A stretch of DNA of 56,589 nucleotides, taken from sequence record PZ445422.1; one strand, written 5' to 3'. Of this stretch, positions 1-56,589 are shown piece after piece. The notes under the pieces were generated by a model, which had not been told where the DNA came from, searched no databases, and was given only the letters and a program-made list of their open reading frames with translations. The number at the start of each line of letters is the position of its first letter. Within the stretch, counting starts at the first letter, position 1. A program made the position numbers and the translations under genes. The stretch is from a phage.

Positions 1-273
1 GTCTTGCCACTCCCCACGAAGTGCAGCAGCAATAAGATCATCGAAGGTGTCGAAGGACATTTCGCCCGTTACTGTACCTTCAACACTGCGAGCACCGAGG
101 CGGAAGTCCGCAGTTTCCGCATCATCGCGCAGTTCTTCAGATTCCAGCGTTGCAATATTAATGTCCAGACCGGAACTGGTTACACGGAACGGAGTAAACT
201 TCGCGCTCGCTGGCGTAGTGTTGCTTACATCTTCTTTGACGTAGTAACACGAATAACGTGAACCTGTAGCCAT
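1..273 (-). CDS. major tail (tube) protein, N-terminal part; ORF runs off the window start
   Basis: ATG at 273 preceded by GAGAGG RBS; open to position 1 (MATGSRYSCYYVKEDV...); follows head-tail genes; in frame with the ORF entering from the window end (55939..56589). Confidence 0.45.
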   Translation of the reverse strand, partial: MATGSRYSCYYVKEDVSNTTPASAKFTPFRVTSSGLDINIATLESEELRDDAETADFRLGARSVEGTVTGEMSFDTFDDLIAAALRGEWQD

Positions 274-287
274 ATTTAGATCCTCTC

Positions 288-737
288 TTACCTCGGCTCA
301 CGAGCCGACCAATAGATTGTGATAAAGTTAACGTCCCAGTTATCTTCAACCCCGCCTTTGGTAAAATCGTTCAGCGAAGTTTGTCCACCTTGCGAAAAGT
401 CTAAACTGACAATCCGTAACGTGTGGTCATCCGGGCACGGGATACGCAAGCCCAGTTTAAACTTTTTCCGAATAGAATCCAAGATTTGATTCTGCTTAGA
501 CGTTCCAGTGTTTAAAGGACTATATACTGTGATTTGGTAGAAGCCTGGAATTTCATTCAGACCGTTATCACCTAGCGTTGCAGCGTAAGTGGAAGCGGGA
601 GCATTGATTGCCTTTAACCACATCTGGTTAGCTTTAGGTGTAAACTTCTTATTCTTCCACGCTATACCAATATCCGGTCCAACTGCTTCGCGTAGCATCT
701 TATTAAATGCATCATTAATGAAATCGTATTCAAGCAT
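288..737 (-). CDS. hypothetical virion protein in head-tail joining region (tail completion/terminator candidate)
   Basis: 149 aa ORF, same strand and tightly packed between capsid genes and major tail gene; function from position only. Confidence 0.45.
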   Translation of the reverse strand: MLEYDFINDAFNKMLREAVGPDIGIAWKNKKFTPKANQMWLKAINAPASTYAATLGDNGLNEIPGFYQITVYSPLNTGTSKQNQILDSIRKKFKLGLRIPCPDDHTLRIVSLDFSQGGQTSLNDFTKGGVEDNWDVNFITIYWSAREPR

Positions 738-1144
738 TATAGTTTTCCTTCTGCTATAGCTTGACGTATCAACATTGGAAGCTTCGCTACGTTAATACGA
801 ACCATACCGTTCGGGGCTTGCTGTGACCAACCTAAGAACTCCAGTTTGCCAGCATATGGTGTCAGGTTGCTAAAATAGAAAGTCCAGTCTTTATCATTAG
901 GTAGTTGGCGTGCAACAACTCGGGCTTCAGCTTTAGCCATCTCTCCAGTAGGATCGAGGCGGATAGTTTCCGTTGCATACGGCGCACCAATGGATGATCG
1001 CCAACCACCTTTTGTGCGTCCGGTCTTAACAGGAGTATCCTGTATCACGTTCTCTGTGAACTTGACAACGACTTTTTTAGCCTGCTCGCTTGTCTGAACA
1101 AGTACCTTCTGACTTGCACGTCGAATATCCGCCCCGAATCCCAT
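737..1144 (-). CDS. hypothetical head-tail joining protein
   Basis: 135 aa ORF, stop/start abutting neighbours (737, 1144) typical of morphogenesis operons. Confidence 0.45.
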   Translation of the reverse strand: MGFGADIRRASQKVLVQTSEQAKKVVVKFTENVIQDTPVKTGRTKGGWRSSIGAPYATETIRLDPTGEMAKAEARVVARQLPNDKDWTFYFSNLTPYAGKLEFLGWSQQAPNGMVRINVAKLPMLIRQAIAEGKL

Positions 1145-1524
1145 TATCGCGTCACCTTAAAAGTGTAAAGAACAGAAACGTTAGCTGGTCGTGTATCAAC
1201 AAACTCATTTATTGTCCACACTTCCAGTTCCCCATCCGGTGACACACGCTCAATGCGTGCAGTCATTGCTTTATCGCGAGTCAATGGAGGTGTCATTGGG
1301 TAAGTCAACACTTTCAGTTCACCAGCAGAAACAAGACTGCCACCAATCATTTTTTCCTTCGGTGAAAGGAAAGCTCCAATGAATGGGTATCGTTTTTCAA
1401 CGCTCGGATCGTCCCATTCATCTTGACCTTCCCCTTGCTCCATAACAACAAGGGTACAGTTAACACCAGCATCGTTGATCATTTGCTTTGCAGCTTCAAC
1501 TAGCTGCTCGTAAGGAAAGCTCAT
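1144..1524 (-). CDS. hypothetical head-tail joining protein
   Basis: 126 aa ORF, start 4 nt from upstream gene end; position between capsid and tail genes. Confidence 0.45.
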   Translation of the reverse strand: MSFPYEQLVEAAKQMINDAGVNCTLVVMEQGEGQDEWDDPSVEKRYPFIGAFLSPKEKMIGGSLVSAGELKVLTYPMTPPLTRDKAMTARIERVSPDGELEVWTINEFVDTRPANVSVLYTFKVTR

Positions 1525-1527
1525 AAA

Positions 1528-2034
1528 TCACCGTATCAATCTATTACCCATTTGATAGCCCAGCAAAGGTGATAAAAACGTCATAGCTTTATCATATGTT
1601 TTTGCTGGACCTGACTGTGCTGTGCTACCAGTTGCATATTCAATCTCAAGACCTTCTACTTTAGTTCTTTTGACTGCATATGCGGTAGTTTTCCCATTAA
1701 GAGGACCGCCAGTAGCTGAGTCCGCTGTAAGCTGGCAAACAGCGTTTATAAGCGCCTTTGGTAAGGGGCTTTGGGGTAGCTCGAACCCATCCACAAACAC
1801 CCCGTAGCGTGGCCAATTTAGCGGTTGCTGTGGGTCAATTTTATAACCTTTAAAGCGTTGGCTGTACCCTTCCACAAAATCCATAGCGTCAAAGATCTTT
1901 GTCTTTAGATCTTCGTCTTCACTTGGAAGTACAATACCTCGCATTGCAGCATACATGCGGACTTGTTCAATGGTGACATAACTGTTGGCGTCCGGTACAC
2001 CAGTACCATCTTCAACTATCAGTGGAATCTCCAT
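1528..2034 (-). CDS. hypothetical head-tail connector/adaptor candidate
   Basis: 168 aa ORF in structural operon; position only. Confidence 0.4.
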   Translation of the reverse strand: MEIPLIVEDGTGVPDANSYVTIEQVRMYAAMRGIVLPSEDEDLKTKIFDAMDFVEGYSQRFKGYKIDPQQPLNWPRYGVFVDGFELPQSPLPKALINAVCQLTADSATGGPLNGKTTAYAVKRTKVEGLEIEYATGSTAQSGPAKTYDKAMTFLSPLLGYQMGNRLIR

Positions 2035-2172
2035 CTTTCTTCCTCATTGCGATGGTTGTAGGGATAAGTGGCGGGAGCTCTTCTTCAGGAACAGAAACGG
2101 CGTCTTCTTGACGCCGTTTTCTATTACGTCGGAGGAGCCACAACACATATTGTCTATGGCTCATTTCCATGG

Positions 2173-2826
2173 TTAACCTCGACGCATCATATTACGTGCA
2201 ACCATACGGGCGACAGGATCGTCAATAGGGTTCTGGAAGCGATGGTCAGAAAGCATGTCTTCCGGTTTACGTTTTTTCTGCGCTTCAAGATACATCTGAG
2301 TTGCAGTGAGACCGGACTTAGGACGACGACGCTCCTGCTCAACGATAATCTTATCCAGATCCGCTTGAACGTCTGCGATAGCGAGCTCCAACGCGTGCTT
2401 AGTGTGGGCAATCTCTTTAACCACATTGCTAAGCTTTTCGCGCTTCGCCTTCAGTTCTTCATTGGTTAAGCTGGAAGCGTCACCGATTTTTTCCGGCTCC
2501 AGAAGAGCACGCAGTGCTTCGCTAATCTTAACTTCGATTTGCATCGTTGCAACCGCGACTTTCTTTTGTTCTTCATGAGCTTTCTCCTGTTTGACAGCTT
2601 CATGTAAAACTGGGTCAGCAGATTTAACAGATTCCACTGGCTCGGGCTCTTCCAGCACGCGGTTATCGCGGGTAAACAGCGGAGCAGCAGTTGTAATATC
2701 GTCGCGGGTTAAAGACGGGTTAGCGGTAGCGAAACGCAGAGCGTCTACTTTAGGTAAGCCATCGCTGGTCCAATGATTCGGGTTTTCCGGATCAAGTTCT
2801 AACAATGCTTCAATTAATGTCTTCAT
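2173..2826 (-). CDS. hypothetical virion protein (charged, coiled-coil rich)
   Basis: 217 aa ORF downstream of capsid gene on same strand; E/K-rich central region. Confidence 0.45.
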   Translation of the reverse strand: MKTLIEALLELDPENPNHWTSDGLPKVDALRFATANPSLTRDDITTAAPLFTRDNRVLEEPEPVESVKSADPVLHEAVKQEKAHEEQKKVAVATMQIEVKISEALRALLEPEKIGDASSLTNEELKAKREKLSNVVKEIAHTKHALELAIADVQADLDKIIVEQERRRPKSGLTATQMYLEAQKKRKPEDMLSDHRFQNPIDDPVARMVARNMMRRG

Positions 2827-2842
2827 TGTTTAATCCTTATTT

Positions 2843-3166
2843 TTAGGTCACATTAATAACACATGTACCAGTAACACTATCCTTTGCCTTGGACGTTACT
2901 GTCAAGTTTGAAGTACCGCTGCTTTCGGTTGTGGTCACGGTAATTGTACCGTCCCCGTTGTCTTTAATTGTAGCAGAGGAACCGTCAACTGACGCGCTAT
3001 ACGCTTTGTTTGTAGTTCCGCCTGGGACAAAGTTTATTTTAACAGTAACCGTTTTTACTTCTGAAGTTGTGGTGTCAATCTTAGCAGGATCGAGAGTAAT
3101 CGAAATTGGCTCCACCTGCAACGATTTTTCCATCAAGTCATGTCGCTCATAACGTTGATAACGCAT
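2843..3166 (-). CDS. Ig-like domain protein (possible head decoration)
   Basis: 107 aa, Thr/Val-rich beta-strand pattern (TVTVKINFVPGG...TITVTTTESSGTSNLTVTSKAKDSVTGTCVINVT) resembling bacterial Ig-like folds; immediately after capsid gene. Confidence 0.4.
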   Translation of the reverse strand: MRYQRYERHDLMEKSLQVEPISITLDPAKIDTTTSEVKTVTVKINFVPGGTTNKAYSASVDGSSATIKDNGDGTITVTTTESSGTSNLTVTSKAKDSVTGTCVINVT

Positions 3167-3236
3167 GGTTGTTCTCCTAAAAAAGAGGGGACATAAGATG
3201 TCCCCAAAATACTACAGCGCGGCGTTGAGTGAAGCC

Positions 3237-4298
3237 TTAGGAACCCTGATACTCACGAGTGATCAGGCGTGCAACTTTAAGCTGCTTGCGCTCAGGGAAC
3301 GCACGACGCCAGGAATCTTCATGAGCCAGGTTGTTAGTGGTAGCAGCGTTAGACGGACCACCTTTAGCAGTTTGAGCAGCAGCCCAAGCATGGCCAACCG
3401 GATGCAGAATCCATTCAACACGGTTGTGAAGAACTTCTTCACCAGCGCCTTGGTTAGCGGCTTCGTCACGCACCACAGCGGTCGGAACTTTCGGTGATCC
3501 AGCACCCATTGCAGTTGCGCCCGGGCCGAACAGCCAGCTTTCAAACACACCAGTAGACGGATCGTGTGGCATGGAGTCGTCTTCAATAATACGCAGACCC
3601 TGATAATACTCAAACTGAGTTTCACCGCGAGCATCTGGAATGAAGTCGATCAGGTTCAACTGACGCATACGGTTACGAACGGTAGAGTGTACCATAATCA
3701 TAGTCAGACCGCGGGCAGCATCACCCATCGTTGCAGTTGCGTTGATGAAGTTAGACGCGGTAAAGTTGGTCTGGTTATTTACAAAAGAAGAACCAGAGAT
3801 GTCGAAAGTCAAATCGTCACCATGTGATTTCTTCGCATTAGCAAATACACCTTTCCAGGTTGCGATGTATGCAGCTTGCAGACGGCGAACCCACCACGCA
3901 GACACGCGGTTACCGATAGCGGTCATTGGGTCGTTACCAATCAAAGCTGATACCAGATCCGCAGAACCCCAGGATTTTGAACGACTCATACGAACCTGAA
4001 CTTCAGATCCGGTAGTGATGTTAGACGGTTTGGACGGATCGCCTTTATCAACCGCGATATCTTCGTCTTCATCTTTCAGGTCGTTATAGAACGGCTCGTT
4101 AAAAGTCAGACCTGCACCAGCAAGGTTAGCAGATAAACGCTCGTCCATTACGACCGCACCGGATTGAATCAGAGCAGAAAGTTCAGCGGTCTGCGTCTGC
4201 ACATAACCAGTGAAGATCTCAGGGACAATGACATCCTTCAAACGAGTCAGGTCAGTTTCACCACGACCAAATGGCAGAATAATTTTAGATTTAGACAT
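3237..4298 (-). CDS. major capsid protein
   Basis: 353 aa ORF directly downstream of scaffold and portal genes; size and order typical of major capsid; no catalytic motifs. Confidence 0.65.
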   Translation of the reverse strand: MSKSKIILPFGRGETDLTRLKDVIVPEIFTGYVQTQTAELSALIQSGAVVMDERLSANLAGAGLTFNEPFYNDLKDEDEDIAVDKGDPSKPSNITTGSEVQVRMSRSKSWGSADLVSALIGNDPMTAIGNRVSAWWVRRLQAAYIATWKGVFANAKKSHGDDLTFDISGSSFVNNQTNFTASNFINATATMGDAARGLTMIMVHSTVRNRMRQLNLIDFIPDARGETQFEYYQGLRIIEDDSMPHDPSTGVFESWLFGPGATAMGAGSPKVPTAVVRDEAANQGAGEEVLHNRVEWILHPVGHAWAAAQTAKGGPSNAATTNNLAHEDSWRRAFPERKQLKVARLITREYQGS

Positions 4299-4340
4299 AC
4301 TTGTCTCCAGGAAAAGGATTGATTTGTTTACTGTTGGTAG

Positions 4341-4400
4341 CCTTTCCCCGTGGAAGGCTGTTTAGGAACCCGTGTCCCTGATGTGTTGAAACTTAACATC
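4341..4400 (-). promoter_or_regulatory. two stable RNA hairpins between scaffold and capsid genes
   Basis: inverted repeats agccttcc/ggaaggct (4341..4361) and tccctgatgt/acatcaggga (4370..4400) in the 120 nt gap between two co-oriented genes. Confidence 0.3.
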
Positions 4401-4420
4401 AGGGACGTCGGGATGTCAAC

Positions 4421-5293
4421 TTATTTCTTAGCAGGACGTACAGGCTTCAGCGGATCTACGCCATTCTTTTCAGCTAAGCGTTTAGCTAAAGATTGATTAG
4501 TTTTCCAGAGATTCATCTGCTTAGAGATGTTCCAACCGTCGTGACTGTATGGGTCTTCACCGTGATGGCCGCCAGCGCCCGGACCAGATGCACCGCCACC
4601 AGCAGAACCTTCAACCCAGTGAGGACGTTTCGGGAGGATCTCGTTAAGCCAATCCGCCGGGGTTAGGTATGGAGTTACACCAGCCCCATCTTTCGTAACC
4701 ACATTACCGTTCTCGTCGACGGTCATTTGCAACTGTGCATAAGTCACCGCATCTTCGATAGCAGACGGACGCAGCTTAGCACCGGATGCAGCAGCAATAA
4801 CTGCGTCTTTAATCTTCGCTTTAGTTTCGCGAGTGCGGTAGCCTTCAATTTCCTGCTTAACGGAATCGCGTTCAGCTGCTACAGTTTGCAATTGACGCTC
4901 AAGCGGAGCAAGACGGGCTTTAACCATCTTTTCGATGTCTTCCGGAGTACCTTTACCGTTAGCGGCAGCTTCCAGTTGAGGGATACGATCAAGGTCCGCA
5001 AGGACTTCTTCAACCGGACGCCCAAGTGCGCTAATCTGTTGCTTCACCTGGCGATGGTCGTTACGTTCTTTAGCTAACGCACTTTCCAGACGACGAACGC
5101 TATCAGCAGGGGCTACACCTTTAACTTTTGCAAGAACGTATTTACCGCCCTGCTCTGCGTAAAGAGTTGCAAACTCTGCCGGGATCTCTTCCGCAGATGC
5201 ATATTCGTATTCCAGTTCCACATCACCTTCACCGCGAGCGCGTGGATTAATTAAAGCCATACCAACACTAATAGCTACAGAACTCTTTTTCAT
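4421..5293 (-). CDS. scaffolding protein candidate
   Basis: 290 aa, highly charged and helical (AKERNDHRQVKQQISALGR..., LERQLQTVAAERDSVKQEIEGYR), located between portal and capsid. Confidence 0.5.
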   Translation of the reverse strand: MKKSSVAISVGMALINPRARGEGDVELEYEYASAEEIPAEFATLYAEQGGKYVLAKVKGVAPADSVRRLESALAKERNDHRQVKQQISALGRPVEEVLADLDRIPQLEAAANGKGTPEDIEKMVKARLAPLERQLQTVAAERDSVKQEIEGYRTRETKAKIKDAVIAAASGAKLRPSAIEDAVTYAQLQMTVDENGNVVTKDGAGVTPYLTPADWLNEILPKRPHWVEGSAGGGASGPGAGGHHGEDPYSHDGWNISKQMNLWKTNQSLAKRLAEKNGVDPLKPVRPAKK

Positions 5294-5388
5294 TTCTTAT
5301 CTCCGTTGTCACCCGTGTGACGTTTTTGGAGCTGAGCCGTCCCAGCCCCGTGTTCGTTAATATAAACCGATCAACTTGGAAGTTGCAA

Positions 5389-6885
5389 CTATTCTTTATC
5401 GGAAGCGTTGTCTTCCTTAGGATCTTTGCTCACTTGCTGCTCTGCGTTTAAATCAGCTTTAGCATCATCAGGCAGAGGCCACTTCTTAAGCTCTTCTTCA
5501 AGAATTGCCATTTCTTCTTCAAAGCTTAGTGTGGTTAAGCCCTGATCAACAAGCCAGCCATGAATAGACTGCAAGCTAATCGGAGCCTTAAGGTTGCGTG
5601 CAGTAATAATTTGAACAAAGTCCTGACCGTTAAACATGCTCTTGGTAAATTCAAGATTAGGCTTAACCACAACTTTCTCGGGATCAGCGCCCATCCACTT
5701 AGCGCAAACCTTCAGCAAGTTTTCCAGACCAGCCGCACCAGTATATGCAATTCGAATCAGACTAGCTGTACGCGCAGCAATACGCGTTTTCATGGCTTCG
5801 CCCGATTCCTGCGTACTCTTGGTATTGTTTACCATTTGCCCGGCTTTAATTTGGGCTTCCTGCTTATCCGCTGCCAGTGCGAGACGTTGCTCGGACAAAC
5901 CGTCACCGCTAACACCTACATATTTAGCGTCACCACCAATAGCAACGTTAATGACAGCGCCAGGGCCGATGCGTTGAGGGGCTTTATCCCCATTCTCCCC
6001 AGTACCACCAACAACGACTAAAGTGTCCTGACCCTGCATATGCAAGCTTTGGCGGTAATCCGCGTCACTTCGGTACATGCTTAGACAAATGTTAGCAAGA
6101 CCCAACAATGGCGGCGCTTCCGGTGCTGGGGTAATATCTGTTGTATTGACAAACTGGAAAGGTATTTCATCCAGCGTATTACCTTTATAATAAGGAGCAA
6201 TCATTTGCCCTTCATCATAATTGGTATTGTTAATAAACAGATGTTGGGAGTAGACAGCTCCACCTGCAACTTCATCTGTGTCCATTGGACCTAATTGTAG
6301 TACACGATAACGCTTCTCTTCTTTCCAGTCAAACTGATTGACACGTACAGGGCCGCTTTCATCCAGAACAACCATGTTCAAGTTGATATTGCCCAATTCA
6401 TCTTTACCATCATCCCAGTTGATAATGGATAAAGCGTCATAAACGCTAATATAAGGTCTGTTATTTACATCCTCACCTTTAGGCAAGTCCAGCAGCAGCC
6501 CCAAACGCCCATTTTTTAACTGCATTTCATTGATGCGACGTAGCAGAGCAATAATGTCTTCACCGTCCGCAGTACACAGCTCCCGCATGTATTCCATTTC
6601 AGGTGGAAGCTGGATTGTAGGAGGCTTCTGGTGCAGCAGGCCTAAATTGTTTGTAACCGCACTTGAATAATCGTCAGGGAAGTTAGCACGCAGACGATAA
6701 GCGAGCCAACGTTGAAAGCCCAAATCATTAGGATTATTCATCCCATCAATAATCATGGAAGCTAAAGGTGGTAGATATTTAACACCTTCTTCCTTAATTT
6801 TATCTTCACCCTCATAGCAGTCGTTGCACTTAACCCATGCGTCCTTCCACTTGTTATATAGCGGGTGAGTTGCGTCAATACCCAT
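5389..6885 (-). CDS. portal protein
   Basis: 498 aa ORF immediately downstream of large terminase; size and position typical of portal. Confidence 0.65.
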   Translation of the reverse strand: MGIDATHPLYNKWKDAWVKCNDCYEGEDKIKEEGVKYLPPLASMIIDGMNNPNDLGFQRWLAYRLRANFPDDYSSAVTNNLGLLHQKPPTIQLPPEMEYMRELCTADGEDIIALLRRINEMQLKNGRLGLLLDLPKGEDVNNRPYISVYDALSIINWDDGKDELGNINLNMVVLDESGPVRVNQFDWKEEKRYRVLQLGPMDTDEVAGGAVYSQHLFINNTNYDEGQMIAPYYKGNTLDEIPFQFVNTTDITPAPEAPPLLGLANICLSMYRSDADYRQSLHMQGQDTLVVVGGTGENGDKAPQRIGPGAVINVAIGGDAKYVGVSGDGLSEQRLALAADKQEAQIKAGQMVNNTKSTQESGEAMKTRIAARTASLIRIAYTGAAGLENLLKVCAKWMGADPEKVVVKPNLEFTKSMFNGQDFVQIITARNLKAPISLQSIHGWLVDQGLTTLSFEEEMAILEEELKKWPLPDDAKADLNAEQQVSKDPKEDNASDKE

Positions 6886-6896
6886 ATACCCTCCAG

Positions 6897-8456
6897 TTAA
6901 ATACCGATAGTTTTGCCAACACCTGTATAAACAGCTTGATCCAGAACCATATAACGAACTTCATCACCCATATGGTCTTCACATTCCGTATCAACGTCGT
7001 CCTGATCTACTTCATCGCGAGGTAGACTTGGAACCAGCTCAAAGAAATAGTTGCAGTTATCAAAAATGTACATTGCTGGATTCTCGCGCGGACCGGGCAA
7101 AGGTTTACCGTTCGCATCTTCCCGCAGTGCAGCTTTAAGAAACTCACGCATTTTCTGCCAGCCCCGTTTACGTGACCCAGCAGACTTATCACTGCGCTTC
7201 CAATGTATACCGTTGTATAACTTCCCGTTAAGACGAATTTTCTTCGCCATTGTTGCAGCGGTGGAGTTATTGTTCTCCAGATCCCAAATGGAGTTATCCG
7301 CAGGACCAGGAACTACACGATCGTGTATACCCCAGGCCAATTCCCGCTCCAGTATACCGCTTGCAATTTCTGAGTCCAGCAAATGTAGACCTTCGTTTGT
7401 TTTACCGTTGGTCCCATACCATTCGTTAATCCTAAACAGGTCACCGCGGACCGTGGAGAATGTAGTGCCATCTTCACGCACAACATCCGAACCATCACTA
7501 ATAGCCCACCAACCGACAGAGAACGGTTTTGAAGAACCCCAGTCGAAAGAACGTGTAATCTTCCAACTCGCTGGAATCGGGAATGGTCGTACTTTGTGAA
7601 CAGTGCTACGCCACAGGTCATCGAACATACCACCGGATGTAATATCCCAGCTCCCGCCCAACCATGCAGCACGCTTGTTCGGGTCTGTGATAGACATAAG
7701 TTCTGCAATATATTTTGGACTTAGGTTTTTGTTTTCACGGTACGAACCAAAGATATGGCATTGCGTCGTAACCACATCTTCGTCTTTCTGCGTCCTCGGG
7801 TTAAACACTCGCGTAGTCTTCCTGAGTATTTTACCCATCGGTGCAGCGTCAATGAAGCGTTTCTTAACCCAGTTATGCCCCGCACCAAACGGGTTACTGG
7901 TAGCAAACACTTCAAGAGGGATATCCGGTAAATATGTGACCGTACCATCTGGATTGATAATTGGGTTATCTTCTGGTAAGAAAGATGAACGGTTACAGGA
8001 CATCATAGCTTCAAACAAACGCCCGTCCGGATATTTTGTTAATTCGTTCCATCCGATAAATGGGTATTCGTGACCGTGATAAGACCAGTAATCCTTTTCT
8101 TTACAAGCAACGCGGAACAATAGCTCTTCACCTGTAGGCCAAACCCATTTATAATCAGACTTAGAGCTAAGGAATTTAGCCCCGTCTTTAAATTCAGGAA
8201 ACCAGCGCTGGGATTTAGTTACAAGGTCATCAAGGTTTTTATATTCACGGTCGAATATAATGCCCTTCCAAAACTTACCGTACCCTACACCAACATTCTT
8301 ACGGAAACGCATAAGCTGGCAGTCCGTTTTTCCAGGACCGCGAGTTCCGTGGTATAGGATAATATCAGCGGGGCAGGATAGAGCGAGTGTCTGTGAACCT
8401 GGATGAGGTTTCCAGACGACTCGCAGCATGTTATCAGGTTGTCGGTTTAGCTCCAT
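6897..8456 (-). CDS. terminase large subunit
   Basis: 519 aa; Walker A-like GTRGPGKT near N-terminus and C-terminal nuclease-region pattern FATSNPFGAGHNWV; overlaps small terminase end. Confidence 0.8.
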   Translation of the reverse strand: MELNRQPDNMLRVVWKPHPGSQTLALSCPADIILYHGTRGPGKTDCQLMRFRKNVGVGYGKFWKGIIFDREYKNLDDLVTKSQRWFPEFKDGAKFLSSKSDYKWVWPTGEELLFRVACKEKDYWSYHGHEYPFIGWNELTKYPDGRLFEAMMSCNRSSFLPEDNPIINPDGTVTYLPDIPLEVFATSNPFGAGHNWVKKRFIDAAPMGKILRKTTRVFNPRTQKDEDVVTTQCHIFGSYRENKNLSPKYIAELMSITDPNKRAAWLGGSWDITSGGMFDDLWRSTVHKVRPFPIPASWKITRSFDWGSSKPFSVGWWAISDGSDVVREDGTTFSTVRGDLFRINEWYGTNGKTNEGLHLLDSEIASGILERELAWGIHDRVVPGPADNSIWDLENNNSTAATMAKKIRLNGKLYNGIHWKRSDKSAGSRKRGWQKMREFLKAALREDANGKPLPGPRENPAMYIFDNCNYFFELVPSLPRDEVDQDDVDTECEDHMGDEVRYMVLDQAVYTGVGKTIGI

Positions 8457-8991
8457 CTTCAGTCTCTTTAACTAGTCGTTGTTGAGACTCGGATGCAGTT
8501 TTTTCCCATTCGTCAATATTTGCTACAGCAGGGACTATCATTACGCCGCCTCTGTTAGTAACATCAATCTTAGCCTTCTTGGGAGCATCCAAATCATAAA
8601 TTTGTGCAAGCTTGCCCAATGCGGCGACTCTAGCAGCTTGAGAAGATCCCGGTCCTGTATAATGAGCTTCACGTTTTAATGCTTCAATGATATGCTGACG
8701 CTCAAGGTCTGCTTCAATGTTAGCTTGCTCAGAAGTACGTTGAACACGGGATCTTTCAATCTCCTTGAGCTTCCATCGAACATAACAGTCCGTGGCAAAG
8801 CGTTGGCCAAGCTCCTGTGCAAACATAGCATTGAACCCGCATCTCATGCAAGCGTTAGTCCAATTGTAGTCGAACATGTACTCAGCAACAACTTTGTCAC
8901 GTATTGCCATCTCTTCAGCGGACAAGCTATTTGCATACTGGATGTAATTCGTCCAGTCACGATCATATTGCTCTTGACTTGCCCCGTTCAT
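8434..8991 (-). CDS. terminase small subunit candidate
   Basis: 185 aa ORF overlapping the start of the large terminase by 23 nt; position-based. Confidence 0.5.
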   Translation of the reverse strand: MNGASQEQYDRDWTNYIQYANSLSAEEMAIRDKVVAEYMFDYNWTNACMRCGFNAMFAQELGQRFATDCYVRWKLKEIERSRVQRTSEQANIEADLERQHIIEALKREAHYTGPGSSQAARVAALGKLAQIYDLDAPKKAKIDVTNRGGVMIVPAVANIDEWEKTASESQQRLVKETEDGAKPTT

Positions 8992-9011
8992 GGAAGCCCC
9001 CTTTCTTATTG

Positions 9012-9317
9012 CTATTTAGGCTGAATATAATTGCTTGATCCTACAAAATCAAGCGAAACATTTTCAGCTTCATAGCGTATGATTTCCTTAACCCTCAGTT
9101 TACATTCAGTCAGAGCTGTTTCTGTATCCTGCAAACGTTGGATAATGTCCCTTGTATAAACCAAAGGATATTTATCAACTTCCCGACATTCTACCAACAG
9201 ATGGGCCGGAAGTTTTATCTTCACTATCTGCGGCGGTGGTGGAGGTTGTATCTCCGTCGAGCAGCCTGCGCAAATCATCAGGAACACGCTCATTAAGATA
9301 AGCTTTGACGTCGGCAT
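9012..9317 (-). CDS. Rz1: o-spanin (Rz1-like outer membrane lipoprotein); true start may be internal
   Basis: hydrophobic leader with lipobox LMICAGC followed by PPPPPQ proline run; ORF begins inside the i-spanin gene in another frame. Confidence 0.55.
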   Translation of the reverse strand: MPTSKLILMSVFLMICAGCSTEIQPPPPPQIVKIKLPAHLLVECREVDKYPLVYTRDIIQRLQDTETALTECKLRVKEIIRYEAENVSLDFVGSSNYIQPK

Positions 9318-9651
9318 TGCTTTTCTCCAGTGCTTTTAATTTGTCCTGAAGCAACCTGTGGTTATGTTGCTCACTTTCAATTGCTGAAGCCAATTTTCGA
9401 TAGGATTCAGTATCCTTCTCCCGTTGGGATGCAAGAAATACAACAGCTTCGCCCAGCTTTGCATTGTCCCGTTCTACAACGGTTAGTCTTTGCTCAGCAT
9501 GATTTAAATTAGTTTTGCTGAGCTCGTTCTGTGACCACAAGTATGCAGCCACCCCGCATAAAAACACAACCGCGCCGATCATCAAATACTCGATAAACAG
9601 ACGCGGTTTAGTTTTTATAAAACTGAAGAAGTTATTTAGAATCGTTTTCAT
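9175..9651 (-). CDS. Rz: i-spanin (Rz-like)
   Basis: 158 aa; N-terminal TM segment (LMIGAVVFLCGVAAYLW) then long charged helical region; overlaps Rz1-like ORF and follows holin. Confidence 0.55.
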   Translation of the reverse strand: MKTILNNFFSFIKTKPRLFIEYLMIGAVVFLCGVAAYLWSQNELSKTNLNHAEQRLTVVERDNAKLGEAVVFLASQREKDTESYRKLASAIESEQHNHRLLQDKLKALEKSNADVKAYLNERVPDDLRRLLDGDTTSTTAADSEDKTSGPSVGRMSGS

Positions 9652-9976
9652 GTTTGCAGTCCCCTGAATCGAGTTTAACCCCTGTCCGTGAAGCTATAAG
9701 CGACGTTAGGGCTTTTAGCGTAGCACGTGAACCTGCCCAAGCAAATAGGCCAGCAAGGCCAAAAGCGAACCAAAGGCTGATGTTAAACTCCCTGTAGATC
9801 GCATACATTATAACGCCAAAGAAAGCGGCGGATAAGCCTTCAAGAAACGCAATACTTGCTCGTACTTTCTTACCAGCGTCTATTGTACGCATGACATAAC
9901 CGAGAGCTCCCCCAATGAGGGAGATAAACGCAAACCCCGCTAGAACTGCCCAATGTTCGTTGGGTGAATTGAACAT
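9632..9976 (-). CDS. holin (three predicted TM segments)
   Basis: 114 aa; three hydrophobic stretches and charged C-terminal tail; sits between endolysin candidate and spanins. Confidence 0.55.
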   Translation of the reverse strand: MFNSPNEHWAVLAGFAFISLIGGALGYVMRTIDAGKKVRASIAFLEGLSAAFFGVIMYAIYREFNISLWFAFGLAGLFAWAGSRATLKALTSLIASRTGVKLDSGDCKHENDSK

Positions 9977-10012
9977 GTTCCCTCCAAATAAAAGGGGCTA
10001 ACGCCCCGTCAG

Positions 10013-10450
10013 TTAAAGTACCATTGCAATAGCGCGGTTAATTACGTCGTCGGTATAGGGCATCATGCCATTTTCATGACGAATGATTGCTTTCACCAAT
10101 CCTGACATAATTGACTTGTCGAAGACATTAATTGGATCGTTAGGTTGAACACCAATTGCTTTGGCAACAGAGCGAATATACGCTTCCGTATCGTTTTCGT
10201 TAGGCGGTGCCCAGCGAGCGATAATTTCACGTACAGTGTCGATGTTTTTCTTACCCACATTGGGCAAGCCTTCACGTTTGGTGTAGTTTGTCAGGATTTT
10301 CGCTAACGCACGAATGCCGTAAATCGGTTGCGTGAATTGAGCAAAAGATTTATCGGTTCGCTTATCAGCAGGAACTAAGCCCTGCCAATTATCACCCCAG
10401 CGAATATTGCCTGGATTGTTATTACGAATACCACGAGGTTGAAGTGCCAT
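10013..10450 (-). CDS. putative endolysin / cell wall hydrolase (family not assigned)
   Basis: internal ATG at 10450 with GGAGG RBS (preferred over the 235 aa track ORF); 146 aa starting MALQPRGIRNNNPGNIRWGDNWQG; directly upstream of holin. Confidence 0.4.
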   Translation of the reverse strand: MALQPRGIRNNNPGNIRWGDNWQGLVPADKRTDKSFAQFTQPIYGIRALAKILTNYTKREGLPNVGKKNIDTVREIIARWAPPNENDTEAYIRSVAKAIGVQPNDPINVFDKSIMSGLVKAIIRHENGMMPYTDDVINRAIAMVL

Positions 10451-10532
10451 ATCGAGTTCCTCCGCTTGACATGAACCACTCAAGGGTAACAGAGAAACTT
10501 GATACGGCGCAAGGAGAATTGATCTAAGGAGA

Positions 10533-10793
10533 TTACCCGTCAAACCACTCGCTAATGTACCAGCTAACAAGGCTTTTTCCACCTTTATCGACCCCGTAGC
10601 TGGAGTAAAAAGTGAAGTTATCTGGTTCGTGTTGCAGGATAACCATAAAGTCATGCTGAGTGCTGTCAATAATTGCAATGGCGATTTCCTCGTTATCTGT
10701 GATAAAGATTTCGCCACCAATTACAACATGCGTCCCGTGGTCAACTACCTTACTATGATAAGCAGGTGGGATCAGGTGACTGAATGTAGTCAT
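10533..10793 (-). CDS. hypothetical protein
   Basis: 86 aa ORF co-oriented in accessory block. Confidence 0.4.
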   Translation of the reverse strand: MTTFSHLIPPAYHSKVVDHGTHVVIGGEIFITDNEEIAIAIIDSTQHDFMVILQHEPDNFTFYSSYGVDKGGKSLVSWYISEWFDG

Positions 10794-11258
10794 TTAAAAA
10801 CCCTCAAATGATATTGTATCAACTCCCAGGAATGCGCATGTGGTGTGTTTAATTGCCAACTCAATAGCTTCGCTCGCACTTGCACCAGCAGCTAACGCGC
10901 CAGCAGCAAACACACAACCGCTACCCTCAGACCCCCATCCATCCAGCATGGGCTCGCTCAAAGTACCATCATTATAAATAAAATGGCAAGTACCTTCCGG
11001 AGTGACAGCAAGACCGCAAGTTTGCCCGTAATCATCATCTTTACTGTAAAGTTTAATATCAGGGAACTTAACAGGTTCCGCGCTATTAAAATAACGCAAC
11101 ACCTGATCGGTAAATGCTGTAAGGCCGCACAAGCCCAGTAAAAACCGTCCACGATGTCCATTTACGCTATGAACTTTCTTATAAGCAGTCACAGCTTCCC
11201 CGCGCATAACTCCACGGTCCGCAGCTAATACTTTTCCATCGAACGCAATTGTGGTCAT
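10794..11258 (-). CDS. Ntn-hydrolase family protein, HslV/proteasome beta-like
   Basis: N-terminus MTTIAFDGKVLAADRG (Thr directly after Met as in HslV MTTIV...) and GSEGSGCVFAAGALAAG block resembling the HslV GSGG..A..AL region. Confidence 0.45.
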   Translation of the reverse strand: MTTIAFDGKVLAADRGVMRGEAVTAYKKVHSVNGHRGRFLLGLCGLTAFTDQVLRYFNSAEPVKFPDIKLYSKDDDYGQTCGLAVTPEGTCHFIYNDGTLSEPMLDGWGSEGSGCVFAAGALAAGASASEAIELAIKHTTCAFLGVDTISFEGF

Positions 11259-11440
11259 TTAACTTTCCTTTGGTCTTGGATAATAACAATGCATAAAACA
11301 AATAGAATAAGACAGATGCAAAGCCCTGTACTTGCAAAGATTCGGATAACCGTGGAAGGTTGTTCGACTACTGTATAGGTATAAAGCCCAGCGAACATCA
11401 ACGTCGCAAATAAAAACAATCCGGCGTATAGTTTGGTCAT
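11255..11440 (-). CDS. small membrane protein
   Basis: 61 aa, two hydrophobic segments (LFLFATLMFAGLY, LCICLILFVLCIVII). Confidence 0.4.
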   Translation of the reverse strand: MTKLYAGLFLFATLMFAGLYTYTVVEQPSTVIRIFASTGLCICLILFVLCIVIIQDQRKVK

Positions 11441-11502
11441 TGTGTACCCCTCTTATTCGATGGGTACACAATACAATGAAGGGTTATGTGATAGCAAGAA
11501 AA

Positions 11503-11928
11503 TTAATAAGGCAGGATTTCAACGTCTTTGACCCAAGTATGAATGATAAAAGCTCCAGGCTCTTCAGGATCTTGATCCGGACCAACATAGAACTTTTTAC
11601 CTTCCCATCCTTTAATTGGATCATGCACAATAAACTTGTGATCCGTCATATCAATCACAATCTGGTGCAATGCGCCAGGAATATTAAGACTTGGCACCGT
11701 GCATAGGAACAAACCTCCCATATGCAAAGTTTCACGCCCACCACCTTCTGAACAATGATGCTGGACGCCGTTTTTAGTCAAATATTCGCTGATAGTGATT
11801 TCCCAGTTGTTATAATAACGACTATGAAATTCCTCAATGACCTTCTCAACAGGTTTATTAAGGATCATTGCCAAACACGCAGAAACGCATGTATTTAAAG
11901 TTGGCTGTTTGACAAAATTTACTGACAT
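11503..11928 (-). CDS. papain-like cysteine peptidase candidate (C39-like motif)
   Basis: QPTLNTCVSACLAMIL resembles the C39 catalytic-Cys block (Q....DCG.ACL.MI); downstream His-containing KFIVHDP. Confidence 0.35.
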   Translation of the reverse strand: MSVNFVKQPTLNTCVSACLAMILNKPVEKVIEEFHSRYYNNWEITISEYLTKNGVQHHCSEGGGRETLHMGGLFLCTVPSLNIPGALHQIVIDMTDHKFIVHDPIKGWEGKKFYVGPDQDPEEPGAFIIHTWVKDVEILPY

Positions 11929-11929
11929 T

Positions 11930-12400
11930 TTATGCCTCGTATATGACTTCCGGCTCGTTATTATAAGGACGCAGCAGCAAACGCGCTACCAGCGCCGTAC
12001 GCTCGCTTAACCCTTGCGGATGTACAAACCCAACGAACTGGTAATGACAGCCGCGCAGGTGGTGCAAGCTCTTAGCACAATGACACGCTTCCAAACGCAG
12101 TGTCTCACCCGACTGCCATTTAACCACAATAGTAGAGCTCGCGGTCATGTTAATTTCTACATCACCAATATCAATTTGAAGATATAATAAATCCTCAAGA
12201 ATATTGCGGACGTAAACGAGGATCTGTGATGTGGGCATAACAATAAGCCCGTTCCAGTCTTTCCCGCGCCCCAGTCCACAATAACGCACAAAATTACAGA
12301 CCAACTGAGTCTCTGTAACCTGTTTTACTTCAAATGACTTCTTCAGTTGGCAGTCTTTGGATTCGTCCATTGCATCAACAATAGTTTTAACGTCAGCCAT
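11930..12400 (-). CDS. hypothetical protein
   Basis: 156 aa ORF abutting neighbours. Confidence 0.45.
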   Translation of the reverse strand: MADVKTIVDAMDESKDCQLKKSFEVKQVTETQLVCNFVRYCGLGRGKDWNGLIVMPTSQILVYVRNILEDLLYLQIDIGDVEINMTASSTIVVKWQSGETLRLEACHCAKSLHHLRGCHYQFVGFVHPQGLSERTALVARLLLRPYNNEPEVIYEA

Positions 12401-12403
12401 TAT

Positions 12404-12796
12404 TTACTCCGCTAATGTGTAAGGGATACCGGATGCTTTAATCCGTCTGTACATATCCATAGTACCAGCTCCGCCAGGAAACACAATAGCGTGATCTGGT
12501 TTAGGATCAGTATCCAGCATTAATTGGTTGCGGTAAGCGCCTGCTTGTGCATTATAAGCACCCTTGGCGTTATACCGTATCTTGGTATTTGGTAAGGAAA
12601 GATTGTCCCACGGGGCTGGGAACGCTTCTGTCTTAATACCGTTGCGCTCTGCCCAATGTGCGCAAATCCGGTCAACACCGTCAGCGTCACCGTGGCGAAG
12701 TGTGGTTATCCTTCTTTGCATATGCAGCTTATCCAATTGAGCGTAAATATACTCCACATGCTTAAAATCTCGACCTCCGGTGACGACTAATAGCAT
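12404..12796 (-). CDS. SLOG-family (DUF2493/YspA-like) nucleotide-binding protein
   Basis: MLLVVTGGRDF...HGDADGVDRICAHWA...AIVFPGGAGTMDMY matches the Rossmann-like SLOG pattern (GGR, GxDxxA, GGxGT). Confidence 0.5.
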   Translation of the reverse strand: MLLVVTGGRDFKHVEYIYAQLDKLHMQRRITTLRHGDADGVDRICAHWAERNGIKTEAFPAPWDNLSLPNTKIRYNAKGAYNAQAGAYRNQLMLDTDPKPDHAIVFPGGAGTMDMYRRIKASGIPYTLAE

Positions 12797-12859
12797 TATT
12801 TCTTCTCCAATGGTTTCAACATTTCGTCAATAAAGCCTTTCCAATATTTGATATTTTCT

Positions 12860-13414
12860 TCAATCACCAATAACCTCCTTAAAACGGTTATACAAATCAC
12901 GATAGAACAAAGGACCATATTTATTACGACGCAGGAAGTCCTTTGCTACAGCTTCCAGAGCTTCGCAGCGATCACGCAACTCTTGAGCCTTCTTCTCGGT
13001 ATGCACCCACACCTCTTCGCTGCTCACACCAGGCGGATTCATTGCACCAACAATTTGACGCAAACGAATATAAGAATCGGATAGAGCGCGCTCAGCAGCA
13101 CGCATGTTGACAAGATCCGTCTCAGCATTTTCTGCACGTTCTTCCTGAGCACGCCATTCAGCTTCTAGCTGGTCAATGCGCATGTCACGATAGCCCAGCT
13201 CCGCAGCAATATCACCTTTGCTGTGCAAACCTTCGGATGTCATTGCCATAACATGGCGGGAGTAATAACCTCCAGCTTGATCCAGCTCCCAAGCATCACG
13301 CTCACGATATAAACAATCGCACTCCACCAGAATAGGATCACCCCACGGTTGAACTCCACCACTATCAACCATTCCCGTTCCGTTACATTTTTGACAGATC
13401 ATTATTATCTCCAC
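12860..13414 (-). CDS. hypothetical protein with N-terminal zinc-ribbon-like Cys cluster
   Basis: CQKCNGTG ... CDC near N-terminus; charged helical C-terminus. Confidence 0.45.
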   Translation of the reverse strand: MEIIMICQKCNGTGMVDSGGVQPWGDPILVECDCLYRERDAWELDQAGGYYSRHVMAMTSEGLHSKGDIAAELGYRDMRIDQLEAEWRAQEERAENAETDLVNMRAAERALSDSYIRLRQIVGAMNPPGVSSEEVWVHTEKKAQELRDRCEALEAVAKDFLRRNKYGPLFYRDLYNRFKEVIGD

Positions 13415-13629
13415 CTGTTACGGTCATTGCATTTATATTCATACTCAGTAATAACCTGAGGATACATTGACATAACATTACCTTTTGCATCGTAAATATA
13501 TTGCCAAATAATATCATCCCGGCTGTTACCAGTACGTTGGCAGTTTTGCCGCTCCATTTCTTTAGAGTCTACAATTGCAAATACAACGAAAGCGGCAAGT
13601 ATAACGCCTAACACCATGAGTAAGCGCAT
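13405..13629 (-). CDS. small membrane protein
   Basis: 74 aa, N-terminal TM (LLMVLGVILAAFVVFAIV). Confidence 0.4.
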   Translation of the reverse strand: MRLLMVLGVILAAFVVFAIVDSKEMERQNCQRTGNSRDDIIWQYIYDAKGNVMSMYPQVITEYEYKCNDRNRWR

Positions 13630-13705
13630 AAACTATCCCATCATTAAATCTAACTTAGCTATAAGGAATAAAGCAACAGCAAAAGCTATTATAAATGTCG
13701 TAACT

Positions 13706-14002
13706 TCAGCCGCGGACATCTTTAATCTCCTTCAACGTATCGCGCCAGTCCGCACCTTCAATGTCAACTTCGCCGCAGTAGCGAACATGCAAACCGTATA
13801 CGCCAAGCATCCATTGCTTACCAGATTCATAGCAAGAAGGTTTGGCGTCATAACAATGTACTTTACCGTCTGCGTCTACAGCGATAAAGTTAGCCCAGGG
13901 CTCAACAGGGACAGCAGACCCGTAATAGTCGGTAAATACTTGCGTCTCCTTGTTAACGGAAGGAATCGCGTGTCCAGTTTCGTCCATTCCTAAATACAGC
14001 AT
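13706..14002 (-). CDS. hypothetical protein
   Basis: 98 aa ORF; hairpin gggctc/gagccc just upstream (14024..14040). Confidence 0.45.
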   Translation of the reverse strand: MLYLGMDETGHAIPSVNKETQVFTDYYGSAVPVEPWANFIAVDADGKVHCYDAKPSCYESGKQWMLGVYGLHVRYCGEVDIEGADWRDTLKEIKDVRG

Positions 14003-14158
14003 AACAACCTCCAGATAATTAAGGGCTCCTTAGAGCCCATTATAGATTGATAATTACACTTCCTCCAGGAAATTGGCGCCTACAAGACCAGTATAACTGA
14101 TTTCGTAAGCATCCTCTTCTTCATCGTATTTATCGCTACCCTGGCTAACAATTACAGT

Positions 14159-14338
14159 ATGGTTCCACTGCCCGAAAAGCTATGCAAATCAAACACCACC
14201 TTATTAACAGTGACAATAGAACCAGCTTTCAGTTCCTGGAACTCCGTACCATCGCCCGGAGTATACCCAACACCGCCAATATCGGTCAGTAAACGATACT
14301 CTTTACCTTCAACAATCTCTTCTACACGCATTCTTCCT
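14159..14338 (-). CDS. small hypothetical protein (about 59 aa, below ORF-track cutoff)
   Basis: own translation of minus strand: MRVEEIVEGKEYRLLTDIGGVGYTPGDGTEF...; fills the gap between neighbouring co-oriented genes. Confidence 0.3.
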
Positions 14339-14573
14339 GCTCCTCTACATATTTAGTGACACATTTTTGAAAATTAAGAACGATATTTTTCTCTTTTACG
14401 GAATGAAATTTAACACGTTCTGGACAGATAATCCAGCCTTCAAAACGTTGAGTAGCGTCATTCCATGCTGCCCGACCATAATACCCGCGATAGGGGCCTA
14501 ATCGCATTGCATTTACCTCTGTAACCACATTGCTGGAGGTGCTGGGTGTAGCGCTTGCACTGGTGTCGCACAT
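14322..14573 (-). CDS. hypothetical protein
   Basis: 83 aa; strong AGGAGG RBS upstream of ATG at 14573. Confidence 0.5.
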   Translation of the reverse strand: MCDTSASATPSTSSNVVTEVNAMRLGPYRGYYGRAAWNDATQRFEGWIICPERVKFHSVKEKNIVLNFQKCVTKYVEEQEECV

Positions 14574-15281
14574 AAATACCTCCTTGATGCTCTAAAAAAC
14601 AGGTGTGAATTGATAGAAATTGGTTGCATCCGCTTAAAGATGATAGCTATGGAGCAGCTACAAGACGAATTATACGTTGACGACTCAGAATTTACTACCA
14701 AAATCCATATATTTAGAAAGGATGAGCGCAATATATTCAAAAAGAAGGTAGGTGGGGTCATGGATGTAGGTGGATAGGAATGTGACAGGTGAGATTTAGA
14801 CAAGGACTTACTATCAGGATAGATAAGGCGCCCTCGGGTGATTATTAGTACCCTGATGATCCTAGGTGGGGTCTATGAGTCGGCTCATTGGACCGGTCTA
14901 TGACTGCAAGATCTGTTATTCTTCCAGACGAATCTATTTCATTCGTTATTATATTAATGTATATCGTGAGCTGGCTATGTATGTGGCGTGCATATAGCAG
15001 AGCAGGCCGTACGAGTTAACGTACAGCCTGTGAGTGTTGAAATTAGCGCCGCTTTGTGGGGTACAGCGTGCTCGTTGTGTGTTGGTAATGCATTACCATT
15101 ACCTTTGAGCTTTAGCTCGCTGTGGTGCTGCTGTGTGCGTTATCCTTGCGAGCGTATGTCCGCATATATGCTTTTACCGCGCATCATGGCACTATGCCAG
15201 CCATGAACTGCATATTCTGCGCGCATTGCTGCAATTAATAACGCGTGCTGTGCGCGTGTAAGCGTGTATTTGCGTGACATA

Positions 15282-15467
15282 TTAGTACACCTCTACCAGT
15301 TCGATAATGGCTGCAAAATCGGCGATTCCAATCTGCATCTCTGCGCGAACGAAACCTTCTGCAGCTACACGGTTCGGAGCTGTAACGTCTCCGATATATT
15401 CGCCATAGTACATAACTTTAAATGTTCTGTTGCTATTATTTACAGACTTTACAGTGTTCGTAGACAT
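15282..15467 (-). CDS. hypothetical small protein
   Basis: ATG at 15467 with GAGGTG RBS (internal start of track ORF 15282..15482). Confidence 0.4.
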   Translation of the reverse strand: MSTNTVKSVNNSNRTFKVMYYGEYIGDVTAPNRVAAEGFVRAEMQIGIADFAAIIELVEVY

Positions 15468-15535
15468 AATACACCTCGTCATAATTAGTTAGCTTATTAA
15501 TGGGCACTGTAATAATGCCCATTGTATAAACAAAC

Positions 15536-15799
15536 TCAGATCTTACCTTCCTGCATAAGCCCTTCAACACGGGACATTTGATAGCGAGCAGGTTTCCAGG
15601 CTGCCAGAGCTTTCTCGGCACCTTTTAAAGTTTTATACGCTTTAATGCCCGGGACAATAGTGCTGCTTACCCCTGCGCCGTTGCCGTAATCAACCTCTTT
15701 AACAACACGGTATAAACCGTCGATTTGTTTTACTAACATACGTTTGAATGCAATAGCGCCAGTAGCTTCGTTTTTATAACGTTCCAGAATGCGAATCAT
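15536..15799 (-). CDS. hypothetical protein
   Basis: 87 aa; GGAGGTG RBS before ATG at 15799. Confidence 0.5.
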   Translation of the reverse strand: MIRILERYKNEATGAIAFKRMLVKQIDGLYRVVKEVDYGNGAGVSSTIVPGIKAYKTLKGAEKALAAWKPARYQMSRVEGLMQEGKI

Positions 15800-15825
15800 T
15801 TTGCACCTCCTGTAAGTTGATTATC

Positions 15826-16029
15826 TTATTTAAATTCAAAGACGGCAATAGTTTTCATTGTATCCGAACTATAGATGTAGATATTTCCGCGGTCTTCTAC
15901 TACTGCACGCCATTCCTCTTCACCTTTAATAATGCAACGAGTTTTAAGATCCATTTTATACTCTGCACCTTCTACGAAACCGAAATTATTGTTTGCAACC
16001 ATTACACAGATAACGTTACGAATAGACAT
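15826..16029 (-). CDS. hypothetical protein
   Basis: 67 aa; AAAGGGG RBS before ATG; first gene of the minus-strand block at the divergent region. Confidence 0.45.
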   Translation of the reverse strand: MSIRNVICVMVANNNFGFVEGAEYKMDLKTRCIIKGEEEWRAVVEDRGNIYIYSSDTMKTIAVFEFK

Positions 16030-16176
16030 GATGTAGACCCCTTTAAGTTAATTTGTAGTACCGTTGCGGTATGTGTATATAGTAGGGTTAGATTGATCAT
16101 ATGTCTACACCTTTTTGCATCTTTTTATAAAAATATTTTGGACCAGCTTACAGGACGACCGGAGACGGTTGAGCGC

Positions 16177-16289
16177 CCCTGGTATTTCCGGCGCCCACAT
16201 AGTACCGATCCTACCTGGTATTTTCGATACAGGGAGCTGGCCCCACCTGGTAGATTCTACACATACGCGGAACCGGATGCCCCTGGTAG
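16177..16289. repeat. four phased copies of CC(C/A)CCTGGTA(T/G) in divergent intergenic region
   Basis: copies starting about 16177, 16212, 16243, 16280 (spacing 33-36 bp) in a GC-rich segment with no credible ORF. Confidence 0.5.
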
Positions 16290-16506
16290 ATCCGACGCCG
16301 CCTTATATGTATGCATGCACGCGTGTAGACCGGATCGTGTGATATTAGTTATGCCATTGGTGCTAATATGCAATGCAAGCATGATTTTCACTAGACGCAA
16401 AATAATTCTAAAATAGCACTTTTGGCCTATTCAATATCACGATGCATCGCTATTATGTACCCATAGCAACACGGTACTACTTCTTAACCACACTTGGAGG
16501 CGCGTT

Positions 16507-16674
16507 ATGTCCAGCTCATACTTCACTATTATGTACTTCGGTCGCAGCTATTGCATCGATAACAAATATCGCCACCTTACCCGCGCTCAGCTGGAGTGGG
16601 CCATCAGCTTATATAAGCAGGAAGAATTCTATTTCCTCGAAGCTGCACTGGATTATGTAAGCGAAAATAGTTGA
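16507..16674 (+). CDS. small hypothetical protein (55 aa)
   Basis: own translation MSSSYFTIMYFGRSYCIDNKYRHLTRAQLEWAISLYKQEEFYFLEAALDYVSENS; GGAGG RBS 7 nt upstream of ATG; first plus-strand gene. Confidence 0.4.
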   Translation: MSSSYFTIMYFGRSYCIDNKYRHLTRAQLEWAISLYKQEEFYFLEAALDYVSENS

Positions 16675-16700
16675 TTTATATCTTGCCTAGTTGATCTGAC

Positions 16701-16725
16701 TGGGCAATAATAAGTCAACTTAAAC
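16701..16725 (+). promoter_or_regulatory. conserved upstream motif TGGGCAATAATAAGTCAACT (copy 1), promoter candidate
   Basis: near-identical 20-mer also at 17021..17043; each lies about 42-44 nt before an early-gene ATG. Confidence 0.3.
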
Positions 16726-16742
16726 AAAACGAGGATTACATC

Positions 16743-16991
16743 ATGGCTACTTCTATCGTCACCAAATTTTTGGCACCAACTAACACCAAAGGCGCACGCA
16801 TTGCAGTTAAAGGTTTTGGCAAGCGCAAAGTCTATAGCTGGGACTATGCTATCGACGTAACGCTTAACCATAAAGCAGCGGTACAGCAGTTCCTCAAAGC
16901 GTTTAACGCCGAGAACGACACCGACTATGACATCGTTGCTTTCGCAAGCATGGATATCGCAACCGCCGATTTCGTAGCAATCGCGCAATAA
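16743..16991 (+). CDS. hypothetical early protein
   Basis: 82 aa; GAGGA RBS; preceded by conserved motif. Confidence 0.5.
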   Translation: MATSIVTKFLAPTNTKGARIAVKGFGKRKVYSWDYAIDVTLNHKAAVQQFLKAFNAENDTDYDIVAFASMDIATADFVAIAQ

Positions 16992-17020
16992 GTTTTCTTA
17001 TACACTGCTCATCATTACGG

Positions 17021-17043
17021 TGGGCAGTAATAAGCAAACTAAC
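17021..17043 (+). promoter_or_regulatory. conserved upstream motif TGGGCAGTAATAAGCAAACT (copy 2), promoter candidate
   Basis: matches motif at 16701..16725; upstream of ATG at 17065. Confidence 0.3.
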
Positions 17044-17064
17044 ATTAACGAAAGGAGCTATACC

Positions 17065-17679
17065 ATGTCTAAAGTAACTCACCGCGAACAGGACAAAATG
17101 CGTTACACCATGAAAACGAATGCACGCCGCGCCCTGAAAACTCGCTGGGGCCAGGTTGCACGCGACGCACACGAACAGTTAATCCATCAGGACGACATCG
17201 GTTTTTACATCGTCGAGAAGGAAGTCCTTCAGGTGCTGCGCGATCACGAAAAAGCTCAGAAGCCGGAGCAGAAAGTCCCAGCACCGACCGCCGCGCCAGC
17301 CGCCAGCGTCTCGGTACTGCGCCCGATGGTAAATCCGGAAATCGTCAAAAGCTGCCTCGAAGCTTTGGAGCAGGAGGAAGAGAAAGATATGAAACACGCA
17401 AAAGCTGCCACGCAGGTTTCTGAAATCAAAATTGAAGAGCCAAAAGCTGCCGCGCCAAAACAGGATGCAAAAGCTGCTCGCTGTGATTTCAAAAATGGCG
17501 CTCGCAAGCCGCTGAAAGGAAAAACCGCCGAAGTGTGGGCAATGGGCGACAAACTTTTATCCGAACTGGGTCGCACTCCGGAGCTGAAAGAAATGAAAGC
17601 TGCAATGCCTTCTTACAACGGGACAACAGTCGCCATTCAGTTCTACGCATGGCGCAAATACAACGGACTGGACGCATAA
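17065..17679 (+). CDS. hypothetical early protein
   Basis: ATG at 17065 with AAAGGAG RBS (internal start of track ORF 17020..17679); 204 aa, charged. Confidence 0.5.
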   Translation: MSKVTHREQDKMRYTMKTNARRALKTRWGQVARDAHEQLIHQDDIGFYIVEKEVLQVLRDHEKAQKPEQKVPAPTAAPAASVSVLRPMVNPEIVKSCLEALEQEEEKDMKHAKAATQVSEIKIEEPKAAAPKQDAKAARCDFKNGARKPLKGKTAEVWAMGDKLLSELGRTPELKEMKAAMPSYNGTTVAIQFYAWRKYNGLDA

Positions 17680-17731
17680 TCTATAACCACATCAACCGAC
17701 GGGCTTCTGCGGGAGCCCTAAGGATAAGAAG

Positions 17732-17908
17732 ATGCAATTAGATAGTTTCGCAACTCAATACTTAAAAGACCTTCAACTCCGTGTAAATGAAGCTCGCGCC
17801 AAAGAAGGCCTTAAACCTCTAAACCAGTCCCAGCTTGTTGGCGAATTAATCGAGCAAGCTGCCACTCAGTCAACATTATTCGTCGGCTCTGTGTTCGTAA
17901 GGAAATAA
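17732..17908 (+). CDS. small hypothetical protein (58 aa)
   Basis: own translation MQLDSFATQYLKDLQLRVNEARAKEGLKPLNQSQLVGELIEQAATQS...; AAGGA RBS; fills gap between flanking genes. Confidence 0.35.
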   Translation: MQLDSFATQYLKDLQLRVNEARAKEGLKPLNQSQLVGELIEQAATQSTLFVGSVFVRK

Positions 17909-17910
17909 AT

Positions 17911-18237
17911 ATGAAAAAGTTCATCCGCTCTTACACTGACATCAGAGGTCTACGTAAAGGAACGGTTTATGAAGTTGCCGACTTCGGAAATAAAATATTG
18001 GTCCCTTATTACAATAAAGACGAAAAGCCGGTTCCAATGACCAGCGTCTGCTTCACCCGCCTTATGCAGGACAAGTTCCTTGCAGAAGTGCAACCGATGC
18101 GCAAAGAAGGCACATCCGAGATCTGGTTTGTACACCGCCAGGAACCGGATAGTATTTGGTCCGAATGGGTAAGCGAAAAACTGTCGGGTATTATGTCCGA
18201 CGATACGCTAGCCCACTTCACACCTGTACAACTCTAA
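17911..18237 (+). CDS. hypothetical early protein
   Basis: 108 aa; start overlaps previous stop region; followed by hairpin ccgggccag/ctggtccgg. Confidence 0.5.
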   Translation: MKKFIRSYTDIRGLRKGTVYEVADFGNKILVPYYNKDEKPVPMTSVCFTRLMQDKFLAEVQPMRKEGTSEIWFVHRQEPDSIWSEWVSEKLSGIMSDDTLAHFTPVQL

Positions 18238-18360
18238 ACTACTTCCGGGCCAGCCCTCCTACTGGTCCGGTTAACCGCGCAATAAAGTCCTCCTCCAATA
18301 TCCCGCGATTAAGCGCATTATAGCTTGATATACCTTCCGATCACAATAGTTCAATAATTT

Positions 18361-18720
18361 ATTCCATTATTCCAATTATTCCGGAATCTGGAATAATACT
18401 GTATATCCATACACCATATTCCATTAACAATCCTGTCACGATTTGTATTCTTTCACTTTTTGTGAGTTTTGGGACTTTTTAACAATGACCCAAAAACATT
18501 CAAATAATACCAATAGGTACTATATACATTACTAATAAATCCTTATTTTATATATATTTATGGTATTACTTATTAACTTTTAGTTTCTATCCGTTTTTAG
18601 TCTGTTGACTGAAAGTTTTAGGTTTTTGCGCTCTGGAGTACCGATTCCATTATTCTATCAAGTAGGAATAATTTATTCCACTTCCATCATTTGGATTTCT
18701 ACCCATTCCATTCACTATTC
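18361..18720. repeat. AT-rich region with multiple direct and inverted TTCCATTATTCC / GGAATAAT elements
   Basis: copies near 18361, 18375-18397 (inverted pair ttattccggaat...ggaataat), 18415, 18645, 18663, 18705; no credible ORF. Confidence 0.5.
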
Positions 18721-18867
18721 ATTTAGTATCTATCTTATTGATTTATATACGTTTTTTACTAACAGTCGGGATTAGGGTATTAGGGTAAAAAATGCGTTTT
18801 ACCCCAAAACGCAAAAACTTACTGCACCAACTTATTGTTTTTATTAAAGTTTTTAGCAACAGTGGCA

Positions 18868-18965
18868 CCACAAAACTTCGCAAAACTTTGCAAAACTCAC
18901 AAAACTTTCCGTCACATTGTGCAAACTGTGGAGCACCAACTATTCCTACCCAAAACTTTCCATTA
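18868..18965. repeat. tandem 9-10 bp iterons CAAAACTT (4 contiguous copies plus one downstream)
   Basis: ccacaaaacttcgcaaaactttgcaaaactcacaaaactttcc then cccaaaactttcc; helical-phase spacing. Confidence 0.5.
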
Positions 18966-19066
18966 CATGTGGTTATATATTAACAATCCGCTCACATCAT
19001 AACTTCAGGTGGAATAATTGTGGCTGGCCTACTATGGATTGTGTATAGTGCTGTTAGGAGGTAGGT

Positions 19067-19282
19067 ATGGACTGTCAAAAAGAATTTGATCTTAAATACA
19101 TAACCACATCAGAAATTGAAAACCGCTTCGGTCTTAGTCGTCGCAAATTATGTTCGCTTCGCGGTAAGCTGCCGGGCGAAGTTAAGATTGCTAACGTGTA
19201 TGTTTATGTTCGTGCAGTTGCAGAACCTGTCTTAATGTTGCACGCTGGCCGGGTTGTGCCGGAGGTTGGTCGTGGGTCGTAA
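19067..19282 (+). CDS. hypothetical small protein (possible DNA-binding)
   Basis: 71 aa; strong AGGAGG RBS; first gene after the AT-rich region. Confidence 0.45.
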   Translation: MDCQKEFDLKYITTSEIENRFGLSRRKLCSLRGKLPGEVKIANVYVYVRAVAEPVLMLHAGRVVPEVGRGS

Positions 19283-19553
19283 GTGCAGGACTGTCCCGGG
19301 CAGTAATTTCAAAGGGCGCGGGCTCGCACGCCGGAAACCGCGAGTGCCTCGGGAAAATGTGAGCGGGCGTGAGGGCGTTACTTTCGATTATAAAACTGGT
19401 AAATGGCTTGCCCGATTAACATGGGTAGATGCAGGCGGAGAAACAAGGCGAACTTTCCTTGGACTGTATGACAGCATGAAAGACGCTTGCGAAGTATATG
19501 ACGCAAATAATTCAGCATACGAAGAATGGCGGAGGAAACAGATTTATGGCTAG
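19254..19553 (+). CDS. AP2-domain DNA-binding protein candidate
   Basis: VTFDYKTGKWLARLTWVDAGGETRRTFLGLYDSMKDACEVYD follows the AP2/ERF pattern (GKW.A.I....G..R..LG.F...E.A..AYD); start uncertain, overlaps previous gene. Confidence 0.4.
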   Translation: MCRRLVVGRKCRTVPGSNFKGRGLARRKPRVPRENVSGREGVTFDYKTGKWLARLTWVDAGGETRRTFLGLYDSMKDACEVYDANNSAYEEWRRKQIYG

Positions 19554-19815
19554 AAAAATACCATATATAGGTAAAGAGATGATTCGATTCCCTGCTCCAT
19601 GGCTGGGAGAAGGACAATTTGAGGATGTATGCGCTTATTTTGAAGAGGTGGAATTAAAAGGTGGGATTACACAATATCGCGCATTTATTAGAGTCATGGA
19701 TGAGTATCAGTATATTGGCACATATGCCACAATGGATACAGCTTTCGTCACTATCGATAAAGTCAAGGATGTAATTACATCTCTGTTAAAAGTGATTGTT
19801 AACGAAGGTAAATGA
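19546..19815 (+). CDS. hypothetical protein
   Basis: ATG at 19546 with GGAGGAAA RBS (internal start of track ORF 19498..19815). Confidence 0.45.
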   Translation: MARKIPYIGKEMIRFPAPWLGEGQFEDVCAYFEEVELKGGITQYRAFIRVMDEYQYIGTYATMDTAFVTIDKVKDVITSLLKVIVNEGK

Positions 19816-22151
19816 TGGAACTGTTTCCCGCTGAAATTAAAGCTTTCCCACAATGGGCGGTCGCCGATGCGGATAAAAAGCCGCTCGTATGGGATAACGA
19901 TATTGGACGTTTGATGGCGGCGGACGTTACCGATCCGGATATGCTTATGACGTTTGAAGCTGCCAAAGGTTGTGCTGCTCATTTCAATAAACCTTATATT
20001 GGCTTCGTGCTTACTGCGCAAGACCCGTTCACCTGTATCGACCTGGATGTGAAGAACGCAACCAATGAACCGGATCCCAAGAAGCACACAACGCCGGAAC
20101 AGTTGCGCCGCTTCGAACAGATCATGACTGCGTTCGATACTTACACCGAAGTAAGTCGCTCAGGCTTGGGCGTCCACCTGTGGTTAAGAGGGAACATCGG
20201 TAAAGGTCGCCGACGTGATGGTGTCGAGGTTTATAGTCAGGAGCGTTTTATTATCTGCACTGGTAATCCTGTCTACAACAAACCAGTTGCAGAACGTGAT
20301 CATTACCTTACTATGCTTGTGAATGAAATTGATCTTCAGCGCAAGACATATGAAATTGAACTGGTAGAAAAAGATCCGGTAGAAGATGATGCAACTATTC
20401 ATCAGCGCGCACTTGAAGCAGACAACGGCGATAAGTATGCACGCCTATTCAATGGCGAATGGGTTGAAATGGGATTCCCTTCCCAGTCTGAAGCAGACCT
20501 TGCCCTTATTTCCATGTATGCATTTTACACAGAAAGTAATGAGCAATGTCGCCGTCTGTTCCGTTACAGTGCACTGGGCAAACGTGAGAAGGCTAATAAG
20601 AACAATGTTCATATTGACCGTTGTTTGCGTATGTGTCGCGGTCGCATGGAGCGTGAACGCATTGCCCAGGAAAACGTAGCGGCGCTGGCGCGGGATTACG
20701 CTGCTCGTATGCAAGCTGCACACAGTGCAATGCAGCAGGTAACGGAAATGCCTGTAACCACAGTCAGCCCGTCCGGTGAAATAGTAGTTGCAGAAAGCAC
20801 GTCCATTGATGCAACAGCTATTGAATGGCCGCCGGGACTTGCTGGTGAGCTTGCGAAGTATATCTACAAAGCATCGCAGCGTCCGGTGAAAGAAATTGCA
20901 ATCACTGCATCGTTAGCATTCTTGTCAGGTGTATGCGGTAAGGTATGGAATACTATCACCAACACAGGGCTGAACGGTTACTTTGTGCTCATTGCCCGAT
21001 CAGGTGTGGGTAAAGAAATGCTTCACGCTGGGCCCAGCTATATTTGTAAGCAGGTAGGCGAGCAATTACCGCAAGTGCATGAATTTGTAGACATGACTAA
21101 CTATGCTTCCGGTCCTGCCTTGCGTAAAAGTTTTGCGGATCATACTTCGTTTGTGAATATTAACGGCGAGTTCGGTAAAACCATTAAAGGTATGGCAACA
21201 GCTCAACCTGGCACTGCAAACTACACCCTGAAGCAAACTATTACAGATGTGTATCAAAAATCTGGTGCGATGGATGTTGTTGGCGGTATCGGATATTCTG
21301 ATAAGGCTAATAATACCAAAACAATGGAAGGGGTAGCGTTCAGCATTTTGGGCGAAACAACACCGGACACATTCTTTGAAGCGTTAACACGTGAAATGAT
21401 GGAAGACGGTTTCTTGTCCCGTTTCCACATTGTGCAATATGAAGGGGATCGTGTTCCTGCAAACGAGAATCCTGAAATTACAATGCCGCAGCAATTAAAG
21501 GACATGGTGTGCCATCTTGTTAACCACACGTTAGTGACAATGGCGAAGTTCCAGACCGTTACCGTCCAGTTAAGCTCTGAAGCGGAAAGGATTGAACGGG
21601 AGTTTAACTTGCTGTGTGATGAACACATTAACGCAACTAAAGACGAAGCTATCCGTCAGCCGTGGAACCGTGCTCACCTTAAAGCTCTGCGTCTTGCTTC
21701 CCTGTTAGCAGTGGGGGAAAACTGGATCAATCCTGTCGTTCAGCCCAATCACATGCAATGGGCGGTAGATTTTGTTACGCATGGGCAGGACATCATGATC
21801 AACGCATGGGAAAAAGGTACTATTGGCGGTGATGATGAAACGCGTGTGAAGGCTATCTGTCAGGTCTGCAAAGATTATCTTGGCGGTAAAATTGCATGCG
21901 ATCGTAAGGAGCTGCGAGTTGACGGTATTATTCCGAAGGCAACTATCACACGCAGAACCTACGGGTTAGCAGCATTCAAGAATCACAGGATGGGAGCAGG
22001 TACTGCAACAGACCTCACTATCAAACAACTTGTAGACATGGGCGCGCTTGTTCCGGTTACGCGTGAAGATGCGTTGAAGCGTAATTTCAGGGGATTGGGA
22101 TGGTATATAGACGAGTCAATTGAGAGTGTTTTCAAGGACTTAAGCAAATAA
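19812..22151 (+). CDS. DNA primase-polymerase (Prim-Pol) with C-terminal NTPase-like region
   Basis: 779 aa; N-terminal block GFVLT..DPFTCIDLDVKN and VSRSGLGVHLWL match Prim-Pol catalytic motifs; C-terminal region with P-loop-like LIARSGVGKE. Confidence 0.65.
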   Translation: MMELFPAEIKAFPQWAVADADKKPLVWDNDIGRLMAADVTDPDMLMTFEAAKGCAAHFNKPYIGFVLTAQDPFTCIDLDVKNATNEPDPKKHTTPEQLRRFEQIMTAFDTYTEVSRSGLGVHLWLRGNIGKGRRRDGVEVYSQERFIICTGNPVYNKPVAERDHYLTMLVNEIDLQRKTYEIELVEKDPVEDDATIHQRALEADNGDKYARLFNGEWVEMGFPSQSEADLALISMYAFYTESNEQCRRLFRYSALGKREKANKNNVHIDRCLRMCRGRMERERIAQENVAALARDYAARMQAAHSAMQQVTEMPVTTVSPSGEIVVAESTSIDATAIEWPPGLAGELAKYIYKASQRPVKEIAITASLAFLSGVCGKVWNTITNTGLNGYFVLIARSGVGKEMLHAGPSYICKQVGEQLPQVHEFVDMTNYASGPALRKSFADHTSFVNINGEFGKTIKGMATAQPGTANYTLKQTITDVYQKSGAMDVVGGIGYSDKANNTKTMEGVAFSILGETTPDTFFEALTREMMEDGFLSRFHIVQYEGDRVPANENPEITMPQQLKDMVCHLVNHTLVTMAKFQTVTVQLSSEAERIEREFNLLCDEHINATKDEAIRQPWNRAHLKALRLASLLAVGENWINPVVQPNHMQWAVDFVTHGQDIMINAWEKGTIGGDDETRVKAICQVCKDYLGGKIACDRKELRVDGIIPKATITRRTYGLAAFKNHRMGAGTATDLTIKQLVDMGALVPVTREDALKRNFRGLGWYIDESIESVFKDLSK

Positions 22152-22178
22152 ATAAAGGGCCTTTCGGCCCTTTATTGT
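22152..22178. terminator. bidirectional intrinsic terminator
   Basis: aaagggcc-tttc-ggcccttt hairpin flanked by A and T tracts between convergent genes. Confidence 0.6.
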
Positions 22179-22402
22179 TAGTTGAAATAGTAATCGTCGA
22201 CGTCGTACCTTGCCATAATTTCGGATGCTTCCGCCGCACTTTCCGCTTCTTCATAAGCTTTCTCAGCGTCATCATAAGTACCGTAATACATCCAACCTTC
22301 ACCCATTGGACGGATGTATGCTTCAAATTTACCAGTACGCGGGCGACGTACAACTTTATAATCCGCGCCCATTGTGCTATATACTTTATTCAGCATGACC
22401 AT
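22178..22402 (-). CDS. AP2-domain DNA-binding protein, antisense island in the plus-strand module
   Basis: YKVVRRPRTGKFEAYIRPMGEGWMYYGTYDDAEKAYEEAESAA fits the AP2 pattern; GGAGG RBS 8 nt before ATG at 22402. Confidence 0.5.
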   Translation of the reverse strand: MVMLNKVYSTMGADYKVVRRPRTGKFEAYIRPMGEGWMYYGTYDDAEKAYEEAESAAEASEIMARYDVDDYYFN

Positions 22403-22560
22403 TTTGTAATCCTCCGCTCTGTTTATGAGTTAATAGTACAGCTAGACGGATCAAAGGTAAAGGCAAATCGTGCTATTTTATAGATGCATTTCAAGTCTAA
22501 AGTTGTTGCATACATCTCAAGTCCTGCTATACTTACAGCATAAAGTTAACGGAGGGAACA

Positions 22561-22635
22561 ATGTTCGAGCTTTTAAAATTATTTGCGGGTGCTATTTTCG
22601 TAGCTGGTTACTTCTGGTTTATGTATATTCTGTGA
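22561..22635 (+). CDS. 24 aa hydrophobic peptide (MFELLKLFAGAIFVAGYFWFMYIL)
   Basis: own translation; GGAGGG RBS 5-6 nt upstream; single TM-like segment. Confidence 0.3.
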   Translation: MFELLKLFAGAIFVAGYFWFMYIL

Positions 22636-22643
22636 GGTGTGAG

Positions 22644-22841
22644 ATGGATCAACAATTATTTAATATTGCTTTACAAGCAATAGTAGATACCGCAAAACAG
22701 GCTTATATTGAAGGTTATAATCAGTGTTTAATTAGTGCTGCTTATTCGCCTGAAGAACCTTCACAAATTGAAGAAGACTGGCAGAACTCTTCTGTAAAAG
22801 CTGCCTGTGATAGAATGATTCAAAACTTAAGGGGTAAATGA
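22644..22841 (+). CDS. hypothetical small protein
   Basis: ATG at 22644 with GAGGTG RBS (internal start of track ORF 22470..22841). Confidence 0.45.
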   Translation: MDQQLFNIALQAIVDTAKQAYIEGYNQCLISAAYSPEEPSQIEEDWQNSSVKAACDRMIQNLRGK

Positions 22842-23155
22842 TGGGAATTGTAAACACTATCTGTGAAGCAATTTATGCGGAGCTTATCCGTATTGAAACT
22901 AATCTGCATAAAGAAGGACGAAAAGAAATCAAAAGAATTCTTGTAGATTTCCCTACAGCAATGGATATTCGAAGAGATGGTCATTTATACTATTGGGGTA
23001 GTGAATACATCGACGAATGTGATGGAGGGTGTCGTATCCACATGGCTATTATGAATTACCCTATTGTTCCAACCGATCAAGTAACAGGTTTTGAGTTGAT
23101 GTTAAATGATGGTACTTTAGCACCAAAAGCGGCAAAGGGAACCGCGCAAAATTGA
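22838..23155 (+). CDS. hypothetical protein
   Basis: 105 aa; start overlaps previous stop. Confidence 0.5.
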   Translation: MMGIVNTICEAIYAELIRIETNLHKEGRKEIKRILVDFPTAMDIRRDGHLYYWGSEYIDECDGGCRIHMAIMNYPIVPTDQVTGFELMLNDGTLAPKAAKGTAQN

Positions 23156-23467
23156 AGCTTGCCATTCAAGACTGCATCCTTTAAGATAACCACAGTTAAC
23201 GAGGTTTAACAATTTAACAACATTAACTTAGTGAACGATGCTTAACTCAAGCCCTTGAAAGCGGTAGCTGTACCTCCTTACAGCAACTACTTTCGCTGGG
23301 CTTCCTGGAGCGGACAGGATAAACCCGCAACTTACTGAACGATGTGAACGATGTTTAACGCGACGGCGCCAGATGTACCAAACCGTCACCAGCCTTTGGC
23401 GAGGCTGTACAAGTAGGCCAGGATAGACGAAGACGGCAGTCAAAGTAAGCTATCCGACAATCAAGAG

Positions 23468-23498
23468 AGCCCAGGAATCCTTATGCCTGGGCTTTTTT
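23468..23498 (+). terminator. intrinsic terminator
   Basis: agcccagg ... cctgggct stem followed by TTTTTT. Confidence 0.6.
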
Positions 23499-23573
23499 GT
23501 TCCTTGAGATCAACAGAACTTCAATATAAAATTCTTTATGAAGTGTTTTACATTAAAGTTATGGAGACAAACA

Positions 23574-24040
23574 TGGCAGTAAATATTCGCGCTAAAGGTC
23601 AACGCGGTGAGCGGGAAGTATGCGATTTCTTTAATGCAATTTATGCCGAAATCTACGCAGAGCTGGGGATGCAGTTACCGGAGAAACCTATTGCTCAGCG
23701 TAACCAGAATCAAAGTGCGGTCGGTGGTTGCGACATTAGCAATACGTGCCACCATGCGGTTGAAGTAAAAAACCATGCTACGCCACAGGTGAACACATGG
23801 TGGAAACAGACTGTTCAATCCGCTAAAGAGCTTGGCAGATATCCAGTTCTGATGTATAAAATAGAACGTAAAGGATGGAAGGTTGTTCTACCGCTTAATC
23901 CAGTCGTCTTTAGCAATGGTGAGTGGCAGTGGTACGAAGTTAAAGATTCCATCCGCGCGGAGATTAGTCTTGATGACTACCGCATTATTTTTAAAGCGCA
24001 CGCGAAACAATGGTTAATTGATCGCGGTTCAATTCAATAA
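23574..24040 (+). CDS. Holliday junction resolvase, Hjc-like PD-(D/E)XK nuclease
   Basis: KGQRGEREV ... GGCDIS ... AVEVKN ... RYPVLMYK follows the Hjc pattern (KG..ERE, D, EVK, PVL); ATG at 23574 with GGAG RBS. Confidence 0.55.
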
Positions 24041-24049
24041 GGTGAAATT

Positions 24050-24643
24050 ATGACTGACGTATTAAATATCACAAAAAATTCTTTTGCAATTGATGTTGAA
24101 AAATTTGCCGCATCATTAAGCACAATTCCTGTCGGTGTGAAGCGCTTAACAGACACCGCAATTCTACCAGCGTTCGCCACTGCTGGGGCAGCTTGCTTTG
24201 ACCTGCACGCGGATCTCAAAAGTGAAGACGGTTGTGAACAAATCATTTTCTCTTACGAGCACATATTCCGCACAGGGTTAGCGTTTGATATCCCTAAAGG
24301 GTATGCGCTTATGGTCTATTCCCGTAGTGGACACGGATTCAAAAATGACGTGCGTTTGGCAAACTGCGTGGGTGTTATTGATAGCGATTACACTGGCGAA
24401 GTTAAAGTTAAGCTCACTATTGATAATGATGGTAGTTTTATAGTCAGTCATGGCGACCGTATTGCGCAAGCTATGCTTATTAAGGTGCCTTGCGTGCAAC
24501 TGGTAGAAGTAGACGAGCTCAAAACTACTGAGCGCGGTGCTAATGGCTTTGGGTCCACTGGTACATCTGCCAATGTGGTTACAGCAGAGGAAGAAGCTGC
24601 TACGCATCCGATTATGACTTCACGTCATTTAGATAAAAAATAA
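24050..24643 (+). CDS. dut: dUTP diphosphatase (dUTPase)
   Basis: motifs AGAACFDL, YSRSGHG, GVIDSDYTGE, GDRIAQ, RGANGFGSTG in canonical order. Confidence 0.85.
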   Translation: MTDVLNITKNSFAIDVEKFAASLSTIPVGVKRLTDTAILPAFATAGAACFDLHADLKSEDGCEQIIFSYEHIFRTGLAFDIPKGYALMVYSRSGHGFKNDVRLANCVGVIDSDYTGEVKVKLTIDNDGSFIVSHGDRIAQAMLIKVPCVQLVEVDELKTTERGANGFGSTGTSANVVTAEEEAATHPIMTSRHLDKK

Positions 24644-24706
24644 GTCTTGCCTAAGCACATGGATGTGCTACTATACATACATCGAAACACAACAGAGGAC
24701 AGAAAA

Positions 24707-25117
24707 ATGTTCGACGCAGATAAAGCAGTACAAGCAACAGAAGCAGATGTAATTGAGTGGTATAAAACTAAAGCGGAATTGCAGAAGCTGCAAGCTCGTG
24801 AGCGAGCACTCCGTGATAAGATTATTAAGTCCTATTTCCCAGCGCCGTCTGAGGGGACTAATAAAGTTGAAATTACTGGCGGGGTTATGAAAATGACCCA
24901 CAAGATTGATCGTAAAATTGATCTTCCAAGTCTTAACGGAATCCTGGGTGATCTGATTAAAGTTGGTGTTAACGTTGATCAGCTTGTGGAAAATAAACCT
25001 GTATTGAAAGTTGCGGCTTGGCGTAAACTTACAGCGGAGCAAGCCGCAGTCTTCAACCAGTGCGTTGAATCTAAAGTTGGATCTGCGTCACTGGAAATCG
25101 TTCCAAATAAAGCTTAA
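24707..25117 (+). CDS. hypothetical protein
   Basis: ATG at 24707 with GAGGA RBS (internal start of track ORF). Confidence 0.45.
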   Translation: MFDADKAVQATEADVIEWYKTKAELQKLQARERALRDKIIKSYFPAPSEGTNKVEITGGVMKMTHKIDRKIDLPSLNGILGDLIKVGVNVDQLVENKPVLKVAAWRKLTAEQAAVFNQCVESKVGSASLEIVPNKA

Positions 25118-25158
25118 CCACATTAACGGGCGGTCAATCCGCCCAAGAGGAAACTAAA

Positions 25159-25950
25159 ATGCGTAAAGAATTTCAGAAAGCTTATCATGCCCTGTTAAAA
25201 GGTGTTGTAACTGTCAAAGTTAAGTTTGAAGCAGGTGGTCGTCTTTATACATACCGTGCCCTGGAAAGCGATGAATTACAGCCGGGCGATACTGTTGTTA
25301 TTCAATATAACGGCAAGTTCTTTACTACGGAAGTAGTAGAAGTGGATCAATATCCGGACTTCAGTAAGGATGTTGAATACAAATGGATTGTCTGCAAAGT
25401 GGATGAAGAGCGCTATGCCCACTTCCTGGAACAGGAACACATGTTCGAACAACAGATGTTGGCTTTGTCCGCAAACAAAGAAGCAGAAGCGACCAAGAAA
25501 GAACTGATCGAGTTGTACGGTGAAGAAAATGTCGGTTATTTGGCAGGTATTGCCCAGGGCAAAGTGACGGTTCCAACATTGAATGACGTTATTGAAACTA
25601 TGCTACACAACTTTGCGGATGGTGCAGATCTTAACGGTAGTGTTGTTGAGTTTAAAACCGGACCTTATAATGGCGAAGCTGTACAACGTCAGAAAGATTT
25701 ATATGTACAGGTGCTTGGGCGCGGTTTACGCAAGATGGAAGGTCCGCGTGTGGACTGGGAAAGTCGTTACAATAAACACATCGCTAAGATGCATAATCTG
25801 AACGGTTTTACATGGCGTGATTTTATGGCACCGGGCGCAAGTAAAGAGAGCGACGAAGACGTAGAATCTGCTAAAATCTTGTTTGATCGTTTCAAGCGTA
25901 AGCAGTATCCGATCGAGCAATATATCGAAGAGTTCAAAGACAAACTGTAA
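25159..25950 (+). CDS. hypothetical protein
   Basis: 263 aa; AGAGGAAA RBS. Confidence 0.5.
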   Translation: MRKEFQKAYHALLKGVVTVKVKFEAGGRLYTYRALESDELQPGDTVVIQYNGKFFTTEVVEVDQYPDFSKDVEYKWIVCKVDEERYAHFLEQEHMFEQQMLALSANKEAEATKKELIELYGEENVGYLAGIAQGKVTVPTLNDVIETMLHNFADGADLNGSVVEFKTGPYNGEAVQRQKDLYVQVLGRGLRKMEGPRVDWESRYNKHIAKMHNLNGFTWRDFMAPGASKESDEDVESAKILFDRFKRKQYPIEQYIEEFKDKL

Positions 25951-25961
25951 ACGGGGGAATA

Positions 25962-26192
25962 ATGGCTGTAAGAAAGATCAAAGCGACCGATGCGCTTCCT
26001 GGAATGATTTACCGTGACTTTTACGGTAACGAAATGAAAGTAGAAAGTATCTGTCATTACGAGCAGGATAATACGATAGCCCTTACCTTTGCTTTCGGGC
26101 GCCCAGGAGATGGTTTCCGTCTAACCTTCCAAAATGAAGAAGAGATTGAAATCGTGATCCCTGAAGAACCGGAAGAATCTATTCCTGCATAA
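25962..26192 (+). CDS. hypothetical protein
   Basis: 76 aa; GGGGGAA RBS. Confidence 0.45.
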   Translation: MAVRKIKATDALPGMIYRDFYGNEMKVESICHYEQDNTIALTFAFGRPGDGFRLTFQNEEEIEIVIPEEPEESIPA

Positions 26193-26197
26193 CTTAC

Positions 26198-26224
26198 AAG
26201 GGGGTCTTTCGATCCCCTTTTTAT
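26198..26224 (+). terminator. intrinsic terminator
   Basis: gggggtc-tttc-gatcccc stem followed by TTTTT. Confidence 0.55.
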
Positions 26225-26236
26225 TAAGGAAAAACA

Positions 26237-26899
26237 ATGAGAGTAACAATTATTTCTGATGCAAGTTTTTGCCCAAATACAAAAGCCGCGGGATATGGTG
26301 GATGGGTAGTTTGTAACCGTGGAAATAATGCTAACGGTGGTCCATTACGCGGTGCTCCGGATAACAATGCAGCTGAAACAATGGCAATCTGTAATGTTAT
26401 TTGGGAAGGATTGAAAGCTAATTTAATTCAATCGGGTGATCATTTAATTGTGCAAACAGATTGTTCAACAGCTATTAAAGTGTATAAAGAGGCAAGCTGG
26501 AAAAGCGAACAGGAAGGTACAGCTTTCAAATGGTTGAACGATCAACTTCGTAAATATAACCTTACTATTGAGTTTCGCCACGTTAAAGGTCATACAAGTA
26601 ATCAGGACCAGCGTAGCAAAGCTCAAAGATTTTGTGATGAACGTGCGCGTTCTGCTATGCGATTGGAAAGAAGCAAGATCCGTTTGCAGGAATGCAAAGA
26701 GCTTATTTCCGAAGCAAAGAAAAAGGAAAACAGACCTAAAAAGGGTAGCGGGCATTTACGTCGTAATACCCGTATGAAAGAGAAAGCTTTTTTGGCTGCT
26801 CGTTCAGAAGACGATAAAGCTGTTGCAGAACGTAATGAGCGTATTCGTAAATTAAAATTCGTACATTCTTTTATGAATAGAGGTGCAAATGGCATTTAA
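26237..26899 (+). CDS. ribonuclease H
   Basis: ISDASF..AGYGGWVV, NNAAETMAI, VQTDCSTAI, FRHVKGH and CDERAR parallel the RNase HI catalytic blocks. Confidence 0.55.
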   Translation: MRVTIISDASFCPNTKAAGYGGWVVCNRGNNANGGPLRGAPDNNAAETMAICNVIWEGLKANLIQSGDHLIVQTDCSTAIKVYKEASWKSEQEGTAFKWLNDQLRKYNLTIEFRHVKGHTSNQDQRSKAQRFCDERARSAMRLERSKIRLQECKELISEAKKKENRPKKGSGHLRRNTRMKEKAFLAARSEDDKAVAERNERIRKLKFVHSFMNRGANGI

Positions 26900-27803
26900 A
26901 CCACATTTAGCAACTGACGCGGTTGAAGAAAAGATTAAGTTTCCATGCTGTATACTGCCTAAAATCGACGGTGTACGCGGTTTAAATCCGGACGGGCAGA
27001 TAGTAGGGCGAAGCTTAAAGCTGTTTAAAAACCGCCATACAAGCGAAATTTTCAGCGGTCCTCAATACATGGGCTATGACGGGGAGCTCGCGGCAGGTGT
27101 AGAAACAGATCCAGACCTGTGCCGTAAAACAACCAGTGCGGTAAACACAATTGAAGGCGAACCGTTCCTGAAATGGCACATCTTTGATCTGTGCGCGGAA
27201 AGTGTTGCAGAGCTGGGCTATGAAGCACGCTACAACATGATGAAAGACTTTATAACCACACAGCACGCTAAAGGCGAATTGCTCGACCTGCAAGTTGTGC
27301 CGATGTATGTGGTTAAGTCTTTGCAAGAGCTGCTTTACTGGGAAAACATTTGGCTTGATATGGGTTATGAAGGTATTATTATCCGTGATCCAGGCAAGCC
27401 CTATAAGCATGGGCGCGGTACAGTTCGCGAAGGTGGATATCTTCGTATTAAACGCTTTATTCAGGAAGACGCTATTGTCCTCGATATTATTGAGGGTGAA
27501 ACTAATCTTAATGAAGCCACTGTTAACGAGCTGGGAAGGACTACACGATCTTCACATCAGGAGAATAAAGTTCCTAACGGTATGATCGGGACGCTTGTTT
27601 GTAAAGACGTTAAGACGGGCAATACCATCAACGTTAGTCCTGGTAAACTAACGCAAGAGGATAAGATTTATTATTGGAATAACCCTGACAAGATTAAAGG
27701 TCGGACTATTTCATATAAACACTTCCCTCATGGTGTTAAAGATAAACCGCGTTTTGCTAACTTTATGCATTTCCGCGATGAAACTGATCAGGCTTTAGAT
27801 TAA
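26889..27803 (+). CDS. ATP-dependent DNA ligase
   Basis: nucleotidyltransferase motif I ILPKIDGVRG (KxDG) and GYEGIIIRDP block; ATG at 26889 with AGAGGTG RBS. Confidence 0.65.
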   Translation: MAFKPHLATDAVEEKIKFPCCILPKIDGVRGLNPDGQIVGRSLKLFKNRHTSEIFSGPQYMGYDGELAAGVETDPDLCRKTTSAVNTIEGEPFLKWHIFDLCAESVAELGYEARYNMMKDFITTQHAKGELLDLQVVPMYVVKSLQELLYWENIWLDMGYEGIIIRDPGKPYKHGRGTVREGGYLRIKRFIQEDAIVLDIIEGETNLNEATVNELGRTTRSSHQENKVPNGMIGTLVCKDVKTGNTINVSPGKLTQEDKIYYWNNPDKIKGRTISYKHFPHGVKDKPRFANFMHFRDETDQALD

Positions 27804-27868
27804 AAAGTAATTGAGGGTTCAAAGTATATTACGTTACAATGAGCACGAACTTAAAAGAGAGGCGTTAA

Positions 27869-28597
27869 ATGGCCATTGAAATTAAAATGTCTTCACAAGT
27901 AGTGCAAGACACAGGCGTTAAAATTCTGGTTTACGGTGAAGCGGGTATGGGTAAAACCAGCCTTGTAGCCACACTACCTAAACCAATTTTGATCAGCGCA
28001 GAGTCCGGTCTGTTATCTATTGCAGCGGAAAACCTTAATCGCGTTTATGGTAACATGGGATTGCCGATCGTTTATGATATCCCAGTTATTGAAGTTAAAT
28101 GTCTGGAGGACGTTGAAGCTGCTTATCAGTGGTGTGTAACTCCAGCTAACCAGCAGTATTTCGATTCTATTGCGCTTGACAGCTTGAGCGAAATTGCTGA
28201 ACAATGTTTAAACAATGCGAAAAAAGGAACAAAAGATCCTCGTCAAGCTTATGGTACTTTGCTTGAAAAGATGCAAGATCTGATCCGTAAATTTCGCGAT
28301 ATTCCTGGCAAACATGTTTATATGTCTGCTAAAATGGGCAAAGACAAAGATGAAGTCTCCGGTGTTACCGCGTATGCTCCATCTATGCCTGGGTCCAAAT
28401 TGGGGCAAATGCTCCCTTACTTCTTCGACGAAGTGTTTCGTCTGAATGTAAATAAGGATCAGCAAGGTAACTCATATCGTTACTTGCAAACTCAACCGGA
28501 CTTTAATACAATCGCTAAGGATCGTTCGGGACGTTTAGATGCGGTTGAAGTCCCACACTTAGGTTCTGTTATCAACAAAATGAAAGGTATCAACTAA
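27869..28597 (+). CDS. RecA-fold ATPase, Sak4-like recombination protein
   Basis: Walker A ILVYGEAGMGKTS near N-terminus; 242 aa; directly upstream of SSB-like gene. Confidence 0.55.
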   Translation: MAIEIKMSSQVVQDTGVKILVYGEAGMGKTSLVATLPKPILISAESGLLSIAAENLNRVYGNMGLPIVYDIPVIEVKCLEDVEAAYQWCVTPANQQYFDSIALDSLSEIAEQCLNNAKKGTKDPRQAYGTLLEKMQDLIRKFRDIPGKHVYMSAKMGKDKDEVSGVTAYAPSMPGSKLGQMLPYFFDEVFRLNVNKDQQGNSYRYLQTQPDFNTIAKDRSGRLDAVEVPHLGSVINKMKGIN

Positions 28598-29460
28598 TGA
28601 CTATGCCAACTAATTTCCACTTTGACGCGAGCAGCTATCAAGCACCTTCTTACGGCGCATTGCCGAAAGGTTGGTATAAAGCAGTAATTGAAGCATCTGA
28701 ATTTAAACCGACCAAAAATGGCGGTATGGCGATCCAGGTAACGTTTAGCATCATTGACGGTTTTGCTAAAGGGCGTAAAATCTTTGCTCGTTATAACGTC
28801 ATCAATGACAACGAAGATACTGTGCGTATCGCTTACGAGCAACTGGGCGCTCTGTCTCATGCAGTTGGTGTGATTCGCTGGGATACTCCTGCTCAACTGC
28901 ATAACATTCCGCTGAACCTGCGTCTGAAAGTTCGTTCTCAGGAAGGCTATGAAGACAGCAACGAGCCGAACGGTTACGCTAACATTAACGATCCGGTTAA
29001 ATATGCGGAAAAAGCAGCAGAGGCTCCATCAATGGGTGCTCCAGCAGTAGCCAACCCGTTTGGTGCAGGTGCGCCAGCACAGCAGCCAACTTTCCCGGGC
29101 GCAGCGCCACAGCAGCCAGCAGCTAACCCGTTTGCTCAGCAACAGCAAGCACCTGTACAGCAACAGCAGCCAGTTCAGCAGCCAGTTCAGCAACCAGCAC
29201 CGCAGCAGGGCGCAGCAGCTCAACCGTGGCAGAACGCAGCACCGCAGCCGTGGGATAATCCTGCTCAAAACGCAGCGCCGCAGCAGCCAGTTCAGCAAGC
29301 TCCGGTACAACAGCCATTAGCACCGGAAGCAGCTCAGCAGCCGTGGGCGCAGCAGGTAGCACAGCCGGGCCAGGCAGCAGCACCACAGCAGCAAGCGCAG
29401 CCACAGCAGCAAGCTGAACCGCATCCGGCACAAGCAGCAGTCCCGCCGTGGCAGCAGTAA
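28597..29460 (+). CDS. single-strand DNA-binding protein candidate (DUF669-like N-domain) with Q/P/A-rich C-terminal tail
   Basis: N-terminal 130 aa globular region; C-terminal 150 aa of QQP/AAP repeats; partner position next to Sak4-like ATPase. Confidence 0.45.
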   Translation: MTMPTNFHFDASSYQAPSYGALPKGWYKAVIEASEFKPTKNGGMAIQVTFSIIDGFAKGRKIFARYNVINDNEDTVRIAYEQLGALSHAVGVIRWDTPAQLHNIPLNLRLKVRSQEGYEDSNEPNGYANINDPVKYAEKAAEAPSMGAPAVANPFGAGAPAQQPTFPGAAPQQPAANPFAQQQQAPVQQQQPVQQPVQQPAPQQGAAAQPWQNAAPQPWDNPAQNAAPQQPVQQAPVQQPLAPEAAQQPWAQQVAQPGQAAAPQQQAQPQQQAEPHPAQAAVPPWQQ

Positions 29461-29486
29461 GTTAACCCTCCCTCTGTAGTGTCCCT

Positions 29487-29513
29487 AAGCCGTCGAAAGA
29501 CGGCTTATTTTTC
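29487..29513 (+). terminator. intrinsic terminator
   Basis: aagccgtc-gaaa-gacggctt stem followed by ATTTTT. Confidence 0.55.
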
Positions 29514-29525
29514 TAAGGTACTCCA

Positions 29526-30434
29526 ATGGCTATTTATATTGCAGAAAAAACACTTCAAGCGATCAATGACGGTGTGCAAAAAGATCAGGGTGGGACTTAC
29601 CGTAAATATCTTGGCGTAGTTATTCCCACAATTGAAGACGCATATCGTCCTGAAAGCGGGAACCGCAGTCACTTAGGTGCTTCCCTTATTGGACAACAAT
29701 GTGCTCGCAAGCTGTTCTACGGGTATCGCTGGGCTACGCGTAAAGAGTTCGATGGACGCCAGCTCCGCCTATTTAACCGCGGACATCTGGAAGAAGCGCG
29801 TTTCATTGCTATGCTTCTTGCGGCAGGTATGCAGGTCTACCAGCAGGATGAAAACGGACACCAGTTCCGTATCAGCGAAGCTGGCGGACACTTTGGCGGT
29901 TCCTGCGATGGTGTGGTTATAGGTTGTCCGGACGTTCAGCCTGGAATGCCCGTGCTTACTGAAATGAAGACTCATAATGATAAGTCTTTCAAGAAGCTGA
30001 AAGCTAAAGGTGTCAAAGAAGCTAAACCTGAGCACTATGTACAGATGAACGTGTACATGCGAAAGCTTGGACTTGGCGCAGCGTTATATCTTGCTGTAAA
30101 CAAGAACGATGATGAAGTTTACGCAGAAATTATTCCATTTGATCCGGTCACTGCGGACATGTATATTGATCGTGGTGTGCAGATTGCTATTGCTACGGAT
30201 ATTCCTGACCGTGCATTCAAAGACTCTACCTTCTTCGAATGCAAATGGTGTGACCACTCCTCATTGTGCTGGCGTAAAACTATGCCGGAAGTAAACTGTC
30301 GCACATGTCAATTTCTTGAGCCAAAAGATGATGGAACATGGTATTGCAATTTCCATTCCGTTGCAGTAGATACTCAGGGTCAAAAAGTTGGTTGTCAAAA
30401 CTATCAAGTAGCTAACTATTACGGGAAAGATTGA
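29526..30434 (+). CDS. PD-(D/E)XK-family nuclease with C-terminal Cys cluster (Cas4/RecB-like exonuclease)
   Basis: 302 aa; C-terminal CKWCDHSSLCWRK...CRTCQF four-Cys cluster typical of Cas4-like nucleases; within recombination gene set. Confidence 0.45.
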   Translation: MAIYIAEKTLQAINDGVQKDQGGTYRKYLGVVIPTIEDAYRPESGNRSHLGASLIGQQCARKLFYGYRWATRKEFDGRQLRLFNRGHLEEARFIAMLLAAGMQVYQQDENGHQFRISEAGGHFGGSCDGVVIGCPDVQPGMPVLTEMKTHNDKSFKKLKAKGVKEAKPEHYVQMNVYMRKLGLGAALYLAVNKNDDEVYAEIIPFDPVTADMYIDRGVQIAIATDIPDRAFKDSTFFECKWCDHSSLCWRKTMPEVNCRTCQFLEPKDDGTWYCNFHSVAVDTQGQKVGCQNYQVANYYGKD

Positions 30435-30436
30435 TT

Positions 30437-32413
30437 ATGCAGCTCCGCGATTATCAACAGGAAGCAGTTTATAGCGTATTCCGCTATTTTGATGCTGAAA
30501 AGGGTAACGCGGGGAACCCTTTGATCCTGTTACCAACAGGGACAGGAAAATCGCTCGTTATCGCGGGGTTCCTCGATCTGCTTTATAAATGGTATCCAAA
30601 CCAGCGCGTAATGATGTTAACTCACGTCAAAGAGTTGATTGCGCAAAACTATGATAAATTAATGAAAGTCTGGCCTGAAGCGCCAGCAGGTATTTACAGC
30701 GCAGGTTTGAAGCGTAAAGAAGTTTATAATCTTATCACATTTGCGGGGATTGCATCCGTTGCTAAGCATCCTAAAAAGTTCGGCAAGGTTGATCTAATCT
30801 TTGTGGATGAAGCGCACCTTATTAGTCCGCGTGATGCAACAATGTATAAGAAGTTCTTTGCAGCATTGCGTGAAGTTAACCCGTATTTAAAAATCATCGG
30901 TCTTACCGCTACACCTTACCGACTGGGTTACGGCTCAATTGTTAAGGAAAACGAAGACGATGATGCGTTATTTGATAAAGTAACGTTTGATGCAACTACC
31001 CCTGAAGCCTTTAACTGGTTCCTGGAGCAAGGCTATTTGCTTCCGGTTGTGCCAAAGCGTACAAAGATGGAGTTGGACCTCAACGGGGTAGGTAAACGCG
31101 GCGGTGAGTTTATCCAGAGTGAGCTGCAAAGCGCGGTGAACCGCGACGATGCAACACTCCGCGCGCTTGAGGAAGCCATTGAATGTGGTGAAGACCGCCA
31201 AAGCTGGCTTATATTTTGTTCTGGCATTGAACACGCTAAAGACGCGTGTGATATGCTGAACGATATGGGTATTAGTTGCGGATGTATCCATTCAAAACTT
31301 GATGCAAAAGAGCGTGACGAAATTATTGAAAAGTTCAAGCGTGGAGAGTTTCGAGCGTTAACGAACAACAACGTCTTAACCACAGGTTTTGACCATCCGA
31401 TGCTCGATCTAATTATCATGCTCCGCCCCACTGCGTCGGCGGTGCTATGGGTTCAGATGCTGGGTCGCGGTACGCGTCCGGTATACGCGGAAGGCTTTGA
31501 TCTTTCCACGCAGGAAGGCCGCTTGCAAGCTATTGCAGCAAGCCCTAAGCAAAACTGCCTTGTACTGGATTTCAGCGGTAATACGCGCCGTTTGGGGCCT
31601 ATTAACGACCCTGTTAAACCTAAGCGCCCGGGCGAAAAAGGTGCTGGTACTGCTCCGGTTAAAGAATGCGATGTGTGCGGGTCGTATAATCATGCATCTT
31701 CTCGCTATTGCGGTGGCTTTGCACCAATCCCTATGGACAGCGTTACACAGGAACAAGTTCAACAATTATATTTGAAGGGATTCAGACTACGTGGAACGGA
31801 TTATGTTAAAGAAGGATTTTGCGGTCATGAGTTTAAGTTCCAGACAAAACTTAAAAAGGCAGCAAGTACCGAAGCATTAATCAAGCAGGACATTCCGGTA
31901 GTTGAAGACTTTAAAGTTACGCATGTGACTTATGCGAAGCACACTAAACGCAATGACAGCTCCAAACCTCCAACAATGAAGGTGACTTATTATTGCGGCA
32001 GTAAAATATTTAGCGAATGGGTAGCTTTGCTGCATGGCGACTGGGCTGGTCGTAAAGCGGTTGCATGGTGGAAAAAAAGGACGCATCTTCCTTTACCACA
32101 AACTATTGAAGAAGCTCTTGATGTTGCTGCAATGCTCAAAACACCGAAATACATCAAAGTTCATACTAATAAGAAATGGCCTGAGATATTGAACTATGAT
32201 TATGATGGTACGTGTTTCGGTAAGTTTGAAGCTCCACAGGACGAAGAAGCTATTCAGGTTAAAGTATACGGGCAGGATGGAACAACCGAAGGTCCAAGCT
32301 ATAACGATGATGTGAGCTGGGATGATATTGTTTCACAGAATACGCAAGGTATAACGGTGAATAATGTGGTTAATCCTGTACAAGTAGATGATCCGGATTA
32401 CGTTCCGTTCTAA
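30437..32413 (+). CDS. superfamily 2 DNA helicase (DEAH-box)
   Basis: Walker A LLPTGTGKS, motif II IFVDEAHL, helicase C-terminal arginine block MLGRGTRP; Cys-rich insert CDVCGSYNHASSRYCGG. Confidence 0.75.
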   Translation: MQLRDYQQEAVYSVFRYFDAEKGNAGNPLILLPTGTGKSLVIAGFLDLLYKWYPNQRVMMLTHVKELIAQNYDKLMKVWPEAPAGIYSAGLKRKEVYNLITFAGIASVAKHPKKFGKVDLIFVDEAHLISPRDATMYKKFFAALREVNPYLKIIGLTATPYRLGYGSIVKENEDDDALFDKVTFDATTPEAFNWFLEQGYLLPVVPKRTKMELDLNGVGKRGGEFIQSELQSAVNRDDATLRALEEAIECGEDRQSWLIFCSGIEHAKDACDMLNDMGISCGCIHSKLDAKERDEIIEKFKRGEFRALTNNNVLTTGFDHPMLDLIIMLRPTASAVLWVQMLGRGTRPVYAEGFDLSTQEGRLQAIAASPKQNCLVLDFSGNTRRLGPINDPVKPKRPGEKGAGTAPVKECDVCGSYNHASSRYCGGFAPIPMDSVTQEQVQQLYLKGFRLRGTDYVKEGFCGHEFKFQTKLKKAASTEALIKQDIPVVEDFKVTHVTYAKHTKRNDSSKPPTMKVTYYCGSKIFSEWVALLHGDWAGRKAVAWWKKRTHLPLPQTIEEALDVAAMLKTPKYIKVHTNKKWPEILNYDYDGTCFGKFEAPQDEEAIQVKVYGQDGTTEGPSYNDDVSWDDIVSQNTQGITVNNVVNPVQVDDPDYVPF

Positions 32414-32428
32414 TTGACTTCAACATCT

Positions 32429-32460
32429 AATGCCCCTACTATTGGGGCATTACTTATTTA
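32429..32460 (+). terminator. intrinsic terminator
   Basis: aatgcccc-tactatt-ggggcatt stem followed by T-rich tract. Confidence 0.5.
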
Positions 32461-32472
32461 TAGGGGATTGCA

Positions 32473-32967
32473 ATGTACGTCCTAATTGATACAGATAAAT
32501 TTGAACTCTTGGCAAAGCACCCCAATTGGCTGACACTACACCAACTTGGAATTATTTGTTGCCCTGAGTCAACACTGGTAACACCAGTAGACGATTTACA
32601 CGATCTTGAAGATGTTGATCTTCAAATGCTTTATATTAACTTGACAGAAAATTTAGGAGCGGCACCTTATGAACGGGAAATCGTTGAGCGCATTTTGTTT
32701 GATTACTTTACGCAACTTCCAGAAACAATCATGGATCACGCCCAAATCAGCGCACAAGCCGAATTCTGTGTGGAATACGATATCCAAGGCTTTTGCTCAC
32801 CTCAAATTGGGCAATACGTTCCGTCAATGGATGAAGGACTTTGGAAACCTGCCCGTGTCAAATACGATGCTGAACGGGAGGGTGGTATTATTTCCGGTGC
32901 CAGGGTCGTTTGTGAGCAACCCGCATTGCAAGCTGCATGGACACCGGGCAGAGGGGCAAAGAGTTAG
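32473..32967 (+). CDS. hypothetical protein
   Basis: 164 aa; AGGGGA RBS. Confidence 0.5.
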   Translation: MYVLIDTDKFELLAKHPNWLTLHQLGIICCPESTLVTPVDDLHDLEDVDLQMLYINLTENLGAAPYEREIVERILFDYFTQLPETIMDHAQISAQAEFCVEYDIQGFCSPQIGQYVPSMDEGLWKPARVKYDAEREGGIISGARVVCEQPALQAAWTPGRGAKS

Positions 32968-33094
32968 TAAGTTCTAAGCTTGATCAAAAATATTTTTAAA
33001 AATATTCAGATAAGGGGTTGCGTGTCACAAAATCCTTTGGTACATTTAACCCCGTTGGTAACAAACGAACCCATAACAATTCGGAGTGAAGAGA

Positions 33095-33898
33095 ATGAGC
33101 AACATTGAAGATAAAAAAGCCGCTGCCGCTGCTGCCGCTGCTGCCGCTGCAAAATCTGCTAAACCTGCAAAGAAAGAAGCTACTGTGAATGATGCAGAAG
33201 CTAAGAAAGCCGCTGCCGCTGAAGCTGCACGCGTAGCAAAAGAGAAAAAAGAAGCAGAGAAAAAAGCTGCCGCTGAAAAGAAACAAGCTGAAATCCGCAC
33301 TGAAGCGGAAAACAAATTTAATGCGATTGCTAACGCTGCTGAAATCCTGAAAAACTCTTTGGCTACCGTCACCGACGAAAGCACTGTTGAACAAATCACG
33401 GAAGCAGAAACTCAGGGATCTGCAAACCTGAAGACCATTAAAGAAGCTCTGAAAGAGCTGAAAGCTGTCGTTAAGAAGTCTAAAGGTGAAGACCTGTCCG
33501 GTGCTGTAACTTCTGCCCAGGGTCTGGTGGATGGTCTGGAAGCTACTATTAAAGGCTTCAAAGACAAGATCCGTGCTGCAAAACAGGCAGAAAAAGAAGC
33601 GGAAAAAGCACGCGCTAAAGAGCTCCGCGAGAAAGAAAAAGAAGCTAATCGTATGCCGGAACAGAACGGTGTTCGTCGCCCACAACCGGAAACTTCCTGC
33701 GGTCGTGCCTGGGCCCTGATGGACCAGATTAGCGCTACGCTGGGTCAGCCTGCTCCGATCTCTTATGTTCTGAACCTGGCTGGTCGCCATGGTCTGAACG
33801 AAGATACCGTTAAAACCCAATATGCACGCTGGAAGAAATTTAATGGTGTAACTGGTCGCGTACCTGTGCCAGTACCGGAAGCTTTGAACGGCTTGTAA
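33095..33898 (+). CDS. Ala/Lys-rich histone H1-like protein with distinct C-terminal domain
   Basis: ATG at 33095 with GGAGTGAAGAGA RBS; N-terminal two-thirds is KAAAAAAAAAAAK / AEKKAAAEKK low complexity; C-terminal 80 aa globular. Confidence 0.5.
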   Translation: MSNIEDKKAAAAAAAAAAAKSAKPAKKEATVNDAEAKKAAAAEAARVAKEKKEAEKKAAAEKKQAEIRTEAENKFNAIANAAEILKNSLATVTDESTVEQITEAETQGSANLKTIKEALKELKAVVKKSKGEDLSGAVTSAQGLVDGLEATIKGFKDKIRAAKQAEKEAEKARAKELREKEKEANRMPEQNGVRRPQPETSCGRAWALMDQISATLGQPAPISYVLNLAGRHGLNEDTVKTQYARWKKFNGVTGRVPVPVPEALNGL

Positions 33899-33923
33899 TA
33901 TCAAAACATATCACGTTATAATG

Positions 33924-33950
33924 AAGGCGCCCAATGAGGCGCTTTCTTTT
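33924..33950 (+). terminator. intrinsic terminator
   Basis: aaggcgcc-caatga-ggcgcttt stem followed by T-rich tract. Confidence 0.5.
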
Positions 33951-33967
33951 TCACTAGAGGATTTAAG

Positions 33968-34675
33968 ATGAATATTAATCAACAAGCTCCCGAGTCTCGT
34001 TCTAAAGAAAACGATATGTATTTAGACGTGCATTCGGTATTCTCTACCATTCAGGGTGAAGGTCCATTCTGCGGTCAACCTGCGGTATTTGTGCGCCTTG
34101 CTGGATGTAACCTGCAATGCCCGGGCTGCGACACGGATTATACTGTTGGTCGTTCTCTTTACCACATTGTTGATATCATGCGTTTAATCGAAAGCCGTAA
34201 GCTGGAATCAGGCAATAGCACCTCACTTGTGGTTATTAGTGGGGGTGAACCGTTCCGTCAGCAAATTAACCCGTTTATTGAACAACTGTTATCGCGCGGG
34301 TATCTTGTACAGATTGAAACGAATGGGTCTATGCCTTTACCTAAGAACTTTTCCCAGCTACCTGTCATTGTATGCAGTCCTAAGACTTCAAAGATTCATC
34401 CTTCTGTGCTGTACCGCGCTAATGCATTTAAATATGTACTTAAAGCGTGCTGTGTAAACGTGGAAGATGGTTTGCCTCTTCAAGCATTAGATCATCAAGC
34501 TACGCCATTTATCGCTAGACCTCCGAAGGGGTTCAAGGGTAAGATATATTTACAGCCAATGGACGAGCAGGATGAAGATCTTAACCACAGTAACATCAAA
34601 GCGGTTGTCCAAAGCTGTATGAAACACGGGTACACGTTGCAGCTTCAGGTTCACAAATATATCGGGGTGGAATAA
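33968..34675 (+). CDS. queE: 7-carboxy-7-deazaguanine synthase (radical SAM)
   Basis: FSTIQGEGPFCGQPAVFVRLAGCNLQCPGCDTDYT matches the QueE N-terminal Cx14CxxC radical-SAM signature; AGAGGA RBS. Confidence 0.85.
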   Translation: MNINQQAPESRSKENDMYLDVHSVFSTIQGEGPFCGQPAVFVRLAGCNLQCPGCDTDYTVGRSLYHIVDIMRLIESRKLESGNSTSLVVISGGEPFRQQINPFIEQLLSRGYLVQIETNGSMPLPKNFSQLPVIVCSPKTSKIHPSVLYRANAFKYVLKACCVNVEDGLPLQALDHQATPFIARPPKGFKGKIYLQPMDEQDEDLNHSNIKAVVQSCMKHGYTLQLQVHKYIGVE

Positions 34676-34887
34676 TGATCACTTTAGAAGAAGCGAAACA
34701 GCATCAGGAAATGATCACTGAGCTGGTAGAAAAACTTAATTCTGCAATTGCTCACGCTACCATGCAGGGAGTGCATGTAGAATTGGATATTAATCACGTT
34801 AGTACAATCGGGGCACGCAATCATCCAATTGTGATGTCAAATGTAACAATCAATCCTTGTAATATTAAAGGTGTAGAAGATGAATGA
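34675..34887 (+). CDS. hypothetical small protein, paralog of next ORF
   Basis: 70 aa; LNSAIAHATMQGVHVELDI parallels LNDAICRAASKNIHSELEI in the adjacent ORF. Confidence 0.45.
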   Translation: MITLEEAKQHQEMITELVEKLNSAIAHATMQGVHVELDINHVSTIGARNHPIVMSNVTINPCNIKGVEDE

Positions 34888-35068
34888 AGAGACTGTGGTT
34901 CTTATGCAGAAGATGCAACGTTTACAAGACGAGCTGAATGACGCTATCTGTCGTGCTGCATCCAAGAACATACATTCGGAGCTTGAAATTCATAAGCGTC
35001 AGATGACATCTGATGATGTAGTTGAACAAGTGGTCGTTAATCTTAATATTAGCCTTAAAGGGTTCTAA
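34880..35068 (+). CDS. hypothetical small protein, paralog of previous ORF
   Basis: 62 aa; overlaps previous ORF by 8 nt; shared sequence pattern. Confidence 0.45.
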   Translation: MNEETVVLMQKMQRLQDELNDAICRAASKNIHSELEIHKRQMTSDDVVEQVVVNLNISLKGF

Positions 35069-35069
35069 G

Positions 35070-35777
35070 ATGAATAAATTAGATAAACTGGTATTCCCTG
35101 TAAAAAATCATAACTCCGCCGTTGTCGTCCTGTCTGGCGGCCAGGACAGCGTGACCTGTTTAGGTCTTGCACTTAATAACTATGATAAGGTTTACGCTAT
35201 TGGTTTTGCATACGGTCAACGTCATAACATTGAGCTGGCTTGTGCTAATCAAATTTGTAAAGAGCACGATGTCCAATTTGTTGTCTTTGAATTACCTGCT
35301 TTGAAACAGATTGGCAATAGCGCTTTAATCGGGAACGAAGGTGATGTTAACGAACATCACGAACAGCACAACAACCTTCCGGCTAGCTTTGTGCCAAACC
35401 GTAATGCTCTTTTTCTGACTACCGCGCACGCCTACGCGCAGAAAGTTGGCGCCCGATATGTGGTTACGGGCGTTTGCGAAACGGACTATAGCGGTTATCC
35501 GGATTGCCGTCAGCAGTTTGTAGATTTGCTTGAAGCTACGTTAAACGTTGGATATGAAACAGATATTCATTTCGTTACCCCGCTTATGCGTTTAAATAAA
35601 GCAGAAACGTTTGAGCTGGCGGATAAGGTTGGTTTCTTAACCACAGTAATTGAACAATCCCATACTTGCTATAACGGCGTCCGTCGCACTCTGCATGACT
35701 GGGGATATGGTTGCGGTGAATGTCCTGCGTGCAAACTGCGTGCTAAGGGGTACAGCGAATTTATTAGCAAAGCTTGA
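35070..35777 (+). CDS. queC: 7-cyano-7-deazaguanine (preQ0) synthase
   Basis: AVVVLSGGQDSVTCL PP-loop motif and YAIGFAYGQRHNIEL block typical of QueC; ATG at 35070 immediately after previous stop. Confidence 0.85.
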   Translation: MNKLDKLVFPVKNHNSAVVVLSGGQDSVTCLGLALNNYDKVYAIGFAYGQRHNIELACANQICKEHDVQFVVFELPALKQIGNSALIGNEGDVNEHHEQHNNLPASFVPNRNALFLTTAHAYAQKVGARYVVTGVCETDYSGYPDCRQQFVDLLEATLNVGYETDIHFVTPLMRLNKAETFELADKVGFLTTVIEQSHTCYNGVRRTLHDWGYGCGECPACKLRAKGYSEFISKA

Positions 35778-35897
35778 TCTTACCGCGAAAACCGCACCGC
35801 TAGCGCATTGTTTAGGGTGCGGGAACCCAACTATACTACTAAAGCTTTTAAACCCAACAACCAGCGAATAACGCTGTTAAAACTGGAGAACAAAAGT

Positions 35898-36377
35898 ATG
35901 AAATTTATCGTTGCTTATCTGGCTGCAATTACATTCGTAAACCTGGGCTTTTCCTACCTTCCAATACTTAACACGCCGCTTGGCGTAGTCCCGATGATGG
36001 CTTTCTTTGTAGGTATTATCTTTGTGTTGCGCGACTACGCACAGCGTAACGCTGGCAAAGGCGTCATCCCTGCAATGATTATCGGTTGTATTCTTAGCTG
36101 GGTATTCGGGGATCCTGCGGTTGTAGTTGCATCAGTTGCATCCTTTGCACTTAGCGAGTTTGCGGACTATGCGGTATACACGATTACTAAGAAGCCTTTC
36201 CATCAACGAGTATTTATCAGCTCTTTGGTAGCTGTACCGATTGACTCCATTGTGTTCTTAAGTATTATAGGTATTGTTAATCCGGGATCAATGGTAGCAA
36301 TGAGCTTAAGTAAGTTCACAGCATCCGCTATCCTTTGGATTGTTTACGAAGTTCAATCACGTACAGCGAGAGCGTAA
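35898..36377 (+). CDS. integral membrane protein, possible queuosine-precursor transporter (YhhQ/DUF165-like)
   Basis: ATG at 35898 with GGAG RBS; about 5 TM segments; assignment rests mainly on location inside the deazaguanine cluster. Confidence 0.35.
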   Translation: MKFIVAYLAAITFVNLGFSYLPILNTPLGVVPMMAFFVGIIFVLRDYAQRNAGKGVIPAMIIGCILSWVFGDPAVVVASVASFALSEFADYAVYTITKKPFHQRVFISSLVAVPIDSIVFLSIIGIVNPGSMVAMSLSKFTASAILWIVYEVQSRTARA

Positions 36378-36378
36378 A

Positions 36379-36969
36379 ATGAAAGATAATCTTAATAAAA
36401 TTTGGCACCAGCACGATGGGAAAGGAATGCCAATCTTTCTTCGCAATGAAAAGTTTGAAGTTCGTTTGCGCAACGGCACACACGTTAAGAATCTATTACA
36501 TGGATGGGATTGGGCTATAGAAGGGCGTTCAGCTATGGATGAAAATAGCCCTTATAAAGTTCAAGATATTATAGCCTGGCGATATATCGTTGCGGATGAT
36601 TACGTCAAACAAGCCAGCGAAAACACTCGCTCCGGAGTGTACCATCAACCTTCTTCTGGAATAAGCATAAGTAATACATTTAATGGTGCAGTTTTTACCA
36701 AATATGAACCATCTAAAATTCCCATGAATAAATATCAGAAAATTATTTATGGTAAAGATCAAAACGGCAATGTTGTAAAATGCATCGTGGACGTGTATGA
36801 TGTCTTGGAAGCTTGGAAAACAACTAACCCAGCTTTACAACATTTGATTAAAAAGGCGTTGCAGCCGGGCGAACGTGGTCATAAAAGTCTGGTAGAAGAT
36901 TTGAAAGACATTATTGCATCCGCACAGCGTGCATTAGAAATTGAACAGTCTAAAGAGGTATTAAAATGA
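36379..36969 (+). CDS. hypothetical protein embedded in deazaguanine cluster
   Basis: 196 aa; ATG at 36379 right after previous stop; stop overlaps queD start; no recognisable motif. Confidence 0.5.
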   Translation: MKDNLNKIWHQHDGKGMPIFLRNEKFEVRLRNGTHVKNLLHGWDWAIEGRSAMDENSPYKVQDIIAWRYIVADDYVKQASENTRSGVYHQPSSGISISNTFNGAVFTKYEPSKIPMNKYQKIIYGKDQNGNVVKCIVDVYDVLEAWKTTNPALQHLIKKALQPGERGHKSLVEDLKDIIASAQRALEIEQSKEVLK

Positions 36970-37502
36970 GCTATACAGTAATTCGTTCACATGAAATTTG
37001 CGCCGGACATCGTGTTGTAGGTCACGAAAGCAAATGTCGCCACCTCCACGGTCACAACTATAAGTTTCACTTTAAGGTTGCTCCGAAGCATGGATGCGGA
37101 AAAGTAGTGACACGAGGAAAGCTGATTGAGGACGGTCTGGACAGCGTTGGGCGCGTGATTGACTTTAGTGTGGTTAAAGCTACGCTCTGCCAGTGGCTAG
37201 AAGATAACTGGGATCATAAGTTTCTACATTGGGAAAAGGATATGTTGATCAACGGACTGCAATGTTGTATTGAAACGGATACTCAATCTGAACGCGGTTG
37301 GCCTACTTTCGGTGAAGGGGATGAAGATCTTAAAGCTTTTAACGATTCACTGGTATCTTTGCCGTTCAACCCAACTGCGGAAAACCTAGCTGCATATATG
37401 GTTGAAGTAATTGGTCCGCAACTGCTTGACGAACATAGTGTTCAACTTGTAGAATGCACCATCGAAGAAACTTCGAAATGCCACGTAAACTATAGCCTGT
37501 AA
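36966..37502 (+). CDS. queD: 6-carboxy-5,6,7,8-tetrahydropterin synthase
   Basis: ICAGHRVVGHESKCRHLHGHNY carries the QueD/PTPS Cys and His-x-His zinc motif. Confidence 0.8.
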   Translation: MSYTVIRSHEICAGHRVVGHESKCRHLHGHNYKFHFKVAPKHGCGKVVTRGKLIEDGLDSVGRVIDFSVVKATLCQWLEDNWDHKFLHWEKDMLINGLQCCIETDTQSERGWPTFGEGDEDLKAFNDSLVSLPFNPTAENLAAYMVEVIGPQLLDEHSVQLVECTIEETSKCHVNYSL

Positions 37503-37503
37503 T

Positions 37504-38127
37504 ATGACCACATTAACAAGGAAACTGCAAACCATGTCTAAATATAGTATTAATAGTGAAGGTGTTCAATTCCGTATTGCTAACGCTGTGCGTACTTTAC
37601 TATCCCAAATTGAAGTTAGCGCGGTTCTGCGCCCAGGGCTGGAGGAAACTCCGGAGCGTGTAGCGAAAGCTTATGCAACGTGGTTTAGCGGTTACGATGT
37701 AGATATCGCTGGATTGTTTAAAACCTTTGAAGATGGTGCGGAAGGTACGGATGAAATGGTCATTGTCCGTGATATTCCTGTATACAGTCATTGTGAGCAT
37801 CACATGGCCCCTATCATCGGGCGTGCTGTTGTGGGTTATGTCCCCAATGGGAAGATCGTTGGGCTTAGTAAGCTGTCTCGCGTTGTGGATGCTTTTAGTC
37901 GTCGACTGCAAGTTCAGGAACGTCTTACTAACCAGATTGCAGATGCTATCCAGGAGCATTTAGACCCGAAAGCTGTGTGCGTTTACATCGATGCTAAGCA
38001 TATGTGCATGGAATCGCGCGGGGTTAAGCAGGTATGCGGAAGCTCTACCATTACTAAAGCTTTCCGCGGTGCTGCATCGTTTAAAGGTGATGCTTGGCGC
38101 CGGGAGTTCCTTGAAGCTTGTAAATAA
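37504..38127 (+). CDS. folE: GTP cyclohydrolase I (alternative start at 37534)
   Basis: CEHHMAPIIGRAVVGYVPNGKIVGLSKLSRVVDAFSRRLQVQERLT matches the FolE active-site region nearly residue for residue. Confidence 0.9.
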   Translation: MTTLTRKLQTMSKYSINSEGVQFRIANAVRTLLSQIEVSAVLRPGLEETPERVAKAYATWFSGYDVDIAGLFKTFEDGAEGTDEMVIVRDIPVYSHCEHHMAPIIGRAVVGYVPNGKIVGLSKLSRVVDAFSRRLQVQERLTNQIADAIQEHLDPKAVCVYIDAKHMCMESRGVKQVCGSSTITKAFRGAASFKGDAWRREFLEACK

Positions 38128-38146
38128 TAGATAGCTTTACAGATCA

Positions 38147-38182
38147 AGCCCATATCGGTCATAATACTGGTATGGGCTTTTT
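38147..38182 (+). terminator. possible terminator or attenuator hairpin
   Basis: agcccata ... tatgggct stem with large loop followed by TTTTT. Confidence 0.3.
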
Positions 38183-38198
38183 AGTCATTGGAGGAAAT

Positions 38199-38405
38199 AT
38201 GTCAAGACAACTAATCTTAGAGACAGCATTCTACCAGCTTAAAGCAGGTACTGCGGATGCTTGCTCTGCAATACAGAATGATGCGCCTACAGATGTTTTA
38301 AAGCAGCAGCTTATTGACGCTAAACATCGAGCGGACGAAGCATTTAATGAAGCGTGGCGTACTTTAGAATTAATTGATCAGTTTGGAGGACCATTCCAAA
38401 AATGA
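38199..38405 (+). CDS. hypothetical small protein
   Basis: ATG at 38199 with GGAGGAAAT RBS; 68 aa. Confidence 0.45.
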   Translation: MSRQLILETAFYQLKAGTADACSAIQNDAPTDVLKQQLIDAKHRADEAFNEAWRTLELIDQFGGPFQK

Positions 38406-39322
38406 ACGTATTTATGGCAGCAGTTTACACAAACGGATATATGCCTGGACAGCAGCGTTATGAGAAGCTGTCTGAGCATGAGAAAAATATCACGCGCAAT
38501 CTGCCCCATATTTTGGAATCATATCACTACGTTGGGCGTCAGAAGTATGTTGATCAAATGCGTGCGGACGGGGCTAAAGTGTTTCTCGACTCCGGTGCAT
38601 TCTCTGCGCACTCTTTAGGTGCTCACATTGATATTGTCGAATATTGCGAATACATCAAACGCAATAAAGATATCCTGCGGGTAGAAGATGGTGCGGTAAT
38701 GGCGTCGGTACTTGATGGTATCGGTGATCCGTTACAAACCTACCGTAACCAGCTTGAAATGGAAGCACGCGGTGCTAAACCGTTACCGTGCTTTCACTTT
38801 GGTGAGGACTTCCGCTATCTTGAATATTACATGAAGAACTACGAATATATCACCATCGGGGGCATGGTAGGGCGTTCGACAGACACGCTTAAAACATGGC
38901 TTGACCGTATGTGGGACAAATACATTTGCGATGGTAGCGGTTGCCCTAAGATTAAGCTTCATGCATTTGGTATTACGTCCACTACCATCATGGAACGTTA
39001 TCCGTGGTATAGCTGTGACTCGTCCTCCTGGATTCAAGCGGCAGCGTTTGGAAGTGTGGTTACTCCTCCGTGGGGACCAATGCGCGTATCAGATAAGTCA
39101 CCGGACCGCCATCATTTTGGTAAGCATGTTTCAACATTAACTGAAATTGAACAAGACGCTGTCCTTAAATACCTTGAGCAAAACGGTTTCACTTACGAAC
39201 GTTTATCAACAATCTATGAATCACGTGCCGCCTTCAACTTATGGGCGTATGGTGTAATTGCTGCAAACATTAACGCTACCCATGACGGCACATTCCGTGA
39301 TCGTGTAATGGAGTTGTTCTGA
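38402..39322 (+). CDS. dpdA: 7-deazaguanine DNA transglycosylase (TGT-like)
   Basis: 306 aa; VFLDSGAFSAHSLG resembles the TGT catalytic-Asp block (DSGGFQ); co-located with folE-queD-queC-queE; start overlaps upstream stop. Confidence 0.65.
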   Translation: MNVFMAAVYTNGYMPGQQRYEKLSEHEKNITRNLPHILESYHYVGRQKYVDQMRADGAKVFLDSGAFSAHSLGAHIDIVEYCEYIKRNKDILRVEDGAVMASVLDGIGDPLQTYRNQLEMEARGAKPLPCFHFGEDFRYLEYYMKNYEYITIGGMVGRSTDTLKTWLDRMWDKYICDGSGCPKIKLHAFGITSTTIMERYPWYSCDSSSWIQAAAFGSVVTPPWGPMRVSDKSPDRHHFGKHVSTLTEIEQDAVLKYLEQNGFTYERLSTIYESRAAFNLWAYGVIAANINATHDGTFRDRVMELF

Positions 39323-39549
39323 TGGCTAACTTAAGAAGACCAAAAGGTAAACGTAAATATACTCACACAGGCGTAAGAATTAATTATTACAGTGAAAACA
39401 GAGTAGTATTTCTCCACAAGACACCTAAGCAGTGGCAGGATCCGTCAGGCACATGGTTTAATGCGCAAGGAAAACAAATGGGACTTTATGGATTACCTCC
39501 AACATGTGAATTAGACTTAACCACAATTAGAGCAATCGAGGATCGCTAA
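39322..39549 (+). CDS. hypothetical small protein
   Basis: 75 aa; ATG overlaps dpdA stop. Confidence 0.45.
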   Translation: MANLRRPKGKRKYTHTGVRINYYSENRVVFLHKTPKQWQDPSGTWFNAQGKQMGLYGLPPTCELDLTTIRAIEDR

Positions 39550-39785
39550 TGACACCAGTGTGTGAAGAATATATTACTTCCCAATCTAAAGCTGGGGGTA
39601 AAGCGGTAGGTCGTGTTGCCATCGCTAAGTTAACAAACGCGGGCTATGTACCAAAAGTTACCCCACCACCCCCTGAGCCCTGGATATGGGAGAAAAACGA
39701 GGGTCGTATTATGGCCATTACATCGTATATGGGACCTTTTAGATTAAAGATTGAGTATCTTGTAGACTTAGATGGGGACTCCTAA
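39549..39785 (+). CDS. hypothetical small protein
   Basis: 78 aa; TAATG stop-start overlap on both sides. Confidence 0.45.
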   Translation: MTPVCEEYITSQSKAGGKAVGRVAIAKLTNAGYVPKVTPPPPEPWIWEKNEGRIMAITSYMGPFRLKIEYLVDLDGDS

Positions 39786-40738
39786 TGCTTGACGCTCTTA
39801 AATTTGTTCAAGGCTCTGTTGCTAAAAAGGAACTGGTAGAAGGGCTTACTAGCTTTCTTATTCGTGACGGGCAGGTACAAGGCTTTAACGGTGTTATTGC
39901 ACTGGGTAGTCCTATTGAGCTGGATATTGATTGCAAGCCCGAAGCTGGGCCTATGATTAAAGCTATCTCAAACTGTGACGAAACCGTACAGTTAACAATG
40001 ATGGCTAACGGTAAACTTAATATCAAGTCCGGACCGTTTCGTGTTGCTATACGCTGCATTGATAAAGAAACGCTGCACGTATTCCCTGAAGGCGATTTGT
40101 ACGAAATAGATGGTGCTCGCTTCGTTCATGGTGTGAAGTCCGTTGCTCCGTTTGTAGGCTCGGATGCGTCCCGTCCGTGGGCTTGCGGGATCCTGATTAA
40201 TAACGGTAGTCTATTTGCTACAAATAACGTCACCATTGCGGAATACTGGTTTGGTAATCAGTTTCCTATTGATTGCATAATACCTTCCGTTGCAATTAAA
40301 GAAATACTGCGTATTAAAGCTAACCCGACGCATATTCAGGTTAGCAAGAACAATGTCACGTTTCATTATCCGGAAGGTCGCTGGTTGCGCACACAGCTTA
40401 TTGATGCGGAGTGGCCCGATATACGTCGTATTTTAAATGTTCAATGCAATGCGCATCCTGTTGATCCAGGTCTTTTTGAAGGCTTGCATAAAATTAAACC
40501 GTTCGCAGAAGACCGACCGCGTGTATATATTGAAAACGGTCTGGCGCGTACCCATTACGACGATGCAGAAGGTGCAAGCTTCGTATTACAAGACCGAACA
40601 ATAACGGGAGTGTACAATATTGATATCCTGCTATTGCTTGAAAATGTGGTTAAGACTGCGGACTTTAGTTTGTATCCGCAACCTTGCGCATTCTTTGGGG
40701 AAAATCTTCGCGGTGTATTAATTGGAGAACGTGTCTAA
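39785..40738 (+). CDS. DNA polymerase sliding clamp (DnaN-like)
   Basis: 317 aa; HYPEGRWLRTQLIDAEWPDIRRIL parallels the DnaN domain II-III junction (..FTSKLVDGRFPDYRRVL); directly upstream of polymerase. Confidence 0.5.
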   Translation: MLDALKFVQGSVAKKELVEGLTSFLIRDGQVQGFNGVIALGSPIELDIDCKPEAGPMIKAISNCDETVQLTMMANGKLNIKSGPFRVAIRCIDKETLHVFPEGDLYEIDGARFVHGVKSVAPFVGSDASRPWACGILINNGSLFATNNVTIAEYWFGNQFPIDCIIPSVAIKEILRIKANPTHIQVSKNNVTFHYPEGRWLRTQLIDAEWPDIRRILNVQCNAHPVDPGLFEGLHKIKPFAEDRPRVYIENGLARTHYDDAEGASFVLQDRTITGVYNIDILLLLENVVKTADFSLYPQPCAFFGENLRGVLIGERV

Positions 40739-42723
40739 TGCGGACAGATGCTATTGGTTTCTTTTGGCAGGACTTACCGCCTGAGCCAAAAGCAAAGAAA
40801 GAAAAGGTTAAACGTTTACCGCCGGAGCGCACTTGGGAGCGCCCGGATTATCTGCCTAACCTTGAAGAAGCGCGGAACTTCCAATACAACCTGTATACGC
40901 AGGACGAACTTATTCAAGCATGGATTAACCGCGAACCGCTTGTATACGATATTGAATGTTATCCAAACTATTTCTTAATCGCGTTTCGCGGAGTACGGAC
41001 TAAGAAAGTTGTCTACTTCGAAATGTATCACGGTTGTAGTTTGAATTGCTTGTTACTTAACTGGATAATGACAAACTTCCTTATCGTAAGCTTTAACGGT
41101 AACGGGTACGATATGCCAATTGCTACGCTTGCGCTTAACGGCTGCTCTAATGCTCAGCTTAAAGATGCAACCGATAAGATAATCGTGGAAGACTGGCGTC
41201 CTTCCGATGTGTTGAAGAGTTACCGCCTTAAGCGTATGCAGAACGTTAACCACATTGATATTATGGAAGTTCTGCCTGGATCTGGTGGTTTGAAACAATA
41301 TGGCGGACGTGTACATACTCGCCGTATGCAGGATTTACCGTTCAAGCCAAATACAATGTTGACGCAGGACCAGATGTTAATTGTACGCTGGTACTGTATT
41401 AACGACCTTGTACAGACGGAAGAATGTTTTATTGCATTGCAAGAGCCTTTGCACCTTCGTGAAATTATGTCGCAAGAATACGGTGTGGATCTGCGTTCAC
41501 GTTCTGATGCGCAGATTGCAGAAGACGTAATTAAACACGAAATTCAAGCGTTAACGGGCGTGCGTCCGCAGCGTCCACAAGTTTATCCTGGAACTAAGTA
41601 TGCATATAACATACCGGACTTTATTCGTTTTCAAACACCTCTGATGAACAGTGTTTTGGATATTGTTCGGGACTGCCGTTTTGTTGTTAGCGATAACGGT
41701 GGTGTTAGCTTACCTCCAGCGTTAACAGGCCTTGAAATCAAGATTGCGGACGGTGTCTACCGTATGGGCATTGGTGGTTTGCACAGCTCTGAAGAATGTG
41801 CTGGACATGGTAAAGAGCCAGGTATTAAAAAGCGGGACATTGACGTAACGTCCTATTACCCTTCTATTATTCTTAATCAGGGCTTGTATCCTGAGCAGTT
41901 GGGACCAGCGTTTCTTCGTGTTTATAAAAGCATTGTAGACCGACGTATTGCAGCTAAGCACTCAGGGGACAAGAACACAGCCAATACGCTGAAGATCGTA
42001 ATTAACGGATCGTTTGGTAAATTGGGTTCAATGTGGTCCGTACTGTACGCTCCGCAATTGTTGATACAGGTAACTATCACAGGGCAACTATCACTGTTAA
42101 TGCTTATTGAAGCATTTGAGCTGAACGGTGTTAAAGTAATTTCAGCTAACACGGATGGTATTGTGGTTAAGTATCCTGACCACATGCAGGACTTCGTTGA
42201 TAACATGATCAAGTGGTGGGAATCCGTCACAGGTTTTGAAATGGAATCCACTTATTATGACAAGCTATATAGCGCGAACGTTAACAACTATGTAGCTGTC
42301 AAAGAACCTGATGCAGAAGGTAACGTTGAAGTTAAGCGTAAGGGCTGGTTTGCCAAGACAGGGCTTCAAAAGAACTGTACTGGTGAAATTATTATGGAAG
42401 CTGTATGTGAATGTTTGGCCCACGGTACGCCTGTTTCTCGTACTATACGCAATTGCAACGATATTAGAAAATTCATTATCCTACGTGCAGTAAAAGGCGG
42501 CGCGGTATGGAATGGCGAATTTTTGGGTAAGGTTGTACGCTGGTATTTAAGCACCAATGAAGAAACCCCTGAAATAATCTATGCTAACTCGGGCAACCGT
42601 GTAGCTGGTAGCGCGGGAGGTGTCCCAATCATGACGCTACCGGATAAAATACCGGACGACATAGATTATGATGCTTATATAGCTAAAGCAGAGAAGTATC
42701 TCGAAGACATGGGTTATGCCTAA
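40738..42723 (+). CDS. family B DNA polymerase with 3'-5' exonuclease domain
   Basis: Exo I-like YDIECYPNYF; family B motif A DVTSYYPSIIL; motif C-like variant ISANTDGIVV; ATG at 40738 overlaps clamp stop. Confidence 0.75.
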   Translation: MRTDAIGFFWQDLPPEPKAKKEKVKRLPPERTWERPDYLPNLEEARNFQYNLYTQDELIQAWINREPLVYDIECYPNYFLIAFRGVRTKKVVYFEMYHGCSLNCLLLNWIMTNFLIVSFNGNGYDMPIATLALNGCSNAQLKDATDKIIVEDWRPSDVLKSYRLKRMQNVNHIDIMEVLPGSGGLKQYGGRVHTRRMQDLPFKPNTMLTQDQMLIVRWYCINDLVQTEECFIALQEPLHLREIMSQEYGVDLRSRSDAQIAEDVIKHEIQALTGVRPQRPQVYPGTKYAYNIPDFIRFQTPLMNSVLDIVRDCRFVVSDNGGVSLPPALTGLEIKIADGVYRMGIGGLHSSEECAGHGKEPGIKKRDIDVTSYYPSIILNQGLYPEQLGPAFLRVYKSIVDRRIAAKHSGDKNTANTLKIVINGSFGKLGSMWSVLYAPQLLIQVTITGQLSLLMLIEAFELNGVKVISANTDGIVVKYPDHMQDFVDNMIKWWESVTGFEMESTYYDKLYSANVNNYVAVKEPDAEGNVEVKRKGWFAKTGLQKNCTGEIIMEAVCECLAHGTPVSRTIRNCNDIRKFIILRAVKGGAVWNGEFLGKVVRWYLSTNEETPEIIYANSGNRVAGSAGGVPIMTLPDKIPDDIDYDAYIAKAEKYLEDMGYA

Positions 42724-42733
42724 ATTCTACTTG

Positions 42734-42758
42734 CAGACCCTTCGCGGGTCTGTTTTAA
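42734..42758 (+). terminator. intrinsic terminator
   Basis: cagaccc-ttcgc-gggtctg stem followed by TTTTAATA. Confidence 0.55.
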
Positions 42759-42787
42759 TATATGCATACAACAAGAGGAGATGCAAA

Positions 42788-43072
42788 ATGAGCTTAGTAG
42801 ACGATTACAACAAAGGTAAAATCGACGCGGTGGAACTTAACCGTCAGCTTAATAAACAAAATGAAGAACGCAAACAAGGTAAATACCTTACAATGATTGT
42901 TGCGCTTATCTTCACTGTTATTGGTGGATGTGTTTACGGCTACATTAACCACACTGTTGAAGTTGGCTACGAATGTCGCGCTAAATATCCAATTCACGTT
43001 GGTGTAACTCCACAGGAAGACATTGATGCGCTTCTGGAACTTCAAGCCTTATGTCGTAAAGGGAAAGCATAA
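42788..43072 (+). CDS. small membrane protein
   Basis: ATG at 42788 with AGAGGAG RBS; central TM segment LTMIVALIFTVIGGCVYGYI. Confidence 0.45.
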   Translation: MSLVDDYNKGKIDAVELNRQLNKQNEERKQGKYLTMIVALIFTVIGGCVYGYINHTVEVGYECRAKYPIHVGVTPQEDIDALLELQALCRKGKA

Positions 43073-43365
43073 TGAAACGTTTATTACTCGTAACTTTGCT
43101 GATAGCGCCTGGTGTCCAAGGTGTGGATTTAAAAGATGCAGCAAAGAAACTATGCCAAGACCATCCTATTAAGTTACAATGTGAAGACCTTGTATCCAGC
43201 ATGTTAACTCATTCTTACGTGATGGGACAAACGCAGCTTGGATGTGAGTTAGGTATTATTGATGCGTGCAAAGCAGCGCGTACCAATAAACATTTTGAAA
43301 AGAACGCACGTTGGCTGGAGCAGCGCATTAGAACCCTTGATCATAGGGGTACTTTTGGGGGCTAG
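43072..43365 (+). CDS. secreted Cys-containing small protein
   Basis: N-terminal signal-like MKRLLLVTLLIAPGVQG; six Cys in mature part. Confidence 0.45.
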   Translation: MKRLLLVTLLIAPGVQGVDLKDAAKKLCQDHPIKLQCEDLVSSMLTHSYVMGQTQLGCELGIIDACKAARTNKHFEKNARWLEQRIRTLDHRGTFGG

Positions 43366-43397
43366 CCGCGTGTAAAACCTTAAAGGGGTATATTAGC

Positions 43398-43604
43398 ATG
43401 GCTGGTAAAGAAAAGAGCGTAGCAAGCGATTTAGGTGTGGATGTAGTAAGTCGCGAACCGTGGCAACATGGTGACAAACCAGTAGTTTACATTCACGTCT
43501 ATTACTGGAATAATATGACCGCTGAGCAACAAGAAGCGTTAAAGGTTTTAGCCGACGTTATTGTTGTTCCAGATGAGCCAACTCCGGAATCACCGGAAGT
43601 GTAA
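43398..43604 (+). CDS. hypothetical small acidic protein
   Basis: 68 aa; followed by terminator. Confidence 0.45.
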   Translation: MAGKEKSVASDLGVDVVSREPWQHGDKPVVYIHVYYWNNMTAEQQEALKVLADVIVVPDEPTPESPEV

Positions 43605-43613
43605 TAAAATAAT

Positions 43614-43637
43614 ACCCGCGTTCGCGCGGGTATTTTA
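43614..43637 (+). terminator. intrinsic terminator
   Basis: acccgcg-ttcg-cgcgggt stem followed by ATTTT. Confidence 0.6.
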
Positions 43638-43647
43638 AGGAGTGAAT

Positions 43648-43833
43648 ATGGCTAGAGCAGCAAAAGGTTACAGACAGACTTTTAAGCTAATTGGTGGACC
43701 GTGGGATGGGCAAAAAGTACAACTATATAGCGCGGGAACTTTAGAATTTTCCGTTAAAAGTTTTGATCCACGCCCTGGGCGTTATGTACCATCAAGCTAT
43801 CGTAATACTTTAGAATGGGAGTTTACTAAATGA
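43648..43833 (+). CDS. hypothetical small protein
   Basis: ATG at 43648 with AAGGAG RBS. Confidence 0.45.
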   Translation: MARAAKGYRQTFKLIGGPWDGQKVQLYSAGTLEFSVKSFDPRPGRYVPSSYRNTLEWEFTK

Positions 43834-44036
43834 ATGAATATGTAGTTATTTATTTCATTATTGGTGCTGTGATTGCAACAATGACTTATTTCTTTTGTTG
43901 GAATAACTATGATTATGCACTAGCCTATAAGAAACGTTGGGAGAAGATTGTAAGTCTTCTATGTATACTCGCTTGCTGGCCAGTCACTATTATTGCGACT
44001 ACTTATGATCAATACATGTACAGGAGAAGACGTTGA
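43830..44036 (+). CDS. small membrane protein
   Basis: 68 aa, two hydrophobic segments. Confidence 0.45.
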   Translation: MNEYVVIYFIIGAVIATMTYFFCWNNYDYALAYKKRWEKIVSLLCILACWPVTIIATTYDQYMYRRRR

Positions 44037-44314
44037 TGGAATACTTGCTAGTAATTGTTGCGCTGTTTCTTATTATTGTGGTTATAATGACTGGAGACAG
44101 TAACGAGAAAGGTTTCACAGCAATGAGCAGGGCGTTATTACGCGCCCTTGCTGTTGCACTGCTTGGGACAAGTTTTGCTATGGCGTTTGGGATTGTGGAG
44201 ATCCCTAGCACCTATTACGGTTTTGTTAAAGTTCAACACCAACTTACTTATGCTACCGTCGTCGGATTGGGTGCTGTAACACTTGCAATCCTGTCAGCTT
44301 TTCATAAGCGTTAA
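44033..44314 (+). CDS. small membrane protein
   Basis: 93 aa, three hydrophobic segments; last plus-strand gene. Confidence 0.45.
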   Translation: MMEYLLVIVALFLIIVVIMTGDSNEKGFTAMSRALLRALAVALLGTSFAMAFGIVEIPSTYYGFVKVQHQLTYATVVGLGAVTLAILSAFHKR

Positions 44315-44315
44315 A

Positions 44316-44340
44316 GAAAGGGGCGTTTGCCCCTTTTCTC
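44316..44340. terminator. bidirectional intrinsic terminator between convergent modules
   Basis: aaggggc-gttt-gcccctt stem with A tract before and T tract after. Confidence 0.6.
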
Positions 44341-44343
44341 TTC

Positions 44344-44547
44344 TTAGAATATACGAAAGAAAGCACCGTATGGGTATACGCCAAAAGTATTGAAAACAGA
44401 CGGTGCAAAAGCATTTACAAACACAGGAGTTGGCGCTACTGGTTGAAAAGTTTTGCAATTGCACGCTGCTTGAGCCAATTGCCCCTGAAGTATACCTGCT
44501 TGTGTTGCAGGACTGCCTAGACAGCAACGGTTAGTATTACCACACAT
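44344..44547 (-). CDS. small Cys-rich hypothetical protein
   Basis: 67 aa; AAGGAGG RBS before ATG at 44547. Confidence 0.45.
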   Translation of the reverse strand: MCGNTNRCCLGSPATQAGILQGQLAQAACNCKTFQPVAPTPVFVNAFAPSVFNTFGVYPYGAFFRIF

Positions 44548-44558
44548 AGTAGACCTCC

Positions 44559-44843
44559 TTAAAGGTCGCTTTCGTTATCCTGCTTGGAACTGGGCTTTTC
44601 GGCTTCAATCATCCCAAGTACCGCAATAACTTTAACAGCAATACGTTGAGCTAGACTGATTTGCTGCTGGGTTAATTTTCCGGTCGACATCACAGTCATT
44701 AACCCGCTTAAGTTTCCAAGTGACTTGAAATCGCTGAATGCGGATTTCATAATAGTAAGTTGATCATGACCTTCATCTGCTATAACATGAGCACGAATAG
44801 AAAGTCCTTCAACAACTTTATCAATACCTTCATTCTTCGTCAT
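44559..44843 (-). CDS. hypothetical protein
   Basis: 94 aa, co-oriented downstream of tail fiber. Confidence 0.45.
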   Translation of the reverse strand: MTKNEGIDKVVEGLSIRAHVIADEGHDQLTIMKSAFSDFKSLGNLSGLMTVMSTGKLTQQQISLAQRIAVKVIAVLGMIEAEKPSSKQDNESDL

Positions 44844-45360
44844 TTGGTTTTACCTTCTGCTCCGGTTTCTGAGGGATCGTTTGAGCGGTCTTTGGTTGCA
44901 GCACTTCCTGATCAATCATGGGTGGCCACGGGCTAATATGCTCGCGTGCTTCTACAGGCTGCTCTGGTTGCATACCAAGAAACTTACTAATAAAATCCCC
45001 TGCGAAGTCTGTGCCATCGCTGACGTAAACATGCATACGATCAAGATCTGATTGACTAATGGAGTTTGGAGCAATTGTAATCTTGAACTGGTGGAAGCCG
45101 ACATACATCACATTCACGGGTCGTTCGATAGTGCCCGGCGTAGGCGGTATCACTCCCATAATCCAACAGTAATGAACCCTTCCATCACCCATAGGTTCAC
45201 ATCCAGCATTAAGCCAGCTCACCTTCTGGTGTGGGAACATGGTAGTTGAATCGGTAGCGTCCCGACGTAACGTCCAATCAACACCGCCCATGTTGATGGA
45301 GTTTTTCGGTTTCATCCCGTTGAACTGGGTTACGCCCATTCCTGCGTTTACGTTTTGCAT
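44830..45360 (-). CDS. hypothetical protein
   Basis: 176 aa; AGGAAG RBS. Confidence 0.45.
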   Translation of the reverse strand: MQNVNAGMGVTQFNGMKPKNSINMGGVDWTLRRDATDSTTMFPHQKVSWLNAGCEPMGDGRVHYCWIMGVIPPTPGTIERPVNVMYVGFHQFKITIAPNSISQSDLDRMHVYVSDGTDFAGDFISKFLGMQPEQPVEAREHISPWPPMIDQEVLQPKTAQTIPQKPEQKVKPNDEE

Positions 45361-45375
45361 GTCGGCTTCCTATTC

Positions 45376-45744
45376 TTACATATCTTTCATTTTTTGAAGA
45401 GCGCAAGTACAAGCTGCGGCAAGATCAGTCAACTCTTTCATGATCCCTGCGCGGTCACCTTCTTTCTTACACTCCATTAATTCGCGGTATTCCATTTCAA
45501 CAATGGACATCATACCGCCGGGCTTGTCGTGGTACGCCGCCCACGTATGCGGAGGTTCTTCCATCCGGTCAAGAACATTTGACATAGCTGCCATATGTTC
45601 ATGATCTCGAGCATAAGAGTGAGCATGTTTATATTCCTCTTTCTCATGTTCATGGTTGTGCTCACCTACGCTAATGCGAGGTAAAGCAACCTTAGGCAAT
45701 TTAACCCGTGGCATTCCCATCGTTGCGATTTTAATGTGGCTCAT
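45376..45744 (-). CDS. His-rich hypothetical protein (weak MazG-like helical pattern)
   Basis: EHNHEHEKEEYKHAHSYARDHEH His-rich stretch; EMEYRELMECKKEGD...KELTDL loosely resembles MazG EExxE/D; AGAGGT RBS. Confidence 0.35.
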   Translation of the reverse strand: MSHIKIATMGMPRVKLPKVALPRISVGEHNHEHEKEEYKHAHSYARDHEHMAAMSNVLDRMEEPPHTWAAYHDKPGGMMSIVEMEYRELMECKKEGDRAGIMKELTDLAAACTCALQKMKDM

Positions 45745-45792
45745 GATATTACCTCTGTTAAAAGCGCCCCAAGCGGAGGAGCGAAAGGCGCT

Positions 45793-46966
<1,174 letters not shown>

Positions 46967-47036
46967 ATTTATTTGACTTACTCAACACAACAAGTATATT
47001 AAAATTGAACCTTGACAACAACACAAAGGAGTCCCG

Positions 47037-47270
47037 ATGAAATACGCTCTAATTATGCTGGCATTATGTTTATCCCTCACTGCATGTGGTAATGGTTTAA
47101 ATACTGGTAAACCTAATTCCGGCGTCATTCCAAAACCTTTGGATCGCGATGGTAACGGTTCTTTAATTTATGATACCGAAAAGCTTCCAATGACTGGGCA
47201 ATGGTGCCATGAAATTGATCACGAATACCGACGAATTGGCTCACCTTCAAACTGTGTGATTGATTATTGA
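47037..47270 (+). CDS. lipoprotein (candidate superinfection-exclusion factor)
   Basis: signal peptide with lipobox LSLTACG; 77 aa; opposite strand between tail fibre genes; followed by bidirectional terminator. Confidence 0.5.
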   Translation: MKYALIMLALCLSLTACGNGLNTGKPNSGVIPKPLDRDGNGSLIYDTEKLPMTGQWCHEIDHEYRRIGSPSNCVIDY

Positions 47271-47273
47271 AAA

Positions 47274-47300
47274 TTAACCCCTCAAACGAGGGGTTAATTA
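47274..47300. terminator. bidirectional intrinsic terminator
   Basis: ttaacccctc-aaac-gaggggttaa stem flanked by A/T tracts. Confidence 0.6.
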
Positions 47301-47304
47301 TTTA

Positions 47305-50300
47305 TTACGACCAACTACCAGTTCCGCGAGTCATTAATATTACAGACGGACGCAAGTAGCTTCCATAGACGTTCGTATACTCCTCCTTAACGCTTATTGT
47401 TACGCTCGACGCTGTCTTTCCTTTCACTGCTAAAGGTATGGTTACATCCATCGCAGGACCCTTAGCAGCTCGCTCAATCCTCCTTGTAATTGATGTCCCC
47501 CCTATGTTAGCAGTCACAATTATACGGCTTGCCTGATTTGATGTATATGCGGTTAAACTATAACTTAATAGCAACACAAAGTCTTTAGATAATGTTGAAC
47601 CGGATGAGTCTTTGAAAGTTTTTGTCCAGGTTCTTGAACTTGTAGTTTGTGTGTTTGGTATTGCAGACTCAGCAATGACACACATATTCGCAACATCACC
47701 CACAAAACTGGTAGCTTCCACAGTACCCTTGAATTTACCGCTTGTTGCGTTCACTGTGCCTGTGAAAGATCCGTTGCTAGCGTATACAGTACCTCTTATC
47801 GTTACGTTGTTAAACTGAGCGCTACCATTCTTGTTAATCATCCAACCCGCGCTATTGCTTGCGTAGTTTGTTGACTGAATTTGATTTGAAATTTTAGCGC
47901 TGTCAATAGTACCATTTTCAATAAACGCAGCCTTCATGAACACTTGACCGTTCTTAACAGCAAATGCTAGTTCTGCTACGCTATTTGTCGGGTTATAGAT
48001 AGCAAAGTTGTTAGCGCTTACCATGAAGTAAGACTGAACAGCTCCACCGGACCCTTCCATACCTAACTGGATACCAGCAACGTATTTTTGCCCTTTACTA
48101 TCTACCTGTACTTTAGCACCCCATTGAGCGTTAACATTACCTTCCAGATCTACAACTGCTTTACTTGTCTCCTGCACGGTCGCGCTAACCGTTTCAATAG
48201 TCTTACCTTGAGTGTCAATCAACTTACCCTGTGCATCGATGAGCTGTCCTTGTTCATTAATGGTAACGCCCTGATCCTGAACAACACCATCCAAAGTGAT
48301 AACGCTTTGTTGAACATTGCTAACGCTTTGACTTAAACGCTGTTCAGTTTCTACCACAGTTTGGCTAAGCTGAGTAACTCCATCTTTAACGCCTGTGATT
48401 TCAGTAGTAAGCTCTTTGTAAGTCTCCGTCTTCTTAAACTCAGAATCAATTTGTGGCATCAAATCTGTAGCTGTCGTAAAGCACAATGCAGCTACTTCTA
48501 CAAATGCGGAAGATCCGAAAGCGTTAATAGTGCGCACATACCAGTAATAAGTGTGGTCATTCTTCAAACCTTCCGAAGTCCAGGTTGTGCCCATACCTTT
48601 ACGAGTTGCTTCACGCTCAACAACGTCTGTAGACACGGAAGACAACCTTGTTTCACCGGACGTCCAGAAATCATATTGTGTGCTAACGTTCGCAATATCC
48701 GCAGATTTTGGGATCAAACTTATAGCAAAGTAACCCTGTTGTACTTCAACAGATGTTGGTGGTGGCGGAGCCTGAATATTAAATTGAAGATACGCTTCCG
48801 GCGATATTGCCCCGCTATAAGCTACCGCTTGAACATGCGCTGTATACGCGCCACGCAGCAGCCCAGTAACGCGAACGTTTTGGCCAGGGACTTGTGCGGT
48901 CCAAACCGTTGTACCTCCCTGTCGCACGGCTACGCGGTTATATGCCACCTGTCCAATATTACTCCACGTTAAAACACCCTGCACAACATCGCTGATCTGC
49001 AATATCTGATACTGAAGGTTTTGCGGTTGGGCAATAGCACCAGACGGAAGGTCTACCAGATCCGGGCGCTCCATTGGTTTACCAATAGCGTCGTCCCACA
49101 TTTCCAGGAAGTCTTGACGAAGGACAAGATTAATCCCACCTTTAGGATCGAATGACCATTTAGTAACGCGCATCTCAACGTTTTTCATTCCGATATTTGA
49201 AATGGTTACGTTGACATACATGCCGGGGCGGAATTTATACCCCTTCATGTTACACGGCACTTCAATTGTTCGACCAACACGCTTACGACGTAAAATAATA
49301 TTAGCAAGACGTTGAGCTTGATATTCACTTGTAACAAAGCGGAAATCCATGTCTTGCGTTATTTCACCGCCATCTTTTTCCACCCATTCCTTAACCACAA
49401 CTGGAGGGAAATCTGCTTCAGCGTATGTTTGCTTCGGGTCGACGAATGTACCTGTAATGGTATTGGTACGCTCTTTATAAGACGTCTCAGGGATTATTTT
49501 AATATCCCCAGCAATACAGCTTTCATCCAAAGTCATGGTAGCTGGGCCGTAATAAGCACCAACTAACAGACCATGCTTGCCGCCAATATAGGTAAGCTCC
49601 CCGCCGCAAGCTTCAAGCATAGCATCAAGGATTTTGGCAGGTGCTTCATCCACTTCAAACTCACCGTTAATGCGGTAGCGTCTTTCCGTAGTGTTATCTG
49701 CGTTAGTAACAAACTCATCGCAGATGTTAGCAGCTTCCTTGAATTGGTCCCAGTTAATATTCTCGTCCTTGCGCTTTAAATACGTGCGGAAATAATCAAG
49801 AATAACAAGAGCAGCGTTATCGCTAAAGACAGTTTGACCGGAACGTGGGTCATAGACTCTACGCCCCTTTTTCAACACCTTGACGTTTGGCAAACCAGAT
49901 GGGAATTTTTCAGCATCAAACTTTAAGCTTAAACGTAGCCATGCAATACCCTTGCCAATCATATCCTCCTTCCAGGAAGGACAATGTCTTAACATGAATG
50001 GGTCAACAGTCTGACGGTCGTTATGAAACTCCCAAGTAGCGTTTTCACCAAACCAATCAATTCCGTCATCACCCAACCAAATCGTTTCAATACCTTCCAA
50101 TTTATGACTAGCAAGAACAACAACAAGATGCATCCATTCACCTTCATCTTGATCTCCAGCTTCTTCCTCCGCAAATGCTAATAGTCCGGACGCTACGGTC
50201 GTGCCATATACAACAGAACGTGACGCTGTAGCTGCACGCAGGACCTGTTTACGTTCTTGCTGACCCTTGTAAGCATCAAAGTTCATATTTGGTGTCTTAG

Positions 50301-50439
50301 TCAAAAGAGCACCTGCTGCGGTTGCAGCAATACCGATAACGAGAGCGGTAGTAGCTGAAATAATACTAGCCGCAGCAGCAGCCGACGCACCTAAAGCTAT
50401 CGCTGCTCCAATTATTGCTGGTGGCATTAGACCCTCCAA
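47305..50439 (-). CDS. tail tip / central fibre protein (lambda J-like host specificity protein)
   Basis: 1044 aa; follows K/L/M-like genes in lambda order; beta-rich C-terminal region. Confidence 0.6.
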   Translation of the reverse strand: MEGLMPPAIIGAAIALGASAAAAASIISATTALVIGIAATAAGALLTKTPNMNFDAYKGQQERKQVLRAATASRSVVYGTTVASGLLAFAEEEAGDQDEGEWMHLVVVLASHKLEGIETIWLGDDGIDWFGENATWEFHNDRQTVDPFMLRHCPSWKEDMIGKGIAWLRLSLKFDAEKFPSGLPNVKVLKKGRRVYDPRSGQTVFSDNAALVILDYFRTYLKRKDENINWDQFKEAANICDEFVTNADNTTERRYRINGEFEVDEAPAKILDAMLEACGGELTYIGGKHGLLVGAYYGPATMTLDESCIAGDIKIIPETSYKERTNTITGTFVDPKQTYAEADFPPVVVKEWVEKDGGEITQDMDFRFVTSEYQAQRLANIILRRKRVGRTIEVPCNMKGYKFRPGMYVNVTISNIGMKNVEMRVTKWSFDPKGGINLVLRQDFLEMWDDAIGKPMERPDLVDLPSGAIAQPQNLQYQILQISDVVQGVLTWSNIGQVAYNRVAVRQGGTTVWTAQVPGQNVRVTGLLRGAYTAHVQAVAYSGAISPEAYLQFNIQAPPPPTSVEVQQGYFAISLIPKSADIANVSTQYDFWTSGETRLSSVSTDVVEREATRKGMGTTWTSEGLKNDHTYYWYVRTINAFGSSAFVEVAALCFTTATDLMPQIDSEFKKTETYKELTTEITGVKDGVTQLSQTVVETEQRLSQSVSNVQQSVITLDGVVQDQGVTINEQGQLIDAQGKLIDTQGKTIETVSATVQETSKAVVDLEGNVNAQWGAKVQVDSKGQKYVAGIQLGMEGSGGAVQSYFMVSANNFAIYNPTNSVAELAFAVKNGQVFMKAAFIENGTIDSAKISNQIQSTNYASNSAGWMINKNGSAQFNNVTIRGTVYASNGSFTGTVNATSGKFKGTVEATSFVGDVANMCVIAESAIPNTQTTSSRTWTKTFKDSSGSTLSKDFVLLLSYSLTAYTSNQASRIIVTANIGGTSITRRIERAAKGPAMDVTIPLAVKGKTASSVTISVKEEYTNVYGSYLRPSVILMTRGTGSWS

Positions 50440-50861
50440 ATATCCGTAATTTTGATCTTATTAAGCGGGAATGTTTCCACACCGTTCGGACCCATAGCCC
50501 ATACATATCCAGTCCATAATATGCCAGCAGTTAAGCCCAATGCTCCCTCAAATGTAACCACATCGCCTCTTTGCGCATAGTTCTTGTCAACTCGTTCTCT
50601 GAGGTAAGTATCCAATAACAATGGAAGGTAAGCGGTTCCAACTCTTTCAATAGTGAACTTTTTACTTCCAAGCTCGGTACTATATTTTCCAGCAACTTGT
50701 TCGTAGATATTTGTGCCGTATTGCGCATCAACACATTTAGCCGCGAAGGTGCAGCAATCATTTTCACCCCAAGAAAAAGGAGTCGATGACAACTCCTTTA
50801 CTGTGGTTAATAAACGTGTCTGCCAGCCCGGCAACTTACTCATAGGAGAACCCTGGCGCAT
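50427..50861 (-). CDS. tail assembly protein, lambda K-like (NlpC/P60-type Cys motif)
   Basis: ATG at 50861 with GGGGGAG RBS (internal start of track ORF); NDCCTFAAKCVD resembles the NlpC/P60 catalytic Cys block. Confidence 0.45.
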   Translation of the reverse strand: MRQGSPMSKLPGWQTRLLTTVKELSSTPFSWGENDCCTFAAKCVDAQYGTNIYEQVAGKYSTELGSKKFTIERVGTAYLPLLLDTYLRERVDKNYAQRGDVVTFEGALGLTAGILWTGYVWAMGPNGVETFPLNKIKITDIWRV

Positions 50862-51420
50862 CTTTCTTACTCCCCCAAAAGATTGAACGTTCAGCCATTT
50901 GTGCAATGTATCTAAAGAAACGGTCGCCTGGATATAAACGCTGTTGACTTTCATCTGTATAGCGATCCGGTAAACCTTGTGACCAACGCTCAAACACGTT
51001 GGAAATAACATAACTCAAGGCATTCTGTTGACCTGCTTGTAATGCGGTGTCTGTAATAAAACCTTCAAATAAAATATTAGCAGCAATGACATTTCCTTGC
51101 TCGTTCATTACTGCAATATAGCAAACAACATTACGTCCGATAACTTCTTCGTTTAATGTCTCCCCAACAAGACTCATGTCCAGACCGCTAAGCGCCATGG
51201 ACATTGTGCTGGAGCTAGTGCTGTTTTCCTCAGTCACGGACCCAACGTCCCCAAGAGTACCAACACCCAGGAAAGTCTGACCATTAATAACAACAACCCC
51301 TGTCCCAGTATGCACACGCGTTACACCAGAAGGAAAGTCAATCTCCGCAGCAAGAACCAGGCTAACATTTGATTGCTCCATTGCGTCAAGAAGCGTATCG
51401 CTGAAAGGACTGAATAGCAT
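50836..51420 (-). CDS. minor tail protein, lambda L-like
   Basis: 194 aa; position between M-like and K-like genes. Confidence 0.45.
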   Translation of the reverse strand: MLFSPFSDTLLDAMEQSNVSLVLAAEIDFPSGVTRVHTGTGVVVINGQTFLGVGTLGDVGSVTEENSTSSSTMSMALSGLDMSLVGETLNEEVIGRNVVCYIAVMNEQGNVIAANILFEGFITDTALQAGQQNALSYVISNVFERWSQGLPDRYTDESQQRLYPGDRFFRYIAQMAERSIFWGSKKDAPGFSYE

Positions 51421-52004
51421 TAGAACGCCTCCGAGAATTTTAGAGTGAATGAATTATTAAAAGCTGGTTGACGCTTAACCCCGTTAGTATTTTCCGCTAA
51501 CCGGAAAGCCCCTTGTGGCTTTTGAGTTTCGATTTTAGCCCCATTCGGTGGAATAGTCCTTAGCATCGGGGCGATATTTAATATCACGTTGCCAGAAGAA
51601 TCGCTCCAAGCATCCTCGGTTATTAATTTTAATTCATTGTTTACTGCAATGTAATCCCCTTCCCATAAAACCTTTCTATTAGGCGTCCAACCTTTAGTTG
51701 ATAAAGTTGTCCCTGTATTGTTTGCACCGTTAACCACAGGTGATCCAATCGGTGCGCGTCCCCAACGACCAAAATCTTGAAGCATAATTCGACCAGCTTT
51801 ACCATCAAGCTTAGCTAATGTTGATTCGAGCTTTCTGGATTGCCAGTCATTTAAATTACTAAATGTCAACGTTGCTTCCCATCGTGATCCAGGATAGGAC
51901 ACAGTTTGGGAAGCCCCATTGAAGGGGCTTGTAAATTCTACAGAGTTTGAAACTAGATACCATTCCATCTCAGACGGTCTAATTTCTTCGGGCCAAGTGA
52001 GCAT
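51420..52004 (-). CDS. minor tail protein, lambda M-like (distal tail)
   Basis: 194 aa; immediately downstream of tape measure gene. Confidence 0.45.
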   Translation of the reverse strand: MLTWPEEIRPSEMEWYLVSNSVEFTSPFNGASQTVSYPGSRWEATLTFSNLNDWQSRKLESTLAKLDGKAGRIMLQDFGRWGRAPIGSPVVNGANNTGTTLSTKGWTPNRKVLWEGDYIAVNNELKLITEDAWSDSSGNVILNIAPMLRTIPPNGAKIETQKPQGAFRLAENTNGVKRQPAFNNSFTLKFSEAF

Positions 52005-52007
52005 ATA

Positions 52008-55000
52008 TTACCCCATTGCAGTTCTACGAATTGTTCCTCGGGATGCAAAGTCATTAAGAACTTTATTATATCCCTGCTCAGCGCCATCACGGGCCGCTTT
52101 TTGCATGGCTTGTGTGAGTGCTGCATCGCCATTTCCTTGCACCGTGATATACTGAACAATGCTAACACCACCGGACATATTCACGCCACCTTGTTGTGAA
52201 GCTTGGCTATCCAGGAAGCGATTTAACTTGTCATTAGACGGAGCATTAAGTACACGTTCACCCTTATCCAGCAACCATGTACCTTCACGCGGAACGTTAT
52301 CAATACCGTCGTGAGCCATACCAGCAATCGCTAAGCCACCCACAGTAGCAGCCGAGGCGTAACCCATAGTTTTCACTATAGCCGCCATTGTTGCACCCAT
52401 CGTGGCACCGCCTTGCTGTGTACCCCATGCAAGCGCCGCAGATGCTGCCGTTTCCGTGTTGGCAAGGATTGATGGGATTTGCATTGCTTTCTGTGCTGCA
52501 AACATAGCTTTATAAAAGAAGTTCTGCTGGCTTACAGCCTGTGACAGCCCATCCATTATAATGCCTAAGGATTCCTGAGAAAAGGATATCATTCGGTTCA
52601 TAAGAACTTTATCCAGGTTTTCCCTTTCCATGCTTGCTTTTTTCAGCACTTGGGTTTTAGCATCTTCGTAAAGCTGATAGTAAGCTAAATCATCGGCTCG
52701 CTGTTTTGCATTAAGCTCTGCAATCTTTGTATTTTGCTCGTACGCGATTTTTTCATAGTCTGTCATACCTTCATCTAACAGACCCTGAGCAAATTTACGA
52801 TTCTTCTTACGCTCGTCCAGTTTCTTTTGAGCTTCTTCTGCATCGTAAATTGCAGCAGCAAGACTAACAACTTCTGCTTTTTCCGCGGCAGTTGCAGACG
52901 TATTGAGCTTGTTTAAAGCCACAGCTTGAGCTTTCGCTTTGGCGTTTTCCTTAACCCCTGTGGTTACTTCGTTAAGCTTGTTTCGTAGATCGTCAATAAC
53001 CTTAGCGTTTTGTTGATCCGCCTTAATAGCGTCTTTTGTAGCTTTAGTCCGGTTTCTCTCTGCTTCTTCAAGATCGTAGTTTTTGCCAAGAGCTTGGGCT
53101 AAATCTTGAGCATATTTAACAAGCTCTTTAGCGGACTCGCTTGTTGCCTCTGAGCTAACGTCCTGACCCATAGCTACTTTGCGAATAAGGCTTCCGTATG
53201 TATCCGCATCCTTGCCCAGCGTCTGATACAGTCCACTAAGGATTGCAGCTTGGCGAGCATTACCAGCACCCTTAACCGTGTTAACATCAATCTCACGGTT
53301 AACGTCCCCTAGTTGACCTTTAAAGCGGTCCAATACTTTTTCGTCAATCAACGGACCGGATTTAATGTTAAGGACAGCCTTCATATCCGCAGCAAGCTGA
53401 CGCGCTAGAGGGATTATTTTCTCTATAGCGGGACTTGTCATTTCAAGCACATTGTTGTAACGACGTTGAGCTTCTTCAGCACGTTCCGCAGCAAGCTTGA
53501 CGTTATCCGTAGCAATTTGTAAGTTCTTCTCGGCACTAGCTGTATCACGACCGGACGCAGCACGACGTTTTAATTGTGCTTCATAGAACTTCTGCGTTTC
53601 CGTTGCAGATTTAAGAGCAGTTTGCTCCCGCTTCATTTGCTCTTCAAGTTCGGGGAGGATTGCGCGAGCTTTAACTGCGTTAGCTGCCAACTGAGCTTCT
53701 GTCATCTGCATCAGTTTCTCGCGTACAGAATCAACACTATCCGCAAACTGATTGTTTTCCGCACGACCAGCTTCCAGCGATGCTTTATAAGAGTAAATTG
53801 CACCCGCTGCCAGCATTGCTACACCAACAGGACCGCCAATTAACCCCATAGCACCGCGCAGCACGCTCATTGCTGTAGCTGCCCGGCTTGCGGCTGGTAC
53901 AGTTGCATTAAGCGCGGCATTGAGCGCCTGCCGCGCTTGCACGTCCGCCATAATTGCCGCAGAGTGGGCACGGGTGGCATTGATAAGCGCAAGACGAGCG
54001 CCCGCTTCCGCTGCCGTACCCTTAGCAACCGCTAACGCACCGCGTGCAACCTGCAAAGATGCAAGGGAAGCAGCACGGTCCGCAGCCGCTTTTTGTGCAG
54101 TAACGCCAATGGAGCTTTGCATCACCGCCGTAGTTGCCGCAGTTTGTGCAGCTTCCATCTGAGATGCTTTTGCAGCAGCTATAGACGCTTTAGTCTTAGC
54201 AAGCATTGCCGTAATGATACGGGCGGTGATCACTGTGGCTAAAGCTGAACCAACCGTTACAACCGTTCCTAAGTTTTCGGATAATGCAACAAACGTCTGT
54301 CCCAATGCAGCGACCGCACCTTGAGTCTTTTGGGATTCGCCCATAAACTTAGTCAGGTTGTTTGTTGCAACTGTCCATTGCTGGTTGAACGTTGGCATAG
54401 TGCGGCTAAATTCTTTATCAATTGTATCCGCAGCACCAGACAACGATTTGATAACCACATCGGCTGTTAACTTGCCGCTGTAGGCCAGTTCACGCAATTG
54501 TCCAATGGTAACACCTAAAGAATCGGACAGGATTTGAGTTAAGCGCGGAGCTTGTTCTGCAACAGAGCGGAATTCATCCCCACGCAGAACACCGGATGTC
54601 ATTGCTTGCGAAAACTGAATAAGGGCAGCACTTGCTTCATGGGATGTTGCACCGGAAACAATCATCGCTTTGTTAATTGTTTCGGTAATGCGTCCAAGCT
54701 CCATCCCTGTCATACCAGTATTCTTCATCGCACGCTGGAGACGGGAGTACAGAGTTGCAGTCGCTTCTAAGCTTGTACGAGAACGCTGGGCAATATCAAA
54801 CACGCGTTGCTGCGCATCTGCAACGGTTTCATTACCCGTACGAGCCAGTTCAAGTTTGTTGGTGAGGATAGTCCAGGAGTCCGATAGCGAAATAACACGG
54901 CTAATAGTGTCAACGCTAATCATTCCTACAATTGCAGCATCCAAACGACTTGTGACAGTTGCAAGTTCGTTAGATGTGTTAGACAATGTTTTATAGCTGG

Positions 55001-55124
55001 AGGTAACACGTTGAGCAGACCGCTCCGCTGTGTCACCTGTACGCGCTAAGTTCCGCAACATAGAGTCCGCGGTACTAATCCCTCTCGCGTCAACTCTGAT
55101 TACTAGCGAAGCGGTTTCGGCCAT
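52008..55124 (-). CDS. tail tape measure protein
   Basis: 1038 aa, Ala/Gln-rich helical protein; follows chaperone genes; start overlaps the stop of the frameshift extension. Confidence 0.85.
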   Translation of the reverse strand: MAETASLVIRVDARGISTADSMLRNLARTGDTAERSAQRVTSSYKTLSNTSNELATVTSRLDAAIVGMISVDTISRVISLSDSWTILTNKLELARTGNETVADAQQRVFDIAQRSRTSLEATATLYSRLQRAMKNTGMTGMELGRITETINKAMIVSGATSHEASAALIQFSQAMTSGVLRGDEFRSVAEQAPRLTQILSDSLGVTIGQLRELAYSGKLTADVVIKSLSGAADTIDKEFSRTMPTFNQQWTVATNNLTKFMGESQKTQGAVAALGQTFVALSENLGTVVTVGSALATVITARIITAMLAKTKASIAAAKASQMEAAQTAATTAVMQSSIGVTAQKAAADRAASLASLQVARGALAVAKGTAAEAGARLALINATRAHSAAIMADVQARQALNAALNATVPAASRAATAMSVLRGAMGLIGGPVGVAMLAAGAIYSYKASLEAGRAENNQFADSVDSVREKLMQMTEAQLAANAVKARAILPELEEQMKREQTALKSATETQKFYEAQLKRRAASGRDTASAEKNLQIATDNVKLAAERAEEAQRRYNNVLEMTSPAIEKIIPLARQLAADMKAVLNIKSGPLIDEKVLDRFKGQLGDVNREIDVNTVKGAGNARQAAILSGLYQTLGKDADTYGSLIRKVAMGQDVSSEATSESAKELVKYAQDLAQALGKNYDLEEAERNRTKATKDAIKADQQNAKVIDDLRNKLNEVTTGVKENAKAKAQAVALNKLNTSATAAEKAEVVSLAAAIYDAEEAQKKLDERKKNRKFAQGLLDEGMTDYEKIAYEQNTKIAELNAKQRADDLAYYQLYEDAKTQVLKKASMERENLDKVLMNRMISFSQESLGIIMDGLSQAVSQQNFFYKAMFAAQKAMQIPSILANTETAASAALAWGTQQGGATMGATMAAIVKTMGYASAATVGGLAIAGMAHDGIDNVPREGTWLLDKGERVLNAPSNDKLNRFLDSQASQQGGVNMSGGVSIVQYITVQGNGDAALTQAMQKAARDGAEQGYNKVLNDFASRGTIRRTAMG

Positions 55125-55929
55125 TATCTTCTCCTTTTTCTTCTACCTTTATTTTGATTTTGCATTTGACTTTCCATGAGTTTAGCATTTTGTTCAGCTT
55201 CTGACACGCGCTTTTCAAGCCATAGCTGCCGCAGTATTTCGCATTCGTACGGTTGAAGATGTAAGCCCATTGTCACTTGATAGCTGTGCAATTCTGTATA
55301 ACTAAAATCTCCTCCAGTGTAGATATCATCAAATAAAGTAGATAGATATTCGAAGCAAAGCGGTATTTCCTTTTCCCGATATTCTTTAAGCTTAGGTGGC
55401 GTCTTACCAGACTGTTCCTCAACCTTTTGCAGTTGCGATAATAAAGAAGATCCCCCGCCGGGGACTTTACTATTTAGTTCCCATTGGAGGATCTTCTTAT
55501 CAATTAACTGTCTGCGCGCTTTTAGAAAAAATTACTATCTTTAGCGGCAAATACGTTAAGGTCTTCTCGAACAGTTGGATTCTCCGTTAAGAACTCAAAC
55601 ACGTTGTCAACAGTTGGTGGCTCGTCAAACGTCCAACCTGCTACAAGATTACACAGTGAACGGGTAAGGATATCTTCCTTCATAGCATCCGTTACTTCCC
55701 CGTCTTTACCCTGCATAAGTGCCAACAGTTGACGTTGTGCTTTCAATTCTGCGTCACGATACTCTGTGCAGTAGCGACTACGAATGTAGAGTTTTTCGCC
55801 AGTGTCGCCTACACCAGGAATAACCACATTCATAGGCTTAGTGTTTGCCGGATCGTTAGCCCGGCTCACAGTTTTAAAATCACGGAAGCTTTTAGCTACT
55901 GCAACTTTGCCTTTTTTGGTGTCGGTCAT
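55124..55929 (-). CDS. tail assembly chaperone, -1 frameshift-extended isoform (G-T-like)
   Basis: my translation of the -1 frame after the slippery site is open for about 133 codons and ends at TAA overlapping the tape measure ATG (TAATG). Confidence 0.55.
55522..55929 (-). CDS. tail assembly chaperone (G-like, short isoform)
   Basis: 135 aa ORF between major tail protein and tape measure gene; ends ...KDSNFF at slippery site. Confidence 0.6.
   Translation of the reverse strand: MTDTKKGKVAVAKSFRDFKTVSRANDPANTKPMNVVIPGVGDTGEKLYIRSRYCTEYRDAELKAQRQLLALMQGKDGEVTDAMKEDILTRSLCNLVAGWTFDEPPTVDNVFEFLTENPTVREDLNVFAAKDSNFF
55525..55531 (-). promoter_or_regulatory. -1 programmed ribosomal frameshift slippery heptamer U UUU UUC
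   Basis: minus-strand TTTTTTC in X XXY YYZ phase, 1 codon before the chaperone stop. Confidence 0.55.
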
Positions 55930-55938
55930 TTCTTATCC

Positions 55939-56589
55939 TTATTCTGTCGCTAAAACGCGGGTAATTTTGATGGAACTTGCGGTTGTTGGGTCCAGCAATC
56001 CGCGGTAGCCCATATTAAGCATGATATCACCTTCACCGTCAATAGGACGCGGAGCTTCAGTGAATTTCACGCGAGGGATTTCCACTGTGTATTTCTGTTC
56101 CGGATTGGTCGGGTCAATCAGATCAAACTTGATTGAAGTTTCCACTTCATTCAGATACTTCATACGCAGCTTGTTATCCAGGAAGTACACGTTAGCTGTA
56201 CCAGTTACCGCACGACGACCAGCGGACGGTTCAATGGAGAACTTAGAACCAACAACAAAGCGCGGCGCAATATCGTTTTCAACGGTAAGACCGATTTCCG
56301 TAATAACGCTGATTTCTTCGTTGTTTTCCAGCAAGCGACCGGAGAAACCATCCATCGGTGAAGTAGTCGTACGGTCTTTGATAGTTGCACCAGATGGGAG
56401 CGATTCCGCAATTTCCATCGAGCGACCAACAATACCGAATTCCACTGTGGTCATGTTTTCCGCAGACAATGAGAAAGTCATGCTATTAACTTCGCAACCG
56501 CGATAAATTGTATATTTACCTGACGGCAGATCTGCGTTATAGTCTACGAAAGTAAATGACTGACGGACAATACCGCCTTTAAGGACGTT
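55939..56589 (-). CDS. major tail (tube) protein, C-terminal part; ORF enters from beyond the window end
   Basis: reading frame open from 56589 (no stop upstream of the annotated Met at 56481); in phase with the ORF fragment 1..273. Confidence 0.5.
   Translation of the reverse strand, partial: NVLKGGIVRQSFTFVDYNADLPSGKYTIYRGCEVNSMTFSLSAENMTTVEFGIVGRSMEIAESLPSGATIKDRTTTSPMDGFSGRLLENNEEISVITEIGLTVENDIAPRFVVGSKFSIEPSAGRRAVTGTANVYFLDNKLRMKYLNEVETSIKFDLIDPTNPEQKYTVEIPRVKFTEAPRPIDGEGDIMLNMGYRGLLDPTTASSIKITRVLATE

Follow-up and report, generated by a model that had tools for sequence, protein, structure and literature searches.

What lies in the 417 nt that separate the bas21_0063 stop codon (23155) from the ATG of the nuclease gene that follows (23573) in Escherichia phage GottfriedDienst (Bas21, Seuratvirus)? 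The window analysed here is the whole 56,589-nt record PZ445422.1, which is the complete genome of this phage. The gap belongs to the replication module: a primase-polymerase/helicase gene lies about 1 kb upstream, RNase H and ligase genes are nearby, and annotation together with Pfam identifies the neighbouring genes as those of a primase, a PD-(D/E)XK nuclease, a dUTPase, and hypothetical proteins. The G+C content of the segment reaches 0.53, and that of its flanks is around 0.35 to 0.45. The original prediction read the segment as a candidate small RNA, that is, a discrete non-coding transcript or, alternatively, a leader or attenuator. As discussed below, the segment is very probably a conserved structured RNA gene, and we give a probability of roughly 55% to the whole explanation that we prefer, namely, that this is a separate gene whose structured RNA would act in trans through invariant unpaired loops.

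All 35 Seuratvirus records contain the segment, with an identity of at least 96% in all but the Salmonella phage STP-SP5, and it also occurs in three IMG/VR contigs and seven metagenome contigs. When the phage is compared with STP-SP5, the most distant record, the RNA segment (79.6% nucleotide identity) is conserved on a par with the primase (79.3%) and nuclease (83.8%) genes, while the upstream gene and the dUTPase gene show 61.9% and 60.4%, respectively, and the upstream protein shows 42% amino-acid identity. The 3′ module of the segment exists in two sequence versions, both folding as a hairpin (P5) followed by a terminator. The alternative version is confined to five phages, OddieOddie and Dru_SM1 among them; a search for its donor found none, and the same five phages alone carry the module.

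Outside the genus, we found no homologue. An nhmmer profile gave none among 80 IMG/VR loci encoding the same nuclease or among Nonagvirus, Vibrio, Klebsiella, Providencia, and Enterobacter phages; a covariance model of helices P1 and P2 had no match at E values up to 10 in 30 loci with the same nuclease; blastn had none in plasmids or in all complete E. coli genomes; and scans for motifs and for the core sequence, run over IMG/VR and metagenomes, returned near-identical Seuratvirus copies only. A scan of a genome collection with an invariant 18-mer of the segment did give 52 matches in very diverse bacteria, which we dismissed as irrelevant chance matches because most of them lie antisense to a conserved coding motif, read as sulfatase-like (VWYIWRGN). 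Nor does the RNA match any described family. Rfam 15, with its models of riboswitches, leaders, sRNAs, ribozymes, 6S, tmRNA, OLE, ROOL, GOLLD, and others, had no match in the whole window at gathering thresholds, and between 22800 and 23800, with E values up to 10, it gave only two sub-threshold matches, both driven by the terminator (Thr_leader, 16.6 bits vs. 55; SurC, 14.4 vs. 80). ARAGORN found no tRNA or tmRNA gene over the window, and our literature search found no paper on an RNA gene in Seuratvirus or Queuovirinae.

Table 1. Features of the segment and its surroundings (positions in PZ445422.1).
Feature	Position	Strand	Description
Sigma-70-type promoter-like site of the RNA gene	23159..23187	+	TTGCCA, 17 nt, TAAGAT; consensus match 9/12
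Predicted non-coding RNA, ~305 nt	23194..23498	+	conservation, fold z, covariation; 5′ end inferred, 3′ end = U tract
A/U-rich 5′ region, probably single-stranded	23195..23247	+	five (U)UUAAC repeats: 23196, 23206, 23214, 23223, 23242
bas21_0062, GenBank CDS	23228..23389	-	judged spurious: frame interrupted or shifted in relatives, without third-position bias
GAACGAUG copy 1	23233..23240	+	invariant in all variants
P1, long imperfect hairpin	23250..23302	+	19 pairs, six changed on both sides; best-supported helix
P1 apical loop ACCUCCUUA	23272..23280	+	invariant; identical to the 16S rRNA anti-Shine-Dalgarno tail
Helix J (closing), 5′ strand UCCUGG	23303..23308	+	pairs with CCAGGA 23418-23423; 6 pairs, 100% paired; tentative
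P2, GCGG/CCGC stem	23310..23328	+	11-nt loop ACAGGRUAAAC; C23311-G23327 -> U-A in STP-SP5
GAACGAUG copies 2 and 3, tandem 9-nt unit UGAACGAUG	23337..23353	+	predicted unpaired linker
P3, GACGG/CCGUC stem	23362..23387	+	16-nt invariant loop; within a 27-nt block identical in all variants
P4, CAGCC(UU)/(GA)GGCUG hairpin	23390..23407	+	one-sided changes giving plus-strand G-U pairs
P5, outer stem GGAUAG/CUAUCC, inner stem GAC/GUC	23421..23455	+	loop GGCA; internal loop, GAA opposite AGUA
Intrinsic terminator	23463..23498	+	stem 23469-23475 / 23486-23492, 10-nt loop, U6 at 23493-23498
Promoter-like site of the downstream operon	23504..23532	+	TTGAGA, 17 nt, TAAAAT; 10/12, top score in the 4-kb scan

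Two of the checks that the original prediction had proposed, comparison with related phages and analysis of secondary structure and covariance, came out in its favour. The plus strand of the segment folds with a z score of -3.8, and none of 100 shuffles was as stable; the minus strand gives -2.1. Of the 93 pairs predicted by RNAalifold, 8 have changed on both sides, and in a curated model of 55 pairs, in which 99.5% of the cells are paired, 8 pairs are doubly changed, compared to 1.1 ± 0.9 in shuffles (0 of 500 reach this number) and 0 to 2 in controls with slid partners. The model also contains 40 G-U cells that fit the plus strand, and reading the same pairs on the minus strand leaves only 93.6% of them paired. 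Six of the doubly changed pairs fall in P1, one in P2, and one in the inner stem of P5, with none in P3, P4, helix J, or the candidate kissing loop between P3 and P4, and the signal comes mostly from a single divergent genome, STP-SP5, plus a few single changes. Helices are, therefore, maintained by compensatory changes above the level of the controls, as expected for a conserved structured RNA. In STP-SP5, for example, P1 changes from AGCCC/GGGCU to GGUCU/AGACC and from GAAAG/CUUUC to GCAAU/AUUGC, and in L006, a C-G pair of the same helix becomes U-A.

The remaining helices show fewer changes. Helix J, which encloses P2, the repeats, P3, and P4, has a single change from U-A to U-G and no double change; as we read the alignment, the alternative 3′ module could form it as CCGGA with a bulged U. 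P3 is invariant and therefore offers no test of covariation, and P4 has changed from A-U to G-U in Greed and from G-C to G-U in STP-SP5. The P4 loop UUUGGCG (23395-23401) can pair with CGCCAGA (23367-23373) in the loop of P3, and both loops are invariant; the predicted duplex has seven pairs and -10.2 kcal/mol, a value equalled or bettered by 15 of 2000 shuffles. This loop-loop pairing is a candidate kissing loop. An A-U pair in the inner stem of P5 becomes U-A in PLYYY01, and the module of OddieOddie and Dru_SM1 is predicted to have the same P5 shape built from different stems (GAUAGGG/CCUUAUC and AAAUAAGG/CCUUAUUU), with GAA and AGUA kept. Two long-range helices proposed by RNAalifold were rejected, as the alternative module does not allow one (GAUGCUUA, 23237-44, with UAAGCUAUC, 23446-54) to form and the other (CUUACU, 23331-36, with AGUAGG, 23412-17) is broken in L006/L124. 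A joint P5 model of both module types was also dropped, as MAFFT placed the inner stem out of register. Of the "small RNA" that was originally predicted, the non-coding RNA is supported and the adjective is not: with around 305 nt and at least seven helices, this would be a mid-sized structured RNA.

The feature that most suggests a function is the apical loop of P1, which is invariant although the stem varies at at least six pairs. Together with the next base, C, the loop forms a 10-mer (ACCUCCUUAC) that is found unchanged at the 3′ end of E. coli 16S rRNA, its last base being the first of the spacer (rrsB, L140:2193-2202). In the compared 2.5-kb rrnB locus (leader, 16S rRNA, and a portion of the spacer), chance alone would give around 0.7 matches of 10 nt, and the location of this one in the anti-Shine-Dalgarno sequence was noticed post hoc. 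The duplex of the loop with UAAGGAGGU has a predicted energy of -13.2 kcal/mol, and this perfect 9-mer is the ribosome-binding site of two phage genes. Antisense complementarity to the phage's own transcripts is at most 12 nt long, which is equal to that of shuffles. The identity of an invariant loop with the anti-Shine-Dalgarno tail leads us to favour a trans-acting RNA, through either pairing with ribosome-binding sites or mimicry of the 16S tail, and it is possible, though we hold this only tentatively, that the RNA works in trans via this loop. We did not find a mimic of the Shine-Dalgarno/anti-Shine-Dalgarno duplex within the RNA, in which the anti-Shine-Dalgarno stretch is the unpaired apical loop; the sole internal GAGGU (23201-05) is not conserved in STP-SP5. 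It may also be mentioned that a decoy competing with tens of thousands of ribosomes would require very high expression.

Hairpins at the same position in other phages, unrelated to this one by sequence search, likewise expose pyrimidine-rich loops. In Nonagvirus, the loop is ACCCCUUUUC and the stems covary, while in Vibrio phage 83AMN, the loop is ACCUCCC; a search for relatives of the Vibrio phage region found none. The Nonagvirus loop presents CCCC, which would pair with GGGG and not with GGAG, and a generic Shine-Dalgarno target is therefore not a common denominator of these hairpins. We also considered a conserved module made of a protein and an RNA, but this idea is unsupported, as the upstream protein of Seuratvirus shows no similarity to the product of the unannotated ORF upstream of the Nonagvirus hairpin.

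Other parts of the RNA point to different possibilities. As originally predicted, the segment contains a repeated element three times: GAACGATG occurs at 23233-23240, 23337-23344, and 23346-23353, with one further copy in the 56.6-kb genome, at 30104. Four copies in the genome, compared to 1.8 expected, are unremarkable by themselves (9 of 100 shuffles reach this number), and what is remarkable is that three of them lie inside 121 nt. The part that is conserved across relatives is AACGATG; the tandem copies tolerate variants (UAACGAUG, AAACGAUG, GAACAAUG), and Dru_SM1 has three tandem UGAACGAUG units instead of two. A fixed fold would be less compatible with this variation in the copy number of AACGAUG than would protein binding or a function at the DNA level. 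The A/U-rich 5′ region, for its part, contains (U)UUAAC repeats at irregular spacings (10, 8, 9, and 19 nt), one of which is deleted and another mutated in STP-SP5, and a hairpin predicted between 23195 and 23247 is lost in that phage, where 8 nt are deleted.

One reading of these motifs is that the RNA is a trans-acting sponge or decoy for a protein, such as a host RNA-binding regulator, an RNase toxin, or an anti-phage defence, with the AACGAUG and UUAAC motifs and the folded core as putative binding sites; the likeness of the P1 loop to the anti-Shine-Dalgarno sequence would then be incidental. Short motifs repeated in predicted unpaired regions, with the tandem unit present two or three times, would suit such a role, and so would the compact invariant core with its possible loop-loop contact and the conserved GAA/AGUA internal loop, all of which are typical of protein-binding RNAs. 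That no antisense target was found within the phage genome is also in agreement with this possibility. Nevertheless, a candidate partner is lacking, the repeats tolerate point changes, and the neighbouring genes give no sign of a defence or counter-defence module, so we regard a sponge as unlikely. A type III antitoxin RNA of the ToxI kind was also rejected. Such RNAs consist of tandem repeats of around 34 to 45 nt beside an endoribonuclease toxin gene, while here the unit has 9 nt, too short for repeats of that type, and two or three copies, and no neighbour is annotated as a toxin or matches one in Pfam.

The same repeats could instead act mainly at the DNA level, as iterons to which the phage primase-helicase, or some other DNA-binding protein, would bind at a replication origin, with the promoter and the transcript activating or priming the origin, as occurs in RNA-based origins. 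The position of the segment in the replication module, downstream of the primase-polymerase/helicase gene, fits this possibility, as do the variable number of repeats and the clustering of direct repeats (five TTAAC and three GAACGATG copies) beside a stretch of 27% G+C. Moreover, related phages have other short A/T-rich repeat arrays at the equivalent position, and RNA-based phage origins are known (PMC7157519), with RNase H and ligase genes also found near the segment here. However, the compensatory changes maintain helices with G-U pairs that suit only the plus strand, which argues for RNA rather than duplex DNA, and the strong terminator would free the transcript. Furthermore, the repeats are irregularly phased and partly degraded in STP-SP5, as described above, and P1 to P5, which make up most of the conserved length, contain none of them. 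Thus, an origin seems quite improbable to us, and a structured RNA that would be released to act in trans remains the preferred reading.

Whether the RNA is released at all depends on its borders, and it is here that the leader or attenuator of the original prediction has to be weighed. The promoter-like site assigned to the RNA gene begins 4 nt past the bas21_0063 stop codon, and its counterpart in STP-SP5 (TTGACA-17-TAATAT, 11/12) keeps the hexamers and the 17-nt spacing with a changed spacer sequence. Sites of this type were called solely by consensus match (hexamers near TTGACA and TATAAT, with 16 to 18 nt between them), and a scan of 4 kb found 7, compared to 8.0 expected, so the call in itself is no better than chance. 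From the position of the -10 hexamer, host RNA polymerase would start 7 to 8 nt past it, at around 23194. At the other end, the strong terminator with a GC stem and T6 that had been described is indeed there, at essentially the same coordinates: G23469-G23475 face C23486-C23492 in seven G/C-rich pairs, and the predicted minimum-energy fold extends the stem to 14 pairs by means of A-U and G-U pairs formed with the U tract. A consensus terminator scanner missed it because it permits loops of only 3 to 8 nt. The alternative 3′ module has an unrelated terminator in the equivalent place (GCGCAGCGUGAAAACGUUGCGC followed by Us). The promoter-like site between the terminator and the next gene is kept in both module types, and the annotation of SA126VB lists it as a promoter; its conservation suggests that the RNA forms a transcription unit by itself.

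The order of promoter, structured RNA, terminator, and genes would be accounted for by a leader acting in cis on the downstream operon, whether as an attenuator or riboswitch with conditional readthrough at its terminator or as a boxA-like element that would load Nus factors for processive antitermination. There are also two sequence matches that could be taken in its favour, since UCCUGG (23303-23308) could pair with CCAGGA in the 5′ arm of the terminator (23471-23476) and the 5′ region holds a 12-mer (UUUAACAAUUUA) identical to a portion of the rrnB boxA region. However, a riboswitch or attenuator should belong to the 5′ UTR of the gene it regulates, without an intervening promoter, and should have a conserved anti-terminator pairing, and here, a conserved promoter-like site separates the terminator from the next gene, and the OddieOddie-type module, with its unrelated terminator, lacks the alternative pairing. 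Even at E values up to 10, none of the riboswitch, T-box, or leader models matched. As for boxA, a 12-mer match to the rrnB locus was reached in 16 of 500 shuffles, and CGAGGUUUAACAA matches the consensus UGCUCUUUAACAA at 9 of 13 positions, with all mismatches in the 5′ (GCUC) half, so that it is absent from a scan allowing up to three mismatches. The mismatched positions also differ between GottfriedDienst and STP-SP5 (GAGUCUUAACAA), and boxB and boxC are not evident. A leader is, for these reasons, highly improbable, and the discrete non-coding transcript that was also foreseen is the option favoured by the promoter-like site and the terminator that flank the segment, by its conservation, by the compensatory changes, and by the plus-strand G-U pairs.

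The only GenBank CDS in the gap, bas21_0062, is in our judgement spurious, and the earlier statement that the region has no supported ORF agrees with the absence of a conserved ORF from 23156 to 23572. That the segment encodes a small protein, either in this minus-strand frame, of which 53 to 71 codons are open in many records and annotated in several, or in a plus-strand ORF of 21 codons starting from a GAACGAUG AUG (23351), is barely credible, given that the former is broken in at least three lineages (interrupted in L006/L124 and in L117, out of frame in STP-SP5) and varies at 6, 9, and 6 sites in the first, second, and third codon positions, that the latter reads the invariant 27-nt block in another frame in STP-SP5 after a 2-nt and then a 1-nt deletion, and that neither has a ribosome-binding site upstream. 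As the alignment reads, indels shift all frames of the segment while the nucleotides remain identical. The equivalents of bas21_0062 are unannotated in STP-SP5, CAjan, and Seurat, and the "sulfatase-like" label found in one record derives from a chance VWYIWR match.

Putting these elements together, the separate RNA gene that we favour could work as follows. Host RNA polymerase would initiate at the promoter right after the upstream gene and stop at the U tract of the intrinsic terminator, and the next gene would use its own promoter. The product would consist of an A/U-rich and probably unpaired 5′ region with UUAAC repeats; the 19-pair hairpin P1, displaying its invariant loop; a core closed by a long-range helix and containing P2, two or three AACGAUG repeats, and P3 and P4 with loops that could pair; and a 3′ module formed by P5 and the terminator. 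Once released, the RNA would act in trans through its invariant unpaired loops. The P1 loop might pair with the Shine-Dalgarno regions of mRNAs, thereby blocking or tuning their translation, or it might instead be a decoy for a factor that reads the 3′ tail of 16S rRNA, such as the ribosomal protein bS21. It is a doubtful idea that, by means of a compact RNA with several domains, a lytic coliphage displays an exact copy of the anti-Shine-Dalgarno sequence on a long hairpin and, in this manner, reprograms translation initiation during infection, by titrating a bS21-type factor or by occupying ribosome-binding sites. To our knowledge, this would be the first case of mimicry of the 16S tail by a viral RNA, and, if it were true, other Queuovirinae would have functional counterparts of it in the unrelated hairpins with pyrimidine-rich loops that occupy this locus.

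Knowledge of non-coding RNAs in lytic phages is patchy, and annotation pipelines either assign nothing to such regions or, as in the present case, place spurious ORFs there; recognition of this RNA corrects the annotation of around 35 genomes (bas21_0062 and its equivalents, and one "sulfatase-like" label). For a phage RNA, that of Seuratvirus is of unusual size and has an elaborate predicted fold; its conservation equals that of core replication genes, and it matches no described family. If its anti-Shine-Dalgarno-identical loop is functional, it would represent a new viral way to interfere with or exploit translation initiation, and even if it is not, the RNA offers a clean new family for the study of structured RNAs during infection. 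Given that the phage is a member of the BASEL collection and infects E. coli K-12, such experiments should be straightforward.

Several known systems resemble this RNA in part. The boxA antitermination elements of rrn operons and lambda and the put RNA of HK022 are promoter-proximal and belong to an untranslated transcript, and the Seuratvirus RNA likewise has an element near a promoter in an untranslated transcript and 12 nt in common with the rrnB boxA region. Nevertheless, the GCUC half is missing, the element varies among relatives, and the downstream genes have their own predicted promoter. RNA II of ColE1 is an RNA-based replication origin. The ori RNAs of mycobacteriophage prophages have been described as origins of the same kind (PMC7157519). 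In those systems, as in Seuratvirus, a structured non-coding transcript lies in or beside a replication module with an RNase H gene nearby, but the Seuratvirus transcript is predicted to end at a strong terminator. OOP of lambda, the CI RNA of P4, c4 of P1/P7, and the prophage RNA DicF are small RNAs of phages, each transcribed from a promoter to an intrinsic terminator, and they share with this RNA the character of phage-borne non-coding transcription units among early or regulatory genes. However, they are antisense or seed-type RNAs of 50 to 80 nt with known targets, while the Seuratvirus RNA is several times longer, has many helices and no detectable antisense target in its own genome, and comes from a strictly lytic phage.

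Other parallels concern the proposed mechanism. RNAIII and RsaE of Staphylococcus aureus are regulatory RNAs with multiple hairpins, and they pair with Shine-Dalgarno regions through C-rich apical loops. The Seuratvirus RNA resembles them in having its own predicted promoter and terminator, several hairpins, and a conserved pyrimidine-rich loop at the tip of a long stem, with complementarity to ribosome-binding sites; it differs from them in that it has no sequence or structural homology to either, belongs to a lytic phage of a Gram-negative host, and carries a single such loop. Stem P6 of OLE RNA, in turn, is an anti-Shine-Dalgarno mimic that binds the ribosomal protein bS21 (PMC12054373). 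OLE RNA is around 600 nt long, chromosomal, and found in Bacillota, and the Rfam OLE model does not match the phage RNA, which indicates that the two are not homologous. Furthermore, the anti-Shine-Dalgarno stretch of OLE is paired with a strand that resembles the Shine-Dalgarno sequence, forming a duplex mimic, whereas that of the phage RNA is predicted to be unpaired in a loop. Both, however, are large structured non-coding RNAs with a conserved stretch that is identical to the anti-Shine-Dalgarno sequence of the host 16S rRNA.

The window is the whole genome (56,589 bases) of Escherichia phage GottfriedDienst (Bas21, MZ501071.1; Queuovirinae, Seuratvirus), as the reverse complement of MZ501071.1, and the predicted RNA lies within a plus-strand block of replication and nucleotide-metabolism genes. 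The original prediction of a segment with no supported ORF, a triple repeat and a terminator at its end is borne out: the intergenic gap measures 417 nt and the minus-strand ORF annotated there is not conserved, GAACGATG is found at 23233, 23337 and 23346 with a single further copy in the whole genome, and the terminal hairpin, whose loop has 10 nt, runs into T6 (23493-23498). Our consensus scanner missed this terminator only because it accepts no loop longer than 8 nt. The G+C content of the segment reaches 0.53. The downstream nuclease gene is labelled "RusA-like Holliday junction resolvase" in several records, and RusA is absent from its Pfam matches. Immediately 3′ of the primase gene, at the junction with two convergent minus-strand small genes, lies a perfect palindromic hairpin of 11 pairs (22151-22176); the terminator scan assigned it to the minus strand, and it probably works in both directions.

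Comparison with related phages, which had been suggested as a check, located the segment by blastn in 35 phage records, all Seuratvirus. It is full-length in 29 records at 97.8-100% identity, five others match only as far as 23412, and the copy in the Salmonella phage STP-SP5 is ~79% identical; near-identical copies also occur in 3 IMG/VR and 7 metagenome contigs, and profile, covariance-model and blastn searches detected no homologue outside Seuratvirus. The upstream 105-aa protein is confined to the same 35 records, and its identity to the GottfriedDienst protein is only 42% in STP-SP5; in slur01 it is 58%, against 98.7% for the RNA segment. Between GottfriedDienst and STP-SP5, nucleotide identity is 79.6% for the RNA, 79.3% for primase, 83.8% for nuclease, 61.9% for the upstream gene and 60.4% for dUTPase. 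Thus, this non-coding segment is conserved like a core gene, at a level comparable to primase and nuclease.

Folding and covariation, also proposed as a check, point to a structured RNA. The plus strand folds with z = -3.8 (0 of 100 shuffles as good), the minus strand less exceptionally (z = -2.1). From an alignment of 12 distinct full-length variants, RNAalifold predicted 93 pairs, 8 of which still pair after changes on both sides; the curated model, from which we dropped two long-range helices that conflict with other variants, has 55 pairs, including the terminator helix, with 99.5% of cells paired. Shuffles gave 1.1 ± 0.9 double-changed pairs (0 of 500 reached 8), and sliding the partners by 1-3 columns gave 0-2. 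Six of the eight lie in P1, one in P2 and one in inner P5. For instance, AGCCC/GGGCU and GAAAG/CUUUC in P1 become GGUCU/AGACC and GCAAU/AUUGC in STP-SP5, a P1 C-G becomes U-A in comparison locus L006, and an inner P5 A-U becomes U-A in PLYYY01. There are no double changes among the variants in P3, P4, J or the terminator, which covariation hence neither supports nor contradicts. The model contains 40 G-U cells, the same pairs on the minus strand are only 93.6% paired, and one-sided changes yield G-U pairs and not A-C mismatches (P4 in Greed and STP-SP5, P1 in STP-SP5); since the G-U pairs fit the plus strand only, the fold belongs to a plus-strand RNA. At the level of sequence, this is a conserved, structured, non-coding plus-strand element between a promoter-like site and a terminator, and we put the probability that it is a conserved structured RNA gene at about 85%.

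Features of the predicted RNA and its surroundings (window positions)
Feature	Position	Strand	Remarks
Primase-polymerase/helicase	19812-22151	+	upstream; Pfam NrS-1 polymerase HBD domain and DUF3987
105-aa protein, function unassigned	22838-23155	+	upstream neighbour
Promoter-like site of RNA	23159-23187	+	TTGCCA-17-TAAGAT; 4 bases past upstream stop codon
bas21_0062 (GenBank CDS)	23228-23389	-	annotated; equivalents in many records
P1	23250-23302	+	19 pairs
Helix J	23303-23308 with 23418-23423	+	
P2	23310-23313 with 23325-23328	+	
P3	23362-23366 with 23383-23387	+	
P4	23390-23396 with 23401-23407	+	
Outer P5	23421-23426 with 23450-23455	+	three pairs counted in model: 23424-23426 with 23450-23452
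Inner P5	23432-23434 with 23439-23441	+	
Terminator helix	23469-23475 with 23486-23492	+	
Promoter-like site	23504-23532	+	TTGAGA-17-TAAAAT; behind terminator; best of region
Nuclease gene	23573-24040	+	downstream; Pfam PDDEXK_15, phage PD-(D/E)XK endonuclease, E = 1.5e-13
dUTPase, RNase H, ligase genes			downstream, beyond nuclease gene

The 3′ module, comprising the P5 hairpin and the terminator, comes in two forms. Similarity to GottfriedDienst ends at 23412 in OddieOddie, SA80RD, VogelGryff, SA126VB, Dru_SM1 and one metagenome contig, all of which have a gene for an HNH homing endonuclease directly after the segment (L003:2813-3425 and L004:2822-3462 in the comparison loci). Their nuclease is ~61% identical in amino acids, and nuclease gene and 3′ module have both been replaced in what looks like a co-conversion tract of endonuclease homing whose donor was more distant. 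These 90 nt of replaced sequence are still predicted to adopt the GottfriedDienst shape: the P5 stems (GAUAGGG/CCUUAUC in OddieOddie, AAAUAAGG/CCUUAUUU in Dru_SM1) differ in sequence from those of GottfriedDienst and, by a compensated change, from each other; the internal loop retains GAA facing AGUA; and an A-rich spacer leads to an equally strong terminator of unrelated sequence. GAA opposite AGUA presumably resembles the loop-E/sarcin-ricin internal-loop motif.

Outside the helices, the first ~55 nt are rich in A and U and include five (U)UUAAC repeats, and a hairpin predicted there is lost in STP-SP5. The AACGAUG repeats, one ahead of P1 and a tandem run of two or three in the P2-P3 linker, tolerate point variants and copy-number change. 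The P3 loop CGCCAGA and the P4 loop UUUGGCG could form 7 pairs (-10.2 kcal/mol; equalled by 15 of 2000 shuffles), a candidate kissing loop showing no covariation because both loops are invariant. The P1 apical loop ACCUCCUUA is likewise invariant, while at least six pairs of its stem change. Between the RNA and E. coli K-12 rrnB (2.5 kb), the longest shared words are UUUAACAAUUUA (12 nt) and ACCUCCUUAC (10 nt), and the 12 shared 8-mers compare with a chance estimate of ~12. The 10-nt word corresponds to the anti-Shine-Dalgarno tail at the 3′ end of 16S rRNA, extended by one base of the spacer; chance alone would give ~0.7 10-mer matches over 2.5 kb, and the identity carries weight for us solely through its position in the invariant loop of a hairpin that covariation supports. 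The 12-nt word lies inside the boxA antiterminator region of the rrnB leader (16 of 500 shuffles give a 12-mer). We rejected a boxA identity for this 5′ stretch, which has mismatches at 4 of 13 consensus positions, all in the GCUC half, and differs between GottfriedDienst and STP-SP5. Elsewhere, in the early region, ACCTCTTTAACAA (15693-15705, plus strand) departs from the rrn boxA consensus at two positions and lies ahead of an ORF that begins at 15817; it may be either a real Nus-factor site or a chance match. BoxA-like sites with up to three mismatches number 33 versus 26 expected.

We favour an RNA that is released and would act in trans, because it appears to form a transcription unit of its own and what is conserved in it are loops exposed on a compact scaffold. 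Most specifically, the P1 loop may pair with Shine-Dalgarno regions: with its perfect 9-nt partner UAAGGAGGU, which two phage genes have in identical form, the predicted energy is -13.2 kcal/mol. Alternatively, the loop may mimic the 16S tail toward a protein that reads it. The anti-SD mimic of OLE RNA binds bS21 (PMC12054373), although that mimic lies within a duplex and the anti-SD stretch of the P1 loop is predicted to be unpaired. Two points count against such a mechanism: a scan of the phage genome found no extended antisense target, and a generic decoy faces a stoichiometry problem. Action in trans via the anti-SD-like loop remains tentative. It is rather unlikely that the RNA is instead a protein sponge or decoy acting via the repeats and the core. 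The location and repeats of the segment, together with the RNA-based phage origins already described (PMC7157519), could suggest an element associated with a replication origin, with iterons and a transcript that activates or primes it, but covariation specific to the plus strand, the terminator and repeats that are irregular and mutable make this quite unlikely.

As to whether the RNA has its own transcription unit, a 4-kb scan found 7 promoter-like sites of this kind versus 8.0 expected, and the upstream site alone is no better than chance. Its STP-SP5 counterpart, TTGACA-17-TAATAT, keeps hexamers and spacing with an improved match and a changed spacer, and a predicted start near 23194 and end at 23498 would give ~305 nt. 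Both module types retain the site behind the terminator, and the SA126VB record annotates it as a promoter. Given these two sites, the RNA looks like a separate unit, not a leader belonging to the nuclease operon; transcription of the upstream genes would also continue into it. The original prediction had offered a discrete non-coding transcript or a leader/attenuator: the former agrees with a conserved non-coding segment having its own promoter-like site and terminator, while the promoter-like site ahead of the nuclease gene counts against the latter, and a cis-acting leader or antitermination signal is very unlikely.

GenBank records leave the region blank or overlay a spurious ORF. Among 18 distinct complete variants, the bas21_0062 frame is broken in L006/L124 and L117 and shifted in STP-SP5, with 6, 9 and 6 variable sites at codon positions 1, 2 and 3. 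The 27-nt block GACGGCGCCAGATGTACCAAACCGTCA (plus strand) is identical across all variants; owing to a 2-nt, then a 1-nt deletion on its flanks, its reading frame differs between GottfriedDienst and STP-SP5, and therefore the constraint is on nucleotides, not protein. bas21_0062 and its equivalents are probably spurious, and the chance that the segment encodes a small protein is close to nil. In record CSP1C, the region carries the label "sulfatase-like". The invariant block contains an 18-mer that matches 52 bacterial contigs, mostly antisense to a conserved coding motif, VWYIWRGN, read as sulfatase-like, and we rejected the label, tracing it to a chance 6-residue match (VWYIWR) with such genes.

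Some Queuovirinae, such as Klebsiella phage K4PH164, have no gap at this position, and others carry unrelated, terminator-ended non-coding stretches immediately ahead of the same nuclease gene. In Nonagvirus (Enterobacteria phage 9g, L008:2540-2983; contigs L018-L027), an unannotated 91-codon ORF with coding-like variation (L008:2540-2815) is followed by ~170 nearly invariant non-coding bases, with a hairpin exposing ACCCCUUUUC and a terminator, adjoining the nuclease gene; the divergent contig L025 retains the loop motif on different stems (GACAGU/ACUGUC versus GCGAGAG/CUCUCGC). Judged by sequence, this is a positional analogue of the Seuratvirus RNA without detectable homology. Vibrio phage vB_VibM_83AMN has a 488-nt unannotated gap there (L009:2513-3000), with short A/T-rich repeats arranged in an array, a hairpin of 9 pairs that presents ACCUCCC (near 2902) and a terminator; no relatives of this region were found in the phage collection searched. 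The recurrence of pyrimidine-rich loops at one genomic position in three lineages unrelated by sequence is suggestive, not conclusive, and the CCCC of the Nonagvirus loop would be no partner for GGAG. Providencia phage PSTCR4 has a 640-nt gap upstream of its nuclease gene (L011:2361-3000), with AGTGAA-type repeats, a terminator and a 12-mer, AACTTAGTGAAC, in common with 23226-23237; the nhmmer match is insignificant (E = 9.4).

The family is absent from Rfam 15, and our literature search found no paper describing the Seuratvirus RNA. Its interest is moderate, and would be considerably higher if the anti-SD loop were functional. Phage-encoded non-coding RNAs with their own promoter and terminator are a known kind, and the classical phage antisense RNAs measure 50-80 nt. 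The Seuratvirus RNA differs from these in its size, its multi-helix fold, its two interchangeable 3′ modules and its anti-SD-identical loop.

Follow-up and report, generated by a model that had tools for sequence, protein, structure and literature searches.

A conserved gene beside the 7-deazaguanine cassette of Escherichia phage GottfriedDienst (Bas21) may encode a DNA-associated protein of the replication module

The window analyzed here, 56,589 nucleotides in length, comprises the complete genome of the Seuratvirus Escherichia phage GottfriedDienst (Bas21), and the Ala/Lys-rich protein encoded at 33095-33898 is the product of a real, conserved gene, bas21_0049. Our tentative but quite plausible reading is that this protein is an abundant, non-virion, DNA-associated component of the replication module; we infer its abundance, its DNA binding and its architectural role, with binding of DNA during replication as its most likely activity. 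In this reading, a C-terminal unit consisting of a basic β-hairpin and a three-helix, helix-turn-helix (HTH)-like bundle would act as the binding module, with double-stranded DNA as its most likely target, and the N-terminal Ala/Lys/Glu helix, which would be part of a three-helix bundle in Seuratvirus, would form an extended arm for self-association or spacing. The protein would be expressed together with the product of the upstream open reading frame (ORF) from its own terminator-bounded unit and, at high copy number, could coat or organize the DNA of the phage (or of the host) while it is being replicated and transcribed, a role like that of phi29 p6, SPO1 TF1 or plasmid KfrA but without relation to them. 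If this is correct, a very large group of siphophages, including Queuovirinae and relatives infecting Escherichia, Pseudomonas, Vibrio, Rhizobium and marine hosts, encodes its own abundant DNA-organizing protein. One of the best-expressed "hypothetical" genes in this group, to which several BASEL model phages belong, would also gain a name and a function that can be tested, which would correct the misleading names "FtrA transcriptional activator" and "outer capsid protein."

The gene runs from an ATG at 33095 to a TAA at 33896-33898 and has its own ribosome binding site, as the initial annotation had stated:

33095..33898, + strand: coding sequence bas21_0049 (phrog_11298), 267 amino acids, 28.5 kDa, pI 9.4
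33083..33086, + strand: Shine-Dalgarno sequence GGAG, 8 nt before the ATG, read from the sequence

GenBank record MZ501071.1 places the start at an in-frame GTG at 33086, giving a "hypothetical protein" of 270 amino acids. However, we consider 33095 the better start, because this GTG overlaps the Shine-Dalgarno sequence and because close homologues, nearly all of which are annotated with 266-267 amino acids, begin with MSNIEDKK. The ORF goes beyond chance, since 225 homologues were found at an E value of ≤1e-3 and the profile of phrog_11298, a family of unknown function, matched residues 16-267 (E = 3.1e-112). In the source protein collection, these homologues are named only "hypothetical protein" or "transcriptional activator." A 302-amino-acid antisense ORF at 32996-33904 was rejected as a codon-aligned shadow ORF, because TTA, CTA and TCA codons are absent from the sense gene and the antisense frame is interrupted in near-identical relatives (L005, L006 and L008). 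PADLOC returned no defense-system match to bas21_0049. A scan of bacterial genomes, which was pattern based and not very sensitive, gave only 8 matches, and as these lay mostly on phage-sized MAG contigs of ~56 kb, no cellular or dpd-island homologues were seen. The literature on Bas21 and on Queuovirinae transcriptomics yielded nothing about bas21_0049 and no transcriptome or proteome data from infected cells, and that on CAjan and FtrA yielded nothing relevant to it.

The protein can be divided into the following segments:

33095..33304, + strand: Ala/Lys/Glu-rich low-complexity segment, residues 1-70 (composition, AF2, conservation)
33119..33150, + strand: GCC/GCT tandem codon repeat encoding the poly-Ala run A9-A19 (TRF)
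33305..33574, + strand: central helical region, residues 71-160, core of a predicted antiparallel three-helix bundle (AF2, alignments)
33575..33652, + strand: K/E/A/R-rich connecting helix, residues 161-186 (composition, AF2)
33653..33865, + strand: conserved C-terminal domain, residues 187-257 (AF2, alignments, profile)

In outline, composition and the AF2 model bear out the earlier description of a low-complexity stretch rich in Ala and Lys, with a compact domain behind it at the C terminus. The GCC/GCT codon repeats described there are likewise present, with TRF reporting a period of 6 (GCCGCT) over 33119-33150 and a period of 9 over 33122-33150 with 100% matches; they encode a run of 11 Ala residues. 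A comparison of repeat length among related phages, which had been suggested as a check, gave 7-11 Ala residues across Seuratvirus-like homologues. However, the low-complexity part makes up only roughly the N-terminal quarter and not, as claimed, the N-terminal two-thirds: residues 71-160 are of ordinary complexity and are conserved, with an identity to full-length distant homologues that averages 35% and pLDDT values of 85-93. Residues 1-70 (40% A, 21% K and 14% E) are the least conserved region, with a mean identity of 25%, and are modeled with pLDDT values of 46-84 as a poly-Ala helix (residues 4-20), a disordered stretch (residues 22-30) and then a long charged helix. The long AF2 helices span residues 32-90, 98-128 and 132-184, and the central region is found only in homologues of 250-300 amino acids of the Seuratvirus, Nonagvirus and Vid5 types. 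Residues 161-186 form a second, short K/E/A/R stretch with a mean identity of 51%. A single-α-helix (ER/K) character of the two charged segments was rejected, with opposite-charge i/i+4 pairs not enriched over shuffled sequences (7 versus 4.7±1.7 and 2 versus 4.6±1.6).

The initial annotation had likened the tail to those of H1-type or AlgP-like proteins, and this comparison did not hold. The tails of H1 and AlgP are strongly basic and contain proline, with repeats of the KPAA/AKKA type and hardly any acidic residues. Residues 1-70 do not form such a basic Lys/Ala/Pro tail as in H1/H5, AlgP or Hc1; unlike these and the mycobacterial HupB tail, the bas21_0049 tail is N-terminal, predicted to be helical and 17% acidic, with a single proline and 17 K/R versus 12 D/E residues (net charge, +5). 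It is nearly charge neutral and therefore not an obvious DNA-condensing tail. In general build, bas21_0049 may resemble H1/H5, with a compact domain, putatively of the winged-helix class, plus an Ala/Lys-rich low-complexity extension. Homology to linker histone H1 was rejected, as Linker_histone (PF00538) gave no match at an E value of ≤1, and when the domain profile was compared by hhalign with the globular domain of chicken H5, the probability was 0.1%. In composition, residues 1-70 (of the AEKKAAAEKK type) are closer to TolA domain II, and this is why two homologues carry the JGI name "membrane protein involved in colicin uptake." The bas21_0049 segment is predicted to form a long helix. 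The resemblance is compositional only, with bas21_0049 having no membrane anchor, no TolA domain III and no i/i+4 enrichment.

The C-terminal 70 residues are predicted to adopt an HTH-like fold. In the AF2 model, a β-hairpin (PEQNGVRRPxP) is followed by three helices (residues 201-216, 222-232 and 236-249), and the motif QNGxRRP, W206 and the stretch Y243-A-R-W-K-K-F-x-G-x-x-G-R255 are invariant or nearly so. Residues Q190, N191, G192, R195 and P196 of the hairpin and Y243, R245, W246, F249 and R255 of the helix 3 region make up the conserved, basic or aromatic set, and the domain has a pI of 9.5. Its profile matches 1,964 clusters at 50% identity, and every cluster whose source was examined comes from a phage or phage-like contig. 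Although it defines ~2,000 clusters, the domain is not described in any public family library. An hmmscan of bas21_0049 against Pfam found nothing reportable, NCBIfam searches with bas21_0049 and distant members found no family, sequence and profile searches of the PDB found no relative, and Foldseek against the PDB returned nothing significant. A structure search of BFVD returned only uncharacterized members of the same family. The domain is also found in other contexts, including tandem arrays of 2-3 copies (P0121, P0244 and P0122), true K/P/A basic tails of the H1/AlgP-like kind on a few distant relatives (P0238 and the L156 ORF at 9412-10521) and a Zn-ribbon-like fusion (L163). Bas21 itself encodes a second copy:

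17065..17679, + strand: paralogue bas21_0072, 204 amino acids, with the same C-terminal domain, in the early region

This paralogue matches bas21_0049 by BLASTP (E = 2e-6) and is also matched by the domain HMM (E = 2.8e-11), and both proteins match phrog_21588. Tandem copies, tails, fusion and paralogue together suggest a modular use that is typical of nucleic-acid-binding domains.

The gene lies in a terminator-bounded unit of its own, which is delineated by the following features:

32428..32452, + strand: terminator-like hairpin 3' of the helicase gene, the upstream boundary; it overlaps a promoter-like site at 32414-32442
32473..32967, + strand: upstream ORF of 164 amino acids (phrog_7864, unknown function), in the same unit
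33893..33922, + strand: sigma-70-like promoter TTGTAA-18-TATAAT, 10/12 matches, overlapping the stop codon and adjoining the hairpin
33923..33953, + strand: intrinsic terminator, hairpin and T-run, which ends the unit

The terminator already described in the initial annotation consists of a hairpin at 33923-33946, whose 9-bp stem contains 6 G-C pairs, and a T-run immediately after it. In the sister phage SA126VB, this terminator and the promoter at 33893-33922 are annotated independently, and a terminator is also annotated at the place matching 32428-32452. The location directly upstream of the modification cluster was likewise confirmed, with queE starting at 33968 and followed by queC, yhhQ, queD, folE and dpdA; the promoter at 33893-33922 probably drives this que operon. 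Of 68 nonredundant related loci, 32 have a terminator-like hairpin 3' of the homologue, and the gap to queE is ~60-130 nt in most (range, 58-693 nt). The phrog_7864-type ORF is fused N-terminally to bas21_0049-type proteins in seven cases from distant phages (P0089, P0171, P0186, P0192, P0213, P0257 and P0177). On a wider scale, the gene order exonuclease, SF2 helicase, (upstream ORF), bas21_0049 homologue, clamp and PolA recurs in ~150 loci and constitutes a replication module.

Codon adaptation also sets the gene apart. Its codon adaptation index (CAI) of 0.567 ranks first among 84 ORFs, tied with that of the major head protein (phrog_247), compared with 0.531 for the DUF669 single-stranded DNA-binding protein (SSB), 0.461 for the scaffold and a genome median of 0.298, where the CAI is a proxy, calculated with Sharp-Li weights, that favors AAA/GAA-rich genes in a genome of 45% GC. 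The C-terminal domain alone reaches 0.523. bas21_0049 is thus probably expressed at a very high level, and an abundant protein, as suggested by the codon adaptation, fits a stoichiometric DNA binder. Within the replication module, bas21_0049 and SSB have the best-adapted genes, which parallels p6 and p5 of phi29.

p6 of phi29 and TF1 of SPO1 act on phage DNA by coating or bending it, with effects on both replication and transcription, and TF1 favors the hydroxymethyluracil-modified DNA of its own phage. Both are small, abundant early proteins encoded with replication genes, similar to the role proposed here. There is no relation in sequence or fold: TF1 is of the HU type and p6 has another fold, whereas bas21_0049 appears to combine an HTH-like three-helix domain with a long helical arm. 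Another protein for comparison is KfrA of IncP plasmids, a plasmid-borne, autoregulatory protein with a winged HTH and a long alanine-rich α-helical coiled-coil tail. Like KfrA, bas21_0049 would combine a small HTH-type binding domain with a long, polar, Ala-rich helix, presumed to multimerize; however, the HTH of KfrA is N-terminal and the order in bas21_0049 is reversed, and Pfam, including KfrA_N (PF11740), gave no match at an E value of ≤1.

Among the alternatives, a sequence-specific transcription factor that activates or represses middle or late phage genes is unlikely, though it ranks first. Database names such as "transcriptional activator," which is used for the homologues in Vid5, R7M, CA8 and CAjan, and "FtrA domain-containing protein" imply a regulator, the gene lies in an expression unit of its own and the C-terminal domain is HTH-like, with sigma region 4, LexA, KorA, Mor and homeodomains among its weak Foldseek neighbors. 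However, the AraC/FtrA name is not backed by any Pfam or NCBIfam family, the best Pfam E value being 0.017, below the cutoff. An AraC/FtrA-type activator, as which the CAjan, phiG7 and SA126VB proteins are named, was rejected, with neither an AraC-type HTH nor a DJ-1/PfpI-like domain being found by Pfam or NCBIfam in bas21_0049 or in distant members. The highest codon adaptation of the genome would moreover be unusual for a regulator, and variants with tandem domains or basic tails look more like general binders.

We regard as rather doubtful the proposal that the C-terminal, winged-helix-like domain is a protein adaptor that recruits or regulates a replication or recombination partner (the helicase, a Sak4-type recombinase/SSB, the clamp or the polymerase) or a host factor, for example RecA or RNA polymerase, with the arm acting as a spacer. 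RecX, a regulator of RecA, consists of three tandem three-helix repeats, a build of which the three-repeat family members are reminiscent. bas21_0049 always adjoins the helicase gene and lies near the Sak4, SSB and exonuclease genes, and the fusion of the upstream ORF in relatives also fits an adaptor. In contrast, comparing the domain profile with E. coli RecX by hhalign gave a probability of only 1.7%, no match to Pfam RecX (PF02631) was obtained, and RecX has no equivalent of the β-hairpin or of the conserved motifs QNGxRRP and YARWKKF. Furthermore, conservation at the surface falls on basic or aromatic residues, as would suit contact with nucleic acid, and some relatives carry basic K/P/A tails.

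The near-constant position by the 7-deazaguanine cassette makes bas21_0049 a first candidate for a modification reader, but the evidence points away from this. As an accessory factor, the protein would either aid DpdA, as DpdB assists bacterial DpdA, or prefer dPreQ0-containing DNA in the manner of TF1, and we judge this improbable. Lower still do we place a dedicated, abundant, chromatin-like protein that recognizes or organizes dPreQ0-containing phage DNA, is co-inherited with dpdA and que genes across a Queuovirinae-like superclade and, by analogy with TF1 and hydroxymethyluracil DNA, might tell the DNA of the phage apart from that of the host or tune where DpdA acts. An association is apparent, as queE starts within 1.5 kb 3' of the homologue at 112 of 122 nonredundant related loci, and the domain and DpdA record counts in cultured Gram-negative siphophages are nearly equal, at 41/41 for Escherichia, 31/32 for Pseudomonas, 23/23 for Vibrio and 13/14 for Rhizobium. 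In addition, the dpdA genes of mycobacteriophages adjoin a ParB-like gene, and the clade with bas21_0049 has no ParB-like gene. However, co-occurrence with dpdA or que genes is not obligate: helicase-adjacent homologues have no que or dpdA genes at this slot in L074, L086/L087, L156 and L162 and dpdA only in L085, paralogues of bas21_0049 occur elsewhere in genomes and, among the organism groups and 60 sampled records listed, there was no domain match for the DpdA phages of Mycobacterium (56 records) and Cellulophaga (7 records) or for Streptococcus phage Dp-1. Between bas21_0049 and queE there are a strong terminator and a promoter of its own for the latter, and the published CAjan cluster (28,621-34,560) ends just short of the homologue (PMC7544227). 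Experimentally, DpdA of phage 9g alone inserts dPreQ0 into E. coli plasmids without another phage gene, and DpdA with Gat-QueC yields dG+ at ~18% of G, in both cases with no bas21_0049-type protein present (PMC6884629). Taken together, the terminator, the loci without que or dpdA genes, the other DpdA lineages and the 9g data weaken the earlier suggestion that the protein protects or marks the genome around modification.

Lastly, a virion, scaffold or decoration protein is highly improbable: bas21_0049 is helical and charged with high codon adaptation, like scaffolding proteins, and a single database record names the CSP1C homologue "outer capsid protein," but virion proteomics, to which the initial annotation had pointed as a check, identified only structural-module proteins in Vid5 (PMC6266253) and R7M (PMC8265664), with the homologue absent from both published proteomes, and bas21_0049 lies in the replication module, outside and far from the head genes (3237-5293), where Bas21 encodes its own scaffold (phrog_206, 4421-5293) beside the major head protein.

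We tentatively regard the bas21_0049 product as an abundant replication-module protein that associates with DNA and is not part of the virion, the best supported of the readings considered. No account of its characterization was found in the literature searched. By megablast, the sequence is the complete genome MZ501071.1 (Escherichia phage GottfriedDienst, Bas21; Queuovirinae, Seuratvirus) at 100% identity, reverse-complemented and rotated; in GenBank the gene is named "hypothetical protein" and starts at an in-frame GTG (33086). We retained the start proposed in the initial annotation, ATG 33095, because the GTG overlaps the Shine-Dalgarno sequence and close homologues, nearly all annotated at 266 to 267 amino acids, begin with MSNIEDKK. 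The GTG start (270 amino acids) is seen in the BASEL phage records (Bas21 and Bas22), while nearly all others use the ATG nine bases downstream. The gene and its signals are as follows.

32414-32442 (+), sigma-70-like promoter, TTGACT-17-TACTAT, overlapping the hairpin at 32428-32452
33083-33086, Shine-Dalgarno GGAG of bas21_0049, overlapped by GTG 33086
33095-33898 (+), bas21_0049, ATG 33095 to TAA 33896-33898; 267 amino acids, 28.5 kDa, pI 9.4
33893-33922 (+), sigma-70-like promoter, TTGTAA-18-TATAAT, paired with the hairpin at 33923-33946

An AlphaFold2 model of the full product, built with 34 full-length homologues as input, had a mean pLDDT of 83.6 and predicted the following elements.

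Residues 4-20, short poly-Ala helix
Residues 22-30, disordered stretch
Residues 32-90, 98-128 and 132-184, three long helices that come together in their middle portions as an antiparallel bundle
Residues 187-257, compact C-terminal domain, a β-hairpin and helices 201-216, 222-232 and 236-249 (pLDDT of 80 when modelled by itself)

Foldseek returned no PDB structural relative under an E value of 0.66, a BFVD structure search matched only uncharacterized members of the same family, and no PDB relative was found by sequence. Neither the product nor its distant members matched a Pfam or NCBIfam family, and the domain profile was negative against E. coli RecX (probability, 1.7%) and the H5 globular domain (0.1%). 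From these negative searches, the predicted C-terminal domain may be placed at most loosely in the HTH/winged-helix fold class, and it matches no family described so far. In the reading that we favor, nucleic acid would be bound through this HTH-like domain, with the long charged helices serving for self-association or spacing, a functional likeness to phi29 p6, SPO1 TF1 and KfrA, to none of which the protein is homologous. The same domain could instead belong to a sequence-specific regulator, a credible but unlikely alternative.

The N-terminal two-thirds had been described as low complexity, which is incorrect, since residues 71 to 160 are of ordinary composition; residues 1 to 70 are 40% A, 21% K and 14% E, and residues 161 to 186 are K/E/A/R rich. 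The described GCC/GCT repeat does encode the run of 11 alanines (TRF: period 6 at 33119-33150 and period 9 at 33122-33150, with 100% matches), and this run varies from 7 to 11 across Seuratvirus-like homologues but is mostly stable at 11. With 17 K/R versus 12 D/E and a single proline, the tail is near charge balance and thus differs from the H1 and AlgP tails that it was said to resemble. The H1-like proposal stands only as an architectural analogy. Strongly basic K/P/A/V-rich tails, much nearer to those of H1 and AlgP than the Bas21 tail is, are fused to the domain in distant family members (protein P0238 and ORF 9412-10521 of viral locus L156; e.g., KKPAKKAVNKPAPKTSPKKVVSKPAPKAKAKTKP).

The protein is a member of a real, widespread and uncharacterized family. 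A word-indexed search gave 225 homologues, with full-length relatives (250 to 300 amino acids) in Seuratvirus-, Nonagvirus- and Vid5-like phages. Many shorter relatives (160 to 200 amino acids) share only the C-terminal 75 residues (50 to 68% identity), preceded by a K/A/E-rich stretch. The domain profile matched 1,964 clusters (50% identity) at an E value of ≤1e-3 and 867 at ≤1e-10; when each bacterial species was represented by a single genome, a pattern scan gave only 8 matches, mostly phage-sized MAG contigs. Mean identity grows toward the C terminus, from 25% (residues 1 to 70) through 35% (71 to 160) and 51% (161 to 186) to 66% (187 to 257). Invariant or near-invariant residues (P188, Q190, N191, G192, R195, P196, C202, G203, W206, D210, Y243, A244, R245, W246, F249, G251, G254 and R255) form a hairpin of basic character and a third helix that is basic and aromatic. 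The domain is also used modularly, in two or three tandem copies (proteins P0121, P0244, P0122 and P0123) and with a Zn-ribbon-like N terminus (L163, 9557-10204).

The ORF upstream of bas21_0049 (32473-32967, +; 164 amino acids; phrog_7864) had no Pfam, PDB or PADLOC match. Its homologue is often the N-terminal fusion part of target-type proteins in distant phages (P0089, P0171, P0186, P0192, P0213, P0257 and P0177), which suggests that the two products may act jointly. A protein-binding adaptor would accord with such fusions, but we regard this role as rather improbable for a protein whose conserved residues form a basic hairpin and helix. In loci L074, L106 and L113, the gene in the upstream-ORF slot carries a domain copy at its own C-terminal end.

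In 112 of the 122 nonredundant related viral loci that extend far enough downstream, queE follows the homologue at a distance of no more than 1.5 kb. The conserved order is Cas4-like exonuclease, SF2 helicase, (upstream ORF), target gene, queE-queC-queD-folE, dpdA, clamp and PolA, and it extends to cultured phages as remote as Stenotrophomonas Bhz54, Rhizobium RHEph04, Achromobacter ART and Vibrio CA8. By tblastn over 50,697 phage records, the domain occurred in 150 and DpdA in 237, with near-identical counts in Gram-negative siphophages (Escherichia, 41/41; Pseudomonas, 31/32; Vibrio, 23/23; Rhizobium, 13/14). Such proximity might point to a deazaguanine accessory protein or a reader of modified DNA, which we consider doubtful. 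Locus L074 has the order helicase, paralogue, target homologue, 154-amino-acid ORF and clamp, with no que or dpdA in the 20 kb covered; in L086 and L087 the clamp comes after a version with three domains; L085 has only a dpdA-like gene; in L156 another type of DNA polymerase comes after the basic-tail version and the cassette is absent; and in Synechococcus Ssp-JY38 the matched gene lies downstream of PolA. Among the listed organism groups and 60 sampled records, DpdA-bearing phages of Mycobacterium (56), Cellulophaga (7), Arthrobacter and Streptococcus had no domain match. From these exceptions and distributions, what bas21_0049 follows is a lineage of phages with its replication module, and not DpdA in itself. 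In CAjan, the modification cluster as published (28,621-34,560; PMC7544227) ends just ahead of the target homologue. The homologue in phage 9g has 58% identity in the C-terminal domain. The 9g dpdA by itself introduces dPreQ0 into plasmid DNA in E. coli and with gat-queC yields dG+ at ~18% of guanines, without any other phage gene (PMC6884629). Bacterial DpdA, unlike 9g DpdA, requires DpdB (PMC10516641). A ParB-like nuclease-domain gene adjoins the dpdA-like gene in mycobacteriophages (e.g., MH727546.1 and MN617843.1), recalling the bacterial DpdA-DpdB pair, whereas the Queuovirinae-like clade lacks such a neighbor.

Regarding abundance, the codon adaptation index (CAI; Sharp-Li weights for E. 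coli) of bas21_0049 was 0.567, the top of 84 ORFs, although in an AT-rich genome AAA/GAA codons inflate this index for genes rich in Lys and Glu; the C-terminal domain by itself still scored 0.523. The value for the whole gene is the same as that of the major head protein (phrog_247) and lies above those of the DUF669 SSB (0.531) and the head scaffold (0.461) and above the genome median (0.298). The only other ORFs above 0.53 are the DUF669-type SSB (28597-29460, +) and the major head protein (3237-4298, -), so adaptation to E. coli is focused on a few, presumably stoichiometric, proteins. A structural or scaffold role, for which a CAI equal to that of the major head protein might speak, is highly improbable, since only structural-module proteins are listed for virions of Vid5 (11 proteins; PMC6266253) and R7M (14 proteins; PMC8265664) by proteomics.

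bas21_0049 and the upstream ORF are flanked by terminator-like hairpins (32428-32452 and 33923-33946), the second of which, with its T-run after the stop codon, bears out the terminator noted initially; queE starts beyond it, at 33968. Phage SA126VB has, in an independent annotation, the same promoter and terminators. At 32414-32452 and 33893-33953 (+), promoter and terminator overlap, one -10 element lying in the hairpin loop and the other abutting the 5' arm. Judged from this arrangement, incoming upstream transcripts would stop at the overlaps, while those started locally, without the full hairpin, would read on. Of 68 nonredundant loci, 32 have a terminator-like hairpin after the homologue (roughly 7% expected by chance from the scan's shuffles), and the untranslated gap to queE in this set is mostly roughly 60 to 130 nt (range, 58 to 693 nt).

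Bas21 carries a second domain copy in its early region, bas21_0072 (17065-17679, +; 204 amino acids; CAI, 0.457; BLASTP E value, 2e-6; domain HMM E value, 2.8e-11), the N-terminal segment of which is like that seen in distant members of the family, among them P0150, P0208 and P0260. On the minus strand, a 302-amino-acid ORF (32996-33904) covers all of bas21_0049, codon aligned with it, and is open because the sense gene lacks TTA, CTA and TCA codons. Most homologues likewise keep the frame open (median, 95% of gene length), but it is interrupted in L005, L006 and L008, which are near-identical relatives, and we rejected it as a shadow ORF.

Follow-up and report, generated by a model that had tools for sequence, protein, structure and literature searches.

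A CAjan-like gene cluster that very probably modifies the DNA of Escherichia phage GottfriedDienst (Bas21) with 7-deazaguanine

Carrying 7-deazaguanine in place of G shields phage DNA from restriction and from Cas9. Such DNA bears on the choice of phages for therapy and creates targets for modification-sensing defences. The closest described system is that of phage CAjan (NC_028776; Hutinet 2019, Kot 2020). In its DNA, dPreQ0 reaches 70,628 per 1e6 nt, which corresponds to about 32% of G, and it is the only such base found, dADG, dG+ and dPreQ1 being each below 6 per 1e6 nt (PMC6884629). When dpdA is deleted, dPreQ0 falls below 6 per 1e6 and the DNA becomes sensitive to every enzyme tested (PMC6884629). 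Deletion of queC lowers dPreQ0 about 12-fold, deletion of folE removes the modification above the nanopore threshold and deletion of yhhQ leaves it at wild-type level; the motifs targeted are GA and GGC (PMC7544227). According to the BASEL paper, Seuratvirus phages produce dPreQ0 via FolE, QueD, QueE, QueC and DpdA, and in vivo the Queuovirinae withstand RM of types I and II, only Bas19 and Bas25 being named as partly sensitive (PMC8594841).

The window analysed here, 56,589 bp in length, is the complete genome of Escherichia phage GottfriedDienst (Bas21), a Seuratvirus of the subfamily Queuovirinae that infects E. coli. It is identical to MZ501071.1, reverse-complemented and rotated. Positions 33968..39322 hold ten co-oriented ORFs, all intact, in this order:

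queE, 33968..34675, + strand: 7-carboxy-7-deazaguanine (CDG) synthase, radical SAM, 235 aa
orf70 (bas21_0047), 34675..34887, + strand: PHROG 26258; 97% identity with CAjan gp44
orf62 (bas21_0046), 34880..35068, + strand: PHROG 24420 (unknown function); 87% identity with CAjan gp43
queC, 35070..35777, + strand: 7-cyano-7-deazaguanine (preQ0) synthase, 235 aa, stand-alone without Gat domain
yhhQ-like, 35898..36377, + strand: membrane protein, putative preQ0 transporter, 159 aa
orf196 (bas21_0043), 36379..36969, + strand: PHROG 23361 (unknown function); only 55% identity with CAjan gp40
queD, 36966..37502, + strand: 6-carboxy-tetrahydropterin synthase, 178 aa
folE, 37504..38127, + strand: GTP cyclohydrolase I, 207 aa
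orf77 (bas21_0040), 38172..38405, + strand: PHROG 20065 (unknown function); 93% identity with CAjan gp36
dpdA, 38402..39322, + strand: phage DpdA1 subfamily, DNA guanine/7-deazaguanine transglycosylase, 306 aa

The system is already known: the same coordinates carry the names QueE, QueC, YhhQ, QueD, FolE and DpdA in the GenBank record MZ501071.1, the biology has been published for the genus Seuratvirus, and the system is experimentally characterised in the near-identical phage CAjan. An earlier note, written from the letters alone, had described a cluster of five genes under the title folE-queD-queC-queE plus dpdA. These five genes are real, and each of the motifs quoted for them lies in an intact ORF ending in a stop codon. 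But the yhhQ-like gene and the four other ORFs interleaved with them had been missed, and the physical order is queE-queC-yhhQ-queD-folE-dpdA. The four synthesis genes lie on the strand of dpdA and at most 4.5 kb upstream of it, and the start of dpdA overlaps orf77 by 4 nt. The placement of the TGT paralog beside replication genes was right: the cluster has a helicase upstream (30431..32413) and, downstream, the genes for a polymerase processivity subunit and a DNA polymerase (39785..42723). Genus, gene order and replication-gene context are those of CAjan gp35-gp45, save that gp39 has no counterpart in the window. At least 90% identity across at least 80% of the cluster's length is kept in 33 phage genomes. 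Our scan of 32400..43200 for promoters and terminators gave 25 and 9, against 21.1 and 10.6 in shuffled sequence; there is no excess and we therefore do not claim an operon. Two strong hairpins flank the block from queE to the polymerase.

Among the products of the four synthesis genes, FolE, QueC and QueD match curated families at levels far beyond chance. FolE (PF01227, 3e-64; TIGR00063, 202 bits for a cut-off of 182) has CEHHMAPIIG at residue 97 and QVQERLT at 136. QueC (PF06508, 6e-75; TIGR00364, 243 bits for a cut-off of 150) has the PP-loop SGGQDS at residue 22 and is 97% identical to CAjan gp42; the TTG at 35022, further upstream, is not its annotated start, which is the ATG at 35070. 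QueD matches PF01242 (2e-22, 79.7 bits, GA 22.4), its score of 62.5 bits for the equivalog TIGR03367 lying under the cut-off of 89. It shows CAGH at residue 12 and HGH at 28, the canonical CxxxHGH being C24-RHL-H28-G-H30. FolE and QueD are more diverged from CAjan (86% identity with gp37 and 77% with gp38), as is especially orf196. For QueE the family match is weaker than for the other three, but specific. Five QueE models lead its NCBIfam matches, at E-values from about 1e-27 to 1e-19, but each scores far below its curated cut-off; NrdG comes next at 8e-11. PHROG 2076, 'QueE-like', is matched at 5e-68, and the 26.1 bits for Pfam Radical_SAM stay under the GA of 29.5. QueE carries the CX3CX2C cluster CNLQCPGC at residue 47 and is 98.7% identical to CAjan gp45, which was itself not among the CAjan knockouts.

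We consider it very probable that the cluster serves Bas21 as its Seuratvirus-type 7-deazaguanine DNA-modification module, in which preQ0 made by FolE, QueD, QueE and QueC is inserted by DpdA. The four enzymes would lead from host GTP through H2NTP, CPH4 and CDG to the free base preQ0. DpdA, as a small TGT-like TIM-barrel transglycosylase, would then swap guanine for preQ0 in double-stranded phage DNA after replication. The chemistry proposed is a double displacement, in which Asp206 would act as the nucleophile and Asp63 as the general acid/base. By analogy with CAjan, we infer that the virion DNA of Bas21 carries dPreQ0 at GA/GGC motifs. With roughly one quarter to one third of all G replaced at these sites, many restriction enzymes of types I and II would be blocked. 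GA and GGC sites hold 28.3% of G in the Bas21 genome; provided that the motifs of CAjan are valid here too, modification would reach about 28% of G.

The same pathway might end in another DNA base, i.e. dG+, dADG, dPreQ1 or dCDG. The sister genus Nonagvirus (phage 9g) ends at dG+ with homologous FolE, QueD, QueE and DpdA (63-80% identity), some phage DpdAs are promiscuous, and orf70, orf62, orf196 and orf77 could in principle modify preQ0 further. Yet QueC is stand-alone and no amidotransferase is encoded, in Bas21 as in CAjan. The dG+ branch was rejected on the Gat half of 9g (gp06 residues 1-240), which has no tblastn match in the whole window at E <=0.01. QueF, ArcS, DpdL, DpdM and DpdN are all absent from the MZ501071.1 annotation, and CAjan, with the same ORF set (small ORFs 87-99% identical), has dPreQ0 alone. 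Because neither an amidotransferase nor QueF is encoded, the expected product is dPreQ0 and not dG+. We regard a different final base as highly unlikely.

The informative evidence on DpdA consists only of its identity to the CAjan protein and of the fold comparison; the sequence-level tests for TGT/DpdA families gave no match above a cut-off. The earlier note had taken the product of 38402..39322 for a TGT-like protein acting as DpdA. A curated family match is lacking: Pfam TGT (PF01702) gives no match even at E 10, the bacterial DpdA model NF041059 reaches 16 bits for a cut-off of 200 (E 0.004, residues 147-212 only), and searches of PDB sequences, with phmmer and with a 33-sequence profile, were empty. 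The folds, on the other hand, agree. The predicted structure is a TGT-like (beta/alpha)8 barrel whose top fold-search matches are bacterial DpdA, archaeosine TGT (arcTGT) and bacterial TGT. The protein matches PHROG 887 at 3e-95 and is 99.3% identical to CAjan gp35 over 306/306 aa, the two differences being C181R and P182A. The motif LDSGAF stands at residue 62. The catalytic aspartates and base-pocket residues (D63, D206, S64, F67, D105, H132, G153, G154 and F189) are all present and invariant across 33 homologues. Their positions are those mapped in CAjan DpdA (Kot 2020), and their counterparts in the bacterial DpdA that has been crystallised are D95, D130, H181, G206, G207 and D256 (PMC10164549). 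The CxCx2C zinc motif is absent from the protein, whose cysteines are only at 82, 130, 176, 181 and 205, and from all its homologues (0/33).

These data bear also on the idea that the phage boosts queuosine or preQ synthesis and adjusts translation through tRNA modified by its TGT-like enzyme. Older annotations ('queuosine biosynthesis') imply as much, many related records and PHROG 887 still say 'queuine tRNA-ribosyltransferase', and the fold is indeed common to DpdA and tRNA-guanine transglycosylases. But the almost identical CAjan protein is needed for dPreQ0 in DNA. Furthermore, an enzyme of this small size, with neither the Pfam and zinc signatures of TGT nor C-terminal tRNA-binding domains, is encoded among replication genes, and the MZ501071.1 annotation has no queF, queA or queG to complete queuosine. 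We consider it very improbable that the cluster serves tRNA instead of DNA.

A preprint places Bas21 among the 'phages with modified G' targeted by modification-sensing END nucleases, and as indirect, phenotypic evidence its restriction by such nucleases implies that the modification is present. That the module is inactive or largely redundant, restriction resistance coming from site avoidance, anti-restriction proteins or similar, is close to negligible as an explanation: the papers found that use the phage include no chemical analysis of its DNA, but none of the ten ORFs is disrupted, the catalytic motifs are conserved, the cluster is kept in the 33 genomes, and the nucleases that restrict Bas21 are reported to be specific for modified-G phages.

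The span holds further genes beside the five of the pathway. The yhhQ-like protein scores below threshold and with partial model coverage for both Vut_1 (24.4 bits, GA 27.2) and TIGR00697 (20.9 bits, cut-off 51). It is annotated as a preQ0 transporter in MZ501071.1 and is 96% identical to CAjan gp41 ('putative preQ0 transporter'); it may salvage external preQ0, and would be dispensable. No Pfam or NCBIfam match was found for orf70, orf62 and orf77, and the CAjan homologue of orf70 is among the cluster genes without assigned function in Kot 2020. For orf196, searches of Pfam, NCBIfam and PDB sequences were all empty. Its N-terminal part is variable and its C-terminal domain, of about 70 aa, is conserved and widespread. 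This C-terminus is common to 9g gp07 and to phage and metagenome proteins with other N-termini (410 homologues in all), and is also found in phages without the Q cluster. AF2 predicts the structure of orf196 with moderate confidence (pLDDT 67), and the BFVD matches are uncharacterised phage proteins, those to proteins annotated 'nucleotide kinase' being weak (E 7e-3). A resemblance of the C-terminal domain to DUF3310-like phage domains is supported by no search result, and we do not claim it. It is conceivable, if rather doubtful, that at least one of orf70, orf62, orf196 and orf77, which are kept across Seuratviruses, contributes to the working of the modification system. Such an ORF might direct the choice of GA/GGC targets by DpdA, channel preQ0 or counter 7-deazaguanine-sensing defences (END nucleases, Dag glycosylases). 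Judged from its coordinates, the 'yhhQ' deletion published for CAjan seems to take the 5' part of the orf196 homologue too; the modification is kept in this mutant, which argues against orf196 being essential for insertion.

The reading of the cluster as a 7-deazaguanine DNA-modification pathway is thus supported by near-identity to characterised CAjan proteins, by catalytic residues and by a TGT-like fold. What is added for Bas21 are small points: an expected product, dPreQ0, an estimate of the fraction of G concerned and a DpdA1 which, unlike TGT and bacterial DpdA, has no zinc motif. The value of the exercise is one of calibration, as a reading of raw sequence without tools identified the system correctly.

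How does the locus compare with more distant systems? Enterobacteria phage 9g (Nonagvirus) belongs to the same subfamily as Bas21 and carries a dG+ cluster, gp03-gp08, that likewise adjoins a polymerase clamp and a DNA polymerase. Its proteins are 68% (DpdA, gp03, over 304 aa), 80% (FolE), 72% (QueD, gp05) and 63% (QueE) identical to those of Bas21. The difference lies in a 471-aa Gat-QueC fusion yielding dG+, whose QueC half is 27% identical to Bas21 QueC, and in YhhQ, which is not annotated in 9g. The bacterial DpdA of the S. Montevideo Dpd restriction-modification system (PDB 7UI4, NF041059) is further away. With 413 aa it is larger than the Bas21 enzyme, and it has four insertions and a structural Zn site, CxCx2Cx22H, described as conserved in bacterial DpdA and TGTs (PMC10164549), whereas the phage protein is without CxCx2C. 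The bacterial enzyme modifies under 0.1% of G, while the figure for CAjan is about 30%, and neither the DpdB ATPase nor any other gene of the dpd restriction cluster is found in the MZ501071.1 annotation. Finally, arcTGT (PDB 1IQ8/1J2B) and bacterial TGT (PF01702) are much larger than phage DpdA; they carry a Zn site and, at the C-terminus, domains that bind tRNA, and their substrate is tRNA, not DNA.

The stretch 33968..39322 matched Escherichia phage GottfriedDienst (MZ501071.1) at 100% over all 5,355 nt in a megablast search of the GenBank phage records. In fact, the window is the complete genome of this phage (56,589 bp), reverse-complemented and rotated, so that a position p of MZ501071.1 becomes 65581-p in the window, for p >= 8992. 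GottfriedDienst is Bas21 of the BASEL collection, a member of the genus Seuratvirus (Queuovirinae) obtained from Basel sewage with E. coli K-12 as isolation host. The same megablast search found 33 phage genomes, Seurat, slur01, Greed and CSP1 among them, that share at least 80% of the region, almost always at an identity of 90% or higher. It is filled by ten co-oriented ORFs.

Genes of the region 33968..39322, with the evidence for those assigned to a family
33968..34675, + strand: queE (NCBIfam QueE models, PHROG, CX3CX2C)
34675..34887, + strand: orf70
34880..35068, + strand: orf62
35070..35777, + strand: queC (PF06508, TIGR00364)
35898..36377, + strand: yhhQ-like, membrane protein
36379..36969, + strand: orf196 (bas21_0043), between yhhQ-like and queD
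36966..37502, + strand: queD (PF01242, CxxxHGH)
37504..38127, + strand: folE (PF01227, TIGR00063)
38172..38405, + strand: orf77
38402..39322, + strand: dpdA (identity to CAjan gp35, active site)

The five genes that the earlier note had read here are real, and every motif it quoted was found in an intact ORF. Their physical order is queE-orf70-orf62-queC-yhhQ-like-orf196-queD-folE-orf77-dpdA, and not folE-queD-queC-queE-dpdA as it was headed; the YhhQ-like membrane protein and four further ORFs had been left unlisted. The replication genes it had placed nearby are indeed there: a helicase upstream of the cluster, and a polymerase clamp subunit and the DNA polymerase directly downstream.

Profile matches argue strongly for the family assignments of QueC (PF06508, 6e-75; TIGR00364, 243 bits against a cut-off of 150), FolE (PF01227, 3e-64; TIGR00063, 202 bits against a cut-off of 182) and QueD (PF01242, 2e-22; CxxxHGH signature at C24..H30). 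The assignment of QueE is weaker, though specific: the top five NCBIfam matches are without exception to QueE models (E about 1e-27 to 1e-19), each under the curated cut-off, the PHROG match is 'QueE-like' (5e-68), and the protein has the CX3CX2C cluster. The adjoining orf70 (34675-34887, + strand) carries the PHROG 26258 label 'radical SAM domain-containing protein', as does CAjan gp44. This 70-aa product has no cysteine cluster and no Pfam or NCBIfam match, and the label looks like annotation carried over from queE.

The putative DpdA had no Pfam match even at E 10, scored only 16 bits on the NCBIfam DpdA model (cut-off 200), and found nothing among PDB sequences, either as a single sequence or as a 33-member profile. 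On the strength of sequence models only, it would not be classed as a TGT. The protein is 99.3% identical to gp35 of the Seuratvirus CAjan, from which it differs only at residues 181 and 182; it was gp35 that Hutinet et al. 2019 deleted (PMC6884629). In CAjan DNA, dPreQ0 reaches 70,628 per 1e6 nt (about 32% of G); DNA of the dpdA deletion mutant has fewer than 6 per 1e6 and was cut by all the enzymes tested (PMC6884629). The residues mapped in CAjan DpdA by Kot et al. 2020 are the nucleophile D206, the general acid/base D63 and the pocket residues S64, F67, D105, H132, G153, G154 and F189 (PMC7544227). Both catalytic and all seven pocket residues are present in the window protein and invariant in 33 homologues (~70% identity); the bDpdA crystal structure has one-to-one counterparts in D95, D130, H181, G206, G207 and D256 (PMC10164549). 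The DpdA reading thus survives the comparison with TGT and DpdA that the earlier note had proposed, because the identity to CAjan gp35 and the conserved active site settle what the protein is.

This protein lacks the structural zinc motif CxCx2Cx22H, which is reported to be conserved in bDpdA and TGTs (PMC10164549), and CxCxxC occurs in 0 of 33 homologues. Since model cut-offs are missed and the zinc motif is lacking, we rejected membership in the curated TGT or bDpdA families. Instead, the protein is a member of phage subfamily DpdA1, in which 9g DpdA has been placed (PMC10516641), and it shows all the computationally testable features of that subfamily. It is predicted to work like TGT and bDpdA, with the same fold and catalytic residues, yet by its missed cut-offs and absent motif it is a distinct, smaller lineage. 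In the structural model pLDDT falls below 50 at 207-222, 230-240 and 259-306, i.e. after D206, making the C-terminal third the low-confidence part of the prediction.

By homology, FolE would convert GTP to H2NTP, QueD would then form CPH4, QueE CDG, and QueC preQ0. This pathway is established and has been restated for these phages (PMC6884629, PMC7544227, PMC10516641). After replication, DpdA would swap G for preQ0 in DNA, an exchange for which there is genetic proof in CAjan (PMC6884629). Double-displacement chemistry has been proved biochemically for bDpdA (PMC10164549), and is inferred for the phage enzyme. Protection from restriction was demonstrated in vitro for CAjan (PMC6884629). In vivo, Queuovirinae resist type I and II RM, only Bas19 and Bas25 being named as partly sensitive, and all are sensitive to type III RM (PMC8594841). 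According to a 2025 preprint, END nucleases restrict a group of 'phages with modified G' that includes Bas21, an indirect sign that Bas21 carries the modification; our literature search found no direct chemical analysis of its DNA.

Seuratvirus and Nonagvirus are distinguished by their QueC: the Nonagvirus 9g encodes a 471-aa Gat-QueC fusion and has dG+ in its DNA, CAjan a plain QueC and dPreQ0 (PMC8594841, PMC10516641). We searched the whole window, translated in six frames, with the 9g proteins. DpdA, FolE, QueD and QueE matched at 63-80% identity, whereas for Gat-QueC (gp06, 5207-6622 of the 9g locus L005) only residues 241-457 matched, at 27% identity to QueC (35070-35777). The Gat half had no match anywhere in this translation, and we rejected the dG+ branch on that ground. 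Nor does the genome record annotate a QueF, ArcS or DpdL/M/N at any position, and for both reasons dPreQ0 is the expected product. Given the gap between 27% and 63-80%, the two genera seem to differ by replacement of queC with a distant homologue, and not just by Gat having been gained or lost. The CAjan modification motifs are GA and GGC (PMC7544227). Counting both strands, the genome has 6,126 GA and 1,040 GGC sites and 25,290 G; if these motifs apply, the sites set an upper bound of 28.3% of G, or 63,316 per 1e6 nt, a computed value close to the 70,628 measured in CAjan.

Two strong terminator-like hairpins lie at 33923-33946 and 42733-42753 (+ strand; 9- and 8-bp stems followed by T runs), one just upstream of queE and the other just past the DNA polymerase stop codon. 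The genes between them, queE to polymerase, form a block that is tightly packed and all in one orientation. The first hairpin is abutted by a promoter-like site (TTGTAA-18-TATAAT, 33893-33922). As boundaries of this block these signals are only suggestive, because promoter- and terminator-like sites are no more numerous across the region than in shuffled sequence. Directly upstream of queE, 33086-33898 (+ strand) encodes a protein of 270 aa, rich in Ala, Lys and Glu, which contains a run of 11 Ala residues and has no significant Pfam match; it is a homologue of 9g gp09 (41% identity) and occupies the position of CAjan gp46, annotated 'FtrA domain-containing'. Over the whole window, GC skew is negative at ~1-18 kb and ~44-56.6 kb and positive at ~18-44 kb. 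This positive stretch spans the replication and modification genes (+ strand); the structural genes are on the - strand.

The N-terminal ~115 aa of orf196 are variable (55% identity to CAjan gp40, against 96-99% for neighbouring genes), and the C-terminal ~70 aa are extremely conserved (NKYQ..VDVYDVL.AW..NPALQHLIKKALQPGERGHK..EDLKDIIASAQRALE). A search for its homologues gave 410 in all, and the protein has no Pfam, NCBIfam or PDB match; its structural matches in BFVD are uncharacterised proteins and weak ones annotated 'nucleotide kinase'. The C-terminal domain is also found in 9g gp07 and in proteins from phages and metagenomes whose N-termini are unrelated. Some homologues that match in this domain alone come from phages lacking Q genes altogether, and this speaks against a pathway-specific role.

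The module is orthologous to the CAjan cluster, of which it is a copy. Identity is 96-99% for DpdA, QueE, QueC, YhhQ and orf70, and lower for orf77 (93%), orf62 (87%), FolE (86%), QueD (77%) and orf196 (55% to gp40), and gp39, a 108-aa ORF between gp40 and queD (5194-6564 region of the CAjan locus L002, compared with 35898-36969), has no counterpart in the window. Kot et al. (PMC7544227) also list the four unassigned ORFs, of which orf196 is the largest, as lacking an assigned function. In CAjan a 'yhhQ' deletion of 550 bp at position 31,850 left modification wild-type (PMC7544227); by the coordinates in Table 1 of that study, it seems to extend into the orf196 homologue gp40 and take away its 5' part as well. 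Since a deletion that would reach both genes kept wild-type modification, this suggests that neither is needed for dPreQ0 insertion. The system is already known, and its reading from raw sequence was accurate: the GenBank record names '7-deazaguanosine inserting enzyme DpdA', 'dPreQ0 synthase QueC' and others, the paper describing Bas21 explains the pathway and its role (PMC8594841), and the near-identical system of CAjan has been analysed in detail by genetic and chemical methods and nanopore sequencing (PMC6884629, PMC7544227).

Follow-up and report, generated by a model that had tools for sequence, protein, structure and literature searches.

The region at 33968–39322 very probably represents the 7-deazaguanine DNA-modification operon of a Seuratvirus phage, with dPreQ0 as its product and no further tailoring of the base. 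The window, meaning the whole stretch of 56,589 nucleotides, is the full genome sequence of the Seuratvirus Escherichia phage GottfriedDienst (Bas21); it matched MZ501071.1 with 100% identity but is rotated and reverse-complemented relative to that record. The GenBank annotation of MZ501071.1 already includes QueE, "dPreQ0 synthase QueC", YhhQ, QueD, FolE, and DpdA. Seuratvirus phages replace about a quarter of their DNA guanines with 7-cyano-7-deazaguanine, and the gene set has been published. The feature is an ordinary and explained one, as the phage, its gene cluster, and the predicted base have been published and annotated before, and the value of this analysis is mostly confirmatory: the gene-content rule by which QueC leads to dPreQ0 and Gat-QueC leads to dG+ is established.

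Gene content of the operon

The region contained, in order, QueE, two small ORFs, QueC, a YhhQ-like protein, a 196-aa ORF, QueD, FolE, a 77-aa ORF, and DpdA. The coordinates given in the preliminary description were all correct. The features are as follows:

33968–34675, + strand: QueE, 7-carboxy-7-deazaguanine synthase, radical SAM (PHROG 2076 QueE-like, 5e-68; Pfam Radical_SAM/Fer4_12)
34675–34887, + strand: 70-aa ORF, Seuratvirus-specific (PHROG 26258; no Pfam or NCBIfam match; 97% identical to CAjan gp44)
34880–35068, + strand: 62-aa ORF, Seuratvirus-specific (PHROG 24420; no Pfam or NCBIfam match; 87% identical to CAjan gp43)
35070–35777, + strand: QueC, single-domain preQ0 synthase, 235 aa, without a Gat domain (Pfam QueC, 6e-75; TIGR00364)
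35898–36377, + strand: YhhQ-like short membrane protein, 159 aa, putative preQ0 transporter (Pfam Vut_1, 4e-5; TIGR00697, 2e-4)
36379–36969, + strand: 196-aa ORF (GenBank CDS bas21_0043), no recognisable enzyme (small N-terminal beta domain and conserved C-terminal domain)
36966–37502, + strand: QueD, 6-carboxytetrahydropterin synthase (Pfam PTPS, 2e-22; PHROG QueD-like, 3e-52)
37504–38127, + strand: FolE, GTP cyclohydrolase I (Pfam GTP_cyclohydroI, 3e-64; TIGR00063)
38172–38405, + strand: 77-aa ORF (PHROG 20065; no Pfam or NCBIfam match; 93% identical to CAjan gp36)
38402–39322, + strand: DpdA, DNA guanine transglycosylase exchanging G for preQ0 (PHROG 887, 3e-95; CAjan identity)

All five genes of the phage dPreQ0 pathway (FolE-QueD-QueE-QueC-DpdA) were present. 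The Pfam QueC match extended over nearly the entire 235-aa protein with no additional domain, and QueC scored above the NCBIfam equivalog cutoff of TIGR00364 (243 bits vs. 150), in agreement with its earlier description as a single-domain enzyme of about 235 aa. FolE also exceeded its cutoff (TIGR00063, 202 bits vs. 181.6). QueE retained CxxxCxxC in a CNLQCPGC motif at residue 47, and its top NCBIfam matches were QueE equivalogs, every one of them under cutoff; DpdA reached only 16 bits with the equivalog model for bacterial DpdA (cutoff 200). Because QueE and DpdA fell below the curated NCBIfam cutoffs, these two assignments rest on PHROG matches and the identity with the CAjan proteins. The CxxxHGH motif of QueD was intact (C24). 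Both matches of the YhhQ-like protein were under cutoff. The 70-aa ORF was a weak paralogue of the 62-aa ORF (E 7e-5), and the 77-aa ORF and dpdA shared 4 nt at the stop of the former and the start of the latter. The operon was contiguous with the genes for the sliding clamp and DNA polymerase, and start and stop codons overlapped or abutted. A promoter and terminator scan gave counts not above those of shuffled controls.

The closest known system is that of CAjan (Seuratvirus; Hutinet 2019, PMC6884629; Kot 2020, PMC7544227), which matches Bas21 in the order and set of genes from queE through dpdA and has an orthologue of every small ORF. DpdA, QueE, QueC, and YhhQ were 96–99% identical between the two phages (DpdA 99.3%; QueE 98.7% to gp45; QueC 97% to gp42; YhhQ-like protein 96% to gp41), whereas QueD (77%, gp38), FolE (86%), and the 196-aa ORF (55%, gp40) were more divergent; only CAjan has a further gene of 107 aa, gp39, which separates gp40 from queD. 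Deletion of yhhQ in CAjan left the modification unchanged (PMC7544227).

Enterobacteria phage 9g (Nonagvirus, dG+) has the same operon frame, consisting of queE, a variable slot, queD, folE, dpdA, clamp, and polymerase. The QueE, QueD, FolE, and DpdA proteins of 9g were 63–80% identical to those of Bas21 (QueD 72%, gp05; DpdA 68%). Phage 9g makes dG+ and encodes a 471-aa Gat-QueC fusion, the QueC part of which was only 28% identical to Bas21 QueC, whereas the Bas21 window showed no trace of Gat; Vibrio phage AQKL99 has a single-domain QueC close to that of Bas21 (3e-83). Unlike Bas21, 9g lacks YhhQ and the 70-, 62-, and 77-aa ORFs, the last having no annotated counterpart in 9g. Across Queuovirinae, the queE-queD interval is an exchangeable slot holding the QueC type and tailoring gene of each lineage: 9g and PAJD-1 have Gat-QueC there, and MMDA13 has a QueF-like gene. 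The 196-aa ORF of Bas21 and gp07 of 9g, which has the C-terminal domain of that ORF, both lie within this slot. The bacterial Dpd system (DpdA/DpdB/DpdC, dPreQ0 and dADG) likewise uses a TGT-like transglycosylase to put preQ0 into DNA (PMC10516641); DpdB and DpdC were absent from the Bas21 cluster.

Tailoring genes and the predicted base

The window lacked tailoring genes, in line with the earlier claim that no amidotransferase, ArcS, or QueF-like gene is present. Pfam was scanned at E<=0.01 with nearly all non-overlapping ORFs that were at least 40 aa long (the ORFs of at least 90 aa omitted were shadow ORFs or a minor-tail gene), and NCBIfam was scanned with the cluster. No GATase, ArcS/DUF5591, QueF, methyltransferase, or formyltransferase family was detected in the window by Pfam, and neither Pfam (window ORFs) nor NCBIfam (cluster) revealed DpdL, DpdM (DUF3109-type), or DpdN (formyltransferase). 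An HMM search for amidotransferase and QueF/T-fold domains had been suggested as a check; the sole QueF-type signal was a sub-threshold T-fold cross-match within FolE (Pfam QueF, 25.4 bits vs. cutoff 27.3; NCBIfam QueF-II, 30 bits vs. 86.9). Six-frame tblastn and phmmer searches with 9g Gat-QueC, PAJD-1 Gat-QueC, and MMDA13 QueF-like protein found the QueC domain only, all other matches having E>=0.03 (best for the MMDA13 query, E=0.039). The same searches with the two phage Gat-QueC proteins were empty for the pair of small ORFs that precedes queC, and a Gat-domain remnant there was rejected. The gene content also did not fit the dDG route (DpdL), in which a QueD paralogue lacks its catalytic Cys and the genome has no QueC: a single PTPS-family gene was present, its CxxxHGH was intact, and QueC was encoded.

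dPreQ0 is expected in Bas21 virion DNA because no enzyme for its further conversion is present. The preliminary description had named dPreQ0 as the simplest product, and published work on related phages supports this. [quoted passage not shown] In LC-MS/MS assays targeted to dADG, dQ, dPreQ0, dPreQ1, and dG+, which a minor unfamiliar derivative would escape, CAjan DNA contained 70,628 dPreQ0 per 10^6 nt, with dADG, dG+, dPreQ1, and dQ each <6 (PMC6884629). The modification motifs of CAjan are GA and GGC (PMC7544227); these motifs comprised 28.3% of Gs in the Bas21 genome, or 63 per 10^3 nt, compared with 44–71 per 10^3 nt measured in CAjan. Inactivation of CAjan dpdA left no 7-deazaguanine in the DNA and conferred restriction sensitivity (PMC6884629). 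Bas21 itself is targeted by a defence nuclease acting on phages with modified G (bioRxiv 10.1101/2025.03.31.646159). No published mass spectrometry or direct nucleoside analysis of Bas21 DNA was found in the literature, and the pathway chemistry and the dPreQ0 product are inferred for Bas21 from experiments on the near-identical CAjan cluster. By this analogy, FolE, QueD, QueE, and single-domain QueC would convert GTP to free preQ0 (7-cyano-7-deazaguanine), and DpdA would swap guanine for preQ0 in phage DNA after replication, presumably at GA and GGC motifs and so at about 28% of the Gs. The chemistry would stop at preQ0, and the resulting virion DNA with dPreQ0 would be expected to blunt restriction enzymes.

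A base other than preQ0 is most unlikely. Such a base could be dADG, if QueC were a QueC*-type ADG synthase, or dPreQ1, if a host QueF reduced preQ0 and DpdA inserted preQ1. E. coli K-12 encodes QueF, which counts in favor of the dPreQ1 route. For certain phage QueC homologues, ADG has been proposed as the end product, and preQ1 is a substrate of some DpdA enzymes (PMC10516641). Against both routes, Bas21 QueC and DpdA are nearly identical to those of CAjan, whose DNA held dADG and dPreQ1 only below the level given above with E. coli K-12 MG1655 as the host, and QueC passed the preQ0-synthase equivalog model. There is a negligible chance that the main role of the cluster lies in queuosine metabolism of host tRNA or in the supply of preQ0, and not in DNA modification. 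This idea draws on the homology of the genes to those of the queuosine pathway and on the many records that label DpdA "queuine tRNA-ribosyltransferase"; the CAjan dpdA mutant, restriction-sensitive and devoid of any DNA modification, the contiguity of the operon with clamp and polymerase genes, and the sensing of Bas21 as a modified-G phage all argue against it.

The 196-aa ORF

The dPreQ0 operon carries one larger ORF with no recognisable enzyme, which had been proposed as the first place to look for a noncanonical tailoring activity. In this 196-aa ORF, residues 74–112 formed a low-confidence, probably flexible linker, and the conserved C-terminal domain (about residues 113–196) comprised a beta-hairpin and helices with the invariant polar residues D138, Y140, D141, H155, K158, K159, R166, H168, and K169. 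Searches of Pfam, NCBIfam, PDB sequences, and PDB folds gave no match, including none to an amidotransferase, T-fold, reductase, or methylase by family, PDB sequence, or fold. The C-terminal domain was found in 718 phage records, 367 of them from Salmonella phages and the majority without DpdA, whereas DpdA was found in 237, three from Salmonella phages. The DpdA neighbourhoods of PAJD-1, MMDA13, AQKL99, and VPv64 lacked the domain; these four lie outside Seuratvirus and Nonagvirus, and three of them are Queuovirinae or Queuovirinae-like. A tie between this domain and deazaguanine clusters was rejected on these record counts and absences; its contexts in Casjensviridae, Macdonaldcampvirus, and Yokohamavirus phages also contradicted the association.

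The proposal was not supported, and a tailoring role for the 196-aa ORF is very unlikely. The orthologue of this ORF is CAjan gp40, so this protein family coexists with pure dPreQ0 DNA; the two proteins, which are variable in the middle part, may differ in behaviour as they are only 55% identical. The broader possibility that this ORF or the 70-, 62-, or 77-aa ORF tailors preQ0 or dPreQ0, perhaps to a derivative outside the targeted assays, carries a very slight probability. It gains from the location of the 196-aa ORF in the slot that holds the tailoring function in 9g, PAJD-1, and MMDA13, from the occupation of that slot by gp07 with the same domain in 9g, and from the many invariant polar residues. 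In CAjan, however, gp40 and counterparts of the three small ORFs are all present, but the DNA showed no monitored derivative besides dPreQ0, at a level about as predicted from the GA/GGC motifs; the lack of enzyme-like family, PDB, or fold matches and the occurrence of the domain mostly in phages without deazaguanine genes, and not near the four DpdA genes named above, also weigh against it. The 196-aa ORF can drop in priority as a tailoring candidate. It and the three small ORFs are probably accessory genes in or beside the variable slot of the dPreQ0 operon, outside the base chemistry; the small ORFs appear confined to Seuratvirus, and the C-terminal domain of the 196-aa ORF seems wider among enterobacterial phages.

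The 196-aa ORF was also compared with T7 gp1.7/DUF3310 (PF11753). Both proteins are about 196 aa long; in each, the N-terminal part is variable and the C-terminal domain spans about 65–80 aa, with an order of motifs that looked similar by eye. Foldseek against BFVD gave weak matches, with poor TM-scores, to proteins labelled "SaV-like" (9e-4) and "nucleotide kinase" (1.4e-2). PF11753 recognised T7 gp1.7 (4.5e-23) but none of the 66 members of the 196-aa ORF family; cross HMM searches between this family and DUF3310 were negative, and hhalign against 150 diverse DUF3310 representatives was non-significant (P=0.025, probability 1.9%). An assignment as a DUF3310/T7 gp1.7 nucleotide kinase was not supported. 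One PHROG, phrog_25460, was weakly matched by both T7 gp1.7 and 9g gp07. There is a slim chance that the C-terminal module of the 196-aa ORF and 9g gp07 is a functional accessory of enterobacterial Queuovirinae deazaguanine operons, possibly a strongly diverged nucleotide- or base-binding domain akin to gp1.7/DUF3310, and not an unrelated moron; if so, the module might tune the supply of precursors, the targeting of DpdA, or a minor derivative outside the monitored set.

The gene cluster at 33968-39322

Along its whole length, the region 33968-39322 matched with 100% identity MZ501071.1, the record of Escherichia phage GottfriedDienst (Bas21 of the BASEL collection; Queuovirinae, Seuratvirus). 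This record has 56,589 bp, equal to the window, and the window is its reverse complement after circular rotation, with record position 1 at window position 8991. The small terminase gene starts at position 1 of MZ501071.1 (window 8991/8992), and the tail-tube gene is split by the window ends (55939-56589 plus 1-273, minus strand). In about 33 further records, nearly all of Seuratvirus, 80% or more of the region was covered at a DNA identity of 84-97%. All genes of the cluster lie on the plus strand, with starts and stops that overlap or abut, and the cluster runs straight on into the genes for the sliding clamp and DNA polymerase.

Genes of the cluster (window coordinates)
33968-34675, +, QueE; PHROG QueE-like, 5e-68; CNLQCPGC motif
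34675-34887, +, 70-aa ORF, no family
34880-35068, +, 62-aa ORF, no family
35070-35777, +, QueC, 235 aa; Pfam QueC, 6e-75; TIGR00364, 243 bits (cutoff 150)
35898-36377, +, YhhQ-like, 159 aa; Vut_1 and TIGR00697, both sub-threshold
36379-36969, +, 196-aa ORF, no family
36966-37502, +, QueD; Pfam PTPS, 2e-22; CxxxHGH at C24
37504-38127, +, FolE; Pfam, 3e-64; TIGR00063, 202 bits (cutoff 181.6)
38172-38405, +, 77-aa ORF, no family
38402-39322, +, DpdA; PHROG 887, 3e-95

The annotation of MZ501071.1 names QueE, 'dPreQ0 synthase QueC', 'preQ0 transporter YhhQ', QueD, FolE and '7-deazaguanosine inserting enzyme DpdA'. The tandem 70-aa and 62-aa ORFs overlap by 8 nt and are weak paralogues (E 7e-5); their counterparts in the Seuratvirus CAjan share 97% and 87% identity, respectively. 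The PHROG/RefSeq label of the 70-aa ORF, 'radical SAM domain-containing protein', was without Pfam or NCBIfam support and looks like annotation carry-over from the adjoining queE. At stop and start, the 77-aa ORF and dpdA overlap by 4 nt, suggesting translational coupling; this ORF is kept in CAjan at 93% identity, and the Nonagvirus 9g has no annotated counterpart.

Tailoring enzymes and the predicted base

Tailoring enzymes, which convert preQ0 or dPreQ0 further, were sought by a Pfam scan (E<=0.01) of concatenated, almost all non-overlapping ORFs of at least 40 aa in the window, together with the ten cluster proteins; the ORFs of at least 90 aa outside the scan consisted of a minor tail gene and of shadow ORFs nested in longer ones. 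The matches in the window (terminase, portal-associated DUF4055, tape measure, tail tip J, dUTPase, RNase H, ligase, AAA_24, DUF669, SF2 helicase, PDDEXK nuclease and a SLOG domain) represented structural, lysis and replication families. In this ORF set, no glutamine amidotransferase, ArcS/DUF5591, PUA, QueF, DUF3109 (DpdM), formyltransferase (DpdN) or DNA methyltransferase rose above the threshold. The sole QueF-type signal in the Pfam and NCBIfam scans was sub-threshold and lay inside FolE (25.4 bits against 27.3 for Pfam QueF; 30 against 86.9 for NCBIfam QueF-II), a cross-match to be expected because FolE and QueF are both T-fold proteins.

Six-frame tblastn and phmmer searches of the window with the Gat-QueC proteins of 9g and PAJD-1 and the QueF-like protein of MMDA13 matched only the QueC domain; all other matches had E>=0.03. 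A Gat-domain remnant was also looked for with the two Gat-QueC queries, and none was found in the window. The catalytic CxxxHGH was intact in QueD, which is therefore not a DpdL-type decarboxylase paralogue by the criterion of PMC10516641. The absence of an amidotransferase, ArcS or QueF-like gene, as stated in the preliminary description, was confirmed by Pfam and six-frame searches of the window and, for the cluster proteins, by NCBIfam.

[quoted passage not shown] The Seuratvirus studied by experiment is CAjan (PMC6884629, PMC7544227), whose proteins share 99.3% (DpdA), 98.7% (QueE), 97.0% (QueC), 96.2% (YhhQ), 86.5% (FolE) and 76.7% (QueD) identity with those of Bas21, and all small ORFs of the Bas21 cluster have CAjan orthologues. 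CAjan DNA, from phage grown on E. coli K-12 MG1655, contained 70,628 dPreQ0 per 10^6 nt, and a dpdA mutant had no such bases (PMC6884629). In a second study dPreQ0 was the sole 7-deazaguanine, located in the motifs GA and GGC; its level was 12-fold lower in a queC deletion mutant and unaffected by yhhQ deletion (PMC7544227). Applied to the Bas21 genome, these motifs predict modification of 28.3% of Gs, or 63 per 10^3 nt, inside the range measured in CAjan (44-71 per 10^3 nt). A defence nuclease that senses modified-G phages targets Bas21 (bioRxiv 10.1101/2025.03.31.646159).

Two other products, which the preliminary description does not mention, were weighed. QueC could halt at the amide, giving dADG, or the host QueF could reduce the base to dPreQ1; both are very unlikely in view of the CAjan data, in which dADG, dG+, dPreQ1 and dQ were each <6 per 10^6 nt (PMC6884629). 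Because a literature search found no nucleoside analysis of Bas21 DNA itself, we infer its product from near-identity to CAjan, which argues strongly that it would be dPreQ0. The earlier prediction of dPreQ0 from gene content is supported by the published QueC rule, the Seuratvirus assignment and the CAjan measurements. Neither the absence of tailoring genes nor this interpretation is new: both have been published, and annotated, for this phage and its genus.

The queE-queD interval across Queuovirinae

The order queE, slot, queD, folE, dpdA, clamp, polymerase is kept across Queuovirinae, and the queE-queD interval is a swap slot with variable content.

Content of the slot
Bas21, window 34675-36969, +, two small ORFs, QueC, YhhQ, 196-aa ORF
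9g, locus L004 5207-7385, gp07, Gat-QueC
PAJD-1, locus L010 5212-6612, Gat-QueC
MMDA13, locus L011 5155-6625, QueC, 137-aa ORF, QueF-like gene
AQKL99, locus L012 5902-6651, QueC only

The QueC part of 9g Gat-QueC shares only 28% identity with Bas21 QueC, whereas the flanking genes share 63-80%, and the single-domain QueC of AQKL99 is very close to that of Bas21 (3e-83). On these sequence comparisons, Seuratvirus differs from Nonagvirus by replacement of a cassette rather than by loss of the Gat domain.

The 196-aa ORF and other ORFs

The 196-aa ORF had been proposed as the first place to look for a noncanonical tailoring activity. Its positional orthologue in CAjan, gp40, shares 55% identity; the N-terminal ~35 and C-terminal ~75 residues are conserved around a variable middle. 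Pure dPreQ0 DNA thus occurs in a phage that has a protein of this family. No Pfam or NCBIfam family was matched by the ORF and 65 homologues, and no PDB sequence was found with the family profile, leaving the ORF without a recognisable family or fold. We consider it very unlikely that it hides a tailoring activity.

The C-terminal ~80 residues form a strongly conserved domain, in which D138, Y140, D141, H155, K158, K159, R166, H168 and K169 are invariant and which is joined to a variety of N-terminal parts. In the 196-aa ORF the domain lies at window 36715-36969 (compare 9g locus L004 6624-7385), with the motif VDVYDVL..AW..NPALQHLIKKALQPGERGHK..DL.DI.ASA.RA.EL. It is a very widespread phage module, absent from Pfam. 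Among phage records, 718 contain the domain (367 of Salmonella and 192 of Escherichia phages) and 237 a DpdA homologue (3 and 41, respectively). The same domain is carried by 9g gp07, which also sits between queE and queC. An HMM of the domain had no match in the ±8 kb around DpdA of Pseudomonas phage PAJD-1, Sphingomonas phage MMDA13, Vibrio phage AQKL99 or Variovorax phage VPv64. Where phages of Casjensviridae, Macdonaldcampvirus and Yokohamavirus carry the domain, deazaguanine genes were absent from its surroundings. We conclude that it is a module common among enterobacterial phages and no conserved part of the modification pathway.

The motif order of this domain resembles DUF3310 (PF11753), the C-terminal domain of T7 gp1.7 nucleotide kinase (4.5e-23). 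Foldseek against BFVD gave weak matches to 'SaV-like' (9e-4) and 'nucleotide kinase' (1.4e-2) proteins, and phrog_25460 was weakly matched by both T7 gp1.7 and 9g gp07. Membership in DUF3310 was not accepted, given hhalign probabilities <=2% against T7 gp1.7, its close family and 150 diverse DUF3310 representatives, and negative cross HMM searches.

Upstream of queE, a 270-aa ORF (33086-33898) has a poly-Ala, Lys/Glu-rich N-terminal half. The C-terminal ~65 aa of its CAjan orthologue, gp46, also match the C-terminus of a 219-aa ORF at 17020-17679 (E 5e-4), as does 9g gp09 (E 0.008), suggesting that the 270-aa and 219-aa ORFs share a paralogous C-terminal domain. The 122-aa ORF at 45376-45744 (minus strand), a 'putative pyrophosphatase' in GenBank, drew no Pfam match (E<=0.01) when the concatenated ORFs were scanned. 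The 130-aa ORF at 12404-12796 (minus strand) carries a YAcAr/YspA-related SLOG domain (Pfam PF10686, 1.2e-17).
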